Of a DNA stretch of 64,000 bases, positions 1-64,000 are shown one piece after another (positions within the stretch are counted from its first letter, which is position 1; each line of letters begins with the position of its first letter). The notes beneath the pieces are model-generated. The model saw only the letters and a program-made list of their open reading frames with translations. It was not told where the DNA came from and searched no databases. The position numbers and the translations under genes were made by a program. Source of the DNA: Ignavibacteriota bacterium. Its GTDB lineage: Bacteria > Bacteroidota > Ignavibacteria > UBA10030. The stretch is taken from positions 195,393 through 259,392 of the forward strand of contig CAWHXW010000002.1 of NCBI GenBank assembly GCA_963833465.1. Direction: 5' to 3'.

Positions 1-991
1 CCATTTGCTGACGGAGGCTGTCAAAATTAATGTGAATCTTTGAATACATCATTGTGTCCGGCGTGATGATAACGAAATAGTCACCTTGCGGAAATTTCTG
101 AATATTTTTAAAATAATTTCCTGCATTTCCAGATGGAACGCTCTTCGCTGAAACTGTGTAAGGCGCATCGTTTGCTTCAAGCAAGCGCTCAAAATTAACT
201 CGCTGAACCGGCTCCAAGCAAGAAGCTATGTTTGTAACCATTAGCCGATTTAATTTCGGCAAATCAGGCGCGATCGCCATCGTGTTGTTCTCGCCGATTA
301 AAACAGACGATTCAATTCGTCTTCCGGTTAATTCCAATAGCGAATCAATTATTTTCTTTTGTTTAGCAGATGGTTTCACTTGAGCAATGAAGCGATCGAA
401 TGTAACTGACTTAGTTTTATTCTTTAAACTATTTCCAACTTCTATACGGTATCCTTTCTCTGATTGTTCATCTACGCGAAGTTCAGTTTTTGATTTATCA
501 TCAAGTTGCAGTGTACCAAAAAGTGAGAACTGCAATGCATTTTCTTTATCAACTTTCGAAAAGAGCGGTAAGAGAGAACCTTGAAGAATTTTCTTTTCAT
601 ATACCTCTCGAACCGCTTGCGATTTTGTGGATAGAAATTGCATGAACTGCATTCGATTTTGAATAACTAATGTTCCCATCACCACGACAACGATAGTTGC
701 CATAAAAGCAATTGCAGGAAGAAACTTGCGCGGAAATGGAAGAAGATTGTGTTCTTCTGCTTTCTTTTCCTGCATCGCAACCGAAAAGCGAGTCCAAAAT
801 CCAATATCCGGATTTAATTTCGGCTGTGATGCCAATAATGCTTTCAGATTCTTTAATTCTTCAACATGCCGTCTAATAGACGCATCCTCGGCAAGAAACG
901 ATTCAACTTGCTGAGCGTCTTTTTCAGAGAGCGCTCCATCGACATATTGCGAAAGCAGATAATCCAATTTTTGTTTATCAATTTTTTTCAT
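1..991 (-). CDS. putative membrane-anchored anti-sigma factor; the 3' end runs off the window
   Basis: This gene is absent from the ORF track because it has no stop codon inside the window. My hand translation of the reverse strand starts at the ATG at 991-989 (MKKIDKQKLDYLLSQYVDGALSEKDAQQVESFLAEDASIRRHVEELKNLK...) and stays open to position 1. The start overlaps the TAA of the upstream ECF sigma gene (TAATG). There is one TM-like segment, FLPAIAFMATIVVVVMGTLVI. Confidence 0.55.
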   Translation of the reverse strand, partial: MKKIDKQKLDYLLSQYVDGALSEKDAQQVESFLAEDASIRRHVEELKNLKALLASQPKLNPDIGFWTRFSVAMQEKKAEEHNLLPFPRKFLPAIAFMATIVVVVMGTLVIQNRMQFMQFLSTKSQAVREVYEKKILQGSLLPLFSKVDKENALQFSLFGTLQLDDKSKTELRVDEQSEKGYRIEVGNSLKNKTKSVTFDRFIAQVKPSAKQKKIIDSLLELTGRRIESSVLIGENNTMAIAPDLPKLNRLMVTNIASCLEPVQRVNFERLLEANDAPYTVSAKSVPSGNAGNYFKNIQKFPQGDYFVIITPDTMMYSKIHINFDSLRQQM

Positions 992-1746
992 TATTGCACC
1001 TCTTCCATTAACGGCTTTAATGCTTTTCTCAGCATTGCCCGCGCTCTGGAGATTCTTGATTTCACAGTGCCGAGTTCGCATTGCATTACATCGGCTATTT
1101 CCTCGTATGAAAGTCCTTCTATATCTTTTAATACAACCGACATTCTAAATTTTTCAGGTAAGGTTTGCAAGCCCAGTGCAACCAATTCCTTTGTATCTTT
1201 ATTTTCCTGCTGAACTGAAAGACGAATATTTAATTCCTTTTCAACGCCTTCATCAAGTGTTTGAAAGGACAAGAAGCGGCGTGTTTTCTTCTTCCGAAGT
1301 TCGTCTCTGCTTTTATTTATAGCTATTCGGTACAGCCATGTGTAAAACGACGCTTCAAATCGAAAATTAGGTAACGCTTGATATGCTTTAATGAACACTT
1401 CCTGCGCAAGATCATCGATGAAATCTCGATCGCGGAAAATTGAGAACAGCAAATTACGGATTCGTTCTTGATAGCGTTCAACAATAAAGCGATATACATC
1501 GAGATTGCCGCTCTGAAATTCACTTATCAGCGTCTCGTCGTCCATCTTGCGAAGAATCTCGGCACCCGGTTTTGAAAGAGCTTGGTCGTTTGTCATTGAG
1601 TCCGCATCATTTGTTCTTAGAAATGAAGTTACAAAACTTCTTGGACGAACTCCAATCTGAAAACGGTCTTTCTCAGACTGCCAACCGGTTTCCGGCATCG
1701 GTATCGCCACGCTCCCTCCTGTTTCACTTATTCCGATTGATTTCAT
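991..1746 (-). CDS. ECF-type RNA polymerase sigma-70 family factor
   Basis: A region 2-like stretch (DLAQEVFIKAYQALPNFRFEASFYTWLYRIAINKSRD) and a region 4 HTH (LPEKFRMSVVLKDIEGLSYEEIADVMQCELGTVKSRISRARAMLRKAL) are both present. The first ~50 aa are an unusual extension. An alternative start is M51 at 1596. Confidence 0.85.
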   Translation of the reverse strand: MKSIGISETGGSVAIPMPETGWQSEKDRFQIGVRPRSFVTSFLRTNDADSMTNDQALSKPGAEILRKMDDETLISEFQSGNLDVYRFIVERYQERIRNLLFSIFRDRDFIDDLAQEVFIKAYQALPNFRFEASFYTWLYRIAINKSRDELRKKKTRRFLSFQTLDEGVEKELNIRLSVQQENKDTKELVALGLQTLPEKFRMSVVLKDIEGLSYEEIADVMQCELGTVKSRISRARAMLRKALKPLMEEVQ

Positions 1747-1807
1747 GTTTACGTTTCTAATTCATCGAATTCTTTACGTTGAATTTTACTTGAAGTTATT
1801 CGATTTG

Positions 1808-1836
1808 TTAGACGGTAAGATAGAAGCGATGGTTCC
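1808..1836 (-). promoter_or_regulatory. candidate ECF-type autoregulatory promoter (GGAAC-N17-CGTC)
   Basis: The reverse strand reads GGAAC (1836-1832), then 17 nt, then CGTCTAA (1814-1808). This lies about 60-90 nt upstream of the ATG at 1746 and matches the generic AAC/CGT ECF promoter pattern. Confidence 0.3.
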
Positions 1837-2362
1837 CTGCAAAAAGAGAATCTCATCGTAGAAAAAATAGAATGCAATATTTAGAGTGACTATCCCGCTA
1901 GATTTGTTTTATCGTTGGACTAGTGCCACCCTAATAGGTCATGTGCAGTGAAAGTTTTTTTCTATTTTTTAATATGGTAATAGACTGCTTGTCACTGTCG
2001 TTTTCAAACGTGGCACTCTTTAACTGAAACGAAATTTCAAAGAATTTTTCCCTCCCGAAAATCTTTTTTGTAATTACTACAGCTTATTTTCATCCGCCGA
2101 GTTTTTTTTAATTCTTGCACAATAATTCCATTTACCAACTCTTTAGATGCGTTCGCTATGTCTAAATCAGCGTCCGCCAGAATTATTTTTACGATGCCTG
2201 TAAACTATTTCCCTTCGATAAATTTAGAGCAGCGTCTTACGGATTTGAAATTATGTTCCTATCATTTTAAGTTATGTCCACAAAATTGCAGGTTCGAACT
2301 TTACTTCAGCATTGTCAAACTCACATTCTCATTACGATAGCGACCTATTCAAATTTATCCCA

Positions 2363-3205
2363 TCATTTATTCATTTCAGACATTTTTATATATTCGATAG
2401 TTTTTTTCGGCGACGACATATTTAATACTTTCATCCAATCTTTATATTTTTCCTTCATCTGAACTTGCTTATTAGGATCTTGTGCCGCAGATGTCATATC
2501 AACAAAATACTGCCGCATCGCTTGCACTATTTCTACACCGCCCACTTTTCCATGCCCTGGAACAAATGTACAATTTGTCCATCTATTCAAGATAATGTCT
2601 AATACTTGTATCCATTTTGAAACTCTTGCCCCGCTTTCATCCTTTAACACCGGATTGACGAGATTAAAAACTAAATCTCCGGTAAAGAGAACTTTATGGT
2701 TCTCTAAGAACACAACAAGATCATTAAATGTATGAGCTTGTCCAAGATTATAAAGATGCACAATCTCGCCACCGATATTTATCGACAGACTATCTTTCAC
2801 AAAGTCCGTCGGCTGGTTCTCTGCACTGATGCTCTTTTTTAGAAATTCTTTATCATAATCCCCGATATAAATTCTATCGCCTTTAAAATATTTGTTTCCA
2901 TTTACATGGTCAGAATGAAAATGCGTGTTAATGACAATAATTGGTTTTGCGCCTGCGTCCGCCTTAGCAAGTTTATAAAGATCTTCAGAACTGCTCATCA
3001 TTTTCGTATCAACTACAACTTCGGCGCTGTCTCCGACAATAATTCCACTGTTTCCGCCGCCTCCAAGCATTAAAGTTAAATTACGGTCAACCTGAATTGT
3101 TTCTTTCTCTGTGAAGAATTTAACGCTTGGATAGAAAAGAAAAACTGCTGCTGCAATAACAGCGATTAGTGATATACCGCTGCCGATAAATATTTTTTTC
3201 TTCAT
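2363..3205 (-). CDS. MBL-fold metallo-hydrolase with an N-terminal signal/anchor
   Basis: The HxHxDH motif is present (THFHSDHVNG). The N-terminus is hydrophobic (IGSGISLIAVIAAAVFLF). Confidence 0.8.
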   Translation of the reverse strand: MKKKIFIGSGISLIAVIAAAVFLFYPSVKFFTEKETIQVDRNLTLMLGGGGNSGIIVGDSAEVVVDTKMMSSSEDLYKLAKADAGAKPIIVINTHFHSDHVNGNKYFKGDRIYIGDYDKEFLKKSISAENQPTDFVKDSLSINIGGEIVHLYNLGQAHTFNDLVVFLENHKVLFTGDLVFNLVNPVLKDESGARVSKWIQVLDIILNRWTNCTFVPGHGKVGGVEIVQAMRQYFVDMTSAAQDPNKQVQMKEKYKDWMKVLNMSSPKKTIEYIKMSEMNK

Positions 3206-3286
3206 CGCATTGCCCTCCAGTTATTTTAAAATACGATAAGTTTTATAGATAAATGTAGTACGTGTAAGAAATCAAGAATTGCGTTG

Positions 3287-4588
3287 CTAAACTACTTTTG
3301 CCTGAAGATTAGACACCTGTATTCGATTTTCAAATTCATCACGAAAACGGCGAATCATTGATTGAACAGGCCATGCGGCGGCATCACCGAGAGCGCAAAC
3401 TGTATTTCCTTCGATGTTATTAGCAATATCCATCAGCAAATCTATGTCTTCTAAATTTGCCTGATAATTCTCAAATCGTTTTAGAATTTTAAACATCCAA
3501 TCGGTTCCTTCACGGCAAGGTGTGCATTGTCCGCATGATTCGTGATAGTAGAATTCCGCAATTCTCGTAATAACTTTAATAAGATCGGTGTCTGAGTCCA
3601 TTACAATGATTCCCGCTGTGCCGACTGAAGAGCCGGCAGCTTTCAGCGAATCAACGTCCATTCGAATTCCTTCGAGCTGGTCGCCGCGCAAAATCATAGT
3701 TGATGAACCGCCGGGAATAACTGCTTTGATATCTTTGTTGCCGGGAACACCTCTTGCATATTGATAGATAATTTCAAGTAACAGTTCGCCCGTTGGCATT
3801 TCGAAAACCCCAGGATTGTTCACATGCCCGCTAACACCAACCAACAACGGACCCGGATGTTTAACTGCGCCAATTTGAGAATACCATTTCCATCCATTAT
3901 TGATGATAAATGGGATGTTAGAAATCGTTTCCACGTTGTTGATCGTTGTCGGACATCCCCACAAACCGAACTGAGCAGGGAACGGCGGCTTCACTCTTGG
4001 ATATCCTCGCTCGCCTTCAATCGAATTCATCAATGATGATTCTTCTCCGCAAATGTAGGCACCAGCTCCGCGATGAATAGTTATATTTGTAGAAAAATTT
4101 GTTCCAAGAATTTTTTCGCCAATCAACATATGTGCATATGCATCATCAATTGCTTTCTGCAGCATTTTGATCCATTTACCATACTCGCCTCTTACATAAA
4201 TGTAAGCTGCAGTCATTCCCATCGCATAGCAAGCGATAAGCGTTCCCTCTATAAGCAAGTGCGGATTGAATTCAAAAATCTGACGGTCTTTGAATGTTCC
4301 CGGCTCCGATTCGTCTCCGTTGACACAAAGATATTTTGGCTTATTGGAATTCTTCGGCATAAATGACCATTTCAATCCCGTCGGAAAACATGCACCGCCG
4401 CGCCCACGCAAGTTCGATTTCTTTACTTCGTCTATTACCTCATCAGGTTTCATCTCAAGGGCTTTTTTTAGTGCATTGTATCCGTCGTTCGCAAGATATG
4501 TATCGATCTTATGTAAATCTGGCACATCAGGAAGAATGATGCGCTTCCATGTTTTTGACTTTTCTATATTGGCTGGTTGGAAGTTCAT
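3287..4588 (-). CDS. nuoF: NADH-quinone oxidoreductase subunit F
   Basis: It carries the GRGGACFPTGLKWSF FMN/NADH motif and the CGQCTPCREG Fe-S motif. It is the last gene of the nuoA-F run. Confidence 0.95.
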   Translation of the reverse strand: MNFQPANIEKSKTWKRIILPDVPDLHKIDTYLANDGYNALKKALEMKPDEVIDEVKKSNLRGRGGACFPTGLKWSFMPKNSNKPKYLCVNGDESEPGTFKDRQIFEFNPHLLIEGTLIACYAMGMTAAYIYVRGEYGKWIKMLQKAIDDAYAHMLIGEKILGTNFSTNITIHRGAGAYICGEESSLMNSIEGERGYPRVKPPFPAQFGLWGCPTTINNVETISNIPFIINNGWKWYSQIGAVKHPGPLLVGVSGHVNNPGVFEMPTGELLLEIIYQYARGVPGNKDIKAVIPGGSSTMILRGDQLEGIRMDVDSLKAAGSSVGTAGIIVMDSDTDLIKVITRIAEFYYHESCGQCTPCREGTDWMFKILKRFENYQANLEDIDLLMDIANNIEGNTVCALGDAAAWPVQSMIRRFRDEFENRIQVSNLQAKVV

Positions 4589-5049
4589 TTCAGACTATCT
4601 ATCAGCTTATCTATTTTTTCCAAAGTCAGGTTCTCGTAATAATCGTTTCCAACGGCAATCACAGGAGCAGTACCGCAAGAACCTAAACATTCAGCTTCAG
4701 AAAGCATCCATCTTTTGTCCTGCGATATCTCGCCAACCTTGATACCAAGACGTTTCTCAATATGTTCAAGAATTTTTCCCGATCCTCGCAACATACATGA
4801 TATATTCGTGCACACTTCTATATGATGTTTGCCGACTGCTTTCTTCTGCAGCATTGTGTAAAACGTAACGACACCAAGAATATGACTGAACGAAACATTT
4901 AAAAGCGTGCCGGCATACTTCATAGACTCTTCCGAGATATAGCCCTCTTGCTCTTGAATAATCCAAAGTACCGGCAATACCATCGCTTGCGCTGTCGGGT
5001 AACGCTTCCGAAGTTCCTCAACTTTATTTTTATTTTCTTCGTTTAACAT
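4585..5049 (-). CDS. nuoE: NADH-quinone oxidoreductase subunit E
   Basis: It has a thioredoxin-like 2Fe-2S cysteine pattern (EVCTNISCMLRG ... ECLGSCGTAPV). It overlaps nuoF by 4 nt. Confidence 0.9.
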   Translation of the reverse strand: MLNEENKNKVEELRKRYPTAQAMVLPVLWIIQEQEGYISEESMKYAGTLLNVSFSHILGVVTFYTMLQKKAVGKHHIEVCTNISCMLRGSGKILEHIEKRLGIKVGEISQDKRWMLSEAECLGSCGTAPVIAVGNDYYENLTLEKIDKLIDSLK

Positions 5050-5071
5050 TTCTTTTATTGCTTTTTAATTA

Positions 5072-6328
5072 CTATTTATCCGCTTCACCCATTACTGGAT
5101 CCAAACTGCCGATAATTGCTACAACGTCAGAAATCATTGCGCCCTTCATCATAGTAGAAATTGACTGCAAATTAACAAATGACGGCGACCGAATCTTCAT
5201 CCTCCAGGGCTGACCTTCTCCATTACTGTAAATATAAAAACCTAATTCGCCTTTCGATGCTTCGACGGCATGATAAATTTCGCCGACAGGCGGATTCACT
5301 CCAAAATTAATAAGCATGAAATCATGAATCAATTCTTCCATTTTCTTATAGACTCGTTCTTTTTTAGGAAGAACTTTTTTGGGTTGGAATGCTTTTACTT
5401 CTCCGGCAGGCATTTTATCTATTACCTGTCGAACAATTTTAATACTTTCCTTTATTTCTGCCATGCGCACATAATAACGCGCAAGACAATCGCCACCTTC
5501 ATAAACCGGAACTACAAAATCAAGGTCATTATAGATAAGGTACGGGTTTGCTCTCCGTAAATCATGTTCTACACCGCATGCACGAAGACATGGACCTGTG
5601 AGGCCAAGGTCAATTGCACGTTCTTTAGATATTACACCGATACCATCGACGCGTCCAAGAAATATTCGATTTGTATTCAACAGTTTTTCGCACTCAAGTA
5701 CTTTTTCAGGAAGCTCATCTATAAAGGCGCGAATAATCTGAAGCGTCTCAGGCGTAACGTCCTGTGCCACGCCACCGATACGTGTATAGCTTGTTGTAAA
5801 ACGTGCGCCGGCAATTTTTTCAAATATATCATACAGTTTTTCACGTTCACGGAACGACCACATCCATACTGTTAGTGCACCGACATCCATTGCAAGCGAA
5901 CCGAGGAACATTAAATGAGAAGAAATACGTGCAAGTTCACAAATAAGTGTGCGAAGATATTGCGCTCGAGGCGGCGCATCAATACCGATTAATTTTTCTA
6001 CGGCAAGAACATAAGCAGTATTGTTAGAAAGCGGCGAAAGATAATCCAGCCGATCTGTATGCGGAATGAATTCATGAAAACTGCAATTTTCCGCCAATTT
6101 TTCATATCCTCGATGCAAATATCCGAGTTCTGGAACTGATGCCAAAACAGTTTCGCCGTCTAACTTAATAAGCAATCTCAACACGCCGTGCGTTGCAGGA
6201 TGCTGAGGTCCCATATTAAGCACCATTTCATTTTCCAGCGGATCATCGAACGTTATAGAAACATGCTCGTTCTCTAACGCTTCGAGAATTTTGGTTTTAC
6301 GAATGCCTTTTTCCGATTTAGTTTCCAT
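5072..6328 (-). CDS. nuoD: NADH-quinone oxidoreductase subunit D
   Basis: It carries the LNMGPQHPATHGVLRL signature and has the typical ~418-aa length. Confidence 0.95.
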   Translation of the reverse strand: METKSEKGIRKTKILEALENEHVSITFDDPLENEMVLNMGPQHPATHGVLRLLIKLDGETVLASVPELGYLHRGYEKLAENCSFHEFIPHTDRLDYLSPLSNNTAYVLAVEKLIGIDAPPRAQYLRTLICELARISSHLMFLGSLAMDVGALTVWMWSFREREKLYDIFEKIAGARFTTSYTRIGGVAQDVTPETLQIIRAFIDELPEKVLECEKLLNTNRIFLGRVDGIGVISKERAIDLGLTGPCLRACGVEHDLRRANPYLIYNDLDFVVPVYEGGDCLARYYVRMAEIKESIKIVRQVIDKMPAGEVKAFQPKKVLPKKERVYKKMEELIHDFMLINFGVNPPVGEIYHAVEASKGELGFYIYSNGEGQPWRMKIRSPSFVNLQSISTMMKGAMISDVVAIIGSLDPVMGEADK

Positions 6329-6819
6329 TATTTTTTTGGCAGTTCTAATGATCCACGAATACCCATTAAAGGAAAATCTTTGCGCAAAGGATAGTATTCA
6401 AACTCATCAGGTAAATAAATTCTGCGCATATCAGGATGCCCTTCAAAAATAATGCCGAACATATCGAATGTCTCGCGCTCGTGCCAATTCGCAGTTCCCC
6501 ATACTTCCGTAACAGTTGGTACTTTTGGATTTTCTTCTTCCGTGAATGTTTTTAATCTAATCCGATGTTTATATGTGAAAGAGTACAGATTGTAAATGAC
6601 ACCAAACCGTTCCGAAGGTGTATTCATATCGATCCCGCACAAATCTGCAAGAAGATTAAAGCAAAGCTCGGTATCTTCCTTCAAAAATTTACATACTTCG
6701 ACAATTTGCTCTTTTGGAATTACGATAGTCAACTCGCCGCGAAATTCGTTGGCTTCCAATATTGTGCCCGCGTATTTCGCCTTAAGCCGTTCCAGAACTT
6801 TTTCGTTCATTACATTCAT
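6328..6819 (-). CDS. nuoC: NADH-quinone oxidoreductase subunit C
   Basis: It carries the WHERETFDMFGIIFEGHPDMRRI motif. The ORF-track start at 6897 is GTG and overlaps nuoB, so I prefer the ATG at 6819 (MNVMNEK...). Confidence 0.88.
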   Translation of the reverse strand: MNVMNEKVLERLKAKYAGTILEANEFRGELTIVIPKEQIVEVCKFLKEDTELCFNLLADLCGIDMNTPSERFGVIYNLYSFTYKHRIRLKTFTEEENPKVPTVTEVWGTANWHERETFDMFGIIFEGHPDMRRIYLPDEFEYYPLRKDFPLMGIRGSLELPKK

Positions 6820-6853
6820 ATCAGCATTTTTTTTCTGAATTTTTTTATTAAGT

Positions 6854-7387
6854 CTATGTTGGCACCGTATTTGATTCAGTATGTCTGCGAAAATCACCGA
6901 TATATGCTGGAGCCATTCCCTTGCTTTCGCCTCGCTGTACTTTCTGTTGAAGAAGCATAAGAGCGTTTAAAAGATTGTCTGGACGCGGCGGGCAGCCGGC
7001 AACATAAACATCCACTGGGAGGAATTGATCAATTCCCTGAACCACGGAGTATGTGCGGTACATTCCACCTGACGATGTACATGCTCCCATTGCAATAACC
7101 CATTTCGGTTCCGGCATTTGATCATAAATCTTTCTTACAACTTTAGCCATTTTATACGTGGTTGTTCCTGCAACAATTATTACATCGCATTGGCGGGGTG
7201 TAAAACGCATCACTTCCGAGCCGAATCGTGCGATATCAAATCTTGGACCTGCCGCCGCCATCATTTCAATAGCACAGCAGGAAATTCCCATCGGCATCGG
7301 GTATAGAGAATTTTTGCGGCACCAGTTGATAACATCCTCAACCTTAGTCGCAATATATCCGTCTCCTATCCAATTTTCTAATCCCAT
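6854..7387 (-). CDS. nuoB: NADH-quinone oxidoreductase subunit B
   Basis: The [17 protein letters not shown] and AGCPPRP Fe-S motifs are present. The ORF-track start at 7408 is TTG. The ATG at 7387 is preceded by AGGAG about 8 nt upstream. Confidence 0.9.
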
Positions 7388-7743
7388 TCCAACGCTCCTT
7401 TCCTCCAAATGTAATAAAAGCCGACTAAGAGGATAAAGATAAACACAAACATTACTACAAAGCCCTGTGCACCAAGCTGCTTATAAGTTACAGCCCATGG
7501 ATACATGAAAACTATTTCAATATCGAAAACAATGAAGAGCATCGCAACTAAATAGTACTTTACTGAAAACCTTTCTCGCGCAGTCCGAACCGGTTCCATA
7601 CCGCTTTCATACGTAGATTGTTTTTCATTACTCGGGCGCCGCGGGCCGATTAATTCGTTCACTTTGCCCATAAAGATGCCGAACGCCAAAGCACAACCGA
7701 TCATTAGGAATATTGGAATGTAGGATTCTATCATTTTTTGCAA
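7378..7743 (-). CDS. nuoA: NADH-quinone oxidoreductase subunit A
   Basis: It is a 121-aa three-TM protein with YESGMEP and [12 protein letters not shown] motifs, and is the first gene of the nuo run. Confidence 0.9.
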
Positions 7744-7869
7744 TACTTATTTTTAATTATTAAAATTTTATAAATAATTGCCTGAAAAACAAATCAGGTT
7801 CCATAATTAATTTCATTATCAAAACAAGAAATGAGTACTAAAAATTCCCAGCAAGCTATTCTTGATCTT

Positions 7870-9585
7870 TTACTTCATATTGATTTTCACACCTTCCAAA
7901 GGCCACCGGGCTCGGACTTTAAGTGTATCGGAGAATTTGCTAAACCTTTCTGAATAGATAAAAGGAAACGGTTTGCCCGGATCGAACCTGCCGTTATTAT
8001 TTCTATCTCTAAACGATTGAAAGACATAACGCCCTTCGGCAATTTGCGGAAACAGAAAATTCCCTACTTCATTAGCAGTTGCGACGTAATTCGCTTGATT
8101 AGTCTCTCCAATTTTAAATGCAATAACGTACAAATGCCCTGCAGTATCTATTTTATTTTCATCGATAACAATTCCTTCAACACTGCTCAAATCTTCCATA
8201 TCAAGCGTCTCAAAGTGCCACGTTTTTGTAGAATCACGACAAACACGTCCGGACCAATCATGGACTTCCCGTAACTCTGCGCGAAGCGAATACCAAGTTT
8301 TATTCACTAATTCTTTTTCCGGCCAAATAGAAATCATCACATCGCTGATCCATTTCTTTTCAGCCAGAATAAGATGATTATTGTTATCGAAAAGATTCAG
8401 CCAATCTAGTGAAGTCGATTTTTTTAAAGCATCAGAAAAAGTCAAAGTTAAGACAGGTTGAAGGTCAACAGCCTGCGTGCTGTCTTTAACAGATACTGAA
8501 ATCAAATACGAGCTGACCGAGTCCACTTTCGGCGAGCTTTGGAATAACAGCATATTCGCAAGCATATTGATTTTATTCCCTGCAGAATCAGTTATTCCAC
8601 TAACACCAAGACGGTACACTCTGCCGGAATCTTGTTTCTGCGTGACTATAAAAAACGAAGCTGAACTTACAGGTGAAGGAGAAGCAACAAAAAGTTCAAG
8701 TAATTTTCCATTTACAGTATCGATTGCAGAAAATGATGAAAGTGTAACAGATGTTGGATTTATTGATTTCGAAAATTCTGCAAGAATATGATTTCGATCC
8801 GGGGTTGTAACTTTAACGAGCCGCGGACCAGTCGTATCCTCTTTCGCAAGTTTCATCAACACACCCGTTATTATAGAATCCGAAGGCATGATATTGATAT
8901 TACGCGACGGCACTCCATAATCATCTATCTCTCGAACATAAACAAGATTCCGGTACTCATCACGTACGGCTAATATTCGATAACTGCCAAAAGGAATATG
9001 ATGAAGAAAGAAATTTCCATTTTTACCGGTTTGCGTAATGAAATCTGGTTTCGTTATGGTAGGATTGAGTGTGTCTGGATTCAAACCGTTCAACCGGTAT
9101 GCGAAGATCATTACACCTGAAATTGCATCGCTGCTATTTCTTGGATACACGCGTCCTTCAATGGCTCCGCGATCAATTTCATTTCCAGTTGAAAACGCAA
9201 GCGTAAATGCCTGTGCCATTCTATTTCCATAGAGATCCTCTGCATCAGTTCCAAGGTTTATTACGTAAGTAGTGTTGGATCGAAGTTTTTCCAAAAACTT
9301 TATTTCTATTTCCTTCCCGCTCCAATCACAATCCGGAATCCCTAAATATGGTGAAATAAAAACTGCTTCCTCTACGCTTCGTTCATTCATGTAGCGATTA
9401 AACTTAAACCGAATTTTATTGTCGTTAAAGTTTCGAAGGCTGCTGCTATCCGGATAAATAGAAACAATTTCCGGCGGTGTCCTGTCAACCGGGCCGCCTT
9501 CCGGCAGCTGTTGATTAGCACAGCCGTCAAATAAAATTATAATAAGGAAAAAAACGAATATGGAATAAATAAATCTATGCTTCAT
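7870..9585 (-). CDS. Ig-like domain lipoprotein (SbsA_Ig-like N-terminus, CarboxypepD_reg-like repeats), function unknown
   Basis: It has a lipobox (LFDGC) followed by DRTPPEIVSIYPDSSS..., which is typical of bacterial Ig-like domains. Later segments resemble carboxypeptidase-regulatory beta-sandwiches (GRVYPRN..., EGIVIDEN...GRYVFQSF). Its start overlaps the mltG stop. Confidence 0.55.
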   Translation of the reverse strand: MKHRFIYSIFVFFLIIILFDGCANQQLPEGGPVDRTPPEIVSIYPDSSSLRNFNDNKIRFKFNRYMNERSVEEAVFISPYLGIPDCDWSGKEIEIKFLEKLRSNTTYVINLGTDAEDLYGNRMAQAFTLAFSTGNEIDRGAIEGRVYPRNSSDAISGVMIFAYRLNGLNPDTLNPTITKPDFITQTGKNGNFFLHHIPFGSYRILAVRDEYRNLVYVREIDDYGVPSRNINIMPSDSIITGVLMKLAKEDTTGPRLVKVTTPDRNHILAEFSKSINPTSVTLSSFSAIDTVNGKLLELFVASPSPVSSASFFIVTQKQDSGRVYRLGVSGITDSAGNKINMLANMLLFQSSPKVDSVSSYLISVSVKDSTQAVDLQPVLTLTFSDALKKSTSLDWLNLFDNNNHLILAEKKWISDVMISIWPEKELVNKTWYSLRAELREVHDWSGRVCRDSTKTWHFETLDMEDLSSVEGIVIDENKIDTAGHLYVIAFKIGETNQANYVATANEVGNFLFPQIAEGRYVFQSFRDRNNNGRFDPGKPFPFIYSERFSKFSDTLKVRARWPLEGVKINMK

Positions 9586-10610
9586 TTTTTTAATGCGCGC
9601 TGCAGCTCTCGCCGCGCACGATGGTACTTGTTAATGTTTTTTTGATGATCACTGAATAGTTTAGCAAACCGATGTCCACCGACACCTGTGGCAACAAAAT
9701 ACAAATAATCATGTTGTTTGGGAAATAAGACAGCATAAATGGAGGATTTTCCCGGATTGTTTATCGGGCCGGGCGGCAATCCGTAATGACGATAGGTGTT
9801 GTACGGCGAATCCAAGTTCAAATCTTGATGATCTAATTTTTTATCTTCGCCAAGTACATATTGAACAGTAGGATCAGCTTCAAGCCGCATTTTCTTTTTT
9901 AACCGGTTCCAATACACACCGGCTATAATCGGACGTTCATCGCTGATGTTAGATTCCGCTTCAACAATTGAAGCAAGCGTGAGAACCTGCTGAAGCGATG
10001 CGTTCATTTTGTGCTGTTGTTCAAGCAGTGTATCGTTATAAAAATGTTTAAACCCTTCCAGCATTCGCATTAAAATTTCATGTTCATCTGTTTGCCAATA
10101 AAATGCGTATGTTTCAGGCATCAAATATCCTTCAAGTGATTTTGCGTTAACTCCCTGGTCATGAATGAACAAACTATCTTTACAGAGCGCGAGAAATTTT
10201 TCTGCATCAATTCCGATTTCATGCTTGTACCTGCGTGCTATTTGTTCAACCCGCCATCCTTCCGGAATTGTAACGGGAATAATCAGACGCGATTTCCCAA
10301 CACGAATATCTTCAAGAATATCAAGATTTGATTGACCTGAAAGAAAAAGATATTTTCCAGTTTTTATTGTTTTCGTGTAACCCAGCAAACGACCTGCAAT
10401 TTGAAATGACCAATGATTTCGAATAGCCCGTGTACTTACTAACGAATCGACCGCTGAGCGAAAGGACGCGCCGCGAGGAATCGTCACTACTTTTCCTTTT
10501 GGATCATTATAATAATTCGGTAATAAAAAAATATAATACGCAAAAGCCAATACAAGCACACTAAAAACAACTATTGTAATTACTAACCGCTGAAAAAATC
10601 TCCTCTTCAT
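9582..10610 (-). CDS. mltG: endolytic murein transglycosylase MltG (YceG family)
   Basis: It has an N-terminal TM segment, the EGYLMPETY motif and the usual YceG-like length. Confidence 0.85.
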   Translation of the reverse strand: MKRRFFQRLVITIVVFSVLVLAFAYYIFLLPNYYNDPKGKVVTIPRGASFRSAVDSLVSTRAIRNHWSFQIAGRLLGYTKTIKTGKYLFLSGQSNLDILEDIRVGKSRLIIPVTIPEGWRVEQIARRYKHEIGIDAEKFLALCKDSLFIHDQGVNAKSLEGYLMPETYAFYWQTDEHEILMRMLEGFKHFYNDTLLEQQHKMNASLQQVLTLASIVEAESNISDERPIIAGVYWNRLKKKMRLEADPTVQYVLGEDKKLDHQDLNLDSPYNTYRHYGLPPGPINNPGKSSIYAVLFPKQHDYLYFVATGVGGHRFAKLFSDHQKNINKYHRARRELQRALKK

Positions 10611-10615
10611 ACGTT

Positions 10616-10918
10616 TTATTTCAATCGTTTCTTCTTTTCACTCATTGTAATACGTTCAACACTTCGGGACTCATCGATAATGCGTTCAAAGAGTCGTTGA
10701 ACGGCTTTCGCAGAAAGCGGGCCACAGTTTGCTGCAGTAACATTTCGTTTCACCTCTTCTTCACGTTCCGGCGAATAAGCATCCAATCCAAGAAGAAGTT
10801 TTATTTTGCCTATCTCCTCAGCGCATTTTGTCCGCTCATTCAGCAATTTCACGAGTTCAAGATCAATTTCGTCTATTCGATCACGCCAGAGGTATATTTC
10901 TTTTTTGAAATCATCCAT
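10616..10918 (-). CDS. chorismate mutase (AroQ type, stand-alone)
   Basis: It is 100 aa with the RDRIDEIDLELVKLLNERTKCAEEIGKIK pattern typical of CM type 2. Confidence 0.75.
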   Translation of the reverse strand: MDDFKKEIYLWRDRIDEIDLELVKLLNERTKCAEEIGKIKLLLGLDAYSPEREEEVKRNVTAANCGPLSAKAVQRLFERIIDESRSVERITMSEKKKRLK

Positions 10919-10920
10919 AA

Positions 10921-11931
10921 TTAATTCATTTGCAAGTTTGGTTCAGCAGTTAATTCGAGATTTGATACAAATCCTCTACGCAATCGCTCATATCCAGCTT
11001 GCGCCACCATTGCGCCGTTATCTGTACAAAAATCTATTTTTGGGATAAAAAGATTCAAGTGATTGATTTTAGATTCTGTTTCGAGACGGCGGCGCAGTTC
11101 TGAATTTGCAGATACTCCTCCGCACACTGCAATATCTTTCACTTCACTTTTTTTTGCTGCTTTTATCAACTTATAGATTAAAACATCGACAACCGCTGCC
11201 TGAAAACTTGCGCAGACATCGGCAATGAATTGCTCGTTTACATTTGCCGTTTTATCAAATCCGACTTTACGCAAATAATACAACACAGAAGTTTTCAATC
11301 CGCTGAAGCTGAATTGATGCGAACCATCTTCAAGATAAGGACGTGGAAATTGTACTGCTTTTGAATTTCCTTTTTCAGCATACTTGTCAACTAAAGGACC
11401 GCCGGGATATCCGATGCCGAGCATTTTTGCCACTTTATCAAAAGCTTCACCTGCAGCATCATCCATTGTTTCACCCAGCAATTCGTTTTTAAAAAAATCC
11501 TTTACCAATACGAGCTGAGTGTGCCCGCCGGAAACAGTTAAGTTGACAAAAGGAAATGACGGTTTAGGTTTTTCAATCATATTTGAAAATATGTGCGCTT
11601 CCATATGGTTAATTCCGATAAACGGAATACCAAGACCCATTGCCATTGCTTTGCTAAAACTTAAACCGACTAAAATTGATCCAATGAGTCCGGGACCGTA
11701 GACCGCAGCAATTGCATTTAAATCTTTTTTCCCGACAAACGCTTTTCGCAATGCTTCTTCAACAACAGGAATTATAAGTCGCTGGTGCGCTCTCGAAGCC
11801 AACTCTGGCACTACTCCGCCATAATCTGAATGAAGAAGCTGCACTGCGGTAGCATTTGAACATAACTTTCCATTCCGCACAACCGCCGCAGAAGTTTCAT
11901 CACAAGATGTTTCAATTCCTAAAATTATCAT
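10921..11931 (-). CDS. tsaD: tRNA N6-adenosine threonylcarbamoyltransferase TsaD
   Basis: It starts ILGIETSCDETSAAVV and carries GVSANSELR. The ORF-track start at 11994 adds 21 non-conserved aa, so I prefer M22 at 11931. Confidence 0.9.
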   Translation of the reverse strand: MIILGIETSCDETSAAVVRNGKLCSNATAVQLLHSDYGGVVPELASRAHQRLIIPVVEEALRKAFVGKKDLNAIAAVYGPGLIGSILVGLSFSKAMAMGLGIPFIGINHMEAHIFSNMIEKPKPSFPFVNLTVSGGHTQLVLVKDFFKNELLGETMDDAAGEAFDKVAKMLGIGYPGGPLVDKYAEKGNSKAVQFPRPYLEDGSHQFSFSGLKTSVLYYLRKVGFDKTANVNEQFIADVCASFQAAVVDVLIYKLIKAAKKSEVKDIAVCGGVSANSELRRRLETESKINHLNLFIPKIDFCTDNGAMVAQAGYERLRRGFVSNLELTAEPNLQMN

Positions 11932-12085
11932 GCTTATTGATATGATAACCAAATTTGATTCTTTGTGCAACGTAGCGCTTGAAAATATCTGCAAAATAAG
12001 CTGCGCTTAATTTAAAAACTTGAGTTTGATGAAAATAATTTTTATTTCGTTCATTATTCACTGCTAATTAATAGAGAATTTCTCC

Positions 12086-12114
12086 TTGCCTCTTGCAGGT
12101 TTTCTCGTTATATT
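12086..12114 (+). promoter_or_regulatory. candidate sigma-70 promoter for rpmB (TTGCCT-N17-TATATT)
   Basis: By hand count, the -35 element is at 12086-12091 and the -10 element at 12109-12114, with a 17-nt spacer. The -10 ends about 40 nt upstream of the rpmB ATG. Confidence 0.4.
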
Positions 12115-12153
12115 ATTTTGTAATTTATAATATTGAAATTATTGGAGTTGCAA

Positions 12154-12348
12154 ATGGCAAGAATTTGTGAAGTGTGTGGCAAGAAACCTATGGCAGGCAA
12201 TCACGTCAGCCACGCACATAATCGCGTTCCAAGACGTTTTCTTCCAAATCTGCAGAATGCACGAGTGAAATTAGCATCTGGCGCAGTAAAAAGTATTCAG
12301 GTCTGCACAAATTGCATCAAATCCGGGAAGATTAAAAAAGCAGCTTAA
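12154..12348 (+). CDS. rpmB: 50S ribosomal protein L28
   Basis: The protein begins [39 protein letters not shown] lies upstream of the ATG at 12154. The ORF-track start at 12133 is TTG and is probably spurious. Confidence 0.93.
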
Positions 12349-12372
12349 GTTTTTGATTGTTGTGAAATTATT

Positions 12373-12399
12373 AAATCCCGCCCTAAGCGGGATTTTTTT
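12373..12399 (+). terminator. rho-independent terminator after rpmB
   Basis: The hairpin is AAATCCCGC / loop CCTAA / GCGGGATTT, followed by a T-run. Confidence 0.8.
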
Positions 12400-12478
12400 G
12401 TCAGCCGCCACTGAGAGGCAACTAAAACGGCGTGTTTTTATATGTAGGTGAACTCATCAGTAATATTGTAATTGAGCG

Positions 12479-13093
12479 ATGAAATTTTTTTCACCACCAA
12501 ATCAATTAACATTTCTGAGAATTTTGCTCACACCGGTATTTCTTGTCTTCTTGTTATCTAACAATTCTATTTTACTACAATGGTCGCTTGCGGTTTTTAT
12601 TTTCGCCGCGATCACAGACTGGTACGATGGCTGGCTTGCACGGCGTTGGGGCTATGTTACACGCTGGGGTGCTTTCTTAGATCCGTTAGCCGATAAAGTT
12701 CTCACATCAGCAGCGCTTCTTGCTTATTCATATCTCGGCTTGGTATCAGGTTGGATGGTGTGGATCATCGTAATCCGTGATGCCGTCATCACTATCCTAC
12801 GCTCCTATGCAGAGTATAAAGGCAAACCGGTTGATACGTCTAAGCTGGCTAAAACAAAAACTTTCGTGCAATATATTCTCATTTATTATCTCTTGATTTT
12901 ATTTGTTGCTCAAAATACTCCATCATTTGAAGAAAAATTTAGAGGAATAATTAAAACGCTCCTGGATTATTCTTTCATTTATTTTGCAATGATCATTATT
13001 ACCGGTATTACTTTATGGACCGGCATCATTTATATTATCGACAATTGGAAAACCATAGGTGAACTTTACGAATCCTCAAATAAAATTTCCTGA
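12479..13093 (+). CDS. pgsA: CDP-alcohol phosphatidyltransferase (PgsA-like)
   Basis: It matches the D-G-x2-A-R-x8-G-x3-D-x3-D motif (DWYDGWLARRWGYVTRWGAFLDPLADK) and is multi-TM. Confidence 0.85.
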   Translation: MKFFSPPNQLTFLRILLTPVFLVFLLSNNSILLQWSLAVFIFAAITDWYDGWLARRWGYVTRWGAFLDPLADKVLTSAALLAYSYLGLVSGWMVWIIVIRDAVITILRSYAEYKGKPVDTSKLAKTKTFVQYILIYYLLILFVAQNTPSFEEKFRGIIKTLLDYSFIYFAMIIITGITLWTGIIYIIDNWKTIGELYESSNKIS

Positions 13094-13589
13094 CCCGAAT
13101 AAAAATTTACCGTTAATTGAACCTTCATTTGGCACAAAGTTATTTGCATCCGCTCTTTTCTCTGGATATTCGCCTATCGCATCCGGCACGGTCGGCAGCG
13201 CTGTAGCACTCGCAATTTATTTTATTCCCGGATTTGAATCGCGGATGATCATCATTATAACTACATTTATTGTTTGCATTGTAGGCATTCCGGCTGCTGA
13301 TATTATGGAAAAATGGTACGGCCATGATCCAGCCGAAGTGACAATTGATGAGGTTGTAGGAATGTGGATTTCGCTTTTTTTTCTTCCCAAAAAAATATTT
13401 GTTGTGCTGTCTGCATTTATCCTCTTCAGAATTCTGGATATCATCAAGCCACCTGTATCGCGAAAGTTCGATAAAATGCACGGCGGCTTAGGTATTATGA
13501 TGGATGATGTGATTGCCGGTATTTATACAAACATTATTCTCCAGTTCGCGCTTTTGATTCCGATAATCAATAATTTTTTGTTGAGATAA
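13059..13589 (+). CDS. pgpA: phosphatidylglycerophosphatase A
   Basis: The IDEVVGMW and FRILDIIKPPV motifs are present. The start is GTG and overlaps the pgsA end, so the exact start is uncertain. Confidence 0.75.
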   Translation: MNFTNPQIKFPDPNKNLPLIEPSFGTKLFASALFSGYSPIASGTVGSAVALAIYFIPGFESRMIIIITTFIVCIVGIPAADIMEKWYGHDPAEVTIDEVVGMWISLFFLPKKIFVVLSAFILFRILDIIKPPVSRKFDKMHGGLGIMMDDVIAGIYTNIILQFALLIPIINNFLLR

Positions 13590-13591
13590 AA

Positions 13592-14849
13592 ATGGCGAAG
13601 GCTGAAATCATTTCTATCGGCGATGAACTGCTTATTGGTCAGGTAATTAATTCCAACCAAGCTTATATTGCAGAAATATTAAACTCAGCCGGCATATTAT
13701 GTGATAAGATGACAACAATCGGCGACAATGAAGATGAAATTCTTTCTGCATTTCAAAAAGCATATCCTTCTCATGACGTAGTTACCGTAACAGGCGGACT
13801 TGGACCAACACATGACGATATTACACGCAGCGTCGTTTGTAAGTTTTTTAATACAGATACAATATTGAATAATGAAGCTCTTGAAAATGTGAAACGTATT
13901 TTTGCGAGGCTTAATTCGCTTCCTCATAAAATTAATGAAGACCAAGCTCTTGTCCCGCGAAGCTGCATTGCCATCCAGAATCGGCTTGGCACTGCGCCTG
14001 GATATTTCTTCGATCAGAACGGAAAGTATTTCATTGTCATGCCCGGCGTGCCTTATGAAATGAAAGCAATGATGGATGATTTCGTTCTGCCGTTCTTCGA
14101 GAAACATAAAACAGGAATGATCATTCTCCATAGAACATTAAAAACAACCGGTATAGCAGAATCATTTCTCGCTGAAAAAATCGGAGATATGAATAAAATA
14201 TTTTCTCCAGGCTCCGGCATCACTCTGGCATTTCTTCCAAATTCATTTGGTGTGCGATTGCGAATTACAGCTCAAGCAAATTCTGCTGATGATGTTGAAA
14301 ATAAAATCAATGATGTTGAAACAAAACTCCGAAGTCGAATTGAAAAATATATATACGCGTTTGATGATGATGAATTGGAAAATGTCGTCGGTAAATTGTT
14401 GAGTGAACAAAAACTAACCATTGCCGTCGCTGAATCCTGCACAGGCGGATTAATTGCAGATCGAATTACAAACATTTCGGGAAGTTCAAATTATTTCGAA
14501 CGCGGAATGATAACTTACAGTAATAAATCAAAAATAAATGAACTTGGAGTACCGTCAGAGTTAATAGATCAAAACGGCGCTGTGTGCCGAGAAGTCGCTG
14601 AAGCGATGGCTTTGGGTGTTCGGTACAAAATCCAATACTGACATCGGCATCTCAACTACGGGTATTGCCGGTCCGAGCGGAGGTTCGCAGGAAAAGCCTG
14701 TCGGACTTATTTGGATTGGATATTCAAATAAAAATGAAACATTCGCAGTGCAATTCAATTTCACTGGTGAGCGCAGAATTATAAAAGAACGTGCAGCTCA
14801 AGCAGCGCTGGAAATGGTAAGACGAAAGCTTTTAAAAATTATGGATTAA
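13592..14849 (+). pseudogene. cinA: CinA (MoCF-binding domain plus nicotinamide-nucleotide amidase domain), split by one frameshift
   Basis: The ORFs 13592-14641 and 14616-14849 are the N- and C-terminal parts of one CinA (...REVAEAMALGVR / ...SNTDIGISTTGIAGPSGG). Removing one A from ACAAAATCC near 14625-14630 restores the frame. The span is 1258 nt, which is 3n+1. Confidence 0.85.
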
Positions 14850-14853
14850 TTCG

Positions 14854-15417
14854 ATGCCCGTTATCCGCACTTTCATCGCACTCCCAACTCAATCAAATGT
14901 TCAGCAAAGGATTGCTGAGATTCAGCAAAAACTAAAAACAACACAGGCAGATGTGAAGTGGGAGTTGCAGAATAAATTTCACATAACATTAGTGTTCTTA
15001 GGAAATATTGAGCAATCGAAACTCGAATTACTTTCGGCAGCATTGGCAAAATCAGTTCAACAATTTTCATCAATTTCAATTAAATATGAATCAATCGGTG
15101 CGTTTCCAAGCAATCAAAACCCGCATATTATTTGGATTGGCATAAAGCCAAATCAGAAAATTCTCGATCTTCAGACAGCGGCAGAACGAGTCTGTACAGA
15201 ATTCGGATTTCCTAAAGAGAACCGAGTATTTCATCCACATATCACATTAGGCAGAGTTAAAGAAAATCGTAATCTCGTTCGCTTGACTGAAACAATAAAA
15301 ACCATTACTTTTCAACCAATCGAAACCATTTGCTCGGAGATTTTGCTGATGAAAAGTGAGTTACATCCGAGCGGTTCTATCTACACAATTTTAAAATCAT
15401 TCCCACTTCACACTTAG
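14854..15417 (+). CDS. thpR: RNA 2',3'-cyclic phosphodiesterase (2H family, LigT/ThpR)
   Basis: It carries two H-x-T-x motifs (HITLVFLG, HITLGRV). Confidence 0.85.
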   Translation: MPVIRTFIALPTQSNVQQRIAEIQQKLKTTQADVKWELQNKFHITLVFLGNIEQSKLELLSAALAKSVQQFSSISIKYESIGAFPSNQNPHIIWIGIKPNQKILDLQTAAERVCTEFGFPKENRVFHPHITLGRVKENRNLVRLTETIKTITFQPIETICSEILLMKSELHPSGSIYTILKSFPLHT

Positions 15418-15430
15418 CGGAGAAAGCTAA

Positions 15431-16504
15431 ATGACGGATATTATTAAAGAATCAAAATTGCAGGCACTTAAAATTGCTATTGATCAAATAGAAAAACAAC
15501 ATGGCAAAGGTTCTATTATGCGATTAAATGAAGGACCAATTGCCAAGGTCGATGCAATTTCTACAGGATCTATTTCATTAGATGCCGCACTTGGCATTGG
15601 TGGTGTGCCGCGCGGTCGTGTTATCGAAATCTACGGCCCCGAATCTTCAGGTAAAACAACAATTTGCCTGCATATTATATCTGAAGCACAAAAGTCCGGC
15701 GGATTAGCAGCGTTCATCGATACCGAACATGCGCTGGATATTGCGTATGCTAAAAAGTTAGGCGTGGATGTCAACAATCTTCTTCTTTCCCAGCCTGAGT
15801 TTGGTGAACAAGCACTTGAAATTGTGGAAACACTTGTTCGCAGCAACGCTATAGATATTATTGTAGTTGATTCCGTCGCGGCGTTGACACCTCGCGCCGA
15901 AATTGAGGGCGAAATGGGTGATCCTACGATGGGAGTTCAGGCACGGTTGATGTCTCAAGCACTTCGCAAACTCACATCTGCAATCAGCAAATCGAAAACC
16001 AGTGTTATGTTCACAAATCAACTCCGTCAGAAGATCGGCGTAATGTTTGGGAATCCAGAAACTACAACTGGCGGCAACGCTCTCAAGTTTTACGCTTCCG
16101 TTAGAATGGATGTTCGCCGCATCGAAGCAATCAAAGACGGCAATAATGTAATTGGTAATCGAACACGAGTGAAAGTTGTAAAAAATAAAGTTGCGCCGCC
16201 TTTTAAAGAAGCTCAATTCGACATTCTCTATAATGAAGGAATTTCTAGACTCGGAGATTTAATTGATACTGCTGTGGAAAAAAATATTATTGTAAAGAGC
16301 GGCTCTTGGTTCTCTTATAAGGAAGATCGGATCGGGCAAGGGCGCGATTCAGTAAAAGTATTTCTTCAAGCAAATTCGATTATAGCTAAAGATATTGATG
16401 CAGAACTCCGTAAACAACTCGGACTGATAAACGAAGAACAAAAACCGACAGCAGAAAAGACAGAAACAATTACATCTGAAACAAAAAAATCAAAACGCAA
16501 TTAA
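15431..16504 (+). CDS. recA: recombinase RecA
   Basis: It has the GPESSGKTT Walker A motif and RecA-like sequence along its whole length. Confidence 0.98.
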
Positions 16505-16510
16505 GCAGCG

Positions 16511-17149
16511 GTGATTATTACAAAGATCAAAAGACTTAGAGGCAAACGGCATTTGTACAGCGTGCATATTGATGGCGAGCCGTCTTTAGAATTAAGCGAT
16601 TGGACTATTGGCAAATGCGGTCTACGGACAGGCGATGAACTTGATGAACAAACTGTTGGCAAAATAAAATTGGCCGAAGAAGAGACACGGGCAAAAAACA
16701 TCGCTATCAATTATTTATCGTACCGGAAACGAAGTTCAAAAGAAATCATGGAACATTTGACAAGGAAAGGTTTCACACGTGAATGCGCTGAAAATGTTAC
16801 ACATCATTTTCAAGCCGCACGAATGATTGACGATCTCGAATTTGCCCGTGCATTTGTAAGAGACAGATTAAAACGAAAACCAATAGGGAAAGAACTAATA
16901 CGAAATCAGCTAATTGCTAAAGGAATCAAATCATCGATGACCGATATGGTACTTGCTGAGCTAATCTCTCTCCAGAGTCAACAAACATCGGCACTTGAAG
17001 CTGCGAAACGCAAGATAAAATTGACACAGCGTTCAAAAATAAATTTTAATGAAGAGAAACGAAAAAAAAATCTTCTCGATTTTCTTCTTCGCCGTGGATT
17101 TTCCTACGAGATTGCAATAAAAACTGTTCATTCAACATTGGACCGATAA
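16511..17149 (+). CDS. recX: regulatory protein RecX
   Basis: It lies immediately downstream of recA. The NYLSYRKRSSKEIMEHLTRKGF helical-repeat pattern is present. The start is GTG. Confidence 0.75.
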   Translation: MIITKIKRLRGKRHLYSVHIDGEPSLELSDWTIGKCGLRTGDELDEQTVGKIKLAEEETRAKNIAINYLSYRKRSSKEIMEHLTRKGFTRECAENVTHHFQAARMIDDLEFARAFVRDRLKRKPIGKELIRNQLIAKGIKSSMTDMVLAELISLQSQQTSALEAAKRKIKLTQRSKINFNEEKRKKNLLDFLLRRGFSYEIAIKTVHSTLDR

Positions 17150-17152
17150 CCT

Positions 17153-18202
17153 ATGCATTTATCAGCTTCCACATCTAACAAGCCATTTTTAAAAGTTCTC
17201 GCTTTTTTGGCACTAATAATTTTTCTTTTCTGGATAGCGTCATTCTTTCCAGATCTTATTTTAACACTTATCGTATCCACACTCGTAGCATTCATACTCA
17301 AACCGCTTGTCTGGTTCTTAGAATCCAGGTTAAGTCTAAAGCGAGGAGTTGCTATTGGTATTGTCTTTCTTTTAGTAGGAGGAATTGTAGTATTCACATT
17401 GGTTGAAACGATTCCAATCTTGATCAGCCACCTCCAATTGATGTATGAACAATTGCGGCAATTTCCAATTGAAGCGAAGTTAACATTAGCATCAAAAGAA
17501 ATGACAGCGCACATTCCGTTTATTGATTCCTCAAATATAGGAACAAAGGTTCACGAATTTATTCAAGGGCTCATTCAATCTGCCGGTGAAATAGCCGGTA
17601 CCGCAGTTTCTTATTTAGCGAATCTTATCATCGTCCCGTTCATCACTTATTTCATTTTGGCAGAAGGCGATCTTGGAATAAAAGCATTGGTCGAAAGAAT
17701 TCCGAATAAGTATTTTGAGATGTCACTGAATATTATGGACAAGGTAGGCAGAGAGCTTGTTTCATACTTGCGAGGATTGATTCTTGAATGCAGTATTGTG
17801 GGCGGGATATCTTTAATTGGATATATAATCATCGGAGTTCCTTACGCTCTTTTACTCGGTGTTCTTACTGGAATAGCAAATATAGTTCCATATCTTGGAT
17901 TCATTACAGGCGCAAGTATTGCTCTCATTGCATCGCTGACAGCTACTGGTGATTTTCGAATGTTTGTCCCTATTGCTATTCTTGCAGGCGTTACACGCCT
18001 AATAGATGATTTTGTTCTTCAGCCAATTTGTTTCGGTAAATCGCTGGACATGCACCCGGTCGCGGTCGTAATCACACTCATTATCGGTCATCAATTAATG
18101 GGAATTCCAGGAATGGTAATTTCCATTCCTATTGCAACAATTCTCCGTGTTTCCGCGAAAGAAACATATTGGGGACTGAAACATTACACTATCACAGCAT
18201 AA
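17153..18202 (+). CDS. AI-2E family transporter (PerM/UPF0118)
   Basis: It is a multi-TM protein with the GVLTGIANIVPYLGF motif and a family-typical length. Confidence 0.8.
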   Translation: MHLSASTSNKPFLKVLAFLALIIFLFWIASFFPDLILTLIVSTLVAFILKPLVWFLESRLSLKRGVAIGIVFLLVGGIVVFTLVETIPILISHLQLMYEQLRQFPIEAKLTLASKEMTAHIPFIDSSNIGTKVHEFIQGLIQSAGEIAGTAVSYLANLIIVPFITYFILAEGDLGIKALVERIPNKYFEMSLNIMDKVGRELVSYLRGLILECSIVGGISLIGYIIIGVPYALLLGVLTGIANIVPYLGFITGASIALIASLTATGDFRMFVPIAILAGVTRLIDDFVLQPICFGKSLDMHPVAVVITLIIGHQLMGIPGMVISIPIATILRVSAKETYWGLKHYTITA

Positions 18203-18437
18203 TATTTTATATAATCTGAATACGCAAGATTACTTGTAATAATATCCGATAAGACCAATTGTAATCGTGTTTTCCATTCGCAGTATTTTTTTTAGAATAA
18301 TTAGAAATTCTTTGAAGAAAATTGTCGATATGCTGCTTACAATTTCTATTGCGACAATTCTTAAATATTCTGCCGTCATAAATAATTGAATTTAAAAAAT
18401 AACTATCGCATCATTGCTTTAAGAGGAGGTAGCTGCT

Positions 18438-19106
18438 ATGTCACATGTCGTACTTGATATTGAAACCCTTGGATTTCCTGTCGAATCATTTGATGAAGCC
18501 CGGCAAAAATATTTATTGAAATTTGCCGAGACAGATTCAGACCGTACAGAAGCAATTCAAAAACTTAATCTTTATCCAACTACAGCGCAAATTATAGCTA
18601 TTGGTATGCTCAATCCTGAAACTAATCACGGCAAAATTCTTTTTCAATCGGATGAAAAATTAGATTATTACTCGGAAGATGAATTAGTGCACTTCAAATC
18701 GGGCAATGAGAAAGAAATTCTTGAACAGTTCTGGTTAGACATCGAACACTATGACCAATTTGTTACATTCAACGGGCGCACATTTGATTGCCCTTTTCTT
18801 ATGTTGCGCTCTGCAATTCTCCAAATCCAGCCGACACGCAATCTTATGCCGTATCGGTATGATACATCTATTCATTGTGATTTATTGGAACAGTTTTCTT
18901 TCTACGGCGCTTTGCGAAAATTCAATTTAGATTTTTATTGTAAATCATTCGGTATAGAAAGTCCGAAAGCTTACGGTGTAACGGGATTGGAAATGAAAAA
19001 GTTGACAGAGGAAAAACGATTTCGTGAGATTGCAGAATATAATCTTCGGGATTTGCATGCTACCGCAGAGTTATTTAAAAGATGGGAAAAGTTTTTGAGT
19101 GTGTGA
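18438..19106 (+). CDS. RNase H-fold 3'-5' exonuclease (PolB-exonuclease-like, COG3298 type)
   Basis: Exo I (LDIET), Exo II (FNGRTFDCPFL) and Exo III (YNLRDLHAT) are all present. An AGGAGG RBS lies upstream. Confidence 0.7.
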   Translation: MSHVVLDIETLGFPVESFDEARQKYLLKFAETDSDRTEAIQKLNLYPTTAQIIAIGMLNPETNHGKILFQSDEKLDYYSEDELVHFKSGNEKEILEQFWLDIEHYDQFVTFNGRTFDCPFLMLRSAILQIQPTRNLMPYRYDTSIHCDLLEQFSFYGALRKFNLDFYCKSFGIESPKAYGVTGLEMKKLTEEKRFREIAEYNLRDLHATAELFKRWEKFLSV

Positions 19107-19294
19107 GTCTTTTCTGTCGCCAAGGTTATTTATTCTCGATTCCAAGCACTGCTTGGGATCGCAACTGCCAGAAGCTCCGCTTCCATTCTTGCTCCAAAAT
19201 CTATCTTCAATGCCATCTATTCCCAAACGGAGTTTGGGAACGATGTTATAGTATCTACTGTATTACAATCGGAATGTTTACATCCTGCAGGTTC
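19107..19294. repeat. palindrome-containing intergenic element between convergent genes
   Basis: A 9-bp-stem hairpin, TTCCCAAAC-GGA-GTTTGGGAA, sits at 19220-19240. A second palindrome, CCAAGCACTGCTTGG, is near 19142-19158. The region is locally GC-richer than its surroundings. Confidence 0.4.
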
Positions 19295-20238
19295 TCATTT
19301 ACTGAGTGTACTATAAAATCTTCTCAAGGCAATCTGTAATTTACTTCCCACAAACATATCCTTTAATAGCTGGGAATTCTCTTCGACAGTTCGTTCCCCT
19401 GCAAGAATACATTGATCGATGCGGTGAAATTCATTCCAATCGATATTCTTTATATCTGGTTTGAGAACAATCGCAGCGTGGTGTAGATTTATGTCGTCAA
19501 GCTTGTTGTTTGTAACTTCAACCGCACGGATAACGATCTCATACCCATGCCGATGGTTCTCATACTTGCCAAGGGATTGGCGGACATCAACAGCAACGAT
19601 AGGATGCTTCGACAACGAACGAGCAGCCGGCACAGGAATCGGTACCTAGTAACTTTTCCATCAACAAAGTGATAACGGTCCATTTCAATAGGAGCAACAA
19701 CACCCGGAATTGCGGAACTTGCTGCAACAGCAGTGATAATGGACCCGGAGGTAAACACATATTCTTCACCAGAGGCTATATCGCTTGCTACAGCAGCAAA
19801 ACGAAGAGATAAATCGCTTATATCTCCTTCTTCTAGGAGTAAAGCCATCGATTGGATCAATGTTGTTTGTGCAAACTTTCCGTTTCCAAGTGCAGACTTT
19901 GACATGAAATATCTTTGTCGTAAGTGCGTGGCAAATCTATCCCACACAAAGCGAGAACTTTTAGTATCAGTGGCTGAAAATTGTTCCAATCCGATCTGTT
20001 TGTAAAAAGGTCCATTCAGAAATTCTCTGAATTTCTTTTCTACAGCATCCGCATTTTTAAGTTGAGAGTACATGCCGCCCACAACAGCTCCCATACTAGT
20101 ACCAACAATCAGTGATGGTATTAGCCCAATCCTCTCAAGAGCTTTGAGAATTCCAATATGTGCCAACCCGCGCGCTCCGCCTCCACCCAGAACTAGCGTG
20201 AAAGGACGAACCTTATTATGTGGTGGATTTCGCTGCAT
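19295..20238 (-). pseudogene. patatin-like phospholipase (RssA-like), split by one frameshift
   Basis: The GGGARG oxyanion motif and the GTSMG nucleophile elbow are present. The frame breaks after HFVDGKVTR (about 19645-19655). The sequence VPIPVPAARSLSKHPIVAVDV continues in another frame. The span is 944 nt (3n-1), and AGGTACC read as AGGGTACC would repair it. Confidence 0.85.
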
Positions 20239-20870
20239 TATTTTTCTTTCCGTTCTTCTAAGGTGACTTCTATTTCATCATCCGGAAGATAGATTGACAC
20301 TTTCCGATAGTGAAGAGCGCCAACGTTGTCTATCACTACTCGTCCTCTGATATCGGGAGTTCCAGTCGTGTCAAATGTGAGAACATTGAACGCTCGTGCA
20401 TGTCCGAACTTCAGTTCTTCATCTTGCGAAAGCTTGAATTCCGCCGCTTCTGCAGCCAGCTTTCGTTTACTGAAAATAAACATTCCTCGCATAGCATGAC
20501 GTGAAGAGTCTTTGAACATATTTCGGAGTGTTCTCACAAATCGGATTGCATCATTGTTTAAGATCTCCGCAGGTTTTCTGGGAAGCCATACTGCGGATTC
20601 TTTAGTAGTGTCGGAGTGAACGCGAGCCCATGCTTTTCCTTCTTTATCATCCAGGGCTATAAAGAATTCTTCTCGTCCTTTACTATTCTTCCATGTTGAT
20701 TCACTGAAAAAGAATTGATCGGGGAGGTATCCTCCTATTTTCCCAAGTAAGGTGGCAAAGAACGGGCCATCCCACACTGCATCGAAAACCACAGTAACTT
20801 CCGCTGAATTCAGGATGCCTGCTAAAAAAATAAACATAAGAATGCCGAAAACCACTATTTGCTTTATCAT
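20238..20870 (-). CDS. hypothetical secreted protein
   Basis: It has an N-terminal signal-like segment (VVFGILMFIFLAGILNSAEV). Its stop abuts the patatin start at 20238. I recognise no motif in it. Confidence 0.5.
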   Translation of the reverse strand: MIKQIVVFGILMFIFLAGILNSAEVTVVFDAVWDGPFFATLLGKIGGYLPDQFFFSESTWKNSKGREEFFIALDDKEGKAWARVHSDTTKESAVWLPRKPAEILNNDAIRFVRTLRNMFKDSSRHAMRGMFIFSKRKLAAEAAEFKLSQDEELKFGHARAFNVLTFDTTGTPDIRGRVVIDNVGALHYRKVSIYLPDDEIEVTLEERKEK

Positions 20871-20993
20871 AGGATTGCAGATTCCTATTTTTTTAAGATC
20901 TTCCCTACCTTCACACTGATGGTAGTATAGGAAATTTTAAAAGAAATTGCACCGTGAAATAATGATTAAAATTTATCTCAAAATGTCCTTTGC

Positions 20994-21130
20994 TGTCAGA
21001 CTGAGCTTGCCTGCCCGCCGAAGACACGCAGGCGGGCCGAAGTCTGACCTATTGCATATTCCGTCACTTATCGACAGGCATTCGGCGTGAGCTCGGTCGA
21101 ACGTTCAGGCGAACGCTCAGGGCAACTCAA
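20994..21130. repeat. GC-rich structured intergenic element (REP-like)
   Basis: The hairpin is nested. The outer stem is GTCAGAC (20995-21001) paired with GTCTGAC (21043-21049), and the inner stem is CCCGCC...GGCGGG. It is followed by GTGAGCTCGGTCGAACG..GCGAACGCTCAGGGC. The GC content is strikingly higher than in the flanking AT-rich DNA. Confidence 0.45.
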
Positions 21131-21194
21131 AATCATTTTTAAGATAGCTTATGCTCTTTTTTTCATTTCCCTCCTTTTTTGTTTATCTTTTGTT

Positions 21195-21740
21195 ATGAGA
21201 AAACTTACACATGCCGAAATATCTTCCAGACGTTTACCGGAAGAACAAATAATAAATGCCTTGCGTGTTCCGCTGGTTGTTTTAGTAGATAATGTTCGTA
21301 GTTTATATAATGTTGGTTCTATATTCCGAACGTCGGACGGAGTAATGATTGAGAAACTCATACTTGCCGGTTTTACTCCTCATCCACCTCGCAAGGAAAT
21401 CGAAAAAACAGCACTGGGCTCCACGAAGAGTATTCCGTGGGAATATATCAAGCATCCAATTGAATCTATCCATACTTTAAAAAATCGTGGTTACAAAATT
21501 TGCTGTTTAGAATTGACCGATAGGAGCATCAATTATAACGATATCAATACAACCGATTTTCCGCTTTGTCTTGTTATTGGAAACGAGATTACCGGCGTAT
21601 CAAAAGAAGTTATTGAGCTTTGCGATTTGGCAATAGAAATTCCGATGTACGGCATAAAGCAATCGCTAAATGTAGCAGTTGCATATGGAATCGCTGCATT
21701 TGAGCTGGCGAAAAAATGGCGAAAAGGAGAAACTGCATGA
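21195..21740 (+). CDS. SpoU/TrmH-family RNA 2'-O-methyltransferase
   Basis: SPOUT motifs are present (NVGSIFRTSDG, LVIGNEITGVS, IPMYGIKQSLNVAVAYGI). The ORF-track GTG start at 21087 runs through the GC-rich repeat, so I prefer M37 at 21195. Confidence 0.8.
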   Translation: MRKLTHAEISSRRLPEEQIINALRVPLVVLVDNVRSLYNVGSIFRTSDGVMIEKLILAGFTPHPPRKEIEKTALGSTKSIPWEYIKHPIESIHTLKNRGYKICCLELTDRSINYNDINTTDFPLCLVIGNEITGVSKEVIELCDLAIEIPMYGIKQSLNVAVAYGIAAFELAKKWRKGETA

Positions 21741-22459
21741 TAATCATTGGCATTGGAGCAGCGGCATTCACCGCGACATTACTTGGCGGACTCTTTGCAC
21801 TTAGATTCAAAGACAAGCTTCATCTCATAACTGGTTTCAGTGCCGGAGCGATAATTGGGGTCGCATTTTTCGACCTCCTTCCTGAAGCTGTAGAAATGCG
21901 GAATAGCTATCAGGATATATCATTTATTTCGCTGATGATCGGCGTGGGATTTTTAGCTTACATGATTTTAGATAGAATGATTATTTTACATTCGCATCAT
22001 GAAAGTGATTGTGAAAATATTCGCCACCGTGGAATTCTCGGTGCCGGAAGTCTCTCGTTGCATAGTTTTTTAGACGGCGTCCTCATCGGAGCTTCGTTTC
22101 AAGTGTCTATGTCTCTCGGAATAATTGTTACTACTGCCGTCCTTACACACGATTTTTCCGATGGCATCAATACGGTTATGATGATTATGAGAGGCGGCGG
22201 AGAAAAGCGCAAGGCTCGCTTATGGCTTTTTATCGATGCGATTGCTCCGGTTATCGGCATCTTTACTACATTTTTCTACTCAATTCATAAAAACACGCTG
22301 GGTGCAATTTTAGGAATCTTTTGTGGATGTTTTCTCTATATTGGCGCCAGCGATTTACTGCCGGAAAGCCATCATGCTCACCCAAAAAAATTAACGACCA
22401 TTGCTACAATCATAGGAATTGCATTACTCTATGTTTTGATTCAATTGGCTAAATCATAA
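21737..22459 (+). CDS. zupT: ZIP-family divalent metal transporter
   Basis: The HSFLDGV and HDFSDGI motifs are present in a multi-TM protein. An ATGA overlap with the preceding gene supports the start at 21737. Confidence 0.8.
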   Translation: MIIIGIGAAAFTATLLGGLFALRFKDKLHLITGFSAGAIIGVAFFDLLPEAVEMRNSYQDISFISLMIGVGFLAYMILDRMIILHSHHESDCENIRHRGILGAGSLSLHSFLDGVLIGASFQVSMSLGIIVTTAVLTHDFSDGINTVMMIMRGGGEKRKARLWLFIDAIAPVIGIFTTFFYSIHKNTLGAILGIFCGCFLYIGASDLLPESHHAHPKKLTTIATIIGIALLYVLIQLAKS

Positions 22460-22726
22460 ATAAAGTTCTTTATTTCACATGAAATGTTATTTTGTAAAAT
22501 ATTAGGTTCTTAATCAAATGTATCCAAAATTTTAAGGAACGCGAATGCAAAATATTCTGTTTAAATTTTACAAATAAAAGAAACAATTGAAATAATATAA
22601 AAACTAAAATATTTTCTTGTCCAATTTAACGAATCTGCTTTAACAGTTATTGGTTAAAATGAAAATAGATTTTCAAATAAATTATTCTGAATTTATAATA
22701 CTTTGAAATTAATTAAGAAATAAATT

Positions 22727-23858
22727 ATGAATATAATAATCCCAAAAGAATCTCCTTCAGAATTGCGTATCGCAATGCTGCCGCAAAACGTTGATAAACT
22801 TGTTAAGAAAGGTGCCAAAATTATTATCGAATCTGGACTTGGCACTTCGCTTGGCATTTCGGACGAAGTCTATAAAAAAGCCGGCGCTTCCATCGAGAAA
22901 AACCGGAAAAAACTCCTGTCCTCGGGAGATATTATTTTACGTTTGCACAAACCTGATATAAAAGAAGTTGCCTCACTGAAAAAAGGATCAATTCAGATTA
23001 GTTATCTCGATCCATTTAATGAGCCAAAACTTCTTTCAGCTCTTGCCAAACGAAATATTTCTGCAATATCAATTGAGATGATTCCACGTTCAACACGCGC
23101 TCAGAAAATGGATGCGCTGAGCTCGCAGGCAAGTCTTGCAGGATATACAGCTGTGATTCTCGCCGCCGATAATCTAAATAAAATATTTCCCATGATGATG
23201 ACACCTGCCGGCACTTTACAGCCCTCGAAGGTATTTATTATCGGTGCAGGTGTCGCAGGATTGCAGGCAATTGCGACTGCACGACGTCTCGGTGCAAAAG
23301 TAGATGCATTCGACACCAGACCCGTCGCAAAAAACGATGTCCTTTCTCTCGGTGCAAAATTTGTTGAAGTTGAACTCGGTGAAACCGGACAAACCACTCA
23401 GGGATATGCGAAAACGTTAACGGAGGAACAATTAAAAAAGCAAAGAGAAGTTATGAAGCAATATTGTACTACTGGCAGATGTAGTCATTTCAACTGCGCA
23501 AGTTTTCGGACGTAAAGCACCGGTTATTGTAACGAAAGATATGATTGAGGCAATGAAGCCGGGATCCGTTGTTGTTGATCTTGCTATTGAAACCGGCGGA
23601 AATGTCGAAGGTGCAGTTCTTGGCAAGATCATAGAAAAGAACGGCGTAAAAATTATCGGCCTGTCAAATATGCCTGCTCGTGTGGCAATGAATGCCAGTC
23701 AAATGTATGCTAACAATTTGTCAAATCTAATTGATGAATTTTGGAATAAAGAAAAAAAAGAATTTGAACTGAAACTTGACGACGATATCATCAAAGGATG
23801 TTTGATTACTCACGGCGGTGTCATAGTTCATCCTAATTTTATTATGCAACCTAAATAA
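22727..23858 (+). pseudogene. pntAA: NAD(P) transhydrogenase subunit alpha part 1, split by one frameshift
   Basis: It has an Ala-dehydrogenase/PNT-type N-terminus and the Rossmann motif IIGAGVAGLQAIATARRLGA. The frame breaks at about 23458-23466 (AAGCAATATTG). The sequence ...LLADVVISTAQVFGRKAPVIVTKDMIEAMKPGSVVVDL continues in the next frame. The span is 1132 nt, which is 3n+1. Confidence 0.88.
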
Positions 23859-23885
23859 AAGAAATCTCACAAAGGATAATAAGTT

Positions 23886-24176
23886 ATGTTCCCACTATTT
23901 GAATCATTTTATATACTAATTCTTGCCGGGTTCGTTGGATTTGAAGTTATCAAACGTGTAACACCAACGCTTCATACGCCGTTAATGTCTGCAACCAACG
24001 CTATCTCTGGAATTTCATTAGTCGGTTCACTCGTCGCTGCTGGAAGCGATCAATTTGTTAGTCAAATGCTTGGACTCGTAGCAGTGACAGCTGCAACCAT
24101 CAATGTCGTTGGCGGGTTTATGATTACTGAGCGAATGTTGAAAATGTTTAAACGGAAGGAGCGGAAACAGCAATGA
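23886..24176 (+). CDS. pntAB: NAD(P) transhydrogenase subunit alpha part 2 (membrane)
   Basis: It is a 96-aa three-TM protein sitting between pntAA and pntB. Confidence 0.88.
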   Translation: MFPLFESFYILILAGFVGFEVIKRVTPTLHTPLMSATNAISGISLVGSLVAAGSDQFVSQMLGLVAVTAATINVVGGFMITERMLKMFKRKERKQQ

Positions 24177-25549
24177 CAAACTATCCGCTCGAAATTACTT
24201 ACATCATCGCGTCCGTCCTTTTTATTATGGGATTGAAAGGACTCGGTCATCCCGAATCCGCGCGCCGTGGAATGCATTATGCAGAAATTGGGATGCTGAT
24301 GGCAGTTGTCGGAACATTGCTTGGTCAAAATATTGTTACGTGGCAATGGATTCTAATTGGGCTTGTGATTGGATCTGCTATTGGCACTATGATGGCAATT
24401 TTCATGCCGATGACGGCGATGCCCCAACGAATTGCAATTTCGCATGCATTTGGTGCACTTGCCGCAGTACTTGTCGGTATTAATGAATTTATCGTAAAGT
24501 GTTCTGAAATTTCCAGCGGACTTATGGGAGCGCTTGGATTTGAAGTACTCTTCGGTTCGCTTACTGTTACCGGAAGCTTAATGGCATTCAGCAAATTACA
24601 AGGTTTGCTGAGAAGCGAACCGATAACATTCAAAGGACAAAATTTTATCAACATCTCTCTATTTTTTATTACAGTTGGAATGTTTGTTTATCTCGTTTTC
24701 TTTCCGCAAAACACTCTCATCTTTGGCACTATGATTGCACTTTCATTCCTAATCGGCATTTTTATTGTTATGCCGATCGGAGGAGCAGATATGCCGGTTG
24801 TTTTATCGCTGATGAATTCGTACGCGGGACTTGCTGCTGCTGCGACTGGATTTGCCATTAACAATAAAGTGCTCATCATTGCTGGTTCTTTAGACGGTTC
24901 ATCAGGATTTATTCTTTCAATAATTATGAGTAAAGCTATGAACCGATCCTTTGCAAATGTACTGTTTGGCGCCGTCGGTTCTCCGCAAATTGATACATCA
25001 AAACTTCACGAAGATCGGCCTATCACAAAAATTAACGTTGAAGATGCAAAATTTATTCTTGAACAAGCCGATCGTGTTGTTGTTGTTCCCGGATACGGAA
25101 TGGCAGTTGCACAAGCGCAGCATGCAGTTCGTGAACTCAGTGATGAATTAGAGAAACGTGGAACGAAAGTTGAATTCGCTATTCATCCGGTTGCGGGACG
25201 CATGCCCGGACACATGAACGTACTTCTTGCCGAAGCAAATGTATCTTATGATCAATTACAGGAAATGGAAACAATCAACCCAACAATGGATACGGTAGAT
25301 GTTGCAATTGTGATCGGTGCAAACGATGTAGTGAATCCTGCGGCTCGCACAGATAAAGGCAGCCCGATCTACGGCATGCCGATTATTGATGTGGATAAAG
25401 CGCGAACAGTTATTGTGATGAAACGTTCGATGGCAACCGGATTTGCCGGTATCGAAAATCCGCTCTTCTATCAAGAGAATACTAAAATGTTATTCGGTGA
25501 CGCGAAGAATGTCCTACAGCAATTAATTGCGGAGTTTAAGAAGAATTAA
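24173..25549 (+). CDS. pntB: NAD(P) transhydrogenase subunit beta
   Basis: It has a multi-TM N-terminus and a C-terminal NADP(H) domain (PGYGMAVAQAQH, GANDVVNPAA). Confidence 0.95.
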   Translation: MTNYPLEITYIIASVLFIMGLKGLGHPESARRGMHYAEIGMLMAVVGTLLGQNIVTWQWILIGLVIGSAIGTMMAIFMPMTAMPQRIAISHAFGALAAVLVGINEFIVKCSEISSGLMGALGFEVLFGSLTVTGSLMAFSKLQGLLRSEPITFKGQNFINISLFFITVGMFVYLVFFPQNTLIFGTMIALSFLIGIFIVMPIGGADMPVVLSLMNSYAGLAAAATGFAINNKVLIIAGSLDGSSGFILSIIMSKAMNRSFANVLFGAVGSPQIDTSKLHEDRPITKINVEDAKFILEQADRVVVVPGYGMAVAQAQHAVRELSDELEKRGTKVEFAIHPVAGRMPGHMNVLLAEANVSYDQLQEMETINPTMDTVDVAIVIGANDVVNPAARTDKGSPIYGMPIIDVDKARTVIVMKRSMATGFAGIENPLFYQENTKMLFGDAKNVLQQLIAEFKKN

Positions 25550-25706
25550 ATAAATTTATTATCAAATGTGAAGGAATAATTATACCAAAAAGTATTTTTA
25601 ATCAATTTATTCAATTATTGCCTATTCACCAAAATATTTCACAAGCTTTCCCATTCCAAATTTTATTGTATATTGTTTAAAACATTTCAACAAGGAAAGT
25701 CCATTT

Positions 25707-26792
25707 ATGCAAATAGGAATAGTCGGTATCCCGTTCTGTGGAAAATCCACACTGTTTCAAACAATCACAAAAACTCATATTGATCCGACTGCTCTTGCAA
25801 AAGCGGAAACTCATCACGCCGTTGTAAAAATTCCTGATATAAGATTGGATAAATGTTCTGAAATATTTTCTCCCAAAAAAACAATTCATGCGACTATCGA
25901 ATTTGTCGATGTGATAGGATTGAAAAAAGGCGAATCCGGCTCTACGCAGTTTTCCACCAACTTTCTCGCAAATGTAAAATCAAACGATGCGCTTGTGCAG
26001 GTTGTCCGCTTGTTTGCAAACGATACAGTTCCACATCCTGATGGATCAATCGATGCAATGCGCGATATCGGTGCATTTGAAACTGAATTTATCCTTTCTG
26101 ATTTGTCTCTTGTTGAAACCCGTATTGAAAAAATAAAAAAACAGCTTATGAAAATGCAGGATGAACTTGCCAAGCGTGAACTTCCTGTATTAGAAAAATG
26201 CAAGCAAATACTTGAATCCGAAAAACCATTGCGTGAAACTACATTTACAAAAGATGAACTTCATCTTCTCAAAACTTATCAGCTCCTTTCTATTAAACCT
26301 ATGCTCATCGCACTAAACTTAGATGAGTCTCAGTTAAACGATATTAATAATCTTGTAAAGCAAGTTGCTGAAAAGAAAGAAGGATTGAACACTAAAGTTG
26401 TATCTTTCTTCGGCAAAATAGAAATGGAAATGTCCGAACTTGCAGACGATGAAGCAAAAGTTTTTATGGAAGAATACGGCATAAAAGAATCTGCGCTCAA
26501 CACGTTAATTCGAGAAGCTTATGCATTACTCGGGCTTCAATCTTTTTTTACAGTTGGAGAAGATGAATGCCGGGCATGGACAATCAAAAAAGGAATGAAT
26601 GCGCAGGAAGCTGCCGGCGTAATCCATTCAGATTTTTTTGCAAAATTCATTCGTGCGGAAGTCGTCTCATACGATCACTTCATCGCAGCCGGCGGTTCTT
26701 TCGCCAAGACAAAAGAAATCGGGCAATGGCGTCTTGAAGGAAAAGAATATATAGTTAAGGATGGAGATATAATTTCCGTACGGCATAGCTGA
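25707..26792 (+). CDS. ychF: redox-regulated ATPase YchF
   Basis: The P-loop is GIVGIPFCGKSTLF. The C-terminal TGS-like part carries IHSDFFAKFIRAEV. Confidence 0.92.
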   Translation: MQIGIVGIPFCGKSTLFQTITKTHIDPTALAKAETHHAVVKIPDIRLDKCSEIFSPKKTIHATIEFVDVIGLKKGESGSTQFSTNFLANVKSNDALVQVVRLFANDTVPHPDGSIDAMRDIGAFETEFILSDLSLVETRIEKIKKQLMKMQDELAKRELPVLEKCKQILESEKPLRETTFTKDELHLLKTYQLLSIKPMLIALNLDESQLNDINNLVKQVAEKKEGLNTKVVSFFGKIEMEMSELADDEAKVFMEEYGIKESALNTLIREAYALLGLQSFFTVGEDECRAWTIKKGMNAQEAAGVIHSDFFAKFIRAEVVSYDHFIAAGGSFAKTKEIGQWRLEGKEYIVKDGDIISVRHS

Positions 26793-26859
26793 TAACTTGA
26801 AAAATGATATATATTTTTTAACATTCATTATTTCTGATTACTAATTAATTCAAAGGATA

Positions 26860-27447
26860 ATGAACATGATAAGTCTGCGTGGAACACAAACGGAAAAGAA
26901 TCTATTGGCAGCATTTGCCGGAGAATCTCAGGCTAGAAATCGCTACACTTTTTTCGCTTCCAAAGCAAAGAAAGAAGGTTATGAACAGATAGCTGCAATA
27001 TTTTTGGAAACTGCCGATAATGAAAAAGAACATGCTAAACGATTCTTTAAGTTCCTTGAAGGCGGAGCAGTCGAAATTACTGCGTCATATCCTGCAGGTG
27101 TTATTGGATCGACAAAAGAAAATTTGAAAGCTGCGGCAGACGGAGAACAGGAGGAATACACAAAACTATATCCTCATTTTGCAGAAATAGCTAAGCAAGA
27201 AGGATTTTCCGAGGTTGCTCTCGCTTTTCGCACGATTGCTCTTGTTGAAAAGCATCATGAAGCACGATATCGCAAATTGCAAAAACAGGTTGAAGACGGA
27301 ACTGTTTTTAAGAAAGAAAAAGTTATGCGCTGGAAATGCCGAAATTGCGGCTACATTCATGAGGGAAAAACTCCGCCTGCAAAATGTCCGGCTTGCGAAC
27401 ATCCCGAATCATTTTTTGAAATCGAAGTGTGGGACCAAATAGAATAA
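26860..27447 (+). CDS. rbr: rubrerythrin
   Basis: The N-terminus is a diiron four-helix domain ([23 protein letters not shown]). The C-terminus is a rubredoxin-like CxxC...CxxC (CRNCGY...CPACEHP). Confidence 0.93.
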
Positions 27448-27593
27448 ATTCACATTTCATTTTTAGTTCAAATAACGCCATTATGAGATAAGCCTCCGGC
27501 TCTCACAACTTGAGGATATTCCTTTTTAGATCCTTAGGAATTGAATGTTTGTAATTTTAAAAACATTGTCATTTTCAAAAAACTGTAGGTGTT

Positions 27594-27616
27594 CAACTCT
27601 TAGGGAGTTGTTTTTT
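27594..27616 (+). terminator. weak candidate rho-independent terminator downstream of rbr
   Basis: The hairpin is CAACTC / loop TTAGG / GAGTTG followed by TTTTTT. The stem is short and lies about 150 nt past the stop codon. Confidence 0.3.
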
Positions 27617-27823
27617 CAAATTCTAATATTACAAATGTTTGAAGTTACGGCGTCAAGGAGATCAGTGTGGGATATTTTAGAAATCTTCCTCATTCAAACA
27701 TTATGATTCGGTGAAATTAACTTTCAAAGAGAAATAACACCGAGCAGTCACAAAATCTCTTTTAATAATTTTCGTCACAAAATATCCGCGTTAAGCGAAA
27801 GTATTTTGTATTACAAATGGCTT

Positions 27824-28750
27824 TTATTTACGCAACGCTGATAATTTTTTAAATAAATCTATTTCTTGTTCACTAAGATGATCTGGCAGTTGTATTGCAA
27901 TGGTCACGTACATGTTTCCGAATTCATTCTTTGTGCCATAGATAGGCATTCCGAGTCCTAATAATCTCAGCACTTTACCGTTAGGTGTTTCTTTTGGAAT
28001 GTCCACGTTGACAATGTTTTTTATTGTTTTAATTTTTGTCTTGCCGCCGAGGATGGCAGTATATAAATCGACAATTCTGTCACAGTATAGATCGTTTCCT
28101 TTCCGTTGGAATTCTGGATGCTGTGCGACTTTTATTGTGATGTATAGATCTCCATTTGTGCCGCCATTAAACCCGATGCCTCCTTTGCCTGTGACTCTCA
28201 ATATTTGCCCATCTGCAATTCCCGGCTTCATCGTTATTTTAATTGTCTGATCATTTATCTTTAGGAGGCGTGTCGTGCCATTGTAAGCTTCTTCGAGCGT
28301 TAATGTCGTCTCAGCTTCAAAGTCTTCTCCTTTTCTTGCTCTGCCTCTTCTCCCACTTTTTCCTCCACTTTGTTGGCCAAAAATATTTTCGAAGATATTT
28401 CCTAAACCTTCATCCCCGAACATTGCACTAAATTCTTCCTGGCTCATCGTACGTTCTTGGCCGCCGCGGCTGCCTGTGTACTTCGACCAATCGAATCCTC
28501 CGGGTTGTTGTCCGGCTTCTTCATAACGTTTCCAATCTGCTCCAAACTGGTCATATTTTTTCCGTTTTGCCGGATCGCTGAGAATTCCGTTTGCTTCGTT
28601 TATATCTTTAAATTTCTCCTCTGCTGCTTTGTCTCCCTTTGTTTTATCGGGATGATATTTGTTGGCAAGTTTTCTGTACGCCTTCTTGATTTCATCTTTT
28701 GTAGCCGTCTTTTCCACTCCCAATATTTTATAATAATCTTTATAAGTCAT
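27824..28750 (-). CDS. cbpA: J-domain chaperone, CbpA-like (no zinc-finger domain)
   Basis: It has the J domain DYYKILGV...HPD and DnaJ C-terminal domains. The CxxCxGxG repeats are absent. Confidence 0.85.
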
Positions 28751-28874
28751 TGCCGTTTAATCCTTTCTTCAAAATTGTTTCTTGCAGCGATTTTAAATCA
28801 AATATATTCCTTTTTTATTGCAGACGTTCGTATTGTATTAGTCGGCATAATTTTAACAGCTGTTTTATTTTAAT

Positions 28875-30704
28875 TTATTCCAAAATAATTTTCATTTCAC
28901 ATGCTTCACAATCAAATTCAAGTCTGTACTGATTCTTCGCATCTTGCAAAAAAAGCGGTAGTGCATTAAATACATTTTTTCCGGTGCAAAGGCCATATTG
29001 AAAACGCAAACAATGCTTCATCATCATTACGGTCTTTCCTTTTACAGCTTTTTGCAGCTCAAATGCTTTCTCAATATTAATAACACCATGTCTATGATAG
29101 AATGCCTCAGCTTTTTTGTTTGCAACATTCGCCGAATAATCTAATTGTTTTGCTGGATATAGCTCATTATTGGGTTCAATTTTAAAAGTTTGTTTTTTAT
29201 ATAATTTTAATCGCTCTTCTTCCAATTTGCGAATTCCTTCACGTCTAATTTCATTGCATACACTTATTGGAATAAAATATGGCTCGCTCCATTCAATATG
29301 CAATTCTTCACAAACAAAGATCGAATCACCTAACTTTGTAAATTGTCGATGAACAATTTCCTCCGCCTGATTATTATTTTTTGCCGGCTTCTTTTCACAA
29401 TTTCGCTCAATTATTATTTTCACTTCTTCTTCATCTTTGATATCAAGAGCAAAACCGTTATTTGTTTCGATGAATCGCATTTTAAGTGCAATTAAGCGTT
29501 TTGTTTTATTTTTTTGAAGTTCTTTAGCAAAGGCATAATCATAATTTCGATAGATTATTGTTCCAACTTCAAGTCCATTAATTTCTGATGGAAATATTTT
29601 CTTCTCTTCTATCTTATTAATATTTGTGCCTTGCAAATCATTTTTTGCATTAAAAAAACAAATTCCGTCTCCGTTATGCAATGTCTCTTCCATATTAAGA
29701 ATAAAGTAATTTCGTCCTATGTGTATTACTTTTCCTAGATATGCACCGGTAGATTTCGGTGTATGCGGAGAAAGAATATCTTTGCTCCGCTGCCGGATAA
29801 AGTGTTCTGTAAATCCGCGATTGAATGTTTTAGCAGGGTCCGGTTGAAATCCCAAGATTGTTTTTCCTGATGATGCTCGAACAAGCGACCGATCTTTTTC
29901 TAATATTCTATCAATATTTTGTCTGTAGAATGCTGTAACATTCTTCACATAGTTGATATCTTTCAAGCGTCCTTCAATTTTAAATGAAGAGACTCCGGCA
30001 TTAATTAGATCACAAAGATATTCCGAGAGATTTAAATCTTTTTGCGAAAGAAGATATTTATCCCTTTCAATTACTTTTCCAAAGTCATCCTTAAGAGTAT
30101 ATTGCAAGCGGCACGGCTGTGCACATTCTCCGCGATTTGCGCTTCGATTCTGGGTTGCTTGACTTAAATAGCATTGTCCGCTAAAGCTGACGCATAATGC
30201 ACCGTGTATAAAAAACTCTAAATCTATTTTTGTATTCGTTCTAATTTCACGTAATTGCTTCAGCGATAATTCGCGTGCTAGAATAACTCGCTGAATTCCG
30301 ACTTTCTCAAGAAATTTGATTTTCTCTTTAGAATAATTGTGCATTTGTGTGCTTGCAAAAAGCGGAATCGGCGGCAAATCAAGTTCTAATAATCCCATAT
30401 CTTGAATGATCAACGCATCTGCACCTGCTTCATAAATAGATTTAATAATGGCAAAAGCTTCATCTAATTCTTCATCAAATAAAATCGTATTTAGCGCAAC
30501 ATAAACTTTTGCCCAATAACGATGTGCATAGTGTACCAGTTTAGCGATATCATCTATCATATTTCCTGCGGCGGCTCGAGCTCCAAACTTTGGCGCACCT
30601 ACATACACAGCATCGGCACCATAATTGATTGCCGCTATGCCTGCCGCTAAGTTCTTAGCGGGAGCAAGAAGTTCTATGCTTCGTGCATTTCCCTTATTGT
30701 TCAT
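28875..30704 (-). CDS. U32-family peptidase-like protein (long form)
   Basis: The U32 signature EFFIHGALCVSFSGQCYLS is present. At 609 aa it has a long C-terminal extension. Confidence 0.85.
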   Translation of the reverse strand: MNNKGNARSIELLAPAKNLAAGIAAINYGADAVYVGAPKFGARAAAGNMIDDIAKLVHYAHRYWAKVYVALNTILFDEELDEAFAIIKSIYEAGADALIIQDMGLLELDLPPIPLFASTQMHNYSKEKIKFLEKVGIQRVILARELSLKQLREIRTNTKIDLEFFIHGALCVSFSGQCYLSQATQNRSANRGECAQPCRLQYTLKDDFGKVIERDKYLLSQKDLNLSEYLCDLINAGVSSFKIEGRLKDINYVKNVTAFYRQNIDRILEKDRSLVRASSGKTILGFQPDPAKTFNRGFTEHFIRQRSKDILSPHTPKSTGAYLGKVIHIGRNYFILNMEETLHNGDGICFFNAKNDLQGTNINKIEEKKIFPSEINGLEVGTIIYRNYDYAFAKELQKNKTKRLIALKMRFIETNNGFALDIKDEEEVKIIIERNCEKKPAKNNNQAEEIVHRQFTKLGDSIFVCEELHIEWSEPYFIPISVCNEIRREGIRKLEEERLKLYKKQTFKIEPNNELYPAKQLDYSANVANKKAEAFYHRHGVINIEKAFELQKAVKGKTVMMMKHCLRFQYGLCTGKNVFNALPLFLQDAKNQYRLEFDCEACEMKIILE

Positions 30705-30807
30705 TTAATGATATCCTCAAATTTAAGGTAGAGAAACTTCTCTTCGCTCTCAAATTGATAGCGCGGAAAAACTTACGTATATTTCAAATAAATAACAGGA
30801 GATATTA

Positions 30808-31863
30808 TTGCAAAAACAAGAAAACAAGGAATGGATTCCTACAAATCCAGACTATGATCCTAACAAGCCGATGCAGGTCGGCGGTCAGGCAGTTATTGAA
30901 GGTGTAATGATGCGCGCACGCGGTTCAGTTGCTACAGCAGTACGGCGAGCAAACGGACAAATTGTTGTGCAAAAACAGGAATACAAATCTGTTACAGAAA
31001 AATATAAATGGTTGAATATTCCCATCTTGCGCGGCGCAGTCGAACTAATCGATATGATGTACCTTGGCATGAAAACACTCAATTTTTCTGCTGAAATTGC
31101 AATGCTCGATATTGAGACTAAAGAAACCAAACATGGAACTGTTACAAAAATAAATGAAACAAAAACTCAATCCAAGCTGGCTCTTGCTGCAACACTTGTA
31201 CTCGCACTCGCTATTGGAATAGGAGTTTTCTTTATCGTTCCTTTATATTTAACTACTAAAGTATTTGCTATCGAACAAACAGCAGTTACATTTAACCTTA
31301 TTGCCGGTTCTATTCGTATTGCAATTCTTCTTCTTTATTTGGCTGGCATTTCGTTGATGAAAGATATCAAGCAGCTTTTTCGCTACCACGGTGCCGAACA
31401 TAAATCTGTATTCGCATTCGAATTGAAAGGTGCACTCGTTCCGGATTCTGCGATAAAGTTCAGTCGATTTCATCCTCGATGCGGAACAAGTTTTCTTCTT
31501 ACCGTTGCGTTCGTCGCAATTCTTTCATTCAGCTTTCTCGATGCACTTCTATTGACATTTATAACTCGAATTACTTTGCCTGTACGCCTGCTGACTCATT
31601 TACCTTTTATTCCAGTCGTCGGCGGTTTGGCGTACGAATTAATAAAGATCTCTGCAAAGCACAGCGCAACATGGTGGGGCAGAATTTTAATTACGCCTGG
31701 GCTTTGGCTTCAACATATTACTACAAAGGAACCGACTGAATCGCAAATAGAAGTTGCTTTGGTAGCTCTTAAATGCGCACTCGGTCAAGAAGATCCGGAA
31801 AAATATATTCTGCAACTAAACGCAGAAAATGCTGCTTCGAATTCTTCATTAGTTAAAGCATAA
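30808..31863 (+). CDS. DUF1385-family membrane protein (YqhQ-like)
   Basis: The [12 protein letters not shown] and YHGAEHK motifs are present. The start is TTG, preceded by AGGAG. It lies directly upstream of prfA. Confidence 0.8.
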
Positions 31864-31870
31864 GATTTTT

Positions 31871-32941
31871 ATGATTGATAAGTTGGAAAAAATATTTCAG
31901 CGCTACGATGAAATCAGCAAATTGATGAGCGATCCTATAATTGCGGCTGATCAGCAGAAAAGCCGGGAATTGGGAAGAGAATTTCATTCACTTGAAATGA
32001 TTGTTAGAGCCGGACAGCGATATAAAAAAGTTTATTATGATTTAAATGGCAGCAAAGAATTATTGGATTCTACGAATGATGCAGAAATGAAATTGCTTGC
32101 GCAAGAAGAGTATGACCGGCTTAAAATAGAACTGGTTCAGCTTGAAGAAGAAATAAAGATATTGTTGATTCCACCTGCTCCAAACGATTCTAAAAACTTT
32201 ATTATGGAAATCCGTGCAGGCACAGGCGGCGAAGAAGCAGCGATCTTTGCTGCAGATTTATATAGGATGTACACACGTTATTCAGAAAGAAAAGGTTGGA
32301 AAATCGAGTTAATGGATTGGAATGAAACCGGTATGGGCGGCTTTAAAGAAATTGTATTTGCAGTCTCCGGCGAAGGTGCTTATGGTGTGATGAAGTACGA
32401 AAGCGGTGTGCACCGTGTGCAGCGTGTGCCTGAGACAGAAGCACAAGGCCGCGTACACACTTCAGCGGCATCAGTTGTTGTGCTGCCTGAAGTGGAAGAT
32501 GTTGAAATAGAAATAAACCCGGTTGATCTTCAAATTGACACATATCGCTCGGGCGGCAAAGGTGGACAGAATGTAAATAAAGTTGAAACGGCTGTGCGAA
32601 TTACGCATAAACCAAGCGGAATTATTGTTGCGTGCCAGCAAGAGCGCTCCCAATTTCAGAACCGCGAACGGGCAATGAAAATGCTTAGGGCTAAATTATA
32701 CGAAATAAAACTTGAAGAGCAGACAAAATCTACTGCTGCGCAGCGAAAGTCGATGGTGAAGAGCGGCGACAGAAGCGATAAAATCCGAACGTACAATTTT
32801 CCACAGAACCGATTGACCGACCATCGAATCGGATATACAATTTACAGTTTGGACCGCGTAATTGATGGTGAGTTAGATGAATTGATTGATCAATTGCGAA
32901 TCGCCGATCGGGCAGAGAAACTGCAAAACGCTACAGCGTGA
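31871..32941 (+). CDS. prfA: peptide chain release factor 1
   Basis: The GGQ motif is present ([21 protein letters not shown]) and the overall architecture is RF1-like. Confidence 0.95.
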
Positions 32942-32947
32942 TTCTGT

Positions 32948-33430
32948 CTATTGTGCCGATGTGTTCTTTCGTTGTAAAATTCTTTTCTTTGAAAAAAAAT
33001 TTTTCAGCAACGCTTCACTTTCTTTATCACAAATTCCTCCTACCACATGGACATTATGATTAAGCCGTCTATCTTCGACAATATTAAAGAGTGTCCCGCA
33101 AGCACCGGCTTTAGGATCGTATGAACCAAAAACAAGCGTTGGAATGCGAGCAAGAATAATAGCACCTGCACACATCGGGCATGGTTCTAATGTGACAAAC
33201 AAAGTACATCGTTCTAATCGCCTTGATTGCAAATGATTTGAAGCAGCAGTAATTGCAATCATTTCTGCATGCGCAGTTGGATCCTGCAATCGTTCTATTT
33301 GGTTAAATCCCCTGCCTATTATTTCCCCTTCATACACAACAATTGCTCCCACTGGTACTTCATCTGCGTCGAAAGCGCGCTGGGCTTCACGGAGAGTAAT
33401 ATTCATCCATTTTTCATATTGGATTGCCAT
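32948..33430 (-). CDS. tadA: tRNA adenosine(34) deaminase
   Basis: It carries the HAEMIAI and PCPMCAGA deaminase zinc motifs. Confidence 0.92.
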   Translation of the reverse strand: MAIQYEKWMNITLREAQRAFDADEVPVGAIVVYEGEIIGRGFNQIERLQDPTAHAEMIAITAASNHLQSRRLERCTLFVTLEPCPMCAGAIILARIPTLVFGSYDPKAGACGTLFNIVEDRRLNHNVHVVGGICDKESEALLKNFFSKKRILQRKNTSAQ

Positions 33431-33517
33431 AAATGCTTATATACTTTTAATATACAGACCCGGTGGAATATTAAAATCGATGCAGTCAATTAATTCGCAT
33501 AGAATGAAGAATATATT

Positions 33518-34081
33518 TTATTTAGCGAAACCTCTCATTGGTATTTCACCGACATTTGAATCAACAGATTCCAGTGTGTATGCACTAACTTTTGATAAAT
33601 CTGATAATGCTGCTATTATTCGATTCACCTCTTCATCTATTGTATCAAGTTGATGTGTTATTTTTGTATTGCCTGCGGCTGCTTTATGTGCAGAGCCCAA
33701 TGTCAGCATAATAATTGATAACGGATTATTAATATGATGTTGTAATCCGCGAGTTACTTCATGAAGTGTTTTAAGTTGTGTTTGCTGAAGCTGCACTTCT
33801 CGTTCAACAATAAGTCTTTGTTCTTCACTTTTGTAAAGTTTTGTCCGCACTTCAATAACTTTCACTAAAGATACAGAGAGTAACCATATAAATGGAAAAG
33901 CATCAAAGCTGCTAATTATATTATCAAGAAGTAAAATATGAGCAATAGGATTTTTCAACTTAGAAAAAAAACGAATAATGCAAAATAAAAGATAAGTGTA
34001 GATGAAGAGTCCGGAAAGGACTGCTGGGTATTTTATAAAAAATTTTTTCGCCTCTTCGTAAATCTTTCTGATAGGATTCAT
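33518..34081 (-). CDS. membrane protein with a stand-alone HisKA/DHp-like domain (no ATPase domain)
   Basis: It has two or three N-terminal TM segments, a coiled stretch and then an H-box-like LQHHINNPLSIIMLTLG. The ORF ends about 70 aa later without N/G1/G2 boxes. Confidence 0.55.
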   Translation of the reverse strand: MNPIRKIYEEAKKFFIKYPAVLSGLFIYTYLLFCIIRFFSKLKNPIAHILLLDNIISSFDAFPFIWLLSVSLVKVIEVRTKLYKSEEQRLIVEREVQLQQTQLKTLHEVTRGLQHHINNPLSIIMLTLGSAHKAAAGNTKITHQLDTIDEEVNRIIAALSDLSKVSAYTLESVDSNVGEIPMRGFAK

Positions 34082-34148
34082 TTTAATTACTCCACGAATG
34101 ATGTTCGATGAGTATCAGCGAATTTAACAGAACAGATTGTAAATATTG

Positions 34149-34222
34149 TGCACCCGGAGGGAGTCGAACCCCCAACCCTCAGATCCGAAGTCTGATGCTC
34201 TATCCAGTTGAGCTACGGGTGC
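34149..34222 (-). tRNA. tRNA-Arg (anticodon TCG)
   Basis: The reverse complement is GCACCCGTAGCTCAACTGGATAGAGCATCAGACTTCGGATCTGAGGGTTGGGGGTTCGACTCCCTCCGGGTGCA. It folds into a 74-nt cloverleaf with a 7-bp acceptor stem, a D stem GCTC/GAGC, an anticodon stem TCAGA/TCTGA with loop CTTCGGA, and a T loop TTCGACT. No CCA is encoded. Confidence 0.92.
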
Positions 34223-34699
34223 ATTGAAATTATTCTATTTCCTTCATTTGATTTTTATTGTGGAGTAAATTAATTTTATTTTTTTTACTCTTGAAGTAAA
34301 AAAAATAAGTACAACCGTTATATGAAACACCTAACAAGAAACTGCTTCCGATCGCTTATCTCTTGACGTTAAAATGTTTGATCTATAATTTTCATCTGTT
34401 CGGAAGCTATTGATTCAAATATACAAAAGGATGTTAGGTGAAACAATATTATATCAAGGAAGAGTTTAATAAATGTTTGAACCGCCAAAAGCACCTGTAG
34501 CCTCTTCGAGTTCGGATAGATGCGATGAATATCGAAAATACTTATGCGCAATCTATTCAGACTACTGACGATAGATTATGCAGGAATAAATTTGCACTGT
34601 TGTTGTTTGTATTCATTTTAGATAGATAGGCAATGCAAGCATCTGCAATTTAAAGTAAAAGATTGTCAAAATATAAAAAACTGATTTTAACTATATTAA

Positions 34700-36157
34700 T
34701 CAAGCTATATAATGCGATGATGCAGTTTCACCGCCTTGTCCTGTCCAATTAGTATGAAAAAACTCGCCTCTCGGTCTATCGACTCGCTCATACATATGCG
34801 CGCCAAAGAAATCGCGCTGTGCCTGTAACAGATTTGCAGGAAGTCTCCTTTGCCGATAACCATCATAGAATACTAATGAAGAACTCATCGAGGGCATTGG
34901 AATTCCTATTTTTACAGCTTTTGCAACAACTTTCCGCCATGATTCTTGACAATTTGCCATGACTTTCTTGAAGAATGGGTCGAGAAGAAGATTTACGAGT
35001 TTTGGATTCTTATCAAATGCTTCTTTAATTTTTTCAAGGAACGTGCTTCGAATAATACATCCTCCACGCCACAAGCTGGCAATTCCGCCATAATTGAGAT
35101 CCCATTTAAATTCTTTTGCAGCTTCTTTCATCAACATATATCCTTGAGCATAAGACGTCAGTTTAGAAGCATACATTGCTCTGCGGATGTCTTCAACAAA
35201 CTCTTTCTTATTACCTGTAATTTTTTTCTTTGCGGGTCCTTTTAAAATCTTTGAAGCTATAACACGCTCATCTTTAATAGCAGAGAGACAACGTGCAAAA
35301 ACGGCTTCCGAAACCATCGTCATTGGTACACCAAGATCAAGCGCTGACACACTTGTCCACTTGCCAGTTCCTTTCTGACCTGCTGTATCGAGAATAAAAT
35401 CTACGACATACTTTTTCTTTTCATCTTTATAATTTAAAATGTCTCGAGTAATTTCAATAAGATAAGAACTTAGTTCACCTTCATTCCAATCTTTAAATAC
35501 TTCACTCATATTTTTATTGCTCATGCCCATGCCTTCTTTCATCATTTGATAACACTCACAAATAAGCTGCATATCGCCGTACTCGATTCCGTTATGCACC
35601 ATTTTAACGAAATGACCTGCACCGTTCCCGCCAACCCAGTCGCAACATGGCGTTCCATCCGCGACCCTTGCTGCAATCGCTTGAAAAATCGATTTTATAT
35701 GCGGCCAAGCTGCAGGTGAACCTCCTGGCATAATTGAAGGTCCGCGTAATGCTCCTTCTTCACCACCTGAGACTCCGGTACCGATATATAGCATCCCTTT
35801 CGACTCCACATATTTTGTTCTTCGCATTGTATCAAGGAAATGCGAGTTACCACCATCAATAATTATATCGCCCGGCAACATGTGAGGGATCAGTTGTTCA
35901 ATAAAATCATCTACAGCTTTTCCAGCTTTCACCATTAACATAATCTTGCGCGGAACTTTTAACGTGGATATAAATTCTTGTGCGGAATGCGCTCCAATAA
36001 TTTTCTTTTCTTTTGCCCGTCCGTTAATGAAGTTATCAACCTTTTCCACTGTCCTATTAAACACTGCGACGGTGAACCCGTGACTTTCAATATTAAGCAC
36101 AAGATTTTCTCCCATTACCGCGAGTCCAATTAGACCAATATCAGCTTTTAGTTCCAC
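34700..36157 (-). CDS. gnd: 6-phosphogluconate dehydrogenase, decarboxylating
   Basis: The N-terminal Rossmann motif GLIGLAVMGENLVLN is present, and the 485-aa length and sequence are Gnd-like throughout. Confidence 0.95.
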   Translation of the reverse strand: MELKADIGLIGLAVMGENLVLNIESHGFTVAVFNRTVEKVDNFINGRAKEKKIIGAHSAQEFISTLKVPRKIMLMVKAGKAVDDFIEQLIPHMLPGDIIIDGGNSHFLDTMRRTKYVESKGMLYIGTGVSGGEEGALRGPSIMPGGSPAAWPHIKSIFQAIAARVADGTPCCDWVGGNGAGHFVKMVHNGIEYGDMQLICECYQMMKEGMGMSNKNMSEVFKDWNEGELSSYLIEITRDILNYKDEKKKYVVDFILDTAGQKGTGKWTSVSALDLGVPMTMVSEAVFARCLSAIKDERVIASKILKGPAKKKITGNKKEFVEDIRRAMYASKLTSYAQGYMLMKEAAKEFKWDLNYGGIASLWRGGCIIRSTFLEKIKEAFDKNPKLVNLLLDPFFKKVMANCQESWRKVVAKAVKIGIPMPSMSSSLVFYDGYRQRRLPANLLQAQRDFFGAHMYERVDRPRGEFFHTNWTGQGGETASSHYIA

Positions 36158-36199
36158 TCCGATTTTCCTTGTTTTATTTATATTTTTCCTGTTGATAAA

Positions 36200-37471
36200 T
36201 TAATTAAACCGTTTTTCATGCGACCACAATCCTAATGCTGGATTTGAGATGTAGAATATTTTTTCCCCATCAAGCATCGTGTTGAAGCCATAAGTAAGTT
36301 TTTCGGGATTATATTTCATCATCATTTGAGACAAGTCAGCATACATGAAGTGGACGCTTTCAATTTCTTGTTTTGTAAGATGACCAGGGCAATATGTTAT
36401 CGAAAAACGGCCTTCTGATGAACCATGAATCAGATGCGCAGCTACACTTAAATTATTTTTTAGATCGTCGGCATTCTTCACATATTGCAATATTTTTTGT
36501 GTCCCAATATACCCGTATTTACGAATGAGCGTATCAATTTTTTTATCTTCGCCAAATTCCTTCAACGCCGGCGCTAAAATGATAAGTTCCCCGTTATCTG
36601 CAATTGCCATACGTGTCCGATAAATGCTTTTGTTGCCAAGCCAGGCACTTTTGAATTCAGAGGGATCAAGATAGACGACAACTTTCTTCAATGGTTCTTC
36701 GATCATTTGGAAATTTACTTTAAGTGATAATGCAGATGCAAGATTAAAACATTCTACATCATCACCTATAAATAAGCCGCGCACTTTTAGCCGGCTATCA
36801 TCTCCGGGTGCAACTACAGTGAGTATATAAATAATAGGCAAGTTTTTAGCAAAATGATCTGATGCATAATTTAAAACACGACGCACTGGATTATCAGCAC
36901 ACCCCATAATACGCTCCATACCGTATACTGCACTGAGAAAATGACTTTTATCAATGCTTTCCGGGCCACCTGTCCCAATAAATATGTTCTTGTTGTAATT
37001 AGCCATTCCTATTACTTCATGAGGAACTACCTGTCCAATAGATAAAATTAAATCATAATCGCCTTCAATTAACAGCTTGTTGACCTGCGCTTTCCACCCA
37101 TAATTTAATTTCCCTGCTGATTGTTGATAAATAAACTCAGTAGGTACTTCGCCGAGTGTTATAATGTCTGTCCGCCAATTATGTTTGCGAAAAAGGCCAA
37201 GGGGTACATTACCAAACATAGTCTTTATTTCGTTTTCGGTCATAGCGGCATGCGTACCGAGCGCTGGAAGAACATCGGTAAGTTTATCATGGTAATATTC
37301 CCACACAAGCCGTGTTAATATGCCAGCCTGTGAATGGTAACGTGTAAAATCTGGCGGGATTGCTAAAACTTTTCTTTTCACACTCAACTTTGCCAGTGCT
37401 TCGTACAGTCCTTTTTTAAGTTCTTCTTCATAAAGAACATCGTTTTCAGAACCTTTATTGTATAGTAACAT
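36200..37471 (-). CDS. LarA-family (DUF2088, nickel-pincer-dependent racemase/epimerase-like) protein
   Basis: Several segments parallel LarA from memory: PPDFTRYHS (compare SSDHTRPVP), ILSIGQVVPHEVIGMANYNKNIFIGTGGPESIDKSH (compare the SHFFAGFSGGRKS region), and NGELIILAP...FG. The length is about 423 aa. No database search was possible. Confidence 0.6.
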   Translation of the reverse strand: MLLYNKGSENDVLYEEELKKGLYEALAKLSVKRKVLAIPPDFTRYHSQAGILTRLVWEYYHDKLTDVLPALGTHAAMTENEIKTMFGNVPLGLFRKHNWRTDIITLGEVPTEFIYQQSAGKLNYGWKAQVNKLLIEGDYDLILSIGQVVPHEVIGMANYNKNIFIGTGGPESIDKSHFLSAVYGMERIMGCADNPVRRVLNYASDHFAKNLPIIYILTVVAPGDDSRLKVRGLFIGDDVECFNLASALSLKVNFQMIEEPLKKVVVYLDPSEFKSAWLGNKSIYRTRMAIADNGELIILAPALKEFGEDKKIDTLIRKYGYIGTQKILQYVKNADDLKNNLSVAAHLIHGSSEGRFSITYCPGHLTKQEIESVHFMYADLSQMMMKYNPEKLTYGFNTMLDGEKIFYISNPALGLWSHEKRFN

Positions 37472-37575
37472 AATATTTGTTTGACTTATAACTTTGAAAA
37501 GAATTTAGCTTATGTAAAGTTTTTTAGTAGATTGTTAAATATTTCATTCTCTAACTTCTCCATCACAATCGAAAA

Positions 37576-38658
37576 TTAACGCTGGATACGCGCCGATTCG
37601 CCTTTGGCAAAAGATTTCACTTGTTCCAAGGTTACCATTGTCGTGTCTCCAGGTGTAGTAGTGAGTAATGCACCATGCGCCCATCCAAGCTTCACAGCTT
37701 CTTCAGGTTCTTCATCTATTAATAAGCCGTAGAACAATCCACTTGCGAATCCATCACCACCGCCCACACGATCCAAAACATCCAGTTCACAGATAGGTGA
37801 AGTATATATCTTTCCATCGATCCATGCTACTGCACCCCAGCTATGTCGATTTGTTGAATGTACTTCGCGTAAAGTCGTTGCAACAATTTTGACATGTGGA
37901 TACTTTGCCACCACTTTGTCAATCATGCTAATGAATGAACTTGGGTCAAGTTTCGACTTTGCTGTCGCTTCCGGGCTGGGGATACCTAAACTCTTCTGCA
38001 GATCCTCTTCATTACCTACTAAAACATCTGCGTTATTTATGATGCGAGTGATTACATCAACCGTATTCTTCTGTCCTCCACGAATATTCCAAAGCTTCTC
38101 TCGGAAATTTAAATCGAAGCTTACGATCGCGCCTGCTTTCTTCGCTGCTTTCATACCCTCAATAATAAGTTCGCCGGTAGATTCAGAGAGCGCTGCAAAA
38201 ATTCCGCCGCTGTGAAACCATCGGACCCCGTCAGCGAAAATAGTATCCCAGTCGAAATCACCAGGCTTCAATTGCGCCGCAGCTTCATTTGATCGATTGT
38301 AAAATACTACAGGAGGACGCACACCTTGTCCGCGATCACTATACACCGCTGCCATGTTGGGACCATTTACACCATTGTGTTTAAAGCGTTTATAGAATGG
38401 TTTTACTCCCATAGCTCGAACACGTTCTGCAATTAAGTCGCCAATCGCATAATCTACCATTGCTGTTACGATGCCTGTGTTCAAGTGGAAACAATCAGCT
38501 AAGTTTGCGGCTACATTAAATTCTCCGCCACTCACATGTATCTGGCATTCAATTGCTTTTCTGAAAGGAATTATTCCAGAATCCAACCGATGAACTAATG
38601 CACCTAACGAAATCAAATCCAAAGCACCTTCCTTATGAATACTCAAACCAATGTTCAT
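37576..38658 (-). CDS. kdgK: PfkB-family sugar/sugar-acid kinase (KdgK-like)
   Basis: The PfkB C-terminal motif DRVGGGDGFASGLFYGL is present, in a hexuronate-operon context. Substrate is not certain (see finding). Confidence 0.65.
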   Translation of the reverse strand: MNIGLSIHKEGALDLISLGALVHRLDSGIIPFRKAIECQIHVSGGEFNVAANLADCFHLNTGIVTAMVDYAIGDLIAERVRAMGVKPFYKRFKHNGVNGPNMAAVYSDRGQGVRPPVVFYNRSNEAAAQLKPGDFDWDTIFADGVRWFHSGGIFAALSESTGELIIEGMKAAKKAGAIVSFDLNFREKLWNIRGGQKNTVDVITRIINNADVLVGNEEDLQKSLGIPSPEATAKSKLDPSSFISMIDKVVAKYPHVKIVATTLREVHSTNRHSWGAVAWIDGKIYTSPICELDVLDRVGGGDGFASGLFYGLLIDEEPEEAVKLGWAHGALLTTTPGDTTMVTLEQVKSFAKGESARIQR

Positions 38659-38703
38659 TATTTACTCCTTTTATGGTCTATTTATTTTCGACCTTTAACT
38701 GCT

Positions 38704-39537
38704 TTATACTCCTGAGTATGCAGAAAATCCACCATCAATAGGCAGTACAATTCCTGTGACAAACTTTGAAGCGGGCGATAACAACCACAATACGGTGCCT
38801 AATAAATCATCGGGTACGCCGAAGCGTGCCATTGGCGTATGATCGAGAATATTTTTACCGCGTGCAGTCAATTCACCTGTCGTTTTATTTGTCAAGAGGA
38901 ATCGATTTTGTTCAGTCAGAAAAAAACCTGGCGCAATTGCATTGACTCGGATGTATGGCGAATATTCCTGTGCCATGTGAACAGCTAACCATTGTGTGAA
39001 GTTGCTTACTGCCGCCTTTGCTGCTGAGTATGCCGGTATACGGGTTAATGGCCGAAAAGCATTCATCGATGAAATATTCAGAATCACTCCTTCTTTTTGC
39101 TCCGCCATTTTCTTCCCAAAAATCTGACTTGGCAATATTGTGCCGATCAAATTTAAATTAGAAACGAACTGCAGCGCCTCTGAAGAAATGTCGAAAAAGC
39201 TTTGATCGGCATTAACTGTAGCTTTTGGATCGTTACCTCCAGCACCGTTGATGAGGCAATCAATACTACCATAAATTGAAAGTACTTTATCTGCCGCTTC
39301 TTGAACTTTCTTTTTATCAATCACATCGATAAAAAATACTTTGTGCTTTCCTTGTGTACCATTTAACGATTGAATTGTCTTTTCACCAAGCGAAACATCA
39401 CGATCAAAAATAACGACATTTGCATTACATCCAGCAAGTGCTTTTGCAATCTCGCCGCAGAGTATACCAGCGCCGCCGGTGATGGCTATTGTTTTGCCGG
39501 TAAAATCATACAGCTTTATTATTTCCTGTAAGTTCAT
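38704..39537 (-). CDS. SDR-family oxidoreductase (UxuB-like fructuronate reductase / mannonate oxidoreductase candidate)
   Basis: It carries TGGAGILCG cofactor motif and the YSAAKAAV catalytic motif. It sits between the hexuronate transporter and the kinase. Confidence 0.7.
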   Translation of the reverse strand: MNLQEIIKLYDFTGKTIAITGGAGILCGEIAKALAGCNANVVIFDRDVSLGEKTIQSLNGTQGKHKVFFIDVIDKKKVQEAADKVLSIYGSIDCLINGAGGNDPKATVNADQSFFDISSEALQFVSNLNLIGTILPSQIFGKKMAEQKEGVILNISSMNAFRPLTRIPAYSAAKAAVSNFTQWLAVHMAQEYSPYIRVNAIAPGFFLTEQNRFLLTNKTTGELTARGKNILDHTPMARFGVPDDLLGTVLWLLSPASKFVTGIVLPIDGGFSAYSGV

Positions 39538-39554
39538 ATTAGAAATCCTTGTGT

Positions 39555-40877
39555 TTAGAATACTTCAACTCGTTCCATTTTTGGAGCTAATACATTAAAA
39601 ATAATCCATGCAACCAGATACGCTGAACTACAAAACAAGAAAATCATAAAATAACCGGTTTCAATAGAACCTATTTCTTTATAATGATCAAGTAACACAC
39701 CTGTAACCTTCGAGATTAGAATTCCACCTAATGCACCTGCCATACCTCCAATACCTGTTACTGAAGCAACCGATTTCTTGGGAAACATATCTGATGTCGT
39801 TGTATAAAGATTGGCAGACCATGCTTGATGTGCAGACGCTGCAAATCCAATAATAAAGATTGTGAACCAATAACAATATTGTCCTAATGCTTGAGCAGCA
39901 GCTATCGGTAATACACATAATGCAAAGATAAGCATGGAAATTCTGCGTGCTTTATATACTTCCCATCCTTTCTTTATCAGGTTGCTTGATAACCATCCGC
40001 CAAAAATACTGCCGAACATAGTCATCGTATATACAGAAGCAATTGGAAGAACGAGATCTGTTTTCGACATACCATACTGTCTATTTAGAAACGAAGGCAG
40101 CCAGAACAAATAGAACCACCAAACTGGATCTGTTAAAAATTTTCCTAAAATAAATGCCCACGTTTGTCTAAACGTAAGCAGCTTAAACCAGTTCACTTTT
40201 TCTTTGTGTTTTTCTTCATTAATAATTTCATCATTATCACTGCAGATATAATTATATTCGTCTTTTATTAATTTTGGATGTCTGCTTGGAATTTCATACA
40301 TCACAAACCAGAAGACCAGCCAAATAAGACCTACAGCACCGGTGAGAATAAACGCCCACTGCCAACCAAAATAGAGAGCAATTAAAGGAACTGTCAATGG
40401 TGCAATAATAGCACCAACATTTGAACCAGAGTTAAAAATTCCAGTAGCTAAAGCTCTTTCTTTTTTGGGAAACCATTCTGCAACAGTTTTTATTGCTGCG
40501 GGAAAGTTACCCGACTCACTGATTCCAAGTACACTACGAGCAGCTATAAATCCAAACGTGCTTCCGGCAAAAGCATGTCCGATTGCTGCAAGACTCCAGA
40601 TAAACAATGACAACGCATACCCAAGTTTTGTCCCGATTTTATCAATAACCCAACCTATACCGAGCATTCCGATTGCATACGAGAGTTGAAAAACAATAAC
40701 AATGTCAGAATAATTTGATTCTGACCATCCGAATAGAGGATCGAGATAATCGTCCTTTAATAGACTGATAACCTGGCGGTCCAAATAATTAACTGTTGTA
40801 GCAAAAAAAACAAGTGTTAAGATGATCCAACGGTAATTTCCAATTCTAACTTTTATTCCATTATTATCAGACATCAT
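39555..40877 (-). CDS. exuT: MFS transporter, ACS/hexuronate (ExuT-like)
   Basis: It is a 12-TM-like protein with an N-terminal NYLDRQVISLLK motif typical of ACS-family MFS transporters, adjacent to uxaC. Confidence 0.7.
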   Translation of the reverse strand: MMSDNNGIKVRIGNYRWIILTLVFFATTVNYLDRQVISLLKDDYLDPLFGWSESNYSDIVIVFQLSYAIGMLGIGWVIDKIGTKLGYALSLFIWSLAAIGHAFAGSTFGFIAARSVLGISESGNFPAAIKTVAEWFPKKERALATGIFNSGSNVGAIIAPLTVPLIALYFGWQWAFILTGAVGLIWLVFWFVMYEIPSRHPKLIKDEYNYICSDNDEIINEEKHKEKVNWFKLLTFRQTWAFILGKFLTDPVWWFYLFWLPSFLNRQYGMSKTDLVLPIASVYTMTMFGSIFGGWLSSNLIKKGWEVYKARRISMLIFALCVLPIAAAQALGQYCYWFTIFIIGFAASAHQAWSANLYTTTSDMFPKKSVASVTGIGGMAGALGGILISKVTGVLLDHYKEIGSIETGYFMIFLFCSSAYLVAWIIFNVLAPKMERVEVF

Positions 40878-40904
40878 TTTTCTCGTTTTGCAATAAAAAT
40901 ATTA

Positions 40905-42317
40905 TTATTTAAAATTGAAATATCGTTTTGCATTGTAATAACAGATATCCTGCACAATACTTCCTATATATTTCAAGTCATTCGGAATTAAACCTTTTTC
41001 CATTTCTGTCCCGAAAATATTACATAATAATCTTCGAAAATATTCATGTCGCGAGTAAGAAAGAAAACTTCGCGAATCTGTTACCATACCTACAAACTGG
41101 CTTAATATTCCCATATTTGAAAGAGCGTCAATTTGCCTTCGCATCCCATCAAGTTGATCGAGAAACCACCAGCTTGAACCATATTGCATCTTGCCAGCCG
41201 TACTGCTATCTTGAAAATTGCCAATCATACTCGCCATCAACTCATTGTCGCATGGGTTGATATTGTAAATAATTGTTTTTGGAAGTCGATTTTGTGAATC
41301 GAGTTTATCAAGCAATTTTGCTAATGGACGTGCAATTTCAAAATCACCTATAGAATCAAAGCCCATGTCAGCACCCAATTCTCGCATCATCCGTGAATTA
41401 TTATTTCGAAGCGCTCCGAAATGGAATTGCTGCGCCCATCTTTTTTCATAATCCATCACTCCTAATTCATATAATATCGCTGATTTGAATTTCAGAATTT
41501 CTTTCTCATCAAGATTCTTTCCCTTGTGCAGTTTTTTGAAAATAAACTTTATCTCCGATTCCGAATAATTTTCCGAATATGGTATTTCTAATCCATGATC
41601 AGAAAGCCGGCAGCCATGCGCATGAAAGTAATCATGACGACTTTTAATAGCAGAAACAAACGAATAATAATCCTTTATATCAATTCCAGAAATAACTTCT
41701 AGCTTATTGATGTAGGAAACGAAAGTATCCACATTTTCCACAGCCATAGCTTTATCTGGACGAAATGTCGGAAGCATCTGAGTAAATCCGTTTCCTCCTT
41801 TTGCGTACGCTTTGTGGTATTCCAAATTGTCTGTTGGATCATCGGTAGTGCAAATAATTTCAACGTTCATGCATTTTAGAATTCCCTGAGTCGAAAAGCC
41901 CGGCATTGATAGTTTCTTATTGCATTTGTTCCATATAACTTTTGCTGTCTTTTCGCTTAGAATTACATTATTGATTCCAAAAGGCCGCCGCAATTCAAGA
42001 TGTGTCCAGTGGTTGAGTGGATTTCGGATTGCTTTCGGCACAGTACGTGCCCACATCTCAAACTTTTCCCAATCCGATGCACTTCCTGTAATGAAATGTT
42101 CATCAATACCGCATGTCCGCATCGCACGCCATTTGTAATGATCGCCATTCAGCCATATCTGTGTGAGATTATCGAATTGTTTGTTCTCAGCAATTTCTTT
42201 TGACGAAAGATGGCAGTGATAATCAATGATAGGTAACGATTCAGCATAGGAATGATAAAGTTCTGATGCGGTCTTCGTTTCAAGTAAGAAATCTTCATGG
42301 ATAAATTTCTTTTTCAT
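40905..42317 (-). CDS. uxaC: glucuronate isomerase
   Basis: The IIDYHCHL motif is present and the ~470-aa sequence is UxaC-like. The ORF-track start at 42332 is TTG, so I prefer the ATG at 42317 (MKKKFIHEDFLL). Confidence 0.92.
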   Translation of the reverse strand: MKKKFIHEDFLLETKTASELYHSYAESLPIIDYHCHLSSKEIAENKQFDNLTQIWLNGDHYKWRAMRTCGIDEHFITGSASDWEKFEMWARTVPKAIRNPLNHWTHLELRRPFGINNVILSEKTAKVIWNKCNKKLSMPGFSTQGILKCMNVEIICTTDDPTDNLEYHKAYAKGGNGFTQMLPTFRPDKAMAVENVDTFVSYINKLEVISGIDIKDYYSFVSAIKSRHDYFHAHGCRLSDHGLEIPYSENYSESEIKFIFKKLHKGKNLDEKEILKFKSAILYELGVMDYEKRWAQQFHFGALRNNNSRMMRELGADMGFDSIGDFEIARPLAKLLDKLDSQNRLPKTIIYNINPCDNELMASMIGNFQDSSTAGKMQYGSSWWFLDQLDGMRRQIDALSNMGILSQFVGMVTDSRSFLSYSRHEYFRRLLCNIFGTEMEKGLIPNDLKYIGSIVQDICYYNAKRYFNFK

Positions 42318-42442
42318 GTTTTTCTCCGGCAATCGAAGTTTATTCTATAAAACGCTACATCATTGATTAAAAACCGTATTCTGATAAAATGATTTTATCC
42401 TGATCTATCGTGGAGATTGATTCCTTACAAAATTTACTTTCA

Positions 42443-42691
42443 TCATTCGGGATTATTGAATAATCGTACATCGTATCGCAATTGTTCTATATATACAACG
42501 GGCGCTATATCTGCCAATAATTTTACATTCTGTGCTGATTTATTTCTCCACAAATTGCAGCATGCCGCCGCAACATTACCCGGCGGGCTTGCTATACGCA
42601 CAAACCGATGTTTTTCCTTCCATTGAATTTTTGCTGCATAACCAAATATGAGTTCTTTTGGATCAGATATCGCTAAGGTTTTATATTTCAT
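42443..42691 (-). CDS. hypothetical 82-aa protein (doubtful)
   Basis: It is the only sizeable ORF in the gap between the URO-D gene and uxaC, on the same strand as both. I recognise no motif in it. Confidence 0.25.
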   Translation of the reverse strand: MKYKTLAISDPKELIFGYAAKIQWKEKHRFVRIASPPGNVAAACCNLWRNKSAQNVKLLADIAPVVYIEQLRYDVRLFNNPE

Positions 42692-42742
42692 GCTTATTTT
42701 TCAAATGGAACAACAAAATATTTTATTTGTCAATGAGCTATT

Positions 42743-43774
42743 TTACGAATAATGTTGAATGGTTTGAATAAATGCATTTATATTTTCCGAGTTAACCCCT
42801 GGCGGCATACCGCCCCCGCATGATAAAATAATCTTCGATTTTTCTTGAAGAGAGTTCAACAGCGCCATAGTCGTCTTCGTTACTAAAGTAACATCGTTGC
42901 TTGCTAAAACATCTCGCGGAGGAATGTTACCGAGAAGAACAACTTTATTTTGTGTCGAATTTTTCAATTCATTAAGTGTAATATCGAAACCCATATTAAA
43001 CAGATTGACGCCTATTTCCGGAAGCAGCGGAGCGCATACTTTACAAGGAGCGTCATTATGCAGAAATTTGATTGACACCTCAGCGTCATACAATTCTTTG
43101 AAATATGGCAATCCGAAAGTACGAAATTCTTCTTCACCTAAAAAACCAATTATATCATCTAACAAAAAAATGCCATCGATGGATGAAAATGTTTCTATTT
43201 GCAGATTCAGCCAGTCTTTCAGATAAACTGTAATCTTCTTTATGAGGTGATGCGCTTTCTCTGGCTGTATCATCATCGTAGTTAGAAATTCCGTCGATCC
43301 CATCAGATAGCTGGCAATATTTAAAGGACCTCGAGCAACGGCAAAACGAATTTTATGTCCGGCCGCTTCAATCTTTGGTTGCGCAAGTTTTAACCGATTT
43401 AACACGAGCGGTAAGAGGCCATCCGTTTTTGGATTCGGCTGTGGAAGCATGTCAATATCATCCACTGATTGAATAATTTTATGCGCATAAGGAAATTCGT
43501 TTTCCGGAAAAACACAGCGTGTTCCAAACGCCGATGGTTCCGTACACATACCGAATTCGGACCAAAACCCAGGAAAATAAATTACATCTGGAAAATCTTG
43601 AAGTGCTTTCAGATTTGCCTTCAACCACAGTTCGTCGTTCGAAAAATAATCAAGAATATTAACACCGTACCAATTTGGCAGCCATGGGCTGTCAATGATA
43701 AAACCTGCAGGTAAAGGATTCAATATTTCTCCATTTATTACTTTCTGAAGAATTTCCCATTGTTGATCTGTCAT
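42743..43774 (-). CDS. uroporphyrinogen-decarboxylase (URO-D) family methyltransferase-like protein (MtaA/MtvB-like)
   Basis: URO-D-like segments are present (ARGPLNIASYLMG, ILSCGGGMPPG). It sits in a corrinoid-protein context rather than a heme-biosynthesis one. Confidence 0.7.
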   Translation of the reverse strand: MTDQQWEILQKVINGEILNPLPAGFIIDSPWLPNWYGVNILDYFSNDELWLKANLKALQDFPDVIYFPGFWSEFGMCTEPSAFGTRCVFPENEFPYAHKIIQSVDDIDMLPQPNPKTDGLLPLVLNRLKLAQPKIEAAGHKIRFAVARGPLNIASYLMGSTEFLTTMMIQPEKAHHLIKKITVYLKDWLNLQIETFSSIDGIFLLDDIIGFLGEEEFRTFGLPYFKELYDAEVSIKFLHNDAPCKVCAPLLPEIGVNLFNMGFDITLNELKNSTQNKVVLLGNIPPRDVLASNDVTLVTKTTMALLNSLQEKSKIILSCGGGMPPGVNSENINAFIQTIQHYS

Positions 43775-43863
43775 TCTACTTATCTTCCAATTTTATTTGC
43801 AATGATATATTCTATTTACAGAATGAAATGTCTTTTGCTAATAATCCAATTCTATGATTTATT

Positions 43864-44629
43864 TTATGTGCGTTCTGCTTTAGCGAATCTGATCACACGA
43901 TACCTGCAGTCCTTCATTCCGCATATATCGCAAGAATAATCGACTCTTTTAACTGTTTTCCCAATACCAATAATACCACTGACAGATTTAATAGGGACCA
44001 TCAACGACGATTCAGTGAGAGTAATTCCACAAAAATTTGCGGGGAGAAATGAGAACAGAAGATGTTGTTCTGACACAGACCAATCGCAGTACCCCGGACT
44101 AAACCTATTTGTTATTTTCAATCCATACATCTTCATACGTTTTTCGATATAATCATGGAGCACGTCAGTTGCTTGATCTACTGTTATTGATGCAACTGTA
44201 TCTATCAAGTAACTTAATGCAGCATCTCCATCGACAAATAATTTCTTTGCCCAGTTTTCCATAGCCGGACCGATTGTACAAACAAAAAGTGCCACTCTCT
44301 CAGATTTCTTAAGTTGCTTAGTGATATTGTTTTGCAAATTAAAAAATTTTCCGCCAGCGAATAATCCATCATTTCGATTTTCTGAATTTCTGACATTTAG
44401 AAGTCTATAACCTGCCTTCAATTTACAATATTTTGGTAGTTGAGATAGAATGTTTTCTATCATCTCTTCGAAATGCACTGGAATGGTACCGGCGGCATAT
44501 CCGAGGTACAGAAACTATTTCACTCTTTTTTATAGTTAAATCTTTTAAGTTGATTTCGATTTCAAAAGTATCATCTGGCAAAGCCAAGGATTCCAATTTT
44601 TGTTCGACTTGAGGAATAGCTTTTTCCAT
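43864..44629 (-). pseudogene. methionine-synthase-type B12 reactivation (AdoMet-binding) domain protein, split by one frameshift
   Basis: The ORF at 43864-44478 carries PGYCDWSVSEQHLLFSFLP...ESSLMVPIKSVSGIIGIG (Met_synt_B12-like). The N-terminal part (MEKAIPQVEQ...KKSEIV) lies in the 44423-44689 ORF frame. Removing one T from GTTTCTG near 44515 joins them into ...SEIVLYLGYAAGTIPVHFEEM. The span is 766 nt (3n+1). The start overlaps the upstream stop (TGATG). Confidence 0.7.
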
Positions 44630-45513
44630 CAGTGAACCCTTATCACTTGAACTATTTTCCGGATATGCGCCGGTGTAGTACCGCAACAACCACCAATAAT
44701 ATTTGCTCCACTCTTAATTAAATCCGGGATTTTTGCAGCTATCATTTCCGGTGTTTCCGGAAATATTGTCTTACCATCCTGATAAACGGGTTTTCCAGCA
44801 TTCGCATGGACAAGAATAGGCGTTAATGGATCGATTGTTCTAATTTCTTTAACTATATCAATCATTTGATCAAATCCATTTCCACAATTTGTCCCGATAA
44901 CAGAAGCACCGGCTTCCTTAACCGACTGAACCATTTCAGCAGGTGAAACCCCCATCATAGTACGGTATTCACCGCTAATAGTTTTCTCAAAAGTAAATGT
45001 GCAAACCACTTCTAATCCAGTAGACTCGCGAGCTGCACGAATCGCGAGACACGCCTCGTCAAGAGCGGACATTGTTTCCACACAAATTGCATCAACTCCA
45101 CCTTTTTGCAGAGCCTTTGCCTGAATAACAAATCCATTATACAAAGTTTCTTCAGAAACTTCTCCCATCATTAAAATTATGCCTGTAGGACCGATTGAAC
45201 CGAGTACGAGATGATCCGTGCCTGCTGCTTCTCTTGAGATGACTGCTGCTGCCTCGTTCAGTTCAGAAGTTCGATTTTGCAGACCATAATGCTCTAATTT
45301 AGATGGACTGGAGCCAAAACTGTTTGTGAGAATTATATCAGCACCGGCATCGATATAACTTTTTGCGATCGCAAGTACGTCAGCGCGATGAGTAATATTC
45401 CACAATTCTGGACATTCTCCAGACTGTAATCCTCGTTGATGCAGAAAAGTGCCCCAAGCACCATCCGAGATGAGGGTTTTTTTATTTTTAAGTGACATGA
45501 GAAGCGAATTCAT
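44629..45513 (-). CDS. homocysteine S-methyltransferase domain protein (MetH N-terminal module-like)
   Basis: It carries SDGAWGTFL at the N-terminus and the zinc-site region GANIIGGCCGTTPAHIRKI. Confidence 0.8.
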   Translation of the reverse strand: MNSLLMSLKNKKTLISDGAWGTFLHQRGLQSGECPELWNITHRADVLAIAKSYIDAGADIILTNSFGSSPSKLEHYGLQNRTSELNEAAAVISREAAGTDHLVLGSIGPTGIILMMGEVSEETLYNGFVIQAKALQKGGVDAICVETMSALDEACLAIRAARESTGLEVVCTFTFEKTISGEYRTMMGVSPAEMVQSVKEAGASVIGTNCGNGFDQMIDIVKEIRTIDPLTPILVHANAGKPVYQDGKTIFPETPEMIAAKIPDLIKSGANIIGGCCGTTPAHIRKIVQVIRVH

Positions 45514-45567
45514 TTTTCTAACTTATCTTTTAAAAAAATATTTTATCTCAAGAAAGAGCTTTCTCAT

Positions 45568-46284
45568 CTATTCTTTAACTGAAGAAATCATACTATCCAA
45601 AATCGCCACCGCCCCTTGAGGATCTCGAGAATATCCATCTGCGCCCATTTTTAAAGCTACTTCCATAGTCAGTGGTGCACCGCCAACAATAATTTTTGTG
45701 GATGGAAATATTGCTTTAATTTCCTGAACCGTTTTCGACATACTGACCATTGTCGTTGTAAGTAATGCACTTATACCAACTACGCAACCCGGATTATTTT
45801 TAATAGTTTCTAAGAATTTTACTGCTTTGACATCGACACCTAAATCAATAACTTCCCAGCCATTGCCTTCGATAACCATTCTAACTAAATTTTTTCCGAT
45901 GTCGTGTAAATCGCCGGCAACAGTACCAAGAACAAATTTCCCTTTTATCTTAATGCTTCCTTTTTTGAAAAATGGTTCAAGATGAGCCATCACAGCGTGC
46001 ATCGCCTTAGCTGCCATTAATAACTCAGGAACGAACACTTCATTTCTACTAAAGCGTTCGCCGATACGCTGCATACCATCATTACATGCCTGTAGAATAG
46101 CATCGGGCCCAATAGCAGATTCCAATGCTTGCCGTGTCAATTCATCTGCCCCTTCCATACCTTTCATATCATTAGGATATGGCGAAACTTTGTTAATCTT
46201 TCCACGCTCAATACACCTGCCTATTTTTTCAGTTAATTCATTCAAAACAATTAACCCTGAGACATCAAAAATAATTTGTTGCAA
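45568..46284 (-). CDS. corrinoid (B12-binding) protein, MtaC/MetH-cap plus Rossmann type
   Basis: The DxHxxG motif is present (GDLHDIGKNLV), preceded by a helical cap domain. The start is TTG. Confidence 0.85.
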   Translation of the reverse strand: MQQIIFDVSGLIVLNELTEKIGRCIERGKINKVSPYPNDMKGMEGADELTRQALESAIGPDAILQACNDGMQRIGERFSRNEVFVPELLMAAKAMHAVMAHLEPFFKKGSIKIKGKFVLGTVAGDLHDIGKNLVRMVIEGNGWEVIDLGVDVKAVKFLETIKNNPGCVVGISALLTTTMVSMSKTVQEIKAIFPSTKIIVGGAPLTMEVALKMGADGYSRDPQGAVAILDSMISSVKE

Positions 46285-46576
46285 TGGATTTATTATTTAT
46301 TTGTTCATTATAACTTTTATATTCAAACCAATTATTATAAGATACATTTGTGTAATGTCTTCCTGGTGAGTATGTGCTCATTTTCACGAATTTCTAATTT
46401 AGTTCAGGAAGCAAGATATTGATTTCAGCTTTGCCCTTATCCAAATAAAATCGATTGTTGTTTGAAATAACGGCTGATAAAGTTTTTGACTTCAGCCACT
46501 AACTTAAAATAACGAATTTCCTATTTTAATCAAGTATTTAGGTGAAAGAACACTTTATCTGTACAAAAACTGATGG

Positions 46577-46606
46577 AAAGCGGAGATCACTTTACATCTC
46601 CGCTTT
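46577..46606 (-). terminator. candidate terminator hairpin downstream of ygiQ
   Basis: An 11-bp stem, AAAGCGGAGAT / ATCTCCGCTTT, encloses an 8-nt loop. On the minus strand a partial T-run follows (CCATCAGTTTTTG). Confidence 0.45.
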
Positions 46607-46736
46607 ACAAAAATTTCAATTTAGAAAGTTGCATCATCGAATCGAGTGATATTCCATATAAAAGTTGATAGAATTAAATTTTCTCTCAAATTTAAAATTA
46701 ATTGATAAAACAAACCTCCATAGTAACACAAATGCT

Positions 46737-48587
46737 CTAAACATTTTTATTAGAGTGCAAGTCAAGAAATTTGATAATATCAAAACGCTTAATTTTAAAA
46801 AGTTCCCTTTTTAACTCTGCACGCTTTTCCCTGTTGTAAAGAAAGAAAAATAACTGTTGTATTTTTTTTTCTTTTGCTGAACGAGGGATATAAATCTTTT
46901 CATTGGTATATGGATCAAATCCTGTATAAAACATTACCGATGCCAGCGTCATAGGAGTAGGAGTGAAATCTTGTATCTGTTCAAGATTCATATTCAGTTT
47001 TCGCATTTGAACCGATAGGTCAGCCATATCGTCGAGTTCACAATCAGGCAAACTTGATATAAAATATGGAATCAATTGTTGGTTCAACCCATTTTTCTTG
47101 CAGATTGCTGTAAATCGATTAAGTAAATGAATAAACAAATCAAAGGAAGGTTTGCGTAACAGTTTTAAAACTTTTTTTGAAGTATGCTCAGGCGCTACCT
47201 TCAATCTACCGGAGACATGATTCACAACAAGCTCATCGAAATATTCAAGTGAAGAAGGAGCAATTGATTTATTATTATTATCGATTATAAGATCATATCT
47301 GATTCCGCTTCCAATGGTAATTTTCTTTATCCCTTTTATCGTCCTCGCTTCTTTATACAAAGCAATAAGTGGATTGTAACTTGTATCAAGATTTTTACAA
47401 ATTAGCGGGTAAATGCATGCCGGACGTTTGCATTTAGCGCACTTCTTATAATTAATACTTTTCATCATATACATATTAGCCGAAGGTCCGCCCATATCAG
47501 TAATGTGCCCTGTAAAAGACGGATCATCAGCAATACTTTTCAATTCATTTAATATGGAAGCCTTCGAACGACTTGAAACAAATTTTCCTTGGTGAGCTGA
47601 AATAGTGCAGAATGAACAACCTCCAAAACACCCTCGATGTATCGTGACAGAATCTTTAATCATTTCATAAGCAGGAATATGTTCCTTTCTCTCGTACCTC
47701 GGATGCGGCCGGCGAGTGAACGGAAGATTATAAATGCTATCGATCTCATCCTGCGAAAGTACAGAAAACGGCGGATTGACTATAACATATTTATTTCCTG
47801 TTTTTTCAGCGAGAAGCCGTTGTTCTATTTTATTTGATTCTTCTTCAATCACCACAAAATTGAGAGCAAATGATTTTTTACTTTTTACACATTCTTCGAA
47901 GGAAGCGAGGACGACCATTTTTTCATTTTCAACAGACGGAAGTTCTTTCGCACAATAAGCTGTTTGAGGAATATTCCTTATGTCTTCAATTTGTTCGTCG
48001 CTATTTAATCTTTCAGCTATTTCAAAAATAGCTTTTTCAGCCATTCCATAAGCAAGTAAATCGGCATTTGAATCAATTAATATTGAAGGCTTCAAAGAAT
48101 CGCTCCAATAATCATAATGCGTAAGCCGACGAAGCGAAGCTTCAATACCTCCGATTATTAAAGGAACATCAGGATAAAGCAATTTCAATATCTTTGAATA
48201 AACTTGCACTGCATAATCGGGTCTCTGCCCTGCTTTATTTCCCGGTGTAAATGCATCGTTTGACCGAAGCCGCTTGTTAGCAGTGTAGTGATTAACCATC
48301 GAATCCATATTACCAGATGTGACTCCGAAAAATAACCTGGGTGTCCCCATTTTTTTAAAGTCCCTTAAATCATCTCGCCAATTAGGCTGTGGAACAATCC
48401 CGACTTTATAGCCCGCATTTTCCAACACTCGCGCCACAACAGCCGCACCAAACGCCGGATGATCAACAAATGCATCTCCTGTGAACAATATTACATCGGC
48501 TTGCTCCCAGCCAAGCTCTCGCATCTCTTTCACAGAAGTCGGAAAAAAGTTGGACTCTTTATACACTTGACCTTTGAAACTTTTCAT
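46737..48587 (-). CDS. ygiQ: YgiQ-family radical SAM protein (UPF0313)
   Basis: The radical SAM cluster motif RGCFGGCSFCTI is present, and the ~616-aa length and N-terminal domain are typical of YgiQ. Confidence 0.85.
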   Translation of the reverse strand: MKSFKGQVYKESNFFPTSVKEMRELGWEQADVILFTGDAFVDHPAFGAAVVARVLENAGYKVGIVPQPNWRDDLRDFKKMGTPRLFFGVTSGNMDSMVNHYTANKRLRSNDAFTPGNKAGQRPDYAVQVYSKILKLLYPDVPLIIGGIEASLRRLTHYDYWSDSLKPSILIDSNADLLAYGMAEKAIFEIAERLNSDEQIEDIRNIPQTAYCAKELPSVENEKMVVLASFEECVKSKKSFALNFVVIEEESNKIEQRLLAEKTGNKYVIVNPPFSVLSQDEIDSIYNLPFTRRPHPRYERKEHIPAYEMIKDSVTIHRGCFGGCSFCTISAHQGKFVSSRSKASILNELKSIADDPSFTGHITDMGGPSANMYMMKSINYKKCAKCKRPACIYPLICKNLDTSYNPLIALYKEARTIKGIKKITIGSGIRYDLIIDNNNKSIAPSSLEYFDELVVNHVSGRLKVAPEHTSKKVLKLLRKPSFDLFIHLLNRFTAICKKNGLNQQLIPYFISSLPDCELDDMADLSVQMRKLNMNLEQIQDFTPTPMTLASVMFYTGFDPYTNEKIYIPRSAKEKKIQQLFFFLYNREKRAELKRELFKIKRFDIIKFLDLHSNKNV

Positions 48588-48732
48588 TCATTCTTCTTAT
48601 TATTTTTCTTGCCATACTGCATAATATACCACTTAATAATTTCTTTGCCCAATTCATGTACAAAATTGAAATTAAAATATTTATGATTTTTTTGAAATGT
48701 CAAGTTAAGGTCGGTGAAATGAGTTAAAGATT

Positions 48733-49077
48733 TCAACTGCTTAAGTAAGTAATAGAAGTCTTTCCTGCTTGTAACGAAGACGGAATATTTATAGTTGTGG
48801 GATTTTCAGTAGTTAGCTGAATTATGCTCGTGGATTTTACTCTGTTGGAATCTACTGCAACGAGGATATTTCCGGTTCCTCTAAAATTTAAGGTTATAAG
48901 AGATGAACTTCCTTTTGCGCTCAGTACATTTGATTTGATAATTCGATGGAAACAGAAGGAATCACAGTTGCCGTAATTGTTGTTGTTGCTCTTGCATGTG
49001 TAAAAACTTTCTTTGGCATCGGCCCGAAAATCATTAAAAATATATTTAATATAATTGTGATCGTTCTCATAATGCAT
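48733..49077 (-). CDS. hypothetical 114-aa protein at the distal end of the fimbrial locus
   Basis: It is on the same strand as the locus and 118 nt downstream of the usher-like gene. The C-terminal half looks beta-rich (SSLITLNFRGTGNILVAVDS...TSITYLSS). It has no signal peptide and no recognised motif. Confidence 0.3.
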   Translation of the reverse strand: MHYENDHNYIKYIFNDFRADAKESFYTCKSNNNNYGNCDSFCFHRIIKSNVLSAKGSSSLITLNFRGTGNILVAVDSNRVKSTSIIQLTTENPTTINIPSSLQAGKTSITYLSS

Positions 49078-49195
49078 AAAAATGCGAGAACGATGCTAGC
49101 AAATTAAGTTATACCAATAAAGCAATATTCCTTTAACTACATATTTGATAATAACTTAAGAAGGTACAGATTAATAAAAAAACAATCGTCAAATG

Positions 49196-52100
49196 TTATT
49201 CAAAATTTGAATTTTGGCAGAAAACCATTGCGGCTTTTCTGGTTTTAAAAATACCAAGATAGACACGAAATCGCAGACCTAATGATGGAATATGAGCAGA
49301 TTTTGTGAACGGCTTAAGTCCTGGGAAGACCTCAGCTCTCTTCACAATTTGCATTGCTTTTGATTTCGTAACCCAAGAAGAAATCTGAAGAACATATCCC
49401 TTTTTCTCTAAATTGTAAGTCACTATGCATGGTTTTTCATCACCGGTTATTTGTGAAAGCGGTACTACTTTCTTTTTAACTATCGCAGATTTTTCATCAT
49501 TAGTTACAAGTGGAAGCGGTATAACCTTCTCTTTAACTATTGCAGGATTTTCTAAAGGAACAGTTTTTTGTTCACTCAATTTTAGAGGCCCAGCCGAAGT
49601 GTCGCTTCGGAGGGAATGAAGCACGAATTCGAGTCCGTCAACTACATCACCATCCTTATTTTTTAAAATATTTACCGGCAATGCTATTGGTGAAGAAGTC
49701 ATTTCTAATCTGTGCAACTGAGCCGCATCAATTTTGACGATATACGAACCAGGCGACAAACCAAGATAATTGAAATAACCATCCGACTCCGTAAGCGTGC
49801 TCGCAACAAGACTTGAATCATCTTTGCGGTAAAATCGTACAATAATGCGTCCCTGCCCTTTTTTGCCATCGTTTTCGCTAAGATATACTGTTCCTGAAAC
49901 TTCGCCAACTATAGCAATAGGAATCTCTATCAATTTGAATTGATCGGGATCGACGATAACATTTATTGTTTGCTTCTTTATCTGCCAACTAATATTATCA
50001 AAACTATTACGATCAAGTTCAATCGTGTAGGTAATATAAGGTTCTAAATCGAATATGCGTATCGTAGTATCTCGATCGTCACGTTCTACACGGCCGCCGT
50101 TTATACTAAATTTAAGACCAGCAGCTTTTGGCTCATCTTTATCACGCACACCGTTGCAATTAAGATCGAGAAAAGGAACTATGACGATTCCCCCTTTGCC
50201 TACACTTGGTCGATTATCTGTACCAAGGTAATTTGTTTTTCCATCCAACATCAAACTTCCAGAGGCAGATTGAATAAAGTTGGTCGTATTGTAGTCGCGC
50301 CTGACCGATGCATTAGTTTGTGCAGAAGGAAATTCATAGCGCAGTCCAACCTGATAAATGTTAACGTTGTTAATGAAGTCCTTTTCATAAATTATATTTA
50401 GATAGCCATGATCGAATATTTTTTTTTCAAATTCACATTTTGCAAAAACAAACTCTTTTTGATTATAATTATATTGCATTTGAGGTGTAACAATTAATCC
50501 AGCAGGGAGTCTGAAAGACAGCGAAAGATTGCTGTAGACGTACGGAGGAGATTGATCTACATACATTGCATAGGTAGTGGAATTAATGCTTACACCAAAA
50601 ATAGAACCGGACAGCAATAAATCAGATGTCGTGTATTCCGTTGCAGGCATAATAATTTGATTGATAGAAAGCCGAGAATATATTGTGCAATTCCCGAAAC
50701 CAACAGGCATAGATATTACAGCTTTACGATCTTCAAGAAAATTGTTATTTATTGCTTTTTGATCTTTATTATAAATAGAATAATTGACTTCAAACTGTAA
50801 GTTTGAAGGCAAGCGGCAATTGAGTACACCGTTTGACATTACACCATTTATATATTCTCCGGACAAAAGTATGCCGGAAGCAGGACTTAACGAAGCATTT
50901 AAAAAAGGCATACTTTTCCCTGAAGTGACTGAAGAAAAATATTCGACTCCGCTGCCGACTGTAATATGCCTATCCACACCATAATTGAAATTGGCGCGCG
51001 AAAACAGATTATTGCTTCCATCTTCCACAGTTCCTGAACTCACGGTATATTCAAATTCTTTTGGCGGTAAAAAATTAAATGGTATTGTTATTCTTTGTAT
51101 TTTTGTGCGCTCTTCTCCCCAAGGACCGTAAAAACGTAGTTTGATATCTGAATTACCATAAACAAGAGGAACTTCGAAAGAAAAAAAACCGGAAGCATCG
51201 GCTTTAACATAATCCACCAACACATTATTAACATAGAGCTCCACTATCCAATTCGGTTCTGTGTAGTCGCTCAAAGTGTAGGAACCAAACGATTGCCTGT
51301 AAGTTGTCGGCGCATTTGTTATTTGCGCTCCAAATACAGGTGCATAAATAGATGAGATCGACTGCGTCGAGATATTTCCTGCCATTATTTGTCGATAGGC
51401 ATTATTATCATTGTTGACATAACGCCATTGGAAATATTGTTCTCTATCGGCAAAAGGTTCGTTGTTATCGTAATTGATTAAAACTTTCGTTTCTCCTCCT
51501 GCTAGAATCGCTCCGAGCCCCATAGTAATTCTATCATCATTCTTGCCCTGTGGTTGCTCCATCGCATTGACCGACCAATCTGCTGTTCCAAAATGAAAAA
51601 ATGGATAATCTCTTCCAATTACGGTATCGGCTTTTGTTTCTCCTTTGAGACGGCTGATGTTTTTACGCATTATTTCCTGGCGCATTTCTCGAATTGCAGG
51701 CAATTCTAGTTTTGTATTCAATACTACTGAAAGACTGCGGAAATTAAATGAACAATACAAACCAAATACTTCGCCAAAATAATCCGATTTCAAGTAAAGA
51801 TTGGTTTCTGTTCGGATTAGATCATTTGGTTTCAGATCAAATACTTTTTCTTGAAATAAAATTTGTTTGTGCACCCTATCAATAAGATAAGTTGCCTCTC
51901 TATCAATAAAAAAACCAGAGACTGTATCAAATCCCTTTGAAGGATTGTTTTTGATTTTTAAAAAATCAAAAACATCTGTAATAGAAAGAAATATACTATC
52001 GCCGCGGATGACAGCCGGAATCTCTGCTATTCCTATGCCTTGCACATAGAAAGAAACTGATATTTCATCATATTCGGATTCTTTCTGAGCATAACTTGGC

Positions 52101-52201
52101 ACTGGCAGTAATACAGCACACAACAGAATACCGAACACAATCCGCCAAATGGTAGCTCTTTGTATTTGAATATCTATCGTGAAATGCAAGCTGATTTCCA
52201 C
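49196..52201 (-). CDS. usher-like outer-membrane protein with CarboxypepD_reg-like and C-terminal SPOR-like domains
   Basis: It has a GTG start and a signal peptide ending SYAQ. An usher-like middle motif is present (WIVELYVNNVLVDYVKADASGFFSFEVPLVYGNSDIKLRFYGPWGEE), flanked by long beta-rich Y/F/N/S sequence. The stretch GEVSGTVYLSENDGKKGQGRIIVRFY...GSYIVKI looks like a regulatory beta-sandwich. The last ~75 aa are SPOR-like (GYVLQISSWVTKSKAMQ...RVYLGIFKTRKAA). Confidence 0.5.
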   Translation of the reverse strand: MEISLHFTIDIQIQRATIWRIVFGILLCAVLLPVPSYAQKESEYDEISVSFYVQGIGIAEIPAVIRGDSIFLSITDVFDFLKIKNNPSKGFDTVSGFFIDREATYLIDRVHKQILFQEKVFDLKPNDLIRTETNLYLKSDYFGEVFGLYCSFNFRSLSVVLNTKLELPAIREMRQEIMRKNISRLKGETKADTVIGRDYPFFHFGTADWSVNAMEQPQGKNDDRITMGLGAILAGGETKVLINYDNNEPFADREQYFQWRYVNNDNNAYRQIMAGNISTQSISSIYAPVFGAQITNAPTTYRQSFGSYTLSDYTEPNWIVELYVNNVLVDYVKADASGFFSFEVPLVYGNSDIKLRFYGPWGEERTKIQRITIPFNFLPPKEFEYTVSSGTVEDGSNNLFSRANFNYGVDRHITVGSGVEYFSSVTSGKSMPFLNASLSPASGILLSGEYINGVMSNGVLNCRLPSNLQFEVNYSIYNKDQKAINNNFLEDRKAVISMPVGFGNCTIYSRLSINQIIMPATEYTTSDLLLSGSIFGVSINSTTYAMYVDQSPPYVYSNLSLSFRLPAGLIVTPQMQYNYNQKEFVFAKCEFEKKIFDHGYLNIIYEKDFINNVNIYQVGLRYEFPSAQTNASVRRDYNTTNFIQSASGSLMLDGKTNYLGTDNRPSVGKGGIVIVPFLDLNCNGVRDKDEPKAAGLKFSINGGRVERDDRDTTIRIFDLEPYITYTIELDRNSFDNISWQIKKQTINVIVDPDQFKLIEIPIAIVGEVSGTVYLSENDGKKGQGRIIVRFYRKDDSSLVASTLTESDGYFNYLGLSPGSYIVKIDAAQLHRLEMTSSPIALPVNILKNKDGDVVDGLEFVLHSLRSDTSAGPLKLSEQKTVPLENPAIVKEKVIPLPLVTNDEKSAIVKKKVVPLSQITGDEKPCIVTYNLEKKGYVLQISSWVTKSKAMQIVKRAEVFPGLKPFTKSAHIPSLGLRFRVYLGIFKTRKAAMVFCQNSNFE
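49433..49546 (-). repeat. two imperfect 57-bp (19-aa) tandem repeats encoding the linker before the SPOR-like domain
   Basis: TTTTTCATCACCGG...CGCAGA (from 49433) is repeated as TTTTTCATCATTAG...GCAGGA (from 49490). The peptide is KEKVIPLPLVTNDEKSAIV / KKKVVPLSQITGDEKPCIV. Confidence 0.7.
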
Positions 52202-52265
52202 TTATTGTTCTTCACAAAGTTTCACGATTTCTTTGCTTTGTTTAAAAATGAATATTCTTTCTTGC

Positions 52266-52754
52266 TTATTGTTGAACAAATGTTATTTGAAATGAACCGC
52301 TATAATCGCCGGGCAGATTAGCTGCAGGAAAACCCACAGTCAACGTTCCACCAATATATACATGATTAGGTGATGTGCGTGGTTGTGTCGTGATGAATGG
52401 TGAACCAGTACTGGAGGTACCGATATGAAGCGTCATCGTACCACCATTACTTCCGTTTAATGTTGCGTCAGAACCGTTCACTATGGTAATAAGTGTACCA
52501 GGATTAGCGGTCACATCAAAAAGAGCCGGGGAAACTGAACCCCCGTTAAGAAGCACAATATTGCCTGTCCATGAACGCGCTCCACTAGACGAAACGCTCA
52601 CGGTTCCGCCCAAATCACCCTCAGCAAAATAACCAAAACTCAGATTTTGAGAAGTAATCACAGTAACAGTTATAGGCCGAGGCGGCATTTCCTGTGCATT
52701 GATAGAAACATAAACCAAAAGTAAAAATATACTTCCATATAAAAGATGCTTCAT
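52266..52754 (-). CDS. DUF4402-like small secreted pilin candidate (third paralogue)
   Basis: It has a signal peptide ending NAQ, a LSFGYF segment, and the C-terminus GDYSGSFQITFVQQ, which fits the pilin F-strand pattern G-x-Y...aromatic. I prefer the start at M11 (52754) over 52784. Confidence 0.55.
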   Translation of the reverse strand: MKHLLYGSIFLLLVYVSINAQEMPPRPITVTVITSQNLSFGYFAEGDLGGTVSVSSSGARSWTGNIVLLNGGSVSPALFDVTANPGTLITIVNGSDATLNGSNGGTMTLHIGTSSTGSPFITTQPRTSPNHVYIGGTLTVGFPAANLPGDYSGSFQITFVQQ

Positions 52755-55700
52755 CGATAAATATAGTATGCTATTATTTATCATTAGTTTTGTATTAATA
52801 TTTCTTAGCGCTGTAATCTATAATATTATTTAAGCAACATTAATTTTTTTGTTTCTGAAAAATTTCCAGCTTGCAATCTATAAAAATAGACACCGCTTGA
52901 GAGTTTATTCCCGTCAAATTGTAATTCATAAGAACCGGATAATTTTTCCTCGTTAACAAGTTTTGATACTTCTTTTCCAAGTATATTGTAAACCGTTATA
53001 TTTACAAAGCTTGTCTGTGGAATTGAATATTTTATTGTGGTACATGGATTGAATGGATTAGGATAATTCTGTGACAAAGAAAATTTTGCTGGAATATCTT
53101 TTGGCATAGAAGTTATGATAGTCCGAGAGAAAGCTAAAGAAAATCGAGTTTCATACTCGCCTGCAAGTAAAAAGATGCGGTACTGCGGATTTAATTTTAT
53201 ATACTGGTTAATACCTCCTGCAGCATCTACTAGATAAATATAAATACCGGCTGGAATCTGTTCAACGTCTCTTGCGTCGAAAGTTATCCATCCATCTTTT
53301 GCTGTTCGGAGGCCAAGCGGAATTATATCTATACTATTAGACGGGAAAGGTACGGCATTTATCGAAAGTTTTTTTGTATCAGGAGTCATTGAATATAAAT
53401 TGGGAACAAGCGTATCTGTATTCATCAGCTTCAATGCATCAAGATCCTTATCGAATAACTGTGTGGCTGAGCTGTCAAAATAAATTACAGCAGGGTCAGA
53501 TGGCGTTCCGTTGTCCACAAAACCGGCAGTAATTCTTAATAAAGGAAATGTATTTCCAACTATAGATTTTAGAAAACCATGAGTTTGATCATTTACTCGT
53601 ACACTATTTGTAACTGCGAGAGTTCCCGTCACCGGATATGTTCCATTAGTAACATGAACAAAAAATCCTTGCATGGAAGGAATAATATTTGTTGCTAACC
53701 CATCACTTGAAACACCATTTATATAAGTGCTATATGTACCGGTATACTGGTCGGTAGCACCTGCTTTGAAGTAATATAATGCGTTATCAATATTCGTCTT
53801 TGTCCATCCACTAGCTGCATTCCAATCGATAGCCGAAGGATACGGGTTGCCTACAAAATTGACTCCCTGTGTGTATGTCTGATTATGATTATATAAAGTG
53901 ATAGACATAGCACCATTGTTCACCACACCTGTGATATTCACTGTTACTGGATTGGAAGAAGAACCAAAGTTTGCAGCATAACCCTGCATTGGATTTAATG
54001 GATTTATAGCCGTTGTATAATTTACCCATCCGGAAATAGGCTGACTATTATTTTGATTGTTTTCGTTATATGCATAGAATGTCGGAAAGGTAGCCGTTAA
54101 ATCTACGTAACTTGAAAATCCATTTACTGTTAATGACTGGAATGGCGAACTGACATATTTGTAACCAAATGCAGAAGGAAGATACCGCTGCATTGTAACA
54201 TTTCCAGTAACCGATCCTGTGCTGCTGCCATCAATCAAAGATGTTTGTGTTGCTGTAGATAGAAGTGTAAGGTTTCCATTCGTGTTTAGCGGTCCATTGC
54301 AAAGCAGGATTCCGCTCAATGACATCATCTGATTATTTAAAATGAGAGTGTTCGTCCTGTTAATCGTCAAATTATTTATGGACGGTGCTGTAGTAAAAGT
54401 ACCATTAGGTATTGTAAAAGCATTGCCTCCAGTATTTCCTGAAGTGCCAAAAAATAAATTCGAACTTGCAGTTGTTGTTATTGTGCCCGAGCCTACGCTG
54501 ATTGGAGTGTTCGAAGTCTGGAACGCAAGTGTATTTGAGCCAACCGAGAGAGCTCCGCTTGTCAACGTAAGTGTACCCGCAACAGTAATAGAATTTATCG
54601 AAAGTCCAGCGCTGTTATTTAGAGATAAATTATTAAAAGTTGTTGAACTGCTTCCGCTTATTGTTTGAGCGCTTGCACCATTAAAGGTGACAGTACCACT
54701 ATTATGAGTAAATGTTCCGCTATTTGAAAAATTACCTACCAGACTCATAGTGCCTGAAGTTGAAGTGAGTGTTCCAGCACTAATTGATAAAGCGTTCAGA
54801 GTTATTGCATTATTGCCAAAACTCAATGTACCTGATCCGGCTTTCGTTAAGCTTTTTGCATTGTCGTTGATTATACCTCCTATTGTAAGTGAACCAGCAT
54901 TCACAGTGATCTGCCGATTTAAATTCAATGATACTGCACCGGAACCTAAATTAAGATTCCATGGTATAGTACCGCTATAAGTGAAATCTGCATTTAGTGC
55001 TAACTGGTAATTGAGAGTAGTAATGTTTGCACCGCTTGTATTATCAATTGTCCCGCCTGCAATAGTAAATGTTCCTGCAGTTGTGCCCAGCGCATTAGAA
55101 TTATTTATATTAAGAGTTCCGGCATTCAAAGTAGTGCCGCCTGTATAAGTATTGGCGAAATTCATGGTAAGCGCACCACTATTCTGTTTTGTAATATTAG
55201 TAGTACCCGTTCCATTACTTATTGCAACGGTGCTTTGCGTTACCGACCCAATATTGTTAAATGAAATAGTATTAGTTCCAGCAACACCACCTGTTATACC
55301 ACCTGAAATAGTGAGAGCATTTGTACCTGTAGTCGCTACTTGTGTTATTGATAATGGCTGACTAAATGTAATAAGTCCGCTGAATGTTGAAGCATTAGCC
55401 GTATTTCCGCCAATACTATATCCACCTGAATTTGAATTATTTGAAACTGTTACTGTTCGTGCAACTGTGAAAGCTCCTCCTGTTAACAAAGCAACTGCAT
55501 TGTTGCTTGTGTTTCCATCACCAAGCGTTATTGCTGATGTAGCATTCCCAAATGCTCCAGCAGAACCACTTGGTGCATTTGCTCCAGCTATCAGCATACC
55601 TTGACTCACAGTCGTGGTACCAGTATAAGTATTTGTTCCACTCAAAATCAATGTACCTGTGCCCGTCTTAATAATGTTGCCTGCGGTTGCAGCACCTATT

Positions 55701-56724
55701 ACACCTGCATAAGCAGCTGGATTTGTATTATCACTTCCAATGGTCAAAGTTGCTGTACCCAGTGTTACATTACCACCAGTTGTACCACCACCAGTAAGTG
55801 AACCAATGGTATTATTATATCCTGTTATATTTAAAGCGGCTCCAGTATAGTTTCCCATTATTACTGCGGAATTACTTCCAAAAGCATTTGTTATTACACC
55901 TGCCTGTAATGTACCACCATTAACAGTAGTTGAACCTGTATATGTATTGGCAAAATTAAAATTGGTCGTTCCCGTATTTTGTTTGATGATTGCGGTTATT
56001 CCTGTACCATTACTTATTGCAGCGGTATTGACTGTAACTGTACCTACATTATTAAAAGTCACGGTATTCGTCCCAGCAACACCACCTGTTATTCCTCCTG
56101 AAATAGTTAAAGTTCCTCCTGTTATTTGTGTAACTGATAATGGCTGACTAAATGTAATTAATCCGCTATATGTTGAAGCATTAGCCGTGTTTCCGCCAAT
56201 ACTATATCCACCTGAATTTGAATTATTTGAGACTGTTACTGTTCGTGCAACTGTGAAAGCTCCTCCTGTTAACAAAGCAACTGCATTATTGTTTGTGTTT
56301 CCATCACCAAGCGTTATTGCTGATGTAGCATTCCCAAATGCTCCAGCAGCTCCACTGGGAGCATTTGCTCCAGCTATCAATGTTCCCTGGCTGACCGTCG
56401 TAGTACCAGTATAGGTACTGTTTCCTGAAAGAGTCCATGTGCCAGTTCCAATCTTTGTAAGATTGCGGGCACCTGCAATTACGGTTGAGATACTGCCGCC
56501 TGCAGAACCTCCCAAAGTGATATTAGTAGTCCCACTTGCTGGCGTCCCTGTTATAGCAATAGTGCCACCATCACCCACTACGCTTGCATCGGCAGCGAAA
56601 GTAATCACACCACTATAGGTTGCTGCAGTTGAAGAACTATTTATCAAAGCGCCGCCGCCGGATGGACCTGTCCCACTGATTGAAAGCGCTTCCGCATAAG
56701 TTGTATAAGTTTGTCCGTTAAGAT

Positions 56725-57420
56725 CAAGTGCGGCTCCACTTGATACCGTAGTTCCCGTTGCAGCCGTGCCTAAAGAAGATGTGCTCCCAAGTTTGAGAGT
56801 TCCAGTGCTTACAGTTATTGCCGCTGTAGATGTATTAGCGCCTATCTGCACTGTTCCACTACTAACTATGGTTAAAGCATAATTGCCCGACGTAGCTCCG
56901 GAGATTGTTATGTTTCCTGTTCCACCAATACTACTTGCACTTCCCAAGGCAACTGTTCCAGTCCAGGTCGCTGCAGTCGAAGAACTGTTTATCAAAGCAC
57001 CGGCGGCGGAAATACCTGTCCCATTTAACGTCAGCCCTTCGGCTATACTTAAACTAATACCATTGAGATCAAGCGCGGCACCACTTGATACCGTAGTTCC
57101 AGCCGCAGTCGTACCTAAAGAAGATGTACTGCCAAGTTGGAAAATTCCGGCACTGACAGTTATTGCCGCTGTCGAGCTATTAGTACCTATCTGCAGCGTT
57201 CCACTGCCGACCTTAGTCAAAGCATAATTGCCCGACGTAGCTCCGGAGATTGTTATGTTTCCTGTTCCACCAATACTACTTGCACTTCCCAAGGCAACTG
57301 TTCCAGTCCAGGTCGCTGCAGTCGAAGAACTGTTTATCAAAGCACCGGCGGCGGAAATACCTGTCCCATTTAACGTCAGCCCTTCGGCTATACTTAAACT
57401 AATCCCGTTCAGATCGAGTG
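56725..57420 (-). repeat. about two copies of a 345-bp (115-aa) near-identical tandem repeat inside the adhesin
   Basis: The sequence from 56881 recurs from 57226, an offset of 345 by hand count. The peptide ALDLNGISLSIAEGLTLNGTGISAAGALINSSSTAATWTG... is duplicated. Confidence 0.8.
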
Positions 57421-57854
57421 CTGCGTTAGTGGCAGAAACTGTTGTTCCACCTCCGGTTGTACCTAATGGAGTATTCGTGCCATTTCCCCCTGCACCAAGC
57501 TGTATAGTTCCAGCACTGATTGTAGTGCTGCCACTATATGTACTCGCTCCAGAAAGAATTAATGTACCACTACCTGCCTTAGTAATACCTACAGATGTTG
57601 CACTGCCATTTTGGATAATACCAGAAAAGGTTGTACTTGTATTATCGCTACCTGCTGTAATCGTCAAAGTGCCTGCCGCTGAACTTGTAACAGTACCTGA
57701 CCCGGAAAGTGATCCAACTGTAGGACTGTATCCAGCCAAGTCATAAGTAGCATTATCCACAAGTGCACTCAAATTAGTTTCTGCACGACTAAGCTTGATG
57801 GTTCCCGAACTGATAGTCGTAGTGCCAGTGTATGTATTGGCTTGACTCAGGGTT

Positions 57855-59157
57855 AATGTACCTGTGCCGCTATAGGTAATGGCACCTGTTCCTGACCAAA
57901 CACCTGTCTGAATTACATTTCCATTACCGTTATATACGCCTGCAAAATTTCCACTGGATGCAGCAATACTTAATTGAGTAACTCCTCCATTTGTCGGGTT
58001 GGTTACTGTCATAGTACTTGTGCTCGCCGTTTTAGTTAAAGCTCCAAATGTTACACCTGCTGTTCCGCTTGTAACATTAGTACCTCCGACTATTGTCAAT
58101 GTAAATGCACCTATAGATATTGTGCCAAGTGTGTAAATATTCCCAGTTCCACTCAACGTTACATCGGAAATGATTTGTGAGTTAACATTAACTGTAGTAT
58201 TCCGCCCAAAGCTCAATGGATTACCAGCAGTATTGGTCAAATAAAGTGTCCCTCCTGAAAGCGTCAATGCCCCTGCACCAAGTGCTGCGGCATTTGCTGT
58301 GCCCACTACCGTTCCATTGCTTACCGTTAATGCTCCGGAAAATGTGTTCGCCTGATTCAATGTCAATGTACCTGTGCCGCTATAGGTAATGGCACCTGTT
58401 CCTGACCAAACACTTGTCTGAATTACATTTCCATTACCGTTATATACGCCTGCAAAATTTCCACTGGATGCAGCAATACTTAATTGAGTAACTCCTCCAT
58501 TTGTCGGGTTGGTTACTGTCATAGTACTTGTGCTCGCCGTTTTAGTTAAAGCTCCAAATGTTACACCTGCTGTTCCGCTTGTAATATTAGTACCTCCGAC
58601 TATCGTCAATGTAAATGCACCTATAGATATTGTGCCAAGTGTGTAAATATTCCCAGTATTTCCACTACGTTACATCGGAAGTGATTTGTGAGTTAACATT
58701 AACTGTAGTATTCCGCCCAAAGCTCAATGGATTACCAGCAGTATTGGTCAAATAAAGTGTCCCTCCTGAAAGCGTCAATGCCCCTGCACCAAGTGCTGCG
58801 GCATTTGCTGTGCCCACTACCGTTCCATTGCTTACCGTTAATGCTCCGGAAAATGTGTTCGCCTGATTCAATGTCAATGTACCTGTGCCGCTATAGGTAA
58901 TGGCACCTGTTCCCGACCAAACACTTGTCTGAATTACATTTCCATTACCGTTATATACGCCTGCAAAATTTCCACTGGATGCAGCAATACTTAATTGAGT
59001 AACTCCTCCATTTGTCGGGTTTGTTACTGTCATAGTACTTGTGCTCGCCGTTTTAGTTAAAGCTCCAAATGTTACACCTGCTGTTCCGCTTGTAATATTA
59101 GTACCTCCGACTATCGTCAATGTATATGCACCTATAGATATTGTGCCAAGTGTGTAT
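57855..59157 (-). repeat. about 2.5 copies of a 510-bp (170-aa) near-identical tandem repeat inside the adhesin
   Basis: TGCTCGCCGT recurs at 58021, 58531 and 59042, giving offsets of 510 and 511. The copies are almost base-identical. The extra base maps to the 58650-58667 frame break. Confidence 0.85.
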
Positions 59158-60279
59158 GTTATTCCAGCACCGGAGGACACTAGATCAGAAACAATTGTAG
59201 CTGCACCACCTACTGTAATATTATATGCATTTACACTTGTACCGGTTGCTAGATCCAATGTTCCACCATTTAGGGTTACCATACCTGAAGTACCAAGAGC
59301 AGCCAAGTTTGCTAAAGTAAGCGTGCCCGATGTCAAAGTCATTGTTCCACTAAATGTATTTGATCCTGAAAGAATTAAAACGCCAGAAGTTGTACTTGAA
59401 ACAGCTAAATTAGTAGCCGTTACAGTTCCAGTAATAGTAGCTGTACCAGAAGGCTTTTGAAAAAGTTAAATTTCCTGTGGTCGTGAAACTAGCGAGGGTT
59501 TGTGTTGTTGTTGTGCCTGTAATTGTTACACCGCCAGATCCGGGTGTAAATGTGCCGCTATTCGTAAAATTCCCATCTAGTGTTAAGAGAAAAGTCGAAG
59601 GATTTAATGTTGCACCGCTACTGATTGCAAGATTACCATTGATTGTTATTGCCACTCCCAACGTAGTTGTACCCGCAGAAATTGTTAGATTATTGAAATT
59701 AGTAAAAGTAGCATTTGGCAGAGTGTTGTTAGCACCTAGAACAACTGCGCCTGTTCCGTATGTAAAAGTCTTTGCACCAGTGCTAGCTCCATTTGTTATT
59801 GGTCCATTTACCGTCAATGTACCGCCATTTGTCATTGTTATCGTTGCGGTTTCATTGCCGGCAGTAGATCCCATCGCGAGACTATTACATGTCAAGCTTG
59901 ATCCACTTTCGAACGTAATTGTTCCATTGTCACCATTAGCAGCATATCCAACCGTAACAGATCCTGAAACTGTTACAGACGGGCTTCCAGAAGTAGCAAA
60001 TGCGAGTGTACCAGTACCAGCAGCAGTGCCCAAACTCAAAGAAGCACAAACTGCATTTGTGACGTCAACAGTAAGTGTAGCGCCAGTTCCTACGTTTATA
60101 ACATCTGAAGAGCTGGGCTGCCCTCCTGTCCCTGAACCTATGGTGATACTGCTCCAATTAGTATTAGTTGTGATTGTTATTGTCACAGCCATTGCCATTG
60201 TGCTAATGAGCACGACCATCGTTAGCAGAATGATCATATAAGGCAATATGTGAAAATTATTTTTCACCGTTTTTGATTA

Positions 60280-61164
60280 TCAGTGCAAAAGCAATTCAGC
60301 TTCTGCAAGCTTTTCAGGTTTTGTATCCGAATGTGCAGTAAAGATTACATATAATTTTCCTCTGCTGTAATCAATATCCAGAGTTTTATCAAGTTCAACT
60401 TTGAATCGGCGGATAGGGTTCGGAGTATAAACTGCTATCCCTTGTACAAAACTCACTCGTGTCACTTTACCCCGTTCCGTGATATGATCAACCGCAATAT
60501 CGCCATAGATCGACATATTACCTGTACGATTAAATGTCATTTTAAGGATTGGTGTCGTGTCATTCACCATATCAAATAAAACATCCGATATAGTCACCTT
60601 TGCTGTAGATTCACCAACTCTGATTATGACAGGTACCGTAATACCAAAAATTGGAACTAATTTTATAGAAATAGAAGTAGTATCTTTAGGAACTTCTTTT
60701 TCACCAAGCGGCTTTTCATTCGGAACCGCCCTGAAATATATGTGCGAACGATATTCACCCGCCGACAGTTGATTAGTTTTTGTGAGTTGTATCTTCACTA
60801 CCTGCGCTTCGTTAGGAGCAAGTACAACTGTATGCGGAAAAAAACGAATATATTTATCAGCAAAATTTTCTCCAGAATCAGGTTGCGTGATTTCTTCAAA
60901 TGCTCCATCTTCTTTCATCCTGAATTGCACAATTGAAATATTATACCTGGCTGTATCCGTACCTGTATTTGCAATATTAAGTTCCTGATGCCTTTTTGAT
61001 CCTTCAAAAACCACTCTCCTCGGAAATATCATCAGGTTGCCTTGCGCCACCAGATTTATTATTGAGGAAAAAAACATTAATAATATAAATCCTGAATAGA
61101 AAATGATAAAATAAATCGCTTGTTTAAACGTAAGTTCCTTGTTCAAAAATTCAAATTTGTGCAT
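60280..61164 (-). CDS. PapD-like periplasmic pilus chaperone candidate
   Basis: After an N-terminal hydrophobic anchor/signal it reads IFPRRVVFEGSKRHQELNIANTGTDTARYNISIVQF. This parallels the mature PapD N-terminus (RTRAVFDGSEKSMTLDISN, from memory), including the basic residue that binds the subunit C-terminus. It is about 230 aa of beta-rich sequence in two halves. Its stop is 12 nt from the adhesin start. Confidence 0.6.
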   Translation of the reverse strand: MHKFEFLNKELTFKQAIYFIIFYSGFILLMFFSSIINLVAQGNLMIFPRRVVFEGSKRHQELNIANTGTDTARYNISIVQFRMKEDGAFEEITQPDSGENFADKYIRFFPHTVVLAPNEAQVVKIQLTKTNQLSAGEYRSHIYFRAVPNEKPLGEKEVPKDTTSISIKLVPIFGITVPVIIRVGESTAKVTISDVLFDMVNDTTPILKMTFNRTGNMSIYGDIAVDHITERGKVTRVSFVQGIAVYTPNPIRRFKVELDKTLDIDYSRGKLYVIFTAHSDTKPEKLAEAELLLH

Positions 61165-61323
61165 AAATTTTTATTTTAATAAGATTAATAATGACCACTC
61201 TGGAGAATTAACAATGCTATAATATATGAATTCTCTCTCTTCATCATATCAGTAGATGAAATATACACAAAAAAATTGTACAACAGATGACGTTTCAATT
61301 GATTATTTTAATGAGTGCATTTT

Positions 61324-61830
61324 CTAATTATAATTGACGGTTACTTTTAAACCAGAAACATTCGTATAAGAGCCGGGTACTGTTGATTCCGGAACATTCA
61401 GCGTAGCACCTACATATACTGTTTGAGTGCCTGCGTTTAACATGCCTATTGGAGCGGGATTACTGACAAATGCATCAACTGTCACACCTTCAGTAACACC
61501 ATTAAGTACAATAGGTGAACCAGGTAATGAAATAGTGTACGTATAACTTCCTGTTCCCGTAACAACAAAGGAAGCGGCTGCAGGTGATCCGCTTACAGGT
61601 GGAATTGTCACGCCACCTGTTGTCGAACGTGTACCATCAGGACTCAATACAGCTGTGCCACTGGCTGCGAGACCTGTGGCTATGTTGCCGAAATTCATAT
61701 CAACAGTTTTAGTAATACCTATCGGTGTCACAATATTGACCGAAGTGCTGGCTATTGCAGTTGTTTGAGCAAAAATATTTGTCGAGAAACCAACCATTAA
61801 GATTGCGATAAATTTAGTTAAGTTTTTCAT
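61324..61830 (-). CDS. DUF4402-like secreted pilin candidate (paralogue 2)
   Basis: It has a signal peptide ending IFAQ, the motif IVTPIGITKTVDMNFGNIA, and the C-terminus PGSYTNVSGLKVTVNYN. I prefer the start at M7 (61830). Confidence 0.6.
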   Translation of the reverse strand: MKNLTKFIAILMVGFSTNIFAQTTAIASTSVNIVTPIGITKTVDMNFGNIATGLAASGTAVLSPDGTRSTTGGVTIPPVSGSPAAASFVVTGTGSYTYTISLPGSPIVLNGVTEGVTVDAFVSNPAPIGMLNAGTQTVYVGATLNVPESTVPGSYTNVSGLKVTVNYN

Positions 61831-62077
61831 TTTGCGAACTCCTATCATTTTAGCTCTAGGAATTCAACTGATGTACCAAAGAGTATTGCTCTTGTTTTTC
61901 GCGAAATTCTTCTAAAAGAGTTTGGAAACGATTGTAAATTCGACAAAACGAATACAATAACTAACCGTTATGTCATTTTTCTCATTGTCAATGAACAAGT
62001 ATAAAATATCCAAAAAAAAACGCTGCCCACACTAAAGGCAGCGTTTCTTGTAATTGGTTATTTTGATGAATTATACT

Positions 62078-62599
62078 CTAATTATAATTGACTGTTACAC
62101 TTAAACCGCCGCTGTTGCTGTAAGTATCAGCCGGTGTAGATGCAGGTATAGTTAGTGTAGCACCAATACTTACATCTTGTGCACCAGAACTCAACGTGCC
62201 TGTTCCAGAAGGATTACTTACAAATGAACCGACTGTTACTGTCGGAGAACCACTGCCACTAAGTGTAATTGTTCCAGGTAAAGTTATAGCATATGTATAA
62301 GCTCCCTGACCTGTCACATGAAACACAGCGGCAGTAACTGTTCCTGCGGTTGTTGGAAGTGTTACAGCTCCAGTTACTGAGCGTGAACCACCAGTAGTCA
62401 TTACAACTGTACCTCCTGTAGCATTTGTAGCTATATTGCCGAAATTCATATCAGTTGTTTTACTAATACCTATAGGAGTCACAATAGTAGCGGTCGTAGT
62501 GGCTGTTGCAGTTGCAGTTTGCTGAGCAAACGCATTTGACGATAATCCAACTATTAAGATTACCAGCAAAATTGCGAAATACTTATTTGTTTTTTTCAT
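62078..62599 (-). CDS. DUF4402-like secreted pilin candidate (paralogue 1)
   Basis: It has a signal peptide ending AFAQ, an alternating TATATATTTATIVTPIGISKTTDMNFGNIA N-terminus, and the C-terminus ADTYSNSGGLSVTVNYN. It is clearly paralogous to 61324-61830. Confidence 0.6.
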   Translation of the reverse strand: MKKTNKYFAILLVILIVGLSSNAFAQQTATATATTTATIVTPIGISKTTDMNFGNIATNATGGTVVMTTGGSRSVTGAVTLPTTAGTVTAAVFHVTGQGAYTYAITLPGTITLSGSGSPTVTVGSFVSNPSGTGTLSSGAQDVSIGATLTIPASTPADTYSNSGGLSVTVNYN

Positions 62600-62984
62600 T
62601 TTATAAACTCCTTTTATTTAAGTTTTATGTATCGTTATTTTCATTTTATAGTTTTATGTTCAATCTGTGTGCCATAAAAATTCCTTTATTTCTAAGTGTT
62701 TTTAAGGTTTTATTATTGATTATTGCATCATATTGAGAATATCGACTCACAATGGGAATTTAATAAATATACTTTATTAATTCGATAATAATTGATAATT
62801 GGATTTTTACAATTAAATCATGTATCATAATAATACATGATTCCAATGAAAAGAATTTATTTTGTTGGATAAATGCGTTTATTATTGAAATTTAAATAAG
62901 AACTAATGCTGGCATATAGATTGAGTACCATCACATTGTCCATTTCTTTTCCGATATTAGTAATATTTCTTGAGAGTGAAATCA

Positions 62985-63719
62985 ATGACAAATATCATTG
63001 AAAACACATTTGATGAATCGGCAATCTTCGGAGTACAGCGGTTGAAGAGTCGGATTGTTAAACAGATTTCGCATGAATTTCGTACACCACTTACTTCCAT
63101 TCTTGGTTTTGCAGAGATTCTCGAAGAAGACATTCCGATTGACGAAAAGGAGCGAGCAGAATATGCCGGTTATATTCGAAACGAGGGCTTACGGTTAACG
63201 AAACTTATTGATGATCTTATCGGACTTGATTCTCTTGAACAAGGACAAGATGATCTCAAATTCAAAGAACATGAATTGCAGGAAACAGCGCTATATGCAC
63301 TAATGCTTGTTGCAGATTTAGCACACAATAAGTTCATCCATATTTCTATTGATTTTCCAAACAAACCTATCATAATAAAATATGATAAGGAAAAAATTGT
63401 GCAAGTTCTTTATCAATTACTGCACAACGCTGTTAGATTCACAAAACCAAATAGCATTGTCAATTTCAAAATAGAAGCGACCGATAAACATGTTGTAATC
63501 TCCGTCAAAGACAGCGGCCCCGGTATTTCAGCAAGAGACATTCCATATTTATTTAAAAGATTTGGAAAACTCTATCGTCCCAGCGAAGAAACACATTGTA
63601 ACGGAATTGGACTTGTAATTGTAAAACATATAATTGATCAACATAATGGAGATATTGCTGTAGAAAGCCAACTCGGAGAAGGATCAACATTCATAGTCCG
63701 AATTCCGATTCATTTATAA
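62985..63719 (+). CDS. soluble histidine kinase (HisKA plus HATPase_c only; no TM or sensor domain)
   Basis: The H-box is SHEFRTPLTSILGF, the N-box LLHNAVRF, G1 DSGPGI and G2 GIGLVIV. Only about 25 aa precede the H-box. The ORF-track TTG start at 62970 is also possible. Confidence 0.85.
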   Translation: MTNIIENTFDESAIFGVQRLKSRIVKQISHEFRTPLTSILGFAEILEEDIPIDEKERAEYAGYIRNEGLRLTKLIDDLIGLDSLEQGQDDLKFKEHELQETALYALMLVADLAHNKFIHISIDFPNKPIIIKYDKEKIVQVLYQLLHNAVRFTKPNSIVNFKIEATDKHVVISVKDSGPGISARDIPYLFKRFGKLYRPSEETHCNGIGLVIVKHIIDQHNGDIAVESQLGEGSTFIVRIPIHL

Positions 63720-63772
63720 TTATTAATCAGAGATCATTCCGATTTTAACAAACGATAAGAAATAGATTATCT

Positions 63773-64000
63773 TTGAATCCAGAACGAATTTACATTGTTG
63801 ATGACGAACCATCAATTGCGAAGCTGCTTGAACTTTGGGTTGGGCAGCGCTGGGGTTACTCTGTCGAGGTATTTAATGATGGAAGAACTTTTTTGGATCG
63901 GTTCATAGAACCTCCTGACCTTGTACTTTTAGACCTTATGCTACCGGACATAAGCGGGATTGATTTGTTGAAAGAAATTAAACAACGCAATCCTGAGATT
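63773..64000 (+). CDS. response regulator receiver domain (partial; runs off the window)
   Basis: My hand translation from the TTG at 63773 gives LNPERIYIVDDEPSIAKLLELWVG...PDLVLLDLMLPDISGIDLLKEIKQRNPEI, with the REC acidic pocket DD and the phospho-acceptor region LLDLMLP. An in-frame stop lies at 63746-63748. This gene is not in the ORF track. Confidence 0.75.
   Translation, partial: MNPERIYIVDDEPSIAKLLELWVGQRWGYSVEVFNDGRTFLDRFIEPPDLVLLDLMLPDISGIDLLKEIKQRNPEI

Follow-up and report, generated by a model that had tools for sequence, protein, structure and literature searches.

The locus analyzed here raises the question of how D-glucuronate could be catabolized by an operon that contains a LarA-family protein and a 6-phosphogluconate dehydrogenase in place of a mannonate dehydratase and a KDPG aldolase. 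In the ORF list of the window (the whole 64-kb stretch of DNA analyzed), six ORFs on the minus strand span positions 34700-42332. Their intergenic gaps of 27, 17, 45, 104 and 42 nt (in order from uxaC to gnd), computed from the ORF coordinates, exactly reproduced the hand counts given for six co-directional genes in the preliminary description. The operon carries neither a regulator gene nor UxaE. Promoter and terminator consensus scans of the locus gave matches no better than shuffle level, and we infer co-transcription of the six genes solely from their spacing and conserved synteny. The reported absence of uxuA and KDPG aldolase from both operon and window was borne out by two approaches. 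A tblastn search of the whole 64-kb window with representatives of UxuA, Eda, KduI, UxaE, canonical KdgK, PdxB-like, PFK-like, HAD, transketolase and LacI proteins revealed no UxuA, Eda, KduI or UxaE, and it matched only uxaC and the kinase of the operon itself. In 50 ORFs of the window scanned with Pfam, there was no UxuA, Eda, LarB, LarC or LarE.

The six genes probably form a self-contained catabolic operon, which would convert imported D-glucuronate to ribulose-5-phosphate and CO2 with no need for mannonate dehydratase or KDPG aldolase. In this route, whose substrates, direction and reaction order we infer, UxaC would isomerize glucuronate to fructuronate, and a UxuB-type short-chain dehydrogenase/reductase (SDR) would reduce the latter to D-mannonate using NAD(P)H. 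The nickel-pincer-nucleotide (NPN) enzyme LarAH18 would then invert C2 to the gluconate configuration, the PfkB kinase of clade K0 would phosphorylate C6, and Gnd would oxidatively decarboxylate 6-phosphogluconate. Since the NAD(P)H used by the SDR would be matched by the NADPH returned by Gnd, the upper pathway would be redox-neutral, which would benefit fermentative organisms that degrade pectin and hemicellulose. The favoured order is that of Thermotoga, with the epimerase acting on free mannonate and followed by a gluconate kinase.

Gene identities and family membership were computed, and curated cut-offs were passed by all family assignments except those of the MFS permease and the kinase. 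The first gene, uxaC (40905-42332, minus strand, 475 aa), encodes a glucuronate (uronate) isomerase (PF02614, E = 9e-204; NF002794 equivalog, 626 bits, cut-off 387). Its translation probably starts from the ATG at 42317, which has a GGAG 6 nt upstream, rather than from the TTG at 42332. The ExuT-like MFS permease of the ACS family (39555-40877, minus strand, 440 aa; MFS_1, E = 1e-59) is presumed to be a hexuronate or hexonate importer. Its best NCBIfam match is TIGR00893 (ACS/D-galactonate transporter subfamily; 232 bits, under the cut-off of 395), and orthologues with 71-79% identity occupy the same position in four other loci (L041, L053, L081 and L115). The UxuB-type SDR (fructuronate reductase/D-mannonate oxidoreductase; 38704-39537, minus strand, 277 aa) matches NF006132 'D-mannonate oxidoreductase' with 365 bits (cut-off 281). 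The last gene, gnd (34700-36157, minus strand, 485 aa), encodes an NADP-dependent decarboxylating 6-phosphogluconate dehydrogenase (TIGR00873, 763 bits, cut-off 427).

The product of 36200-37471 (minus strand, 423 aa, with a Lar_N domain) belongs fully, by sequence, to LarAH group 18, annotated as 'putative hexonate epimerase' (NF052594 equivalog, 654 bits, cut-off 500). Comparison with Dataset S2 of PMC7583248 identified the group-18 signature and equivalents of D72, R75, H108, H174, K184, H200 and K298; in this alignment, every LarA residue for NPN binding and catalysis is kept. LarAH18 shares 64% identity with ACP_2683 of A. capsulatum (group 18), 30% with GntE2 and 21-25% with LarA, and its best PDB match is 4nar (TM0442, E = 1e-35). 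The E-V loop and Trp294 reported for the GntE groups (PMC7583248) are present as well. These features support its placement in the GntE-like branch rather than among lactate or malate racemases, as the preliminary description had proposed. LarAH18 is thus a putative NPN-dependent hexonate 2-epimerase, predicted to convert D-mannonate to D-gluconate or to catalyze the equivalent reaction on the 6-phosphates.

The genomic context of LarAH18 was surveyed in 42 loci, each representing a species and having 6 kb or more of sequence to either side. The phyla covered include Ignavibacteriota, Bacteroidota, Planctomycetota, Acidobacteriota and Lentisphaerota. The computed cross-phylum linkage, expressed as raw counts that ignore phylogeny and horizontal transfer, was strongest with gnd (39/42 loci, 93%) and with the UxuB-type SDR (likewise 39/42, 93%; co-directional with LarAH18 and no more than 6 kb away), followed by a PfkB kinase (29/42), UxaC (21/42), UxaE (16/42) and UxuA (2/42). 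Gnd adjoined or lay near LarAH18 in 60 of the 68 loci having enough downstream sequence, and in three loci (L099, L111 and L114) the LarAH18-gnd-K0 triad stands alone amid housekeeping genes. In the two closest genomes, the genes are divided over separate loci (L002 and L136 in OY969585.1). Alternatively, LarAH18 may act on another hexonate (for instance L-gulonate/L-idonate or altronate) or in reverse, from gluconate to mannonate feeding UxuA, with the gnd linkage reflecting gluconate or idonate catabolism. This would agree with the cautious group-18 label, the doubts expressed about mannonate as the native substrate of GntE1 (both PMC7583248), the similarity of the MFS permease to hexonate transporters and the reversibility of the epimerase reaction. 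However, LarAH18 is constantly accompanied by the UxuB-type mannonate oxidoreductase, by UxaC and/or UxaE, and by genes for pectin degradation (GH28, pectinesterase, KduI). UxuA, on which the reverse direction would depend, is almost never there, and the surveyed loci contain no IdnD-type or IdnO-type set; this explanation is very improbable.

The kinase (37576-38658, minus strand, 360 aa; PF00294) belongs to one of four clades into which the acid-sugar kinases resolve. If it were a KDG kinase, the operon could encode the beginning of an ordinary Ashwell pathway with uxuA and eda elsewhere in the genome, which is viewed here through the 64-kb window, and with the LarA homologue and gnd as unrelated neighbours. 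Among solved structures and NCBIfam families, those nearest to the kinase are indeed KDG kinases, its Arg and Tyr motifs are common to all four clades, and the widest gap in the operon, 104 nt, falls between the kinase and the LarA homologue. However, its best PDB match, the T. maritima KDG kinase 2afb, scores only 163 bits against 344 bits for clade K3, which comprises the orthologues of the T. maritima KdgK TM0067. K2 and K3 are mutually exclusive across loci and go together with Eda and KduI; either can share a locus with K0 or K1. K0, K1 and a PFK-family kinase exclude one another. In a scan centred on K0, 54 of 80 loci (species) had gnd no more than 2.5 kb from the kinase, and K1 and the PFK-like kinase, which are interchangeable with K0, also sit with LarAH and gnd. 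Together with the LarAH18-gnd linkage across many phyla and the presence of UxuA in only 7/160 loci, this leaves the Ashwell reading very improbable. K0 is by sequence not a KdgK orthologue, and a role as KDG kinase is very unlikely; it is predicted to be a gluconate (or mannonate) 6-kinase feeding Gnd. Thus, the earlier rejection of a KDG kinase has been strengthened, but the choice of gluconate over mannonate as the substrate is a prediction.

The partner epimerase in the 80 K0-centred loci was LarAH18 in 29 and a homologue of the GntE1-type group 19 (51% identical to Trad_0660) in 24, and in no locus were both found together; therefore, the two epimerase groups appear to act as interchangeable parts. 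The tie of K0 to gnd is closer than its tie to any epimerase: in 13 loci, K0 and gnd occur while the surrounding 8 kb hold no LarA homologue, a pattern more in keeping with a gluconate kinase. This argues against the same net shunt running in the order of Lactobacillus suebicus, where the PfkB protein would be a mannonate 6-kinase and LarAH18 a 6-phosphomannonate 2-epimerase handing 6-phosphogluconate to Gnd. Of the two orders, only kinase before epimerase has biochemical proof from cell extracts (PMC6978723), and the proven GntEs have high KM values for free mannonate (120 mM for GntE1, 17 mM for GntE2; PMC7583248). Group 18 also differs from these enzymes at predicted substrate positions (Leu for Thr at 295, Asn for Ala/Gly at 297, Ser for Arg/Lys at 362) and has its own conserved loop HGSSEGRF. 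In 42/160 loci, PdxB-like paralogues lie beside LarAH18 or LarAH19-like genes, a hint at phosphorylated intermediates, as the substrate of this family is a phosphorylated 2-hydroxy acid. On the other hand, both GntE2 and GntE1 epimerize free mannonate to gluconate in vitro (PMC7583248), and the signature positions carry fewer basic residues in group 18 than in groups 19 and 20. We regard the kinase-first order as possible but rather unlikely. The proposed path from glucuronate to ribulose-5-phosphate gains from the tight, cross-phylum linkage to gnd and the UxuB-type reductase and from a kinase unlike KdgK; epimerase before kinase is its presumed order, and L. suebicus runs the reverse.

The favoured epimerase-first shunt had been viewed as a stand-in for a missing KDG route, an idea that the related loci do not support. 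In many of these, the module has Eda, KdgK and KduI as neighbours, and thus the shunt is a branch alongside the KDG route and not necessarily its replacement. Three loci (L082, L097 and L115) have the order KduD-Eda-KduI ... SDR-K0-K2-LarAH18-gnd; compared with them, the window locus is missing K2, Eda and KduI together.

The preliminary description was not aware of such a route as an established pathway, but it was preceded by the Thermotoga reconstruction (2012-13), the GntE activities (2020) and the L. suebicus demonstration (2020). The shunt type is real but already published, and the window most likely builds it with a putative group-18 epimerase and an unusual PfkB kinase. The Thermotoga shunt uxaE-uxaD-gntE-gntK-gnd was proposed by Rodionova 2012, as quoted in PMC7583248 and PMC6978723, and the operon gnd-uxaRED-gntEK is pectin-induced (PMC3750489); a Thermotogota locus in our survey (L162), GH28-gnd-GntR-UxaE-SDR-GntE2-FGGY kinase, matches it. 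The T. maritima operon gnd-uxaR-uxaE-uxaD-gntE-gntK follows the same logic, with an SDR fructuronate reductase, a LarA-family C2 epimerase, a kinase and Gnd clustered in a pectin/hexuronate context. However, its epimerase is GntE2 (TM0442, LarAH20, PDB 4NAR), whereas that of the window is a putative group-18 enzyme with 30% identity to it, and its gluconokinase is of the FGGY family rather than PfkB clade K0. Entry in the window is through UxaC (glucuronate) and an MFS importer, with no UxaE or regulator in the operon, unlike in T. maritima.

Conversion of mannonate to 6-phosphogluconate and ribulose-5-phosphate was shown biochemically in L. suebicus extracts by Valk et al. 2020 (PMC6978723). 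As in the route proposed here, this hybrid isomerase-phosphoketolase pathway takes mannonate from the isomerase pathway to 6-phosphogluconate and, by Gnd, to ribulose-5-phosphate, is redox-neutral and leaves UxuA, KdgK and Eda unused. In contrast to the window, it employs a mannonate kinase (the candidates being gluconokinase homologues) and then a 6-phosphomannonate 2-epimerase, with no LarA-type epimerase implicated (PMC6978723). The L. suebicus route is known from biochemistry without gene assignment, and the one proposed for the window is read from its genes. The Ashwell pathway (UxaC-UxuB-UxuA-KdgK-Eda) has an ExuT-like importer in common with the window, and so too its opening steps by UxaC and a mannonate oxidoreductase; it ends in a dehydratase and an aldolase, whereas the window has an epimerase and Gnd, a kinase that is not a KdgK orthologue, and no UxuA or Eda. 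With respect to LarAH group 18 itself (Desguin et al. 2020; NF052594), the window protein has an identical signature and no difference at the protein level. The neighbours of group 18 in Table S1 of that study were SDR (36%), 6PGDH (32%), ribokinase-family kinase (16%), MFS (12%) and UxaC (12%) (PMC7583248); our larger survey lifts this linkage to 93% for both gnd and SDR, and sorts the kinase clades into those that are part of the module and those that are not.

The operon comprises six minus-strand genes (34700-42332) flanked by unrelated housekeeping genes. From its 5′ end it encodes the glucuronate isomerase UxaC (40905-42332; NF002794, 626 bits against a cut-off of 387), an ACS-family MFS permease (39555-40877; profile search), an SDR protein passing the 'D-mannonate oxidoreductase' model (38704-39537; NF006132, 365 bits against 281), a PfkB-family kinase (37576-38658; profile search), a LarA homologue (36200-37471) and the NADP-dependent 6-phosphogluconate dehydrogenase Gnd (34700-36157; TIGR00873, 763 bits against 427). 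The gaps between these co-directional genes, recalculated from ORF coordinates, are 27, 17, 45, 104 and 42 nt, exactly as in the preliminary description. For uxaC, the ATG at 42317 is a more likely start than the TTG at 42332. A scan of 34000-43000 for promoter and terminator consensus sequences gave counts equal to the shuffle expectation, and an Rfam search of 33400-43000 found a tRNA-Arg alone, with no riboswitch in the 5′ region.

A corrinoid methyltransferase/split MetH-like set lies upstream of the operon, and tRNA-Arg, TadA and RF genes lie downstream. Between uxaC and a URO-D/MtaA-like methyltransferase, an 82-aa ORF (42443-42691, minus strand) resembles an MtaB fragment (E = 7e-11); of the 460 positions in the Pfam MtaB profile, the match covers no more than 296-341. 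Met_synt_B12, homocysteine S-methyltransferase and B12-binding proteins are encoded by ORFs of their own further upstream, and the region as a whole (42443-42691 and 42743-46284, minus strand) looks like a split corrinoid methyltransferase/MetH-like set with a possible gene remnant. On the other side, tRNA-Arg(TCG) (34148-34222, minus strand like gnd) follows gnd at a distance of 478 nt; the 187-aa ORF that follows it (33518-34081, minus strand) contains a HisKA domain alone and may be a truncated histidine kinase. Elsewhere in the window, a 1927-aa protein (52826-58609, minus strand) combines seven PATR repeats with a C-terminal T9SS sorting domain, which supports an FCB-group origin (Ignavibacteriota/Bacteroidota). 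The G+C content of its gene is 0.46, compared with ~0.38 elsewhere.

The hallmark of the Ashwell isomerase pathway, UxuA together with the KDPG aldolase Eda, is missing from both the operon and the 64-kb window, as had been noted before. Searches of the window by tblastn with UxuA, Eda, KduI, UxaE, KdgK and other representatives matched only the operon's own genes, and a Pfam scan of 50 window ORFs revealed no UxuA, Eda, LarB, LarC or LarE. Group 18 of the LarA homologues, to which the window protein is assigned below, is not usually clustered with larBCE (PMC7583248).

The LarA homologue (hereafter LarAH18) belongs to the LarA superfamily of NPN-dependent 2-hydroxyacid racemases and epimerases (PF09861, Lar_N, E = 6e-13). 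It scores 653.7 bits with NF052594, the 'nickel-dependent putative hexonate epimerase' model with a curated equivalog cut-off of 500, against 59.5 bits for the next-best family, the malate racemase (MAR), and 33 bits for the lactate racemase model; grouping with lactate or malate racemases, which would have refuted the earlier proposal, was thus not observed. Its PDB matches are 4nar (E = 1e-35) and 2yjg (E = 2e-4). The best solved relative is 4NAR, the TM0442/GntE2 apoprotein. In an alignment with L. plantarum LarA, two group-18 proteins, one group-19 protein and T. maritima GntE2, the residues D72, R75, H108, H174, K184, H200 and K298 are all invariant, LarAH18 included. Desguin et al. 2020 list these seven as residues of catalysis and NPN binding (PMC7583248, Dataset S2); His108 and His174 are catalytic, Lys184 tethers NPN and His200 is a Ni ligand. 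Compared with the same dataset, the group-18 signature is complete in LarAH18, with E,V at 175/176, W,L,N at 294/295/297 and S-AA-LIH-S in helix α14.

LarAH18 shares 64% identity with the group-18 protein ACP_2683 of Acidobacterium capsulatum, 30% with GntE2, 29% with group 19 and 21-25% with LarA. With 29-30% identity to the group 19 and 20 representatives, it falls outside the proven mannonate/gluconate epimerase groups (GntE; LarAH groups 19, 20 and 15), and sequence comparison places it in a group that is sister to the proven gluconate 2-epimerases, not among them. When the GntE reference residues (E-V/S loop, W294, T295, A/G297, R/K362) were compared, LarAH18 was found to have the E-V loop and W294 in common with these enzymes and to deviate from them with L at 295, N at 297 and S at 362. 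That LarAH18 acts on a different hexonate, or in the reverse direction, seems very unlikely. The only other database record found for the window epimerase is a 3.2-kb fragment, and the best match in the surveyed genome collection, which does not contain the window's own contig, is 79%.

A scan for LarAH18 with one genome per species identified at least 584 relatives, and the best 80 loci were analyzed by our own ORF calling and clustering with annotation of cluster representatives. Hosts include Ignavibacteriota, Bacteroidales, Planctomycetota, Acidobacteriota, Lentisphaerota and others, with Alkaliflexus, Natronoflexus, Geofilum and Carboxylicivirga as cultured Bacteroidales carriers. Forty-two of these loci extend 6 kb or more to either side of LarAH18; in them, co-directional neighbours no more than 6 kb away were counted, uncorrected for phylogeny. 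Both gnd and the UxuB-type SDR were present in 39 of the 42 loci, followed by the PfkB kinase (29), UxaC (21), UxaE (16), Eda (13), canonical KdgK (8) and UxuA (2). Pectinesterase, GH28, KduI/KduD, TRAP transporters and transketolase also recur near LarAH18. Epimerase and gnd therefore form a conserved module within pectin/hexuronate loci.

The closest syntenic relatives of the window (L082, L097, L115) show the order KduD-Eda-KduI ... SDR-K0-K2-LarAH18-gnd, where K0 is the clade of the window kinase and K2 another PfkB clade, and three loci (L099, L111, L114) have a bare LarAH18-gnd-K0 triad amid housekeeping genes. Many related loci carry the KDG-branch genes (KduI, KduD, KdgK, Eda) next to the shunt module leading from mannonate to Ru5P, so that the module is more safely described as a 'parallel branch' than as a 'bypass of a missing pathway'. 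The two genomes whose LarAH18 is closest have the epimerase-gnd and SDR-kinase pairs at different loci (L002/L136, OY969585.1; L001/L138, MAG fen_1287), 1.5 Mb apart on the complete chromosome OY969585.1, and the six-gene operon of the window is thus a consolidated arrangement. Paralogues resembling PdxB (4-phosphoerythronate dehydrogenase family; 432 and 405 bits against a PdxB cut-off of 434) are located beside LarAH18 in 21 loci and directly upstream of a group-19-like epimerase in 21 loci (for example, L033:7897-9039 and L091:3025-4182). Possible substrates of these proteins are phosphorylated hexonates of the 2-hydroxy or 2-keto type.

A corresponding scan for the kinase gave at least 504 species hits, and 80 kinase-centred loci were examined (L081-L160). 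The window type is 78-84% identical across at least eight phyla, including Ignavibacteriota, Bacteroidota, Acidobacteriota, Chloroflexota, Verrucomicrobiota and Myxococcota, and LarAH18 is 65-80% identical across phyla; such high cross-phylum identity suggests strong constraint, recent horizontal spread, or both. In 54 of the 80 kinase-centred loci gnd lies within 2.5 kb of K0. LarAH18 is present in 29 of them and a group-19 (GntE1-type) homologue, 51% identical to Trad_0660, in 24, while 27 have no LarA homologue within 8 kb, gnd still being adjacent in 13 of these. LarAH18 and the group-19 homologue were found together in none of the 160 loci (80 centred on LarAH18 and 80 on the kinase). They therefore behave as exchangeable components beside K0 and gnd, which lends indirect support to the predicted conversion of D-mannonate to D-gluconate by LarAH18.

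The PfkB kinases of the 160 loci all resolve cleanly into four clades: K0 (86 members, the window type), K1 (29), K2 (19) and K3 (11). K3 is orthologous to the T. maritima KDG kinase (TM0067, PDB 2afb) with 344 bits, whereas the window kinase reaches only 163 bits and is not a KdgK orthologue; with the kinase half of NF041633, the window kinase scores 250 bits, K2 330-343 and K3 511. Across the 160 loci, in counts that ignore phylogeny, K0, K1 and a PFK-family protein are mutually exclusive, each occurring alongside the epimerase and gnd. K2 and K3 also exclude each other; both go together with Eda and KduI and share loci with K0 or K1. This two-kinase pattern indicates that K2 and K3 are KDG kinases and that K0, K1 and the PFK-like protein provide the kinase of the epimerase-Gnd branch. 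The window, which lacks K2, Eda and KduI together, is in line with it. By the 2afb scores and the K2/K3 co-occurrence, the PfkB enzyme of the operon is very unlikely to be the KDG kinase, in line with the previous proposal. The Y-x-R, DLNxR and GGGD motifs are kept in all kinase clades, K0 and K1 differing in one strand and an insertion, and comparison of the motifs with KdgK structures did not tell gluconate, mannonate and KDG specificity apart. An ordinary Ashwell pathway, with the window kinase serving as KdgK, appears very unlikely.

In 15 loci (including L016, L021, L029, L033, L036, L039, L042, L048, L061, L070 and L073), the PfkB kinase beside LarAH18 is replaced by the PFK-family protein (PPi-phosphofructokinase subfamily NF010675, 366 bits; for example, L033:4419-5699 and L048:9108-9998), usually together with a HAD-like hydrolase of 296 aa. 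The PFK-family protein could serve as a hexonate kinase not homologous to PfkB, or it could provide a connection with PPi-dependent glycolysis.

In the proposed shunt, glucuronate would be taken up by the MFS permease, isomerized to fructuronate by UxaC and reduced to D-mannonate by the SDR with consumption of NAD(P)H. The NPN enzyme LarAH18 would then invert C2, the K0 kinase would phosphorylate C6, and Gnd would convert 6-phosphogluconate to Ru5P, CO2 and NADPH, resulting in a redox-neutral entry of uronates into the pentose-phosphate pool. The advantage of redox neutrality for fermenters was pointed out by Valk et al. (PMC6978723), who also invoked PntAB as a link between the shunt's NADH and NADPH reactions. 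A proton-translocating transhydrogenase (pntAB, 22727-25549, plus strand) is encoded ~9 kb from the operon; its dI subunit is split by an apparent frameshift into 22727-23515 (262 aa) and 23541-23858 (105 aa, the C-terminal dI end), followed by PntAB (23886-24176) and PntB (24173-25549).

We consider the shunt as a whole probable. Within it, the epimerase-then-kinase order of Thermotoga is favoured, because free acids are the substrates of the proven GntE enzymes, the tightest linkage of K0 is to gnd, and K0-gnd pairs occur without a nearby epimerase. The kinase-then-epimerase order of L. suebicus has a smaller but real chance of being correct: it is the sole order shown biochemically, the Km of GntE for free mannonate is high (17-120 mM), the residues at 295, 297 and 362 set group 18 apart from groups 19 and 20, and the PdxB-like paralogues recur beside the epimerase. 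A search for a phosphate pocket based on signature residues found no extra basic residues in group 18 at the tabulated positions. Valk et al. detected two 'novel reactions' in L. suebicus extracts, the genes for which were not assigned there (PMC6978723). A slightly more doubtful proposal is that K0 and LarAH18 are the gene types for these reactions, as a dedicated D-mannonate 6-kinase and a 6-phosphomannonate 2-epimerase, with the PdxB-like neighbours acting on the same phospho-hexonates. If true, LarAH18 would be without precedent among known nickel-pincer enzymes in using a phosphorylated substrate. Literature searches found no mention of these L. suebicus activities after Valk 2020, and nothing beyond that study on a PfkB-type gluconate/mannonate kinase, 6-phosphomannonate or LarA/DUF2088 in pectin studies.

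Through the epimerase-first shunt or its kinase-first form, hexuronate catabolism would become redox-neutral, with the NAD(P)H used by the reductase returned by Gnd, a property of interest for engineering galacturonate-fermenting strains (PMC6978723). The product would be pentose phosphate instead of pyruvate and GAP, and organisms that degrade pectin and hemicellulose would have a different fermentation balance. The version with a group-18 epimerase and a PfkB kinase is the widespread form, represented by at least 584 (epimerase) and 504 (kinase) species representatives in many anaerobic and soil phyla. The window operon is its cleanest minimal example, with no KDG-branch genes intermixed, and hence a good template for studies of substrate specificity and reaction order.

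Conversion of D-mannonate to D-gluconate has been demonstrated for LarAH19 (GntE1) and LarAH20 (GntE2) by Desguin et al. 2020, who put forward the hexonate epimerase function of group 18 as a hypothesis and listed SDR, 6PGDH, a ribokinase-family kinase, MFS and UxaC as group-18 neighbours (PMC7583248, Table S1). A 2024 survey added a eukaryotic GntE, group 18 not being among those tested (PMC11770544). The T. maritima operon aldH-pelB-gnd-uxaRED-gntEK is 'required for galacturonate catabolism' and 2- to 5-fold up-regulated on pectin (Rodionov et al. 2013, PMC3750489); this layout was confirmed in the Thermotogota comparator locus L162 (GH28-gnd-GntR-UxaE-SDR-GntE2-FGGY kinase). The preliminary description had regarded such a route as not established, but it has already been published (Thermotoga, Rodionova 2012 as quoted in PMC7583248, PMC6978723 and PMC3750489; Valk et al., PMC6978723). 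The shunt interpretation of that description is supported mechanistically, by protein family and gene linkage, but is not novel. The interest lies chiefly in the predicted group-18/PfkB enzymes, the reaction order and the breadth of distribution. As in the Thermotoga shunt, a reductase, a LarA-type epimerase, a kinase and Gnd are encoded together in a hexuronate context. In contrast to the Thermotoga GntK, which is an FGGY gluconokinase (gntK_FGGY in L162, 372 bits), the window kinase is a PfkB protein and thus a non-homologous replacement. The window gene set, with its group-18 epimerase and PfkB kinase, is a variant of the known hexuronate-to-pentose-phosphate shunt.

Follow-up and report, generated by a model that had tools for sequence, protein, structure and literature searches.

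A corrinoid methyltransferase gene block associated with xylan and glucuronate operons as a candidate 4-O-methyl-glucuronate O-demethylase

Analysis of a 64 kb stretch of DNA from an Ignavibacteriota bacterium (hereafter the window) identified four co-directional minus-strand genes, at positions 42743–46284, that encode a corrinoid protein (CorP), a homocysteine methyltransferase (HcyMT), a reactivation-domain protein (Act) and a URO-D family protein (Table 1). Pfam profile searches bear out the domain identities that the original prediction assigned to all four. Chance does not account for this arrangement: over 40 loci, belonging to several phyla, have the same CorP-HcyMT-Act-UROD order. The block had been described as lying upstream of a hexuronate operon, and a complete glucuronate pathway is indeed encoded downstream of it in the window; judged by their family assignments, these genes constitute a glucuronate-specific route. 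The best NCBIfam match of the MFS transporter within this group is the D-galactonate transporter subfamily, below cut-off. ExuT-like homologues of this transporter are encoded within 10 kb of the URO-D gene in 17 related loci and as its direct downstream neighbour in 6, and we propose that the transporter may import glucuronate or methyl-glucuronate.

Table 1. Genes of the four-gene block and of the adjacent glucuronate pathway
Feature	Positions	Strand	Assignment basis
Corrinoid (B12-binding) carrier protein, CorP	45568..46284	-	Pfam B12-binding_2 + B12-binding
Homocysteine S-methyltransferase, MetH-type Hcy module with Zn(Cys)3 site, HcyMT	44629..45513	-	PF02574
MetH-type reactivation (AdoMet-binding) domain protein, frameshifted, Act	43864..44629	-	PF02965, 1j6r
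Divergent URO-D superfamily protein, "HND" type	42743..43774	-	PF01208
Glucuronate isomerase UxaC, first downstream pathway gene	40905..42332	-	Pfam UxaC 678 bits; NCBIfam equivalog 626 vs cut-off 387
MFS transporter, anionic-sugar (ExuT-like) type	39555..40877	-	Pfam MFS_1
D-mannonate oxidoreductase, SDR type	38704..39537	-	NCBIfam PRK08277 365 bits vs cut-off 281
PfkB-family sugar-acid kinase, KDG/hexonate-kinase-like	37576..38658	-	Pfam PfkB; NCBIfam matches sub-cut-off
LarA-family nickel-dependent putative hexonate epimerase	36200..37471	-	NCBIfam NPN_18_hexonate 654 bits vs 500; Pfam Lar_N
6-phosphogluconate dehydrogenase Gnd	34700..36157	-	NCBIfam gnd equivalog 763 bits

HcyMT matches the S-methyl_trans family over its full length (228 bits), and among solved structures it is closest to the MetH Hcy/folate fragment of T. 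maritima (1q7m, E = 1e-45). Its translation contains the motifs DGAWGT, TNSFG, GTNCG and GGCCGTTP, the last two of which hold the Zn(Cys)3 cysteines, and we propose that it acts as a methylcorrinoid:homocysteine methyltransferase (MT2). The nearest solved structure to Act is TM0269 (1j6r). The listed Act open reading frame (44478..43864) matches Met_synt_B12 at 43 bits (cut-off 25), with the alignment confined to the C-terminal half of that model (positions 107–248); its motif RFSPGY fits RxxxGY, and an RxSPGY motif and five Cys residues are conserved. Searches with intact relatives (tblastn) and the sequence itself locate a 1-nt insertion near 44506 that breaks the reading frame. Relatives encode ~250 aa in a single frame, and the listed 204-aa ORF represents the downstream portion only. 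This frameshift had been overlooked in the original prediction, which correctly placed the start of the gene across the preceding stop codon (ATG at 44629, TGA at 44631–44629, one base in common).

CorP contains B12-binding_2 (PF02607, 58 bits) and B12-binding (PF02310, 87 bits) domains, and its DxHxxG motif reads GDLHDIG. The TTG start at 46284 is likely too early because the median length among relatives is 222 aa, and the true start probably lies ~15 codons downstream. Among solved structures, CorP is nearest to 1y80, to 4jgi (the O-demethylase corrinoid protein of D. hafniense) and to 7xcn, with the MetH B12 domain 1bmt less close. By these comparisons, CorP is closer to the free-standing corrinoid proteins of O-demethylase and methylamine systems than to the MetH domain. 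Its best NCBIfam match is of the MtgC type and is sub-cut-off; the MtgC model (165, cut-off 370) and PRK07534 (250, cut-off 338) both score block proteins below threshold. The earlier description of the block as separately encoded MetH modules therefore applies to the Hcy and reactivation parts but not to the carrier.

The fourth protein is a divergent member of its superfamily (PF01208, 122 bits). It scores far below the equivalog cut-off for HemE (TIGR01464, 65 bits versus 303) and below that for MtaA/CmuA (TIGR01463, 55 bits versus 235), with HemE models scoring slightly higher than MtaA models. An AF2 model (pLDDT 79) adopts the URO-D barrel, with MtaA (4ay7, TM 0.73) as its best structural match. 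HemE has this fold in common (Foldseek TM ~0.70) and a weak sequence similarity (E = 1e-12), and the N-terminal region in which the HemE arginine motif sits does not align with the block protein. An assignment as HemE was rejected, in line with the original prediction, on the sub-cut-off score and the lack of haem-pathway context. The His-x-Cys zinc motif of characterised MtaA-type enzymes is not found in the URO-D protein, which has H239-N240-D241 in its place, as does its entire clade. The CorP-HcyMT-Act trio includes no other methyl-donor methyltransferase, and we propose that the URO-D protein serves as the substrate:corrinoid methyltransferase (MT1), acting on 4-O-methyl-glucuronate.

Relatives of the URO-D protein number in the thousands at >75% identity. 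Among 552 genome matches, the best 80 are 69–84% identical and come from Bacteroidota, Ignavibacteriota, Calditrichota, KSB1, Fibrobacterota (Chitinispirillaceae), Spirochaetia and Kryptoniota, so that relatives in this identity range span at least seven phylum-level groups. A typical locus reads GH8-GH115-GH43-(GH10)-CorP-HcyMT-Act-UROD-(ExuT), with UxuA nearby. Neighbours in the 80 loci include GH115 (32), GH43 (25), an esterase (20), GH10 (18), ExuT (17), UxuA (13) and GH8 (13); at least one xylan-degradation or xylose-catabolism gene is present in 52 of them, and tblastn finds GH67 in 9 of 84 sequences. We restricted partner-gene counts to the 59 loci whose upstream flank extends for 3.5 kb or more. 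One or more of CorP, HcyMT and Act are encoded directly upstream on the same strand in 41 of these and all three in 31, and Act is the immediate upstream neighbour of the URO-D gene in 40 loci. Relatives also encode a separate paralogue, UROD2, which is the MtaA-like one.

A pterin-binding module was claimed to be missing from the block, and we detected PF00809 in none of the four proteins (Pfam) and no homologue anywhere in the 64 kb window (tblastn and a profile built from the pterin-binding proteins of related loci). Of 83 related loci, only 5 (L004, L005, L007, L047 and L082) have a pterin methyltransferase gene within 10 kb, so it is not a constantly co-inherited neighbour. In L004, L005 and L007 it is grouped with MTHFR (MetF), MetV and FTHFS (Fhs), suggesting that folate is an alternative methyl sink in this family, and in L047 it lies between the URO-D gene and CorP.

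These five loci, together with the MetH-like HcyMT and Act proteins, are what one might expect if CorP, HcyMT and Act were an ordinary housekeeping methionine synthase in split form, with the pterin subunit encoded elsewhere and the URO-D gene an unrelated neighbour from the uronate pathway. Precedents for split enzymes include MtgCDE of Ruegeria and Phaeobacter (PMC12478193) and TM0269 of T. maritima (1j6r), and our view of the genome is confined to 64 kb. We nonetheless consider this explanation improbable. There would be no reason for a housekeeping enzyme to be encoded well inside xylan operons, between GH43/GH10 and URO-D/ExuT genes, in seven phylum-level groups, and the trio would not be expected to co-travel with xylan-operon genes at 66–84% identity. 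The URO-D gene always directly follows the trio, the pterin gene is missing from 78 of 83 loci as well as from the window, and CorP is not of the MetH type. Methyl transfer from a non-folate donor to homocysteine, as originally suggested, is the most economical reading.

The original prediction tentatively linked this donor to pectin methyl esters, a suggestion not supported by the conserved neighbours, which are glucuronoxylan enzymes (GH115, GH67, GH10, GH8, GH43 and GH30) and glucuronate-catabolism genes. These neighbours suggest that the methyl source is likely the 4-O-methyl ether of glucuronic acid, and the position of the block inside the xylan/glucuronate operons of dozens of related bacteria makes demethylation of 4-O-methyl-glucuronate the most likely role. 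With middling confidence, we propose that the block specifies a cytoplasmic, corrinoid-dependent system that O-demethylates 4-O-methyl-D-glucuronate, a side-chain sugar acid of glucuronoxylan, with homocysteine as methyl acceptor.

From the domains, motifs, gene order and neighbourhood conservation returned by our searches, we infer the following substrate, acceptor and catalytic steps. Alpha-glucuronidases, represented by GH115 and GH67 in the operons of relatives and absent from the window, would free methyl-glucuronate from xylo-oligosaccharides, and the ExuT-like transporter would take it up. The URO-D protein would bind methyl-glucuronate and activate the ether oxygen through a conserved acidic and histidine site (E73, E79, D206, D207 and H239-N240-D241), with Co(I) of CorP accepting the methyl group and D-glucuronate remaining. 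The zinc enzyme would then pass the methyl group from methyl-Co(III) to homocysteine, yielding methionine, while the reactivation domain, frameshifted in the window, would reactivate the corrinoid once oxidised to Co(II), through AdoMet-dependent reductive methylation. Glucuronate could proceed via UxaC, mannonate oxidoreductase, the nickel-dependent hexonate epimerase, the kinase and Gnd, such that demethylation would ready the sugar for the pathway encoded directly downstream. The later aldolase and dehydrogenase steps of this established chemistry require a free 4-OH, and demethylation would therefore have to precede them.

Several observations count against the demethylase reading, including the frameshifted Act, the absence of H-x-C, the slightly better score of the URO-D protein with HemE than with MtaA models, and the absence of a corrinoid gene from many relatives' loci (18 of 59 close, 87 of 91 distant). 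No xylanase or alpha-glucuronidase gene is found in the 64 kb window. To our knowledge, cobalamin-dependent cleavage of an alkyl rather than aryl methyl ether has no precedent except methanol activation. By a rough estimate, the methyl supply from xylan would exceed the cell's demand for methionine and AdoMet more than tenfold, so homocysteine by itself seems insufficient as a sink, and we see no second methyl sink in the window.

The pattern of corrinoid genes bears on whether the URO-D protein instead serves hexuronate catabolism without a corrinoid, for example by removing or rearranging a uronic acid substituent through other chemistry, with the trio an optional add-on of separate role. 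The 18 close relatives without a corrinoid gene have the URO-D gene after GH115-GH43, PurU or an SDR gene. In distant relatives (32–55% identity), it directly precedes uxaC in uxaC-uxaE-SDR-LarA-gnd operons, and the corrinoid gene is present in just 4 of 91 loci, suggesting that the clade may use no dedicated carrier or perform other chemistry. This alternative would also fit the replacement of the Zn-thiolate motif H-x-C by H-N-D, one relative whose sugar-acid cluster also encodes an MR/MLE dehydratase, an SDR and an aldolase, and two loci (L002 and L003) that have an intact URO-D gene but split HcyMT and Act genes. Against a corrinoid-independent role, characterised URO-D family members other than HemE are all corrinoid methyltransferases (PMC10418091), and the trio would be left with no enzyme on the donor side. 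In methanogens, moreover, mtaA genes are frequently unlinked to their corrinoid protein genes. Two MtaA-like (H-x-C) paralogues are also encoded in the distant operons, a type known from corrinoid systems only, and where a corrinoid protein is encoded in them, its gene immediately follows the HND-type gene. PurU (directly upstream of the URO-D gene in 5 related loci), pterin methyltransferase, MetF and Fhs neighbours further suggest one-carbon chemistry. On this evidence, we regard a corrinoid-independent role as unlikely.

In the three-component corrinoid O-demethylases of anaerobes, including Acetobacterium dehalogenans Odm/Vdm, Moorella Mtv, Desulfitobacterium hafniense enzymes and Methermicoccus MtoABCD (PMC8630106, PMC3727330), the genes for a reactivation factor and for two methyltransferases, one of them substrate-specific, accompany that for a small DxHxxG carrier, an organisation like that proposed for the block. 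The MT1 enzymes encoded by odmB and vdmB belong to the URO-D superfamily (PMC10418091), and the carrier of the block is nearest to 1y80 and 4jgi from this group. The block could by this likeness be an aryl methyl ether O-demethylase that acts on ferulate or lignin-derived methoxy-phenolics freed from xylan by esterases, comparable to Odm, Vdm and Mtv of acetogens except that homocysteine would be the acceptor. Phenyl methyl ethers are substrates of known MT1 enzymes from the URO-D superfamily (PMC10418091, PMC8630106), CorP resembles the D. hafniense carrier, and the esterase gene (PF00756) of 20 of the 80 loci is frequently directly downstream. Such a role nevertheless seems very unlikely, since the window and Fibrobacterota-type loci have glucuronate catabolism genes but no esterase, distant relatives are linked to uxaC and not to aromatic metabolism, and we saw no aromatic transporter or ring-processing genes. 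Ferulate demethylation would also offer sugar fermenters no obvious gain, whereas methyl-glucuronate demethylation would open a carbon source. Under the preferred 4-O-methyl-glucuronate reading, the block would differ from these systems in acting on a carbohydrate alkyl methyl ether and in using a MetH-type homocysteine domain in place of a pterin-binding THF/H4MPT methyltransferase as acceptor enzyme. Its proposed MT1 falls in the separate HND clade, and a MetH-type AdoMet domain would stand in for the ATP-dependent RACE/Ram activase, of which no domain was detected among the genes adjoining the block (Pfam).

We found no description in the literature of this system or of an enzyme for methyl-glucuronate demethylation. 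We suggest, somewhat tentatively, that it could be the first cobalamin-dependent carbohydrate methyl ether demethylase, in which an HND-type URO-D enzyme would remove the 4-O-methyl group without O2 and pass it to homocysteine or, in some lineages, tetrahydrofolate, and that the block may have spread horizontally among fibre-degrading Bacteroidota, Ignavibacteriota, Fibrobacterota, Calditrichota, Spirochaetia and others of peat, fen and sediment. If so, it would fill a step in plant-fibre breakdown, tie hemicellulose decay to methionine and one-carbon metabolism, and keep xylan methyl groups from methanol and hence from methylotrophic methanogens.

Comparison with other methyl-transfer systems reveals further parallels. 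The block shares with MetH and split MetH systems (T. maritima TM0268/TM0269; MtgCDE) the Hcy zinc module (1q7m), a B12 carrier and, as a partial match, the RxxxGY reactivation domain (1j6r), but differs in the lack of a pterin module in block and window and in its carrier. In MtgBCDE, the catabolic glycine betaine methyltransferase MtgB shares a carrier with methionine synthesis (PMC12478193), the same logic that we propose for the block. The donor enzyme there belongs to the MtgB/TMA-methyltransferase family, no domain of which is detected in the four block proteins (Pfam), rather than the URO-D family, and MtgCDE is found in aerobic marine Alphaproteobacteria, whereas the hosts of the block are anaerobic or facultative members of Bacteroidota, Ignavibacteriota and related phyla, in which it belongs to polysaccharide-utilisation operons. 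The methylcobamide:CoM methyltransferases MtaA, MtbA and MtsA and bacterial mlp clusters (PMC10418091) resemble the block in the URO-D fold and in clustering with a corrinoid protein, but are set apart by the MtaA model score and the H-N-D for H-x-C replacement; in addition, the window contains no set of multiple Mlp paralogues.

A functional parallel is provided by the cytochrome P450 6-O-methyl-D-galactose demethylase of marine Flavobacteriia (PMC6292453), which likewise is encoded in a polysaccharide-utilisation locus and frees a polysaccharide-derived sugar of its methyl ether for catabolism. That enzyme is oxidative, depends on O2 and yields formaldehyde, whereas the proposed system would need no O2 and would retain the methyl group.

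The four open reading frames at 42743-46284 all lie on the minus strand, and Pfam domains and motifs agree that they form a corrinoid methyltransferase set, as had been proposed from the sequence: a corrinoid carrier (CorP), a homocysteine S-methyltransferase (HcyMT), a MetH-type reactivation protein (Act) and a URO-D family protein (UROD). The true start of CorP probably lies about 15 codons further in than the one listed, and the zinc cysteines of HcyMT sit in GTNCG and GGCCGTTP.

Features of the window in and around the corrinoid methyltransferase block
Feature	Position	Strand	Evidence or remark
Corrinoid protein (CorP)	46284..45568	minus	Pfam B12-binding_2 + B12-binding; motif GDLHDIG
Homocysteine S-methyltransferase domain (HcyMT)	45513..44629	minus	full-length; PF02574, 228 bits
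MetH activation domain (Act)	44478..43864	minus	C-terminal half only; PF02965, 43 bits
URO-D family protein (UROD)	43774..42743	minus	PF01208, 122 bits
Six-gene downstream group	34700-42332	minus	
Glucuronate isomerase (UxaC)	downstream gene 1	minus	NCBIfam equivalog
ExuT-like MFS transporter	downstream gene 2	minus	
D-mannonate oxidoreductase	downstream gene 3	minus	
PfkB kinase	downstream gene 4	minus	
Nickel-dependent putative hexonate epimerase, LarA family	downstream gene 5	minus	
6-phosphogluconate dehydrogenase	downstream gene 6	minus	
tRNA	34149-34222		Rfam
GC-rich hairpin, then T run	46575-46604	minus	
YgiQ radical SAM gene	48587..46737	minus	
DUF4402 gene and two large flanking ORFs	49196-58609	minus	ORFs of 1001 and 1927 aa
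Respiratory complex I genes	3287-7408	minus	homologues of 51-kDa, 24-kDa thioredoxin-like, 30-kDa and 20-kDa subunits

The original prediction treated these genes as modules of the methionine synthase MetH encoded as separate proteins. This description fits the homocysteine module, whose nearest solved relative is a T. maritima MetH fragment (1q7m, E = 1e-45), and the sole solved relative of Act is 1j6r, which we take to be the stand-alone TM0269 of Thermotoga maritima. It does not fit CorP, which resembles the MetH B12 domain 1bmt less closely than it does the free-standing carriers 1y80 (Moorella), 4jgi and 7xcn; of these carriers, 4jgi belongs to a putative O-demethylase of D. hafniense (PMC3727330). 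Profile searches and tblastn that used pterin-binding proteins from related loci as queries gave no match in the 64 kb window, in line with the predicted lack of a pterin module. The block is not simply a split MetH, and an ordinary split MetH whose pterin subunit is unlinked, a reading to which the MetH-like homocysteine module is congenial and the carrier's affinities are not, seems to us improbable. The core of the earlier idea, that a non-folate methyl donor feeds a MetH-like homocysteine module, survives.

The candidate donor enzyme is the URO-D protein. A genuine HemE is ruled out by its NCBIfam scores (65 bits against a HemE cut-off of 303), and it likewise scores 55 bits against the MtaA/CmuA cut-off of 235. 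Its AlphaFold model (pLDDT 79, pTM 0.81) is a URO-D barrel that best matches MtaA 4ay7 (TM 0.73) and, at about 0.70, several HemE structures, and we found no solved structure closer than these. Within the wider clade, which extends down to about 25% identity, W71, E/D73, E79, D206-D207, H239-N240-D241, N283, S318 and G320 are nearly invariant; Cys244 and Cys319 are restricted to the tight family. This invariance places H-N-D in the clade where MtaA-type enzymes have the zinc-thiolate H-x-C motif, and a site so rich in oxygen ligands would be well suited to binding or activating a sugar ether.

Of 1.84 billion representative sequences searched, only 122 matched the URO-D protein below 1e-30, and relatives above 75% identity number in the thousands. 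No record matches the URO-D protein exactly, a single sediment metagenome run shares 8% of the sequence's words, and a search with RF1 returned only entries labelled 'Bacteroidota bacterium'. A genome scan, taking one genome per species, returned 552 matches. We mapped the neighbourhoods of the best 80 loci (69-84% identical) by tblastn and clustering of all ORFs, with Pfam checks. These best 80 of 552 come from metagenome-assembled genomes (MAGs) labelled Bacteroidota, Ignavibacteriota/Melioribacter, Calditrichota, KSB1, Fibrobacterota/Chitinispirillaceae, Spirochaetia and Kryptoniota, with peat, fen and sediment as the main sources. Their typical operon reads LacI< GH8> GH115> GH43> (GH10>) CorP> HcyMT> Act> UROD> (AKR, esterase, GH88, ExuT>), with UxuA< and SDR< close by. 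At least one gene for xylan degradation or xylose catabolism is present in 52 of the 80 loci, the commonest neighbours being GH115 (32), GH43 (25), esterase (20), GH10 and GH88 (18 each), ExuT (17), and UxuA and GH8 (13 each); tblastn also placed GH67 in 9 of 84 sequences. Because genomes carry only a handful of alpha-glucuronidase genes, the clustering of GH115 and GH67 with the block is not chance. Both families are alpha-glucuronidases that free (4-O-methyl)glucuronic acid from xylan (PMC3879575, PMC8056927).

The window itself points the same way. Directly downstream of the block, six genes on the same strand encode a glucuronate route via fructuronate and mannonate, which by inference continues via gluconate; no UxuA dehydratase is found in this operon. 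Three Chitinispirillaceae/Fibrobacterota loci (L026, L055, L069) combine the block with GH67 and a UxaC/SDR/kinase/LarA-like/Gnd set like that of the window. The original prediction had speculated on a link to pectin. No pectinolytic genes surround the block in the window or its relatives, the neighbours are xylanolytic and glucuronate-specific, and this gene content rules out a pectin or galacturonate set downstream; pectin should thus give way to the methyl ethers of glucuronoxylan.

The block is likely, in our view, to be a corrinoid methyl-transfer system with a functional link to the use of glucuronate and glucuronoxylan. With roughly even confidence, we propose that it is a corrinoid demethylase for 4-O-methyl-glucuronate with homocysteine as acceptor. 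Glucuronoxylan is among the most abundant land polysaccharides, with a 4-O-methyl ether on the majority of its glucuronic acid side chains. To judge from pathway chemistry, demethylation would be needed, since a free 4-hydroxyl is required further along both uronate routes. In the proposed scheme, GH115 or GH67 would free methyl-glucuronate for import, the URO-D protein would hand the 4-O-methyl group over to the carrier in its Co(I) state and leave glucuronate for UxaC, the MetH-type zinc enzyme would pass the methyl to homocysteine, and the AdoMet domain would repair Co(II).

By a rough estimate, methyl groups from xylan far exceed the cell's need for methionine, so we expect a second sink, whether folate or something else. 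The window shows none, and folate is the sink suggested by four related loci. In L004, L005 and L007, a pterin-binding methyltransferase, MTHFR, an MTHFR C-terminal (MetV-type) protein and formate-THF ligase follow the URO-D gene at a distance of a few genes, and L047 has the order HcyMT, UROD, pterin methyltransferase, CorP. In five loci PurU (formyl-THF deformylase) lies directly upstream of the URO-D gene. Together these are genes for oxidising a corrinoid-bound methyl group to formate.

The association with the corrinoid trio is inconstant. Upstream sequence reaches 3.5 kb or more in 59 close loci; the full trio is there in 31 of them and at least one partner in 41, which leaves 18 with none. 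The reactivation gene is missing from some related loci (L009, L010, L023, L079). We also profile-mapped a distant set of 91 loci, many of them short, on metagenome contigs with relatives 32-55% identical to the window protein. Their usual order is ABC transporter, NagA-like, NagB-like, GDSL esterase, two H-x-C URO-D paralogues and the H-N-D URO-D, then UxaC, UxaE, SDR, LarA-like and Gnd. UxaC occurs in 26 of these 91 often short loci and a corrinoid protein in only four (L100, L107, L122, L141), in each directly after the H-N-D gene; in L100 a pterin methyltransferase comes next. The distant and close neighbourhoods thus tie the H-N-D clade as a whole to hexuronate catabolism, and a dedicated carrier goes with it repeatedly, though not always. 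Examples of the distant triple-URO-D operon, whose transporter is Opp-type, are L090:5646-15780, L091, L095, L096, L098, L108, L115 and L132, and a corrinoid protein is usually not near it.

In loci that have no corrinoid gene, the enzyme must either draw on a carrier encoded elsewhere or be able to act without one. Methanogen mtaA genes are often unlinked to the genes for their own corrinoid proteins. A corrinoid-independent uronate enzyme for which the trio is optional would match the partnerless loci, and we rate it unlikely. One form that we considered, and keep only within this alternative, is beta-elimination of methanol to give a 4,5-unsaturated uronate for GH88 to process, but it leaves the corrinoid, homocysteine and folate genes unexplained. 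A gene of the GH88/GH105 unsaturated uronyl hydrolase type, unexpected for xylan, occurs in 18 xylan loci (L008:13036-14298 and 17 others), directly downstream of the URO-D gene in eight; its presence may hint at a 4,5-unsaturated (hexenuronic-type) intermediate.

The proposed demethylase is built like the three-component O-demethylases known from acetogens, Desulfitobacterium and Methermicoccus (PMC8630106, PMC3727330). Its logic, a catabolic donor methyltransferase and methionine synthesis meeting on a common carrier, has a parallel in MtgBCDE of marine Alphaproteobacteria (PMC12478193). The block differs in the clade of its donor enzyme, in the proposed substrate class, in having a homocysteine acceptor in place of the pterin module and in a reactivation protein that is MetH-type rather than ATP-dependent. 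An aryl methyl ether (ferulate) demethylase would share the O-demethylase architecture; given the window's glucuronate-specific neighbours, we regard it as highly improbable. The mlp clusters (PMC10418091) are a distinct set, with several MtaA-like proteins and a RACE activase.

A full-text literature search, with subscription journals outside its scope, yielded no description of this system, of any methyl-glucuronate demethylase or of URO-D genes in xylan loci; the only carbohydrate demethylase it turned up is an oxygen-dependent P450 for 6-O-methyl-galactose (PMC6292453). Bacterial, notably anaerobic, removal of this methyl group ahead of the uronate pathway thus appears undescribed, and a conserved, widely transferred gene set in the right genomic place provides a concrete, testable candidate. 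If the proposal is correct, corrinoid methyltransferase chemistry would reach sugar ethers, beyond aryl ethers, amines, thiols and methanol, and a function would be found for a large group of genes from fibre-degrading bacteria whose sole annotation is 'uroporphyrinogen decarboxylase family'. Complete xylan use would then require cobamide, models of carbon flow in peat and sediment would change, with methyl groups going to methionine, folate or formate and not to methanol, and an oxygen-free enzyme would be at hand for producing glucuronic or glucaric acid from xylan.

Twelve related loci (L023 at 7205-8242, L016, L019, L020, L027, L042, L044, L045, L049, L054, L079 and L081) encode a second URO-D paralogue, UROD2, which is 24% identical to the window protein and has its best NCBIfam matches in the MtaA/MtbA families. 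It looks to carry the MtaA-type His-x-Cys, as read by eye in one representative and from an alignment. UROD2 often lies just before ExuT, and in L019 it belongs to a second set of its own, ordered CorP-UROD2-Act-HcyMT.

The reactivation gene of the window is broken. Its start overlaps the previous stop, as predicted, the ATG at 44629 having one base in common with the upstream gene's TGA. Codons 1-41 are read in the same frame as ORF 44689..44423, the remainder in that of the annotated C-terminal half, and a single additional base near 44506 ('gta c ctc gga'; 44500-44510, minus) separates them; intact relatives run to about 250 aa in a single frame. Judged from the assembly alone, this frameshift is either a mutation or a sequencing error. 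The assembly shows no sign of being error-prone, since four other overlapping or abutting ORF pairs in the window are separate intact genes. In L002:8322-9963 (an Ignavibacteriaceae MAG) and L003:3-1584 (a separate run assembly), the homocysteine methyltransferase and reactivation genes are each in two ORFs and the URO-D gene is intact, reflecting either decay of the trio or assembly error. Five cysteines of the repaired reactivation protein (residues 181-241; about 44090-43905) are kept in 37 relatives: C181 in PGYC, C200 in FCG, and C233, C236 and C241 in a C-terminal CxxCxxxxC. They could be metal or iron-sulfur cluster ligands for electron input.

No riboswitch or other RNA element was found upstream of the block, a tRNA being the sole Rfam match in the window, and a promoter and terminator scan gave counts no higher than in shuffled sequence and is uninformative for this lineage. 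Just past the YgiQ gene, a hairpin and T run are followed by an AT-rich spacer of about 290 bp before the corrinoid protein gene, which suggests that the block has its own promoter. Further upstream, two very large ORFs flank a DUF4402 gene, and the 1001-aa product has only a weak SdrD_B match. The window also carries respiratory complex I genes, which indicate that the organism is not a purely fermentative anaerobe.
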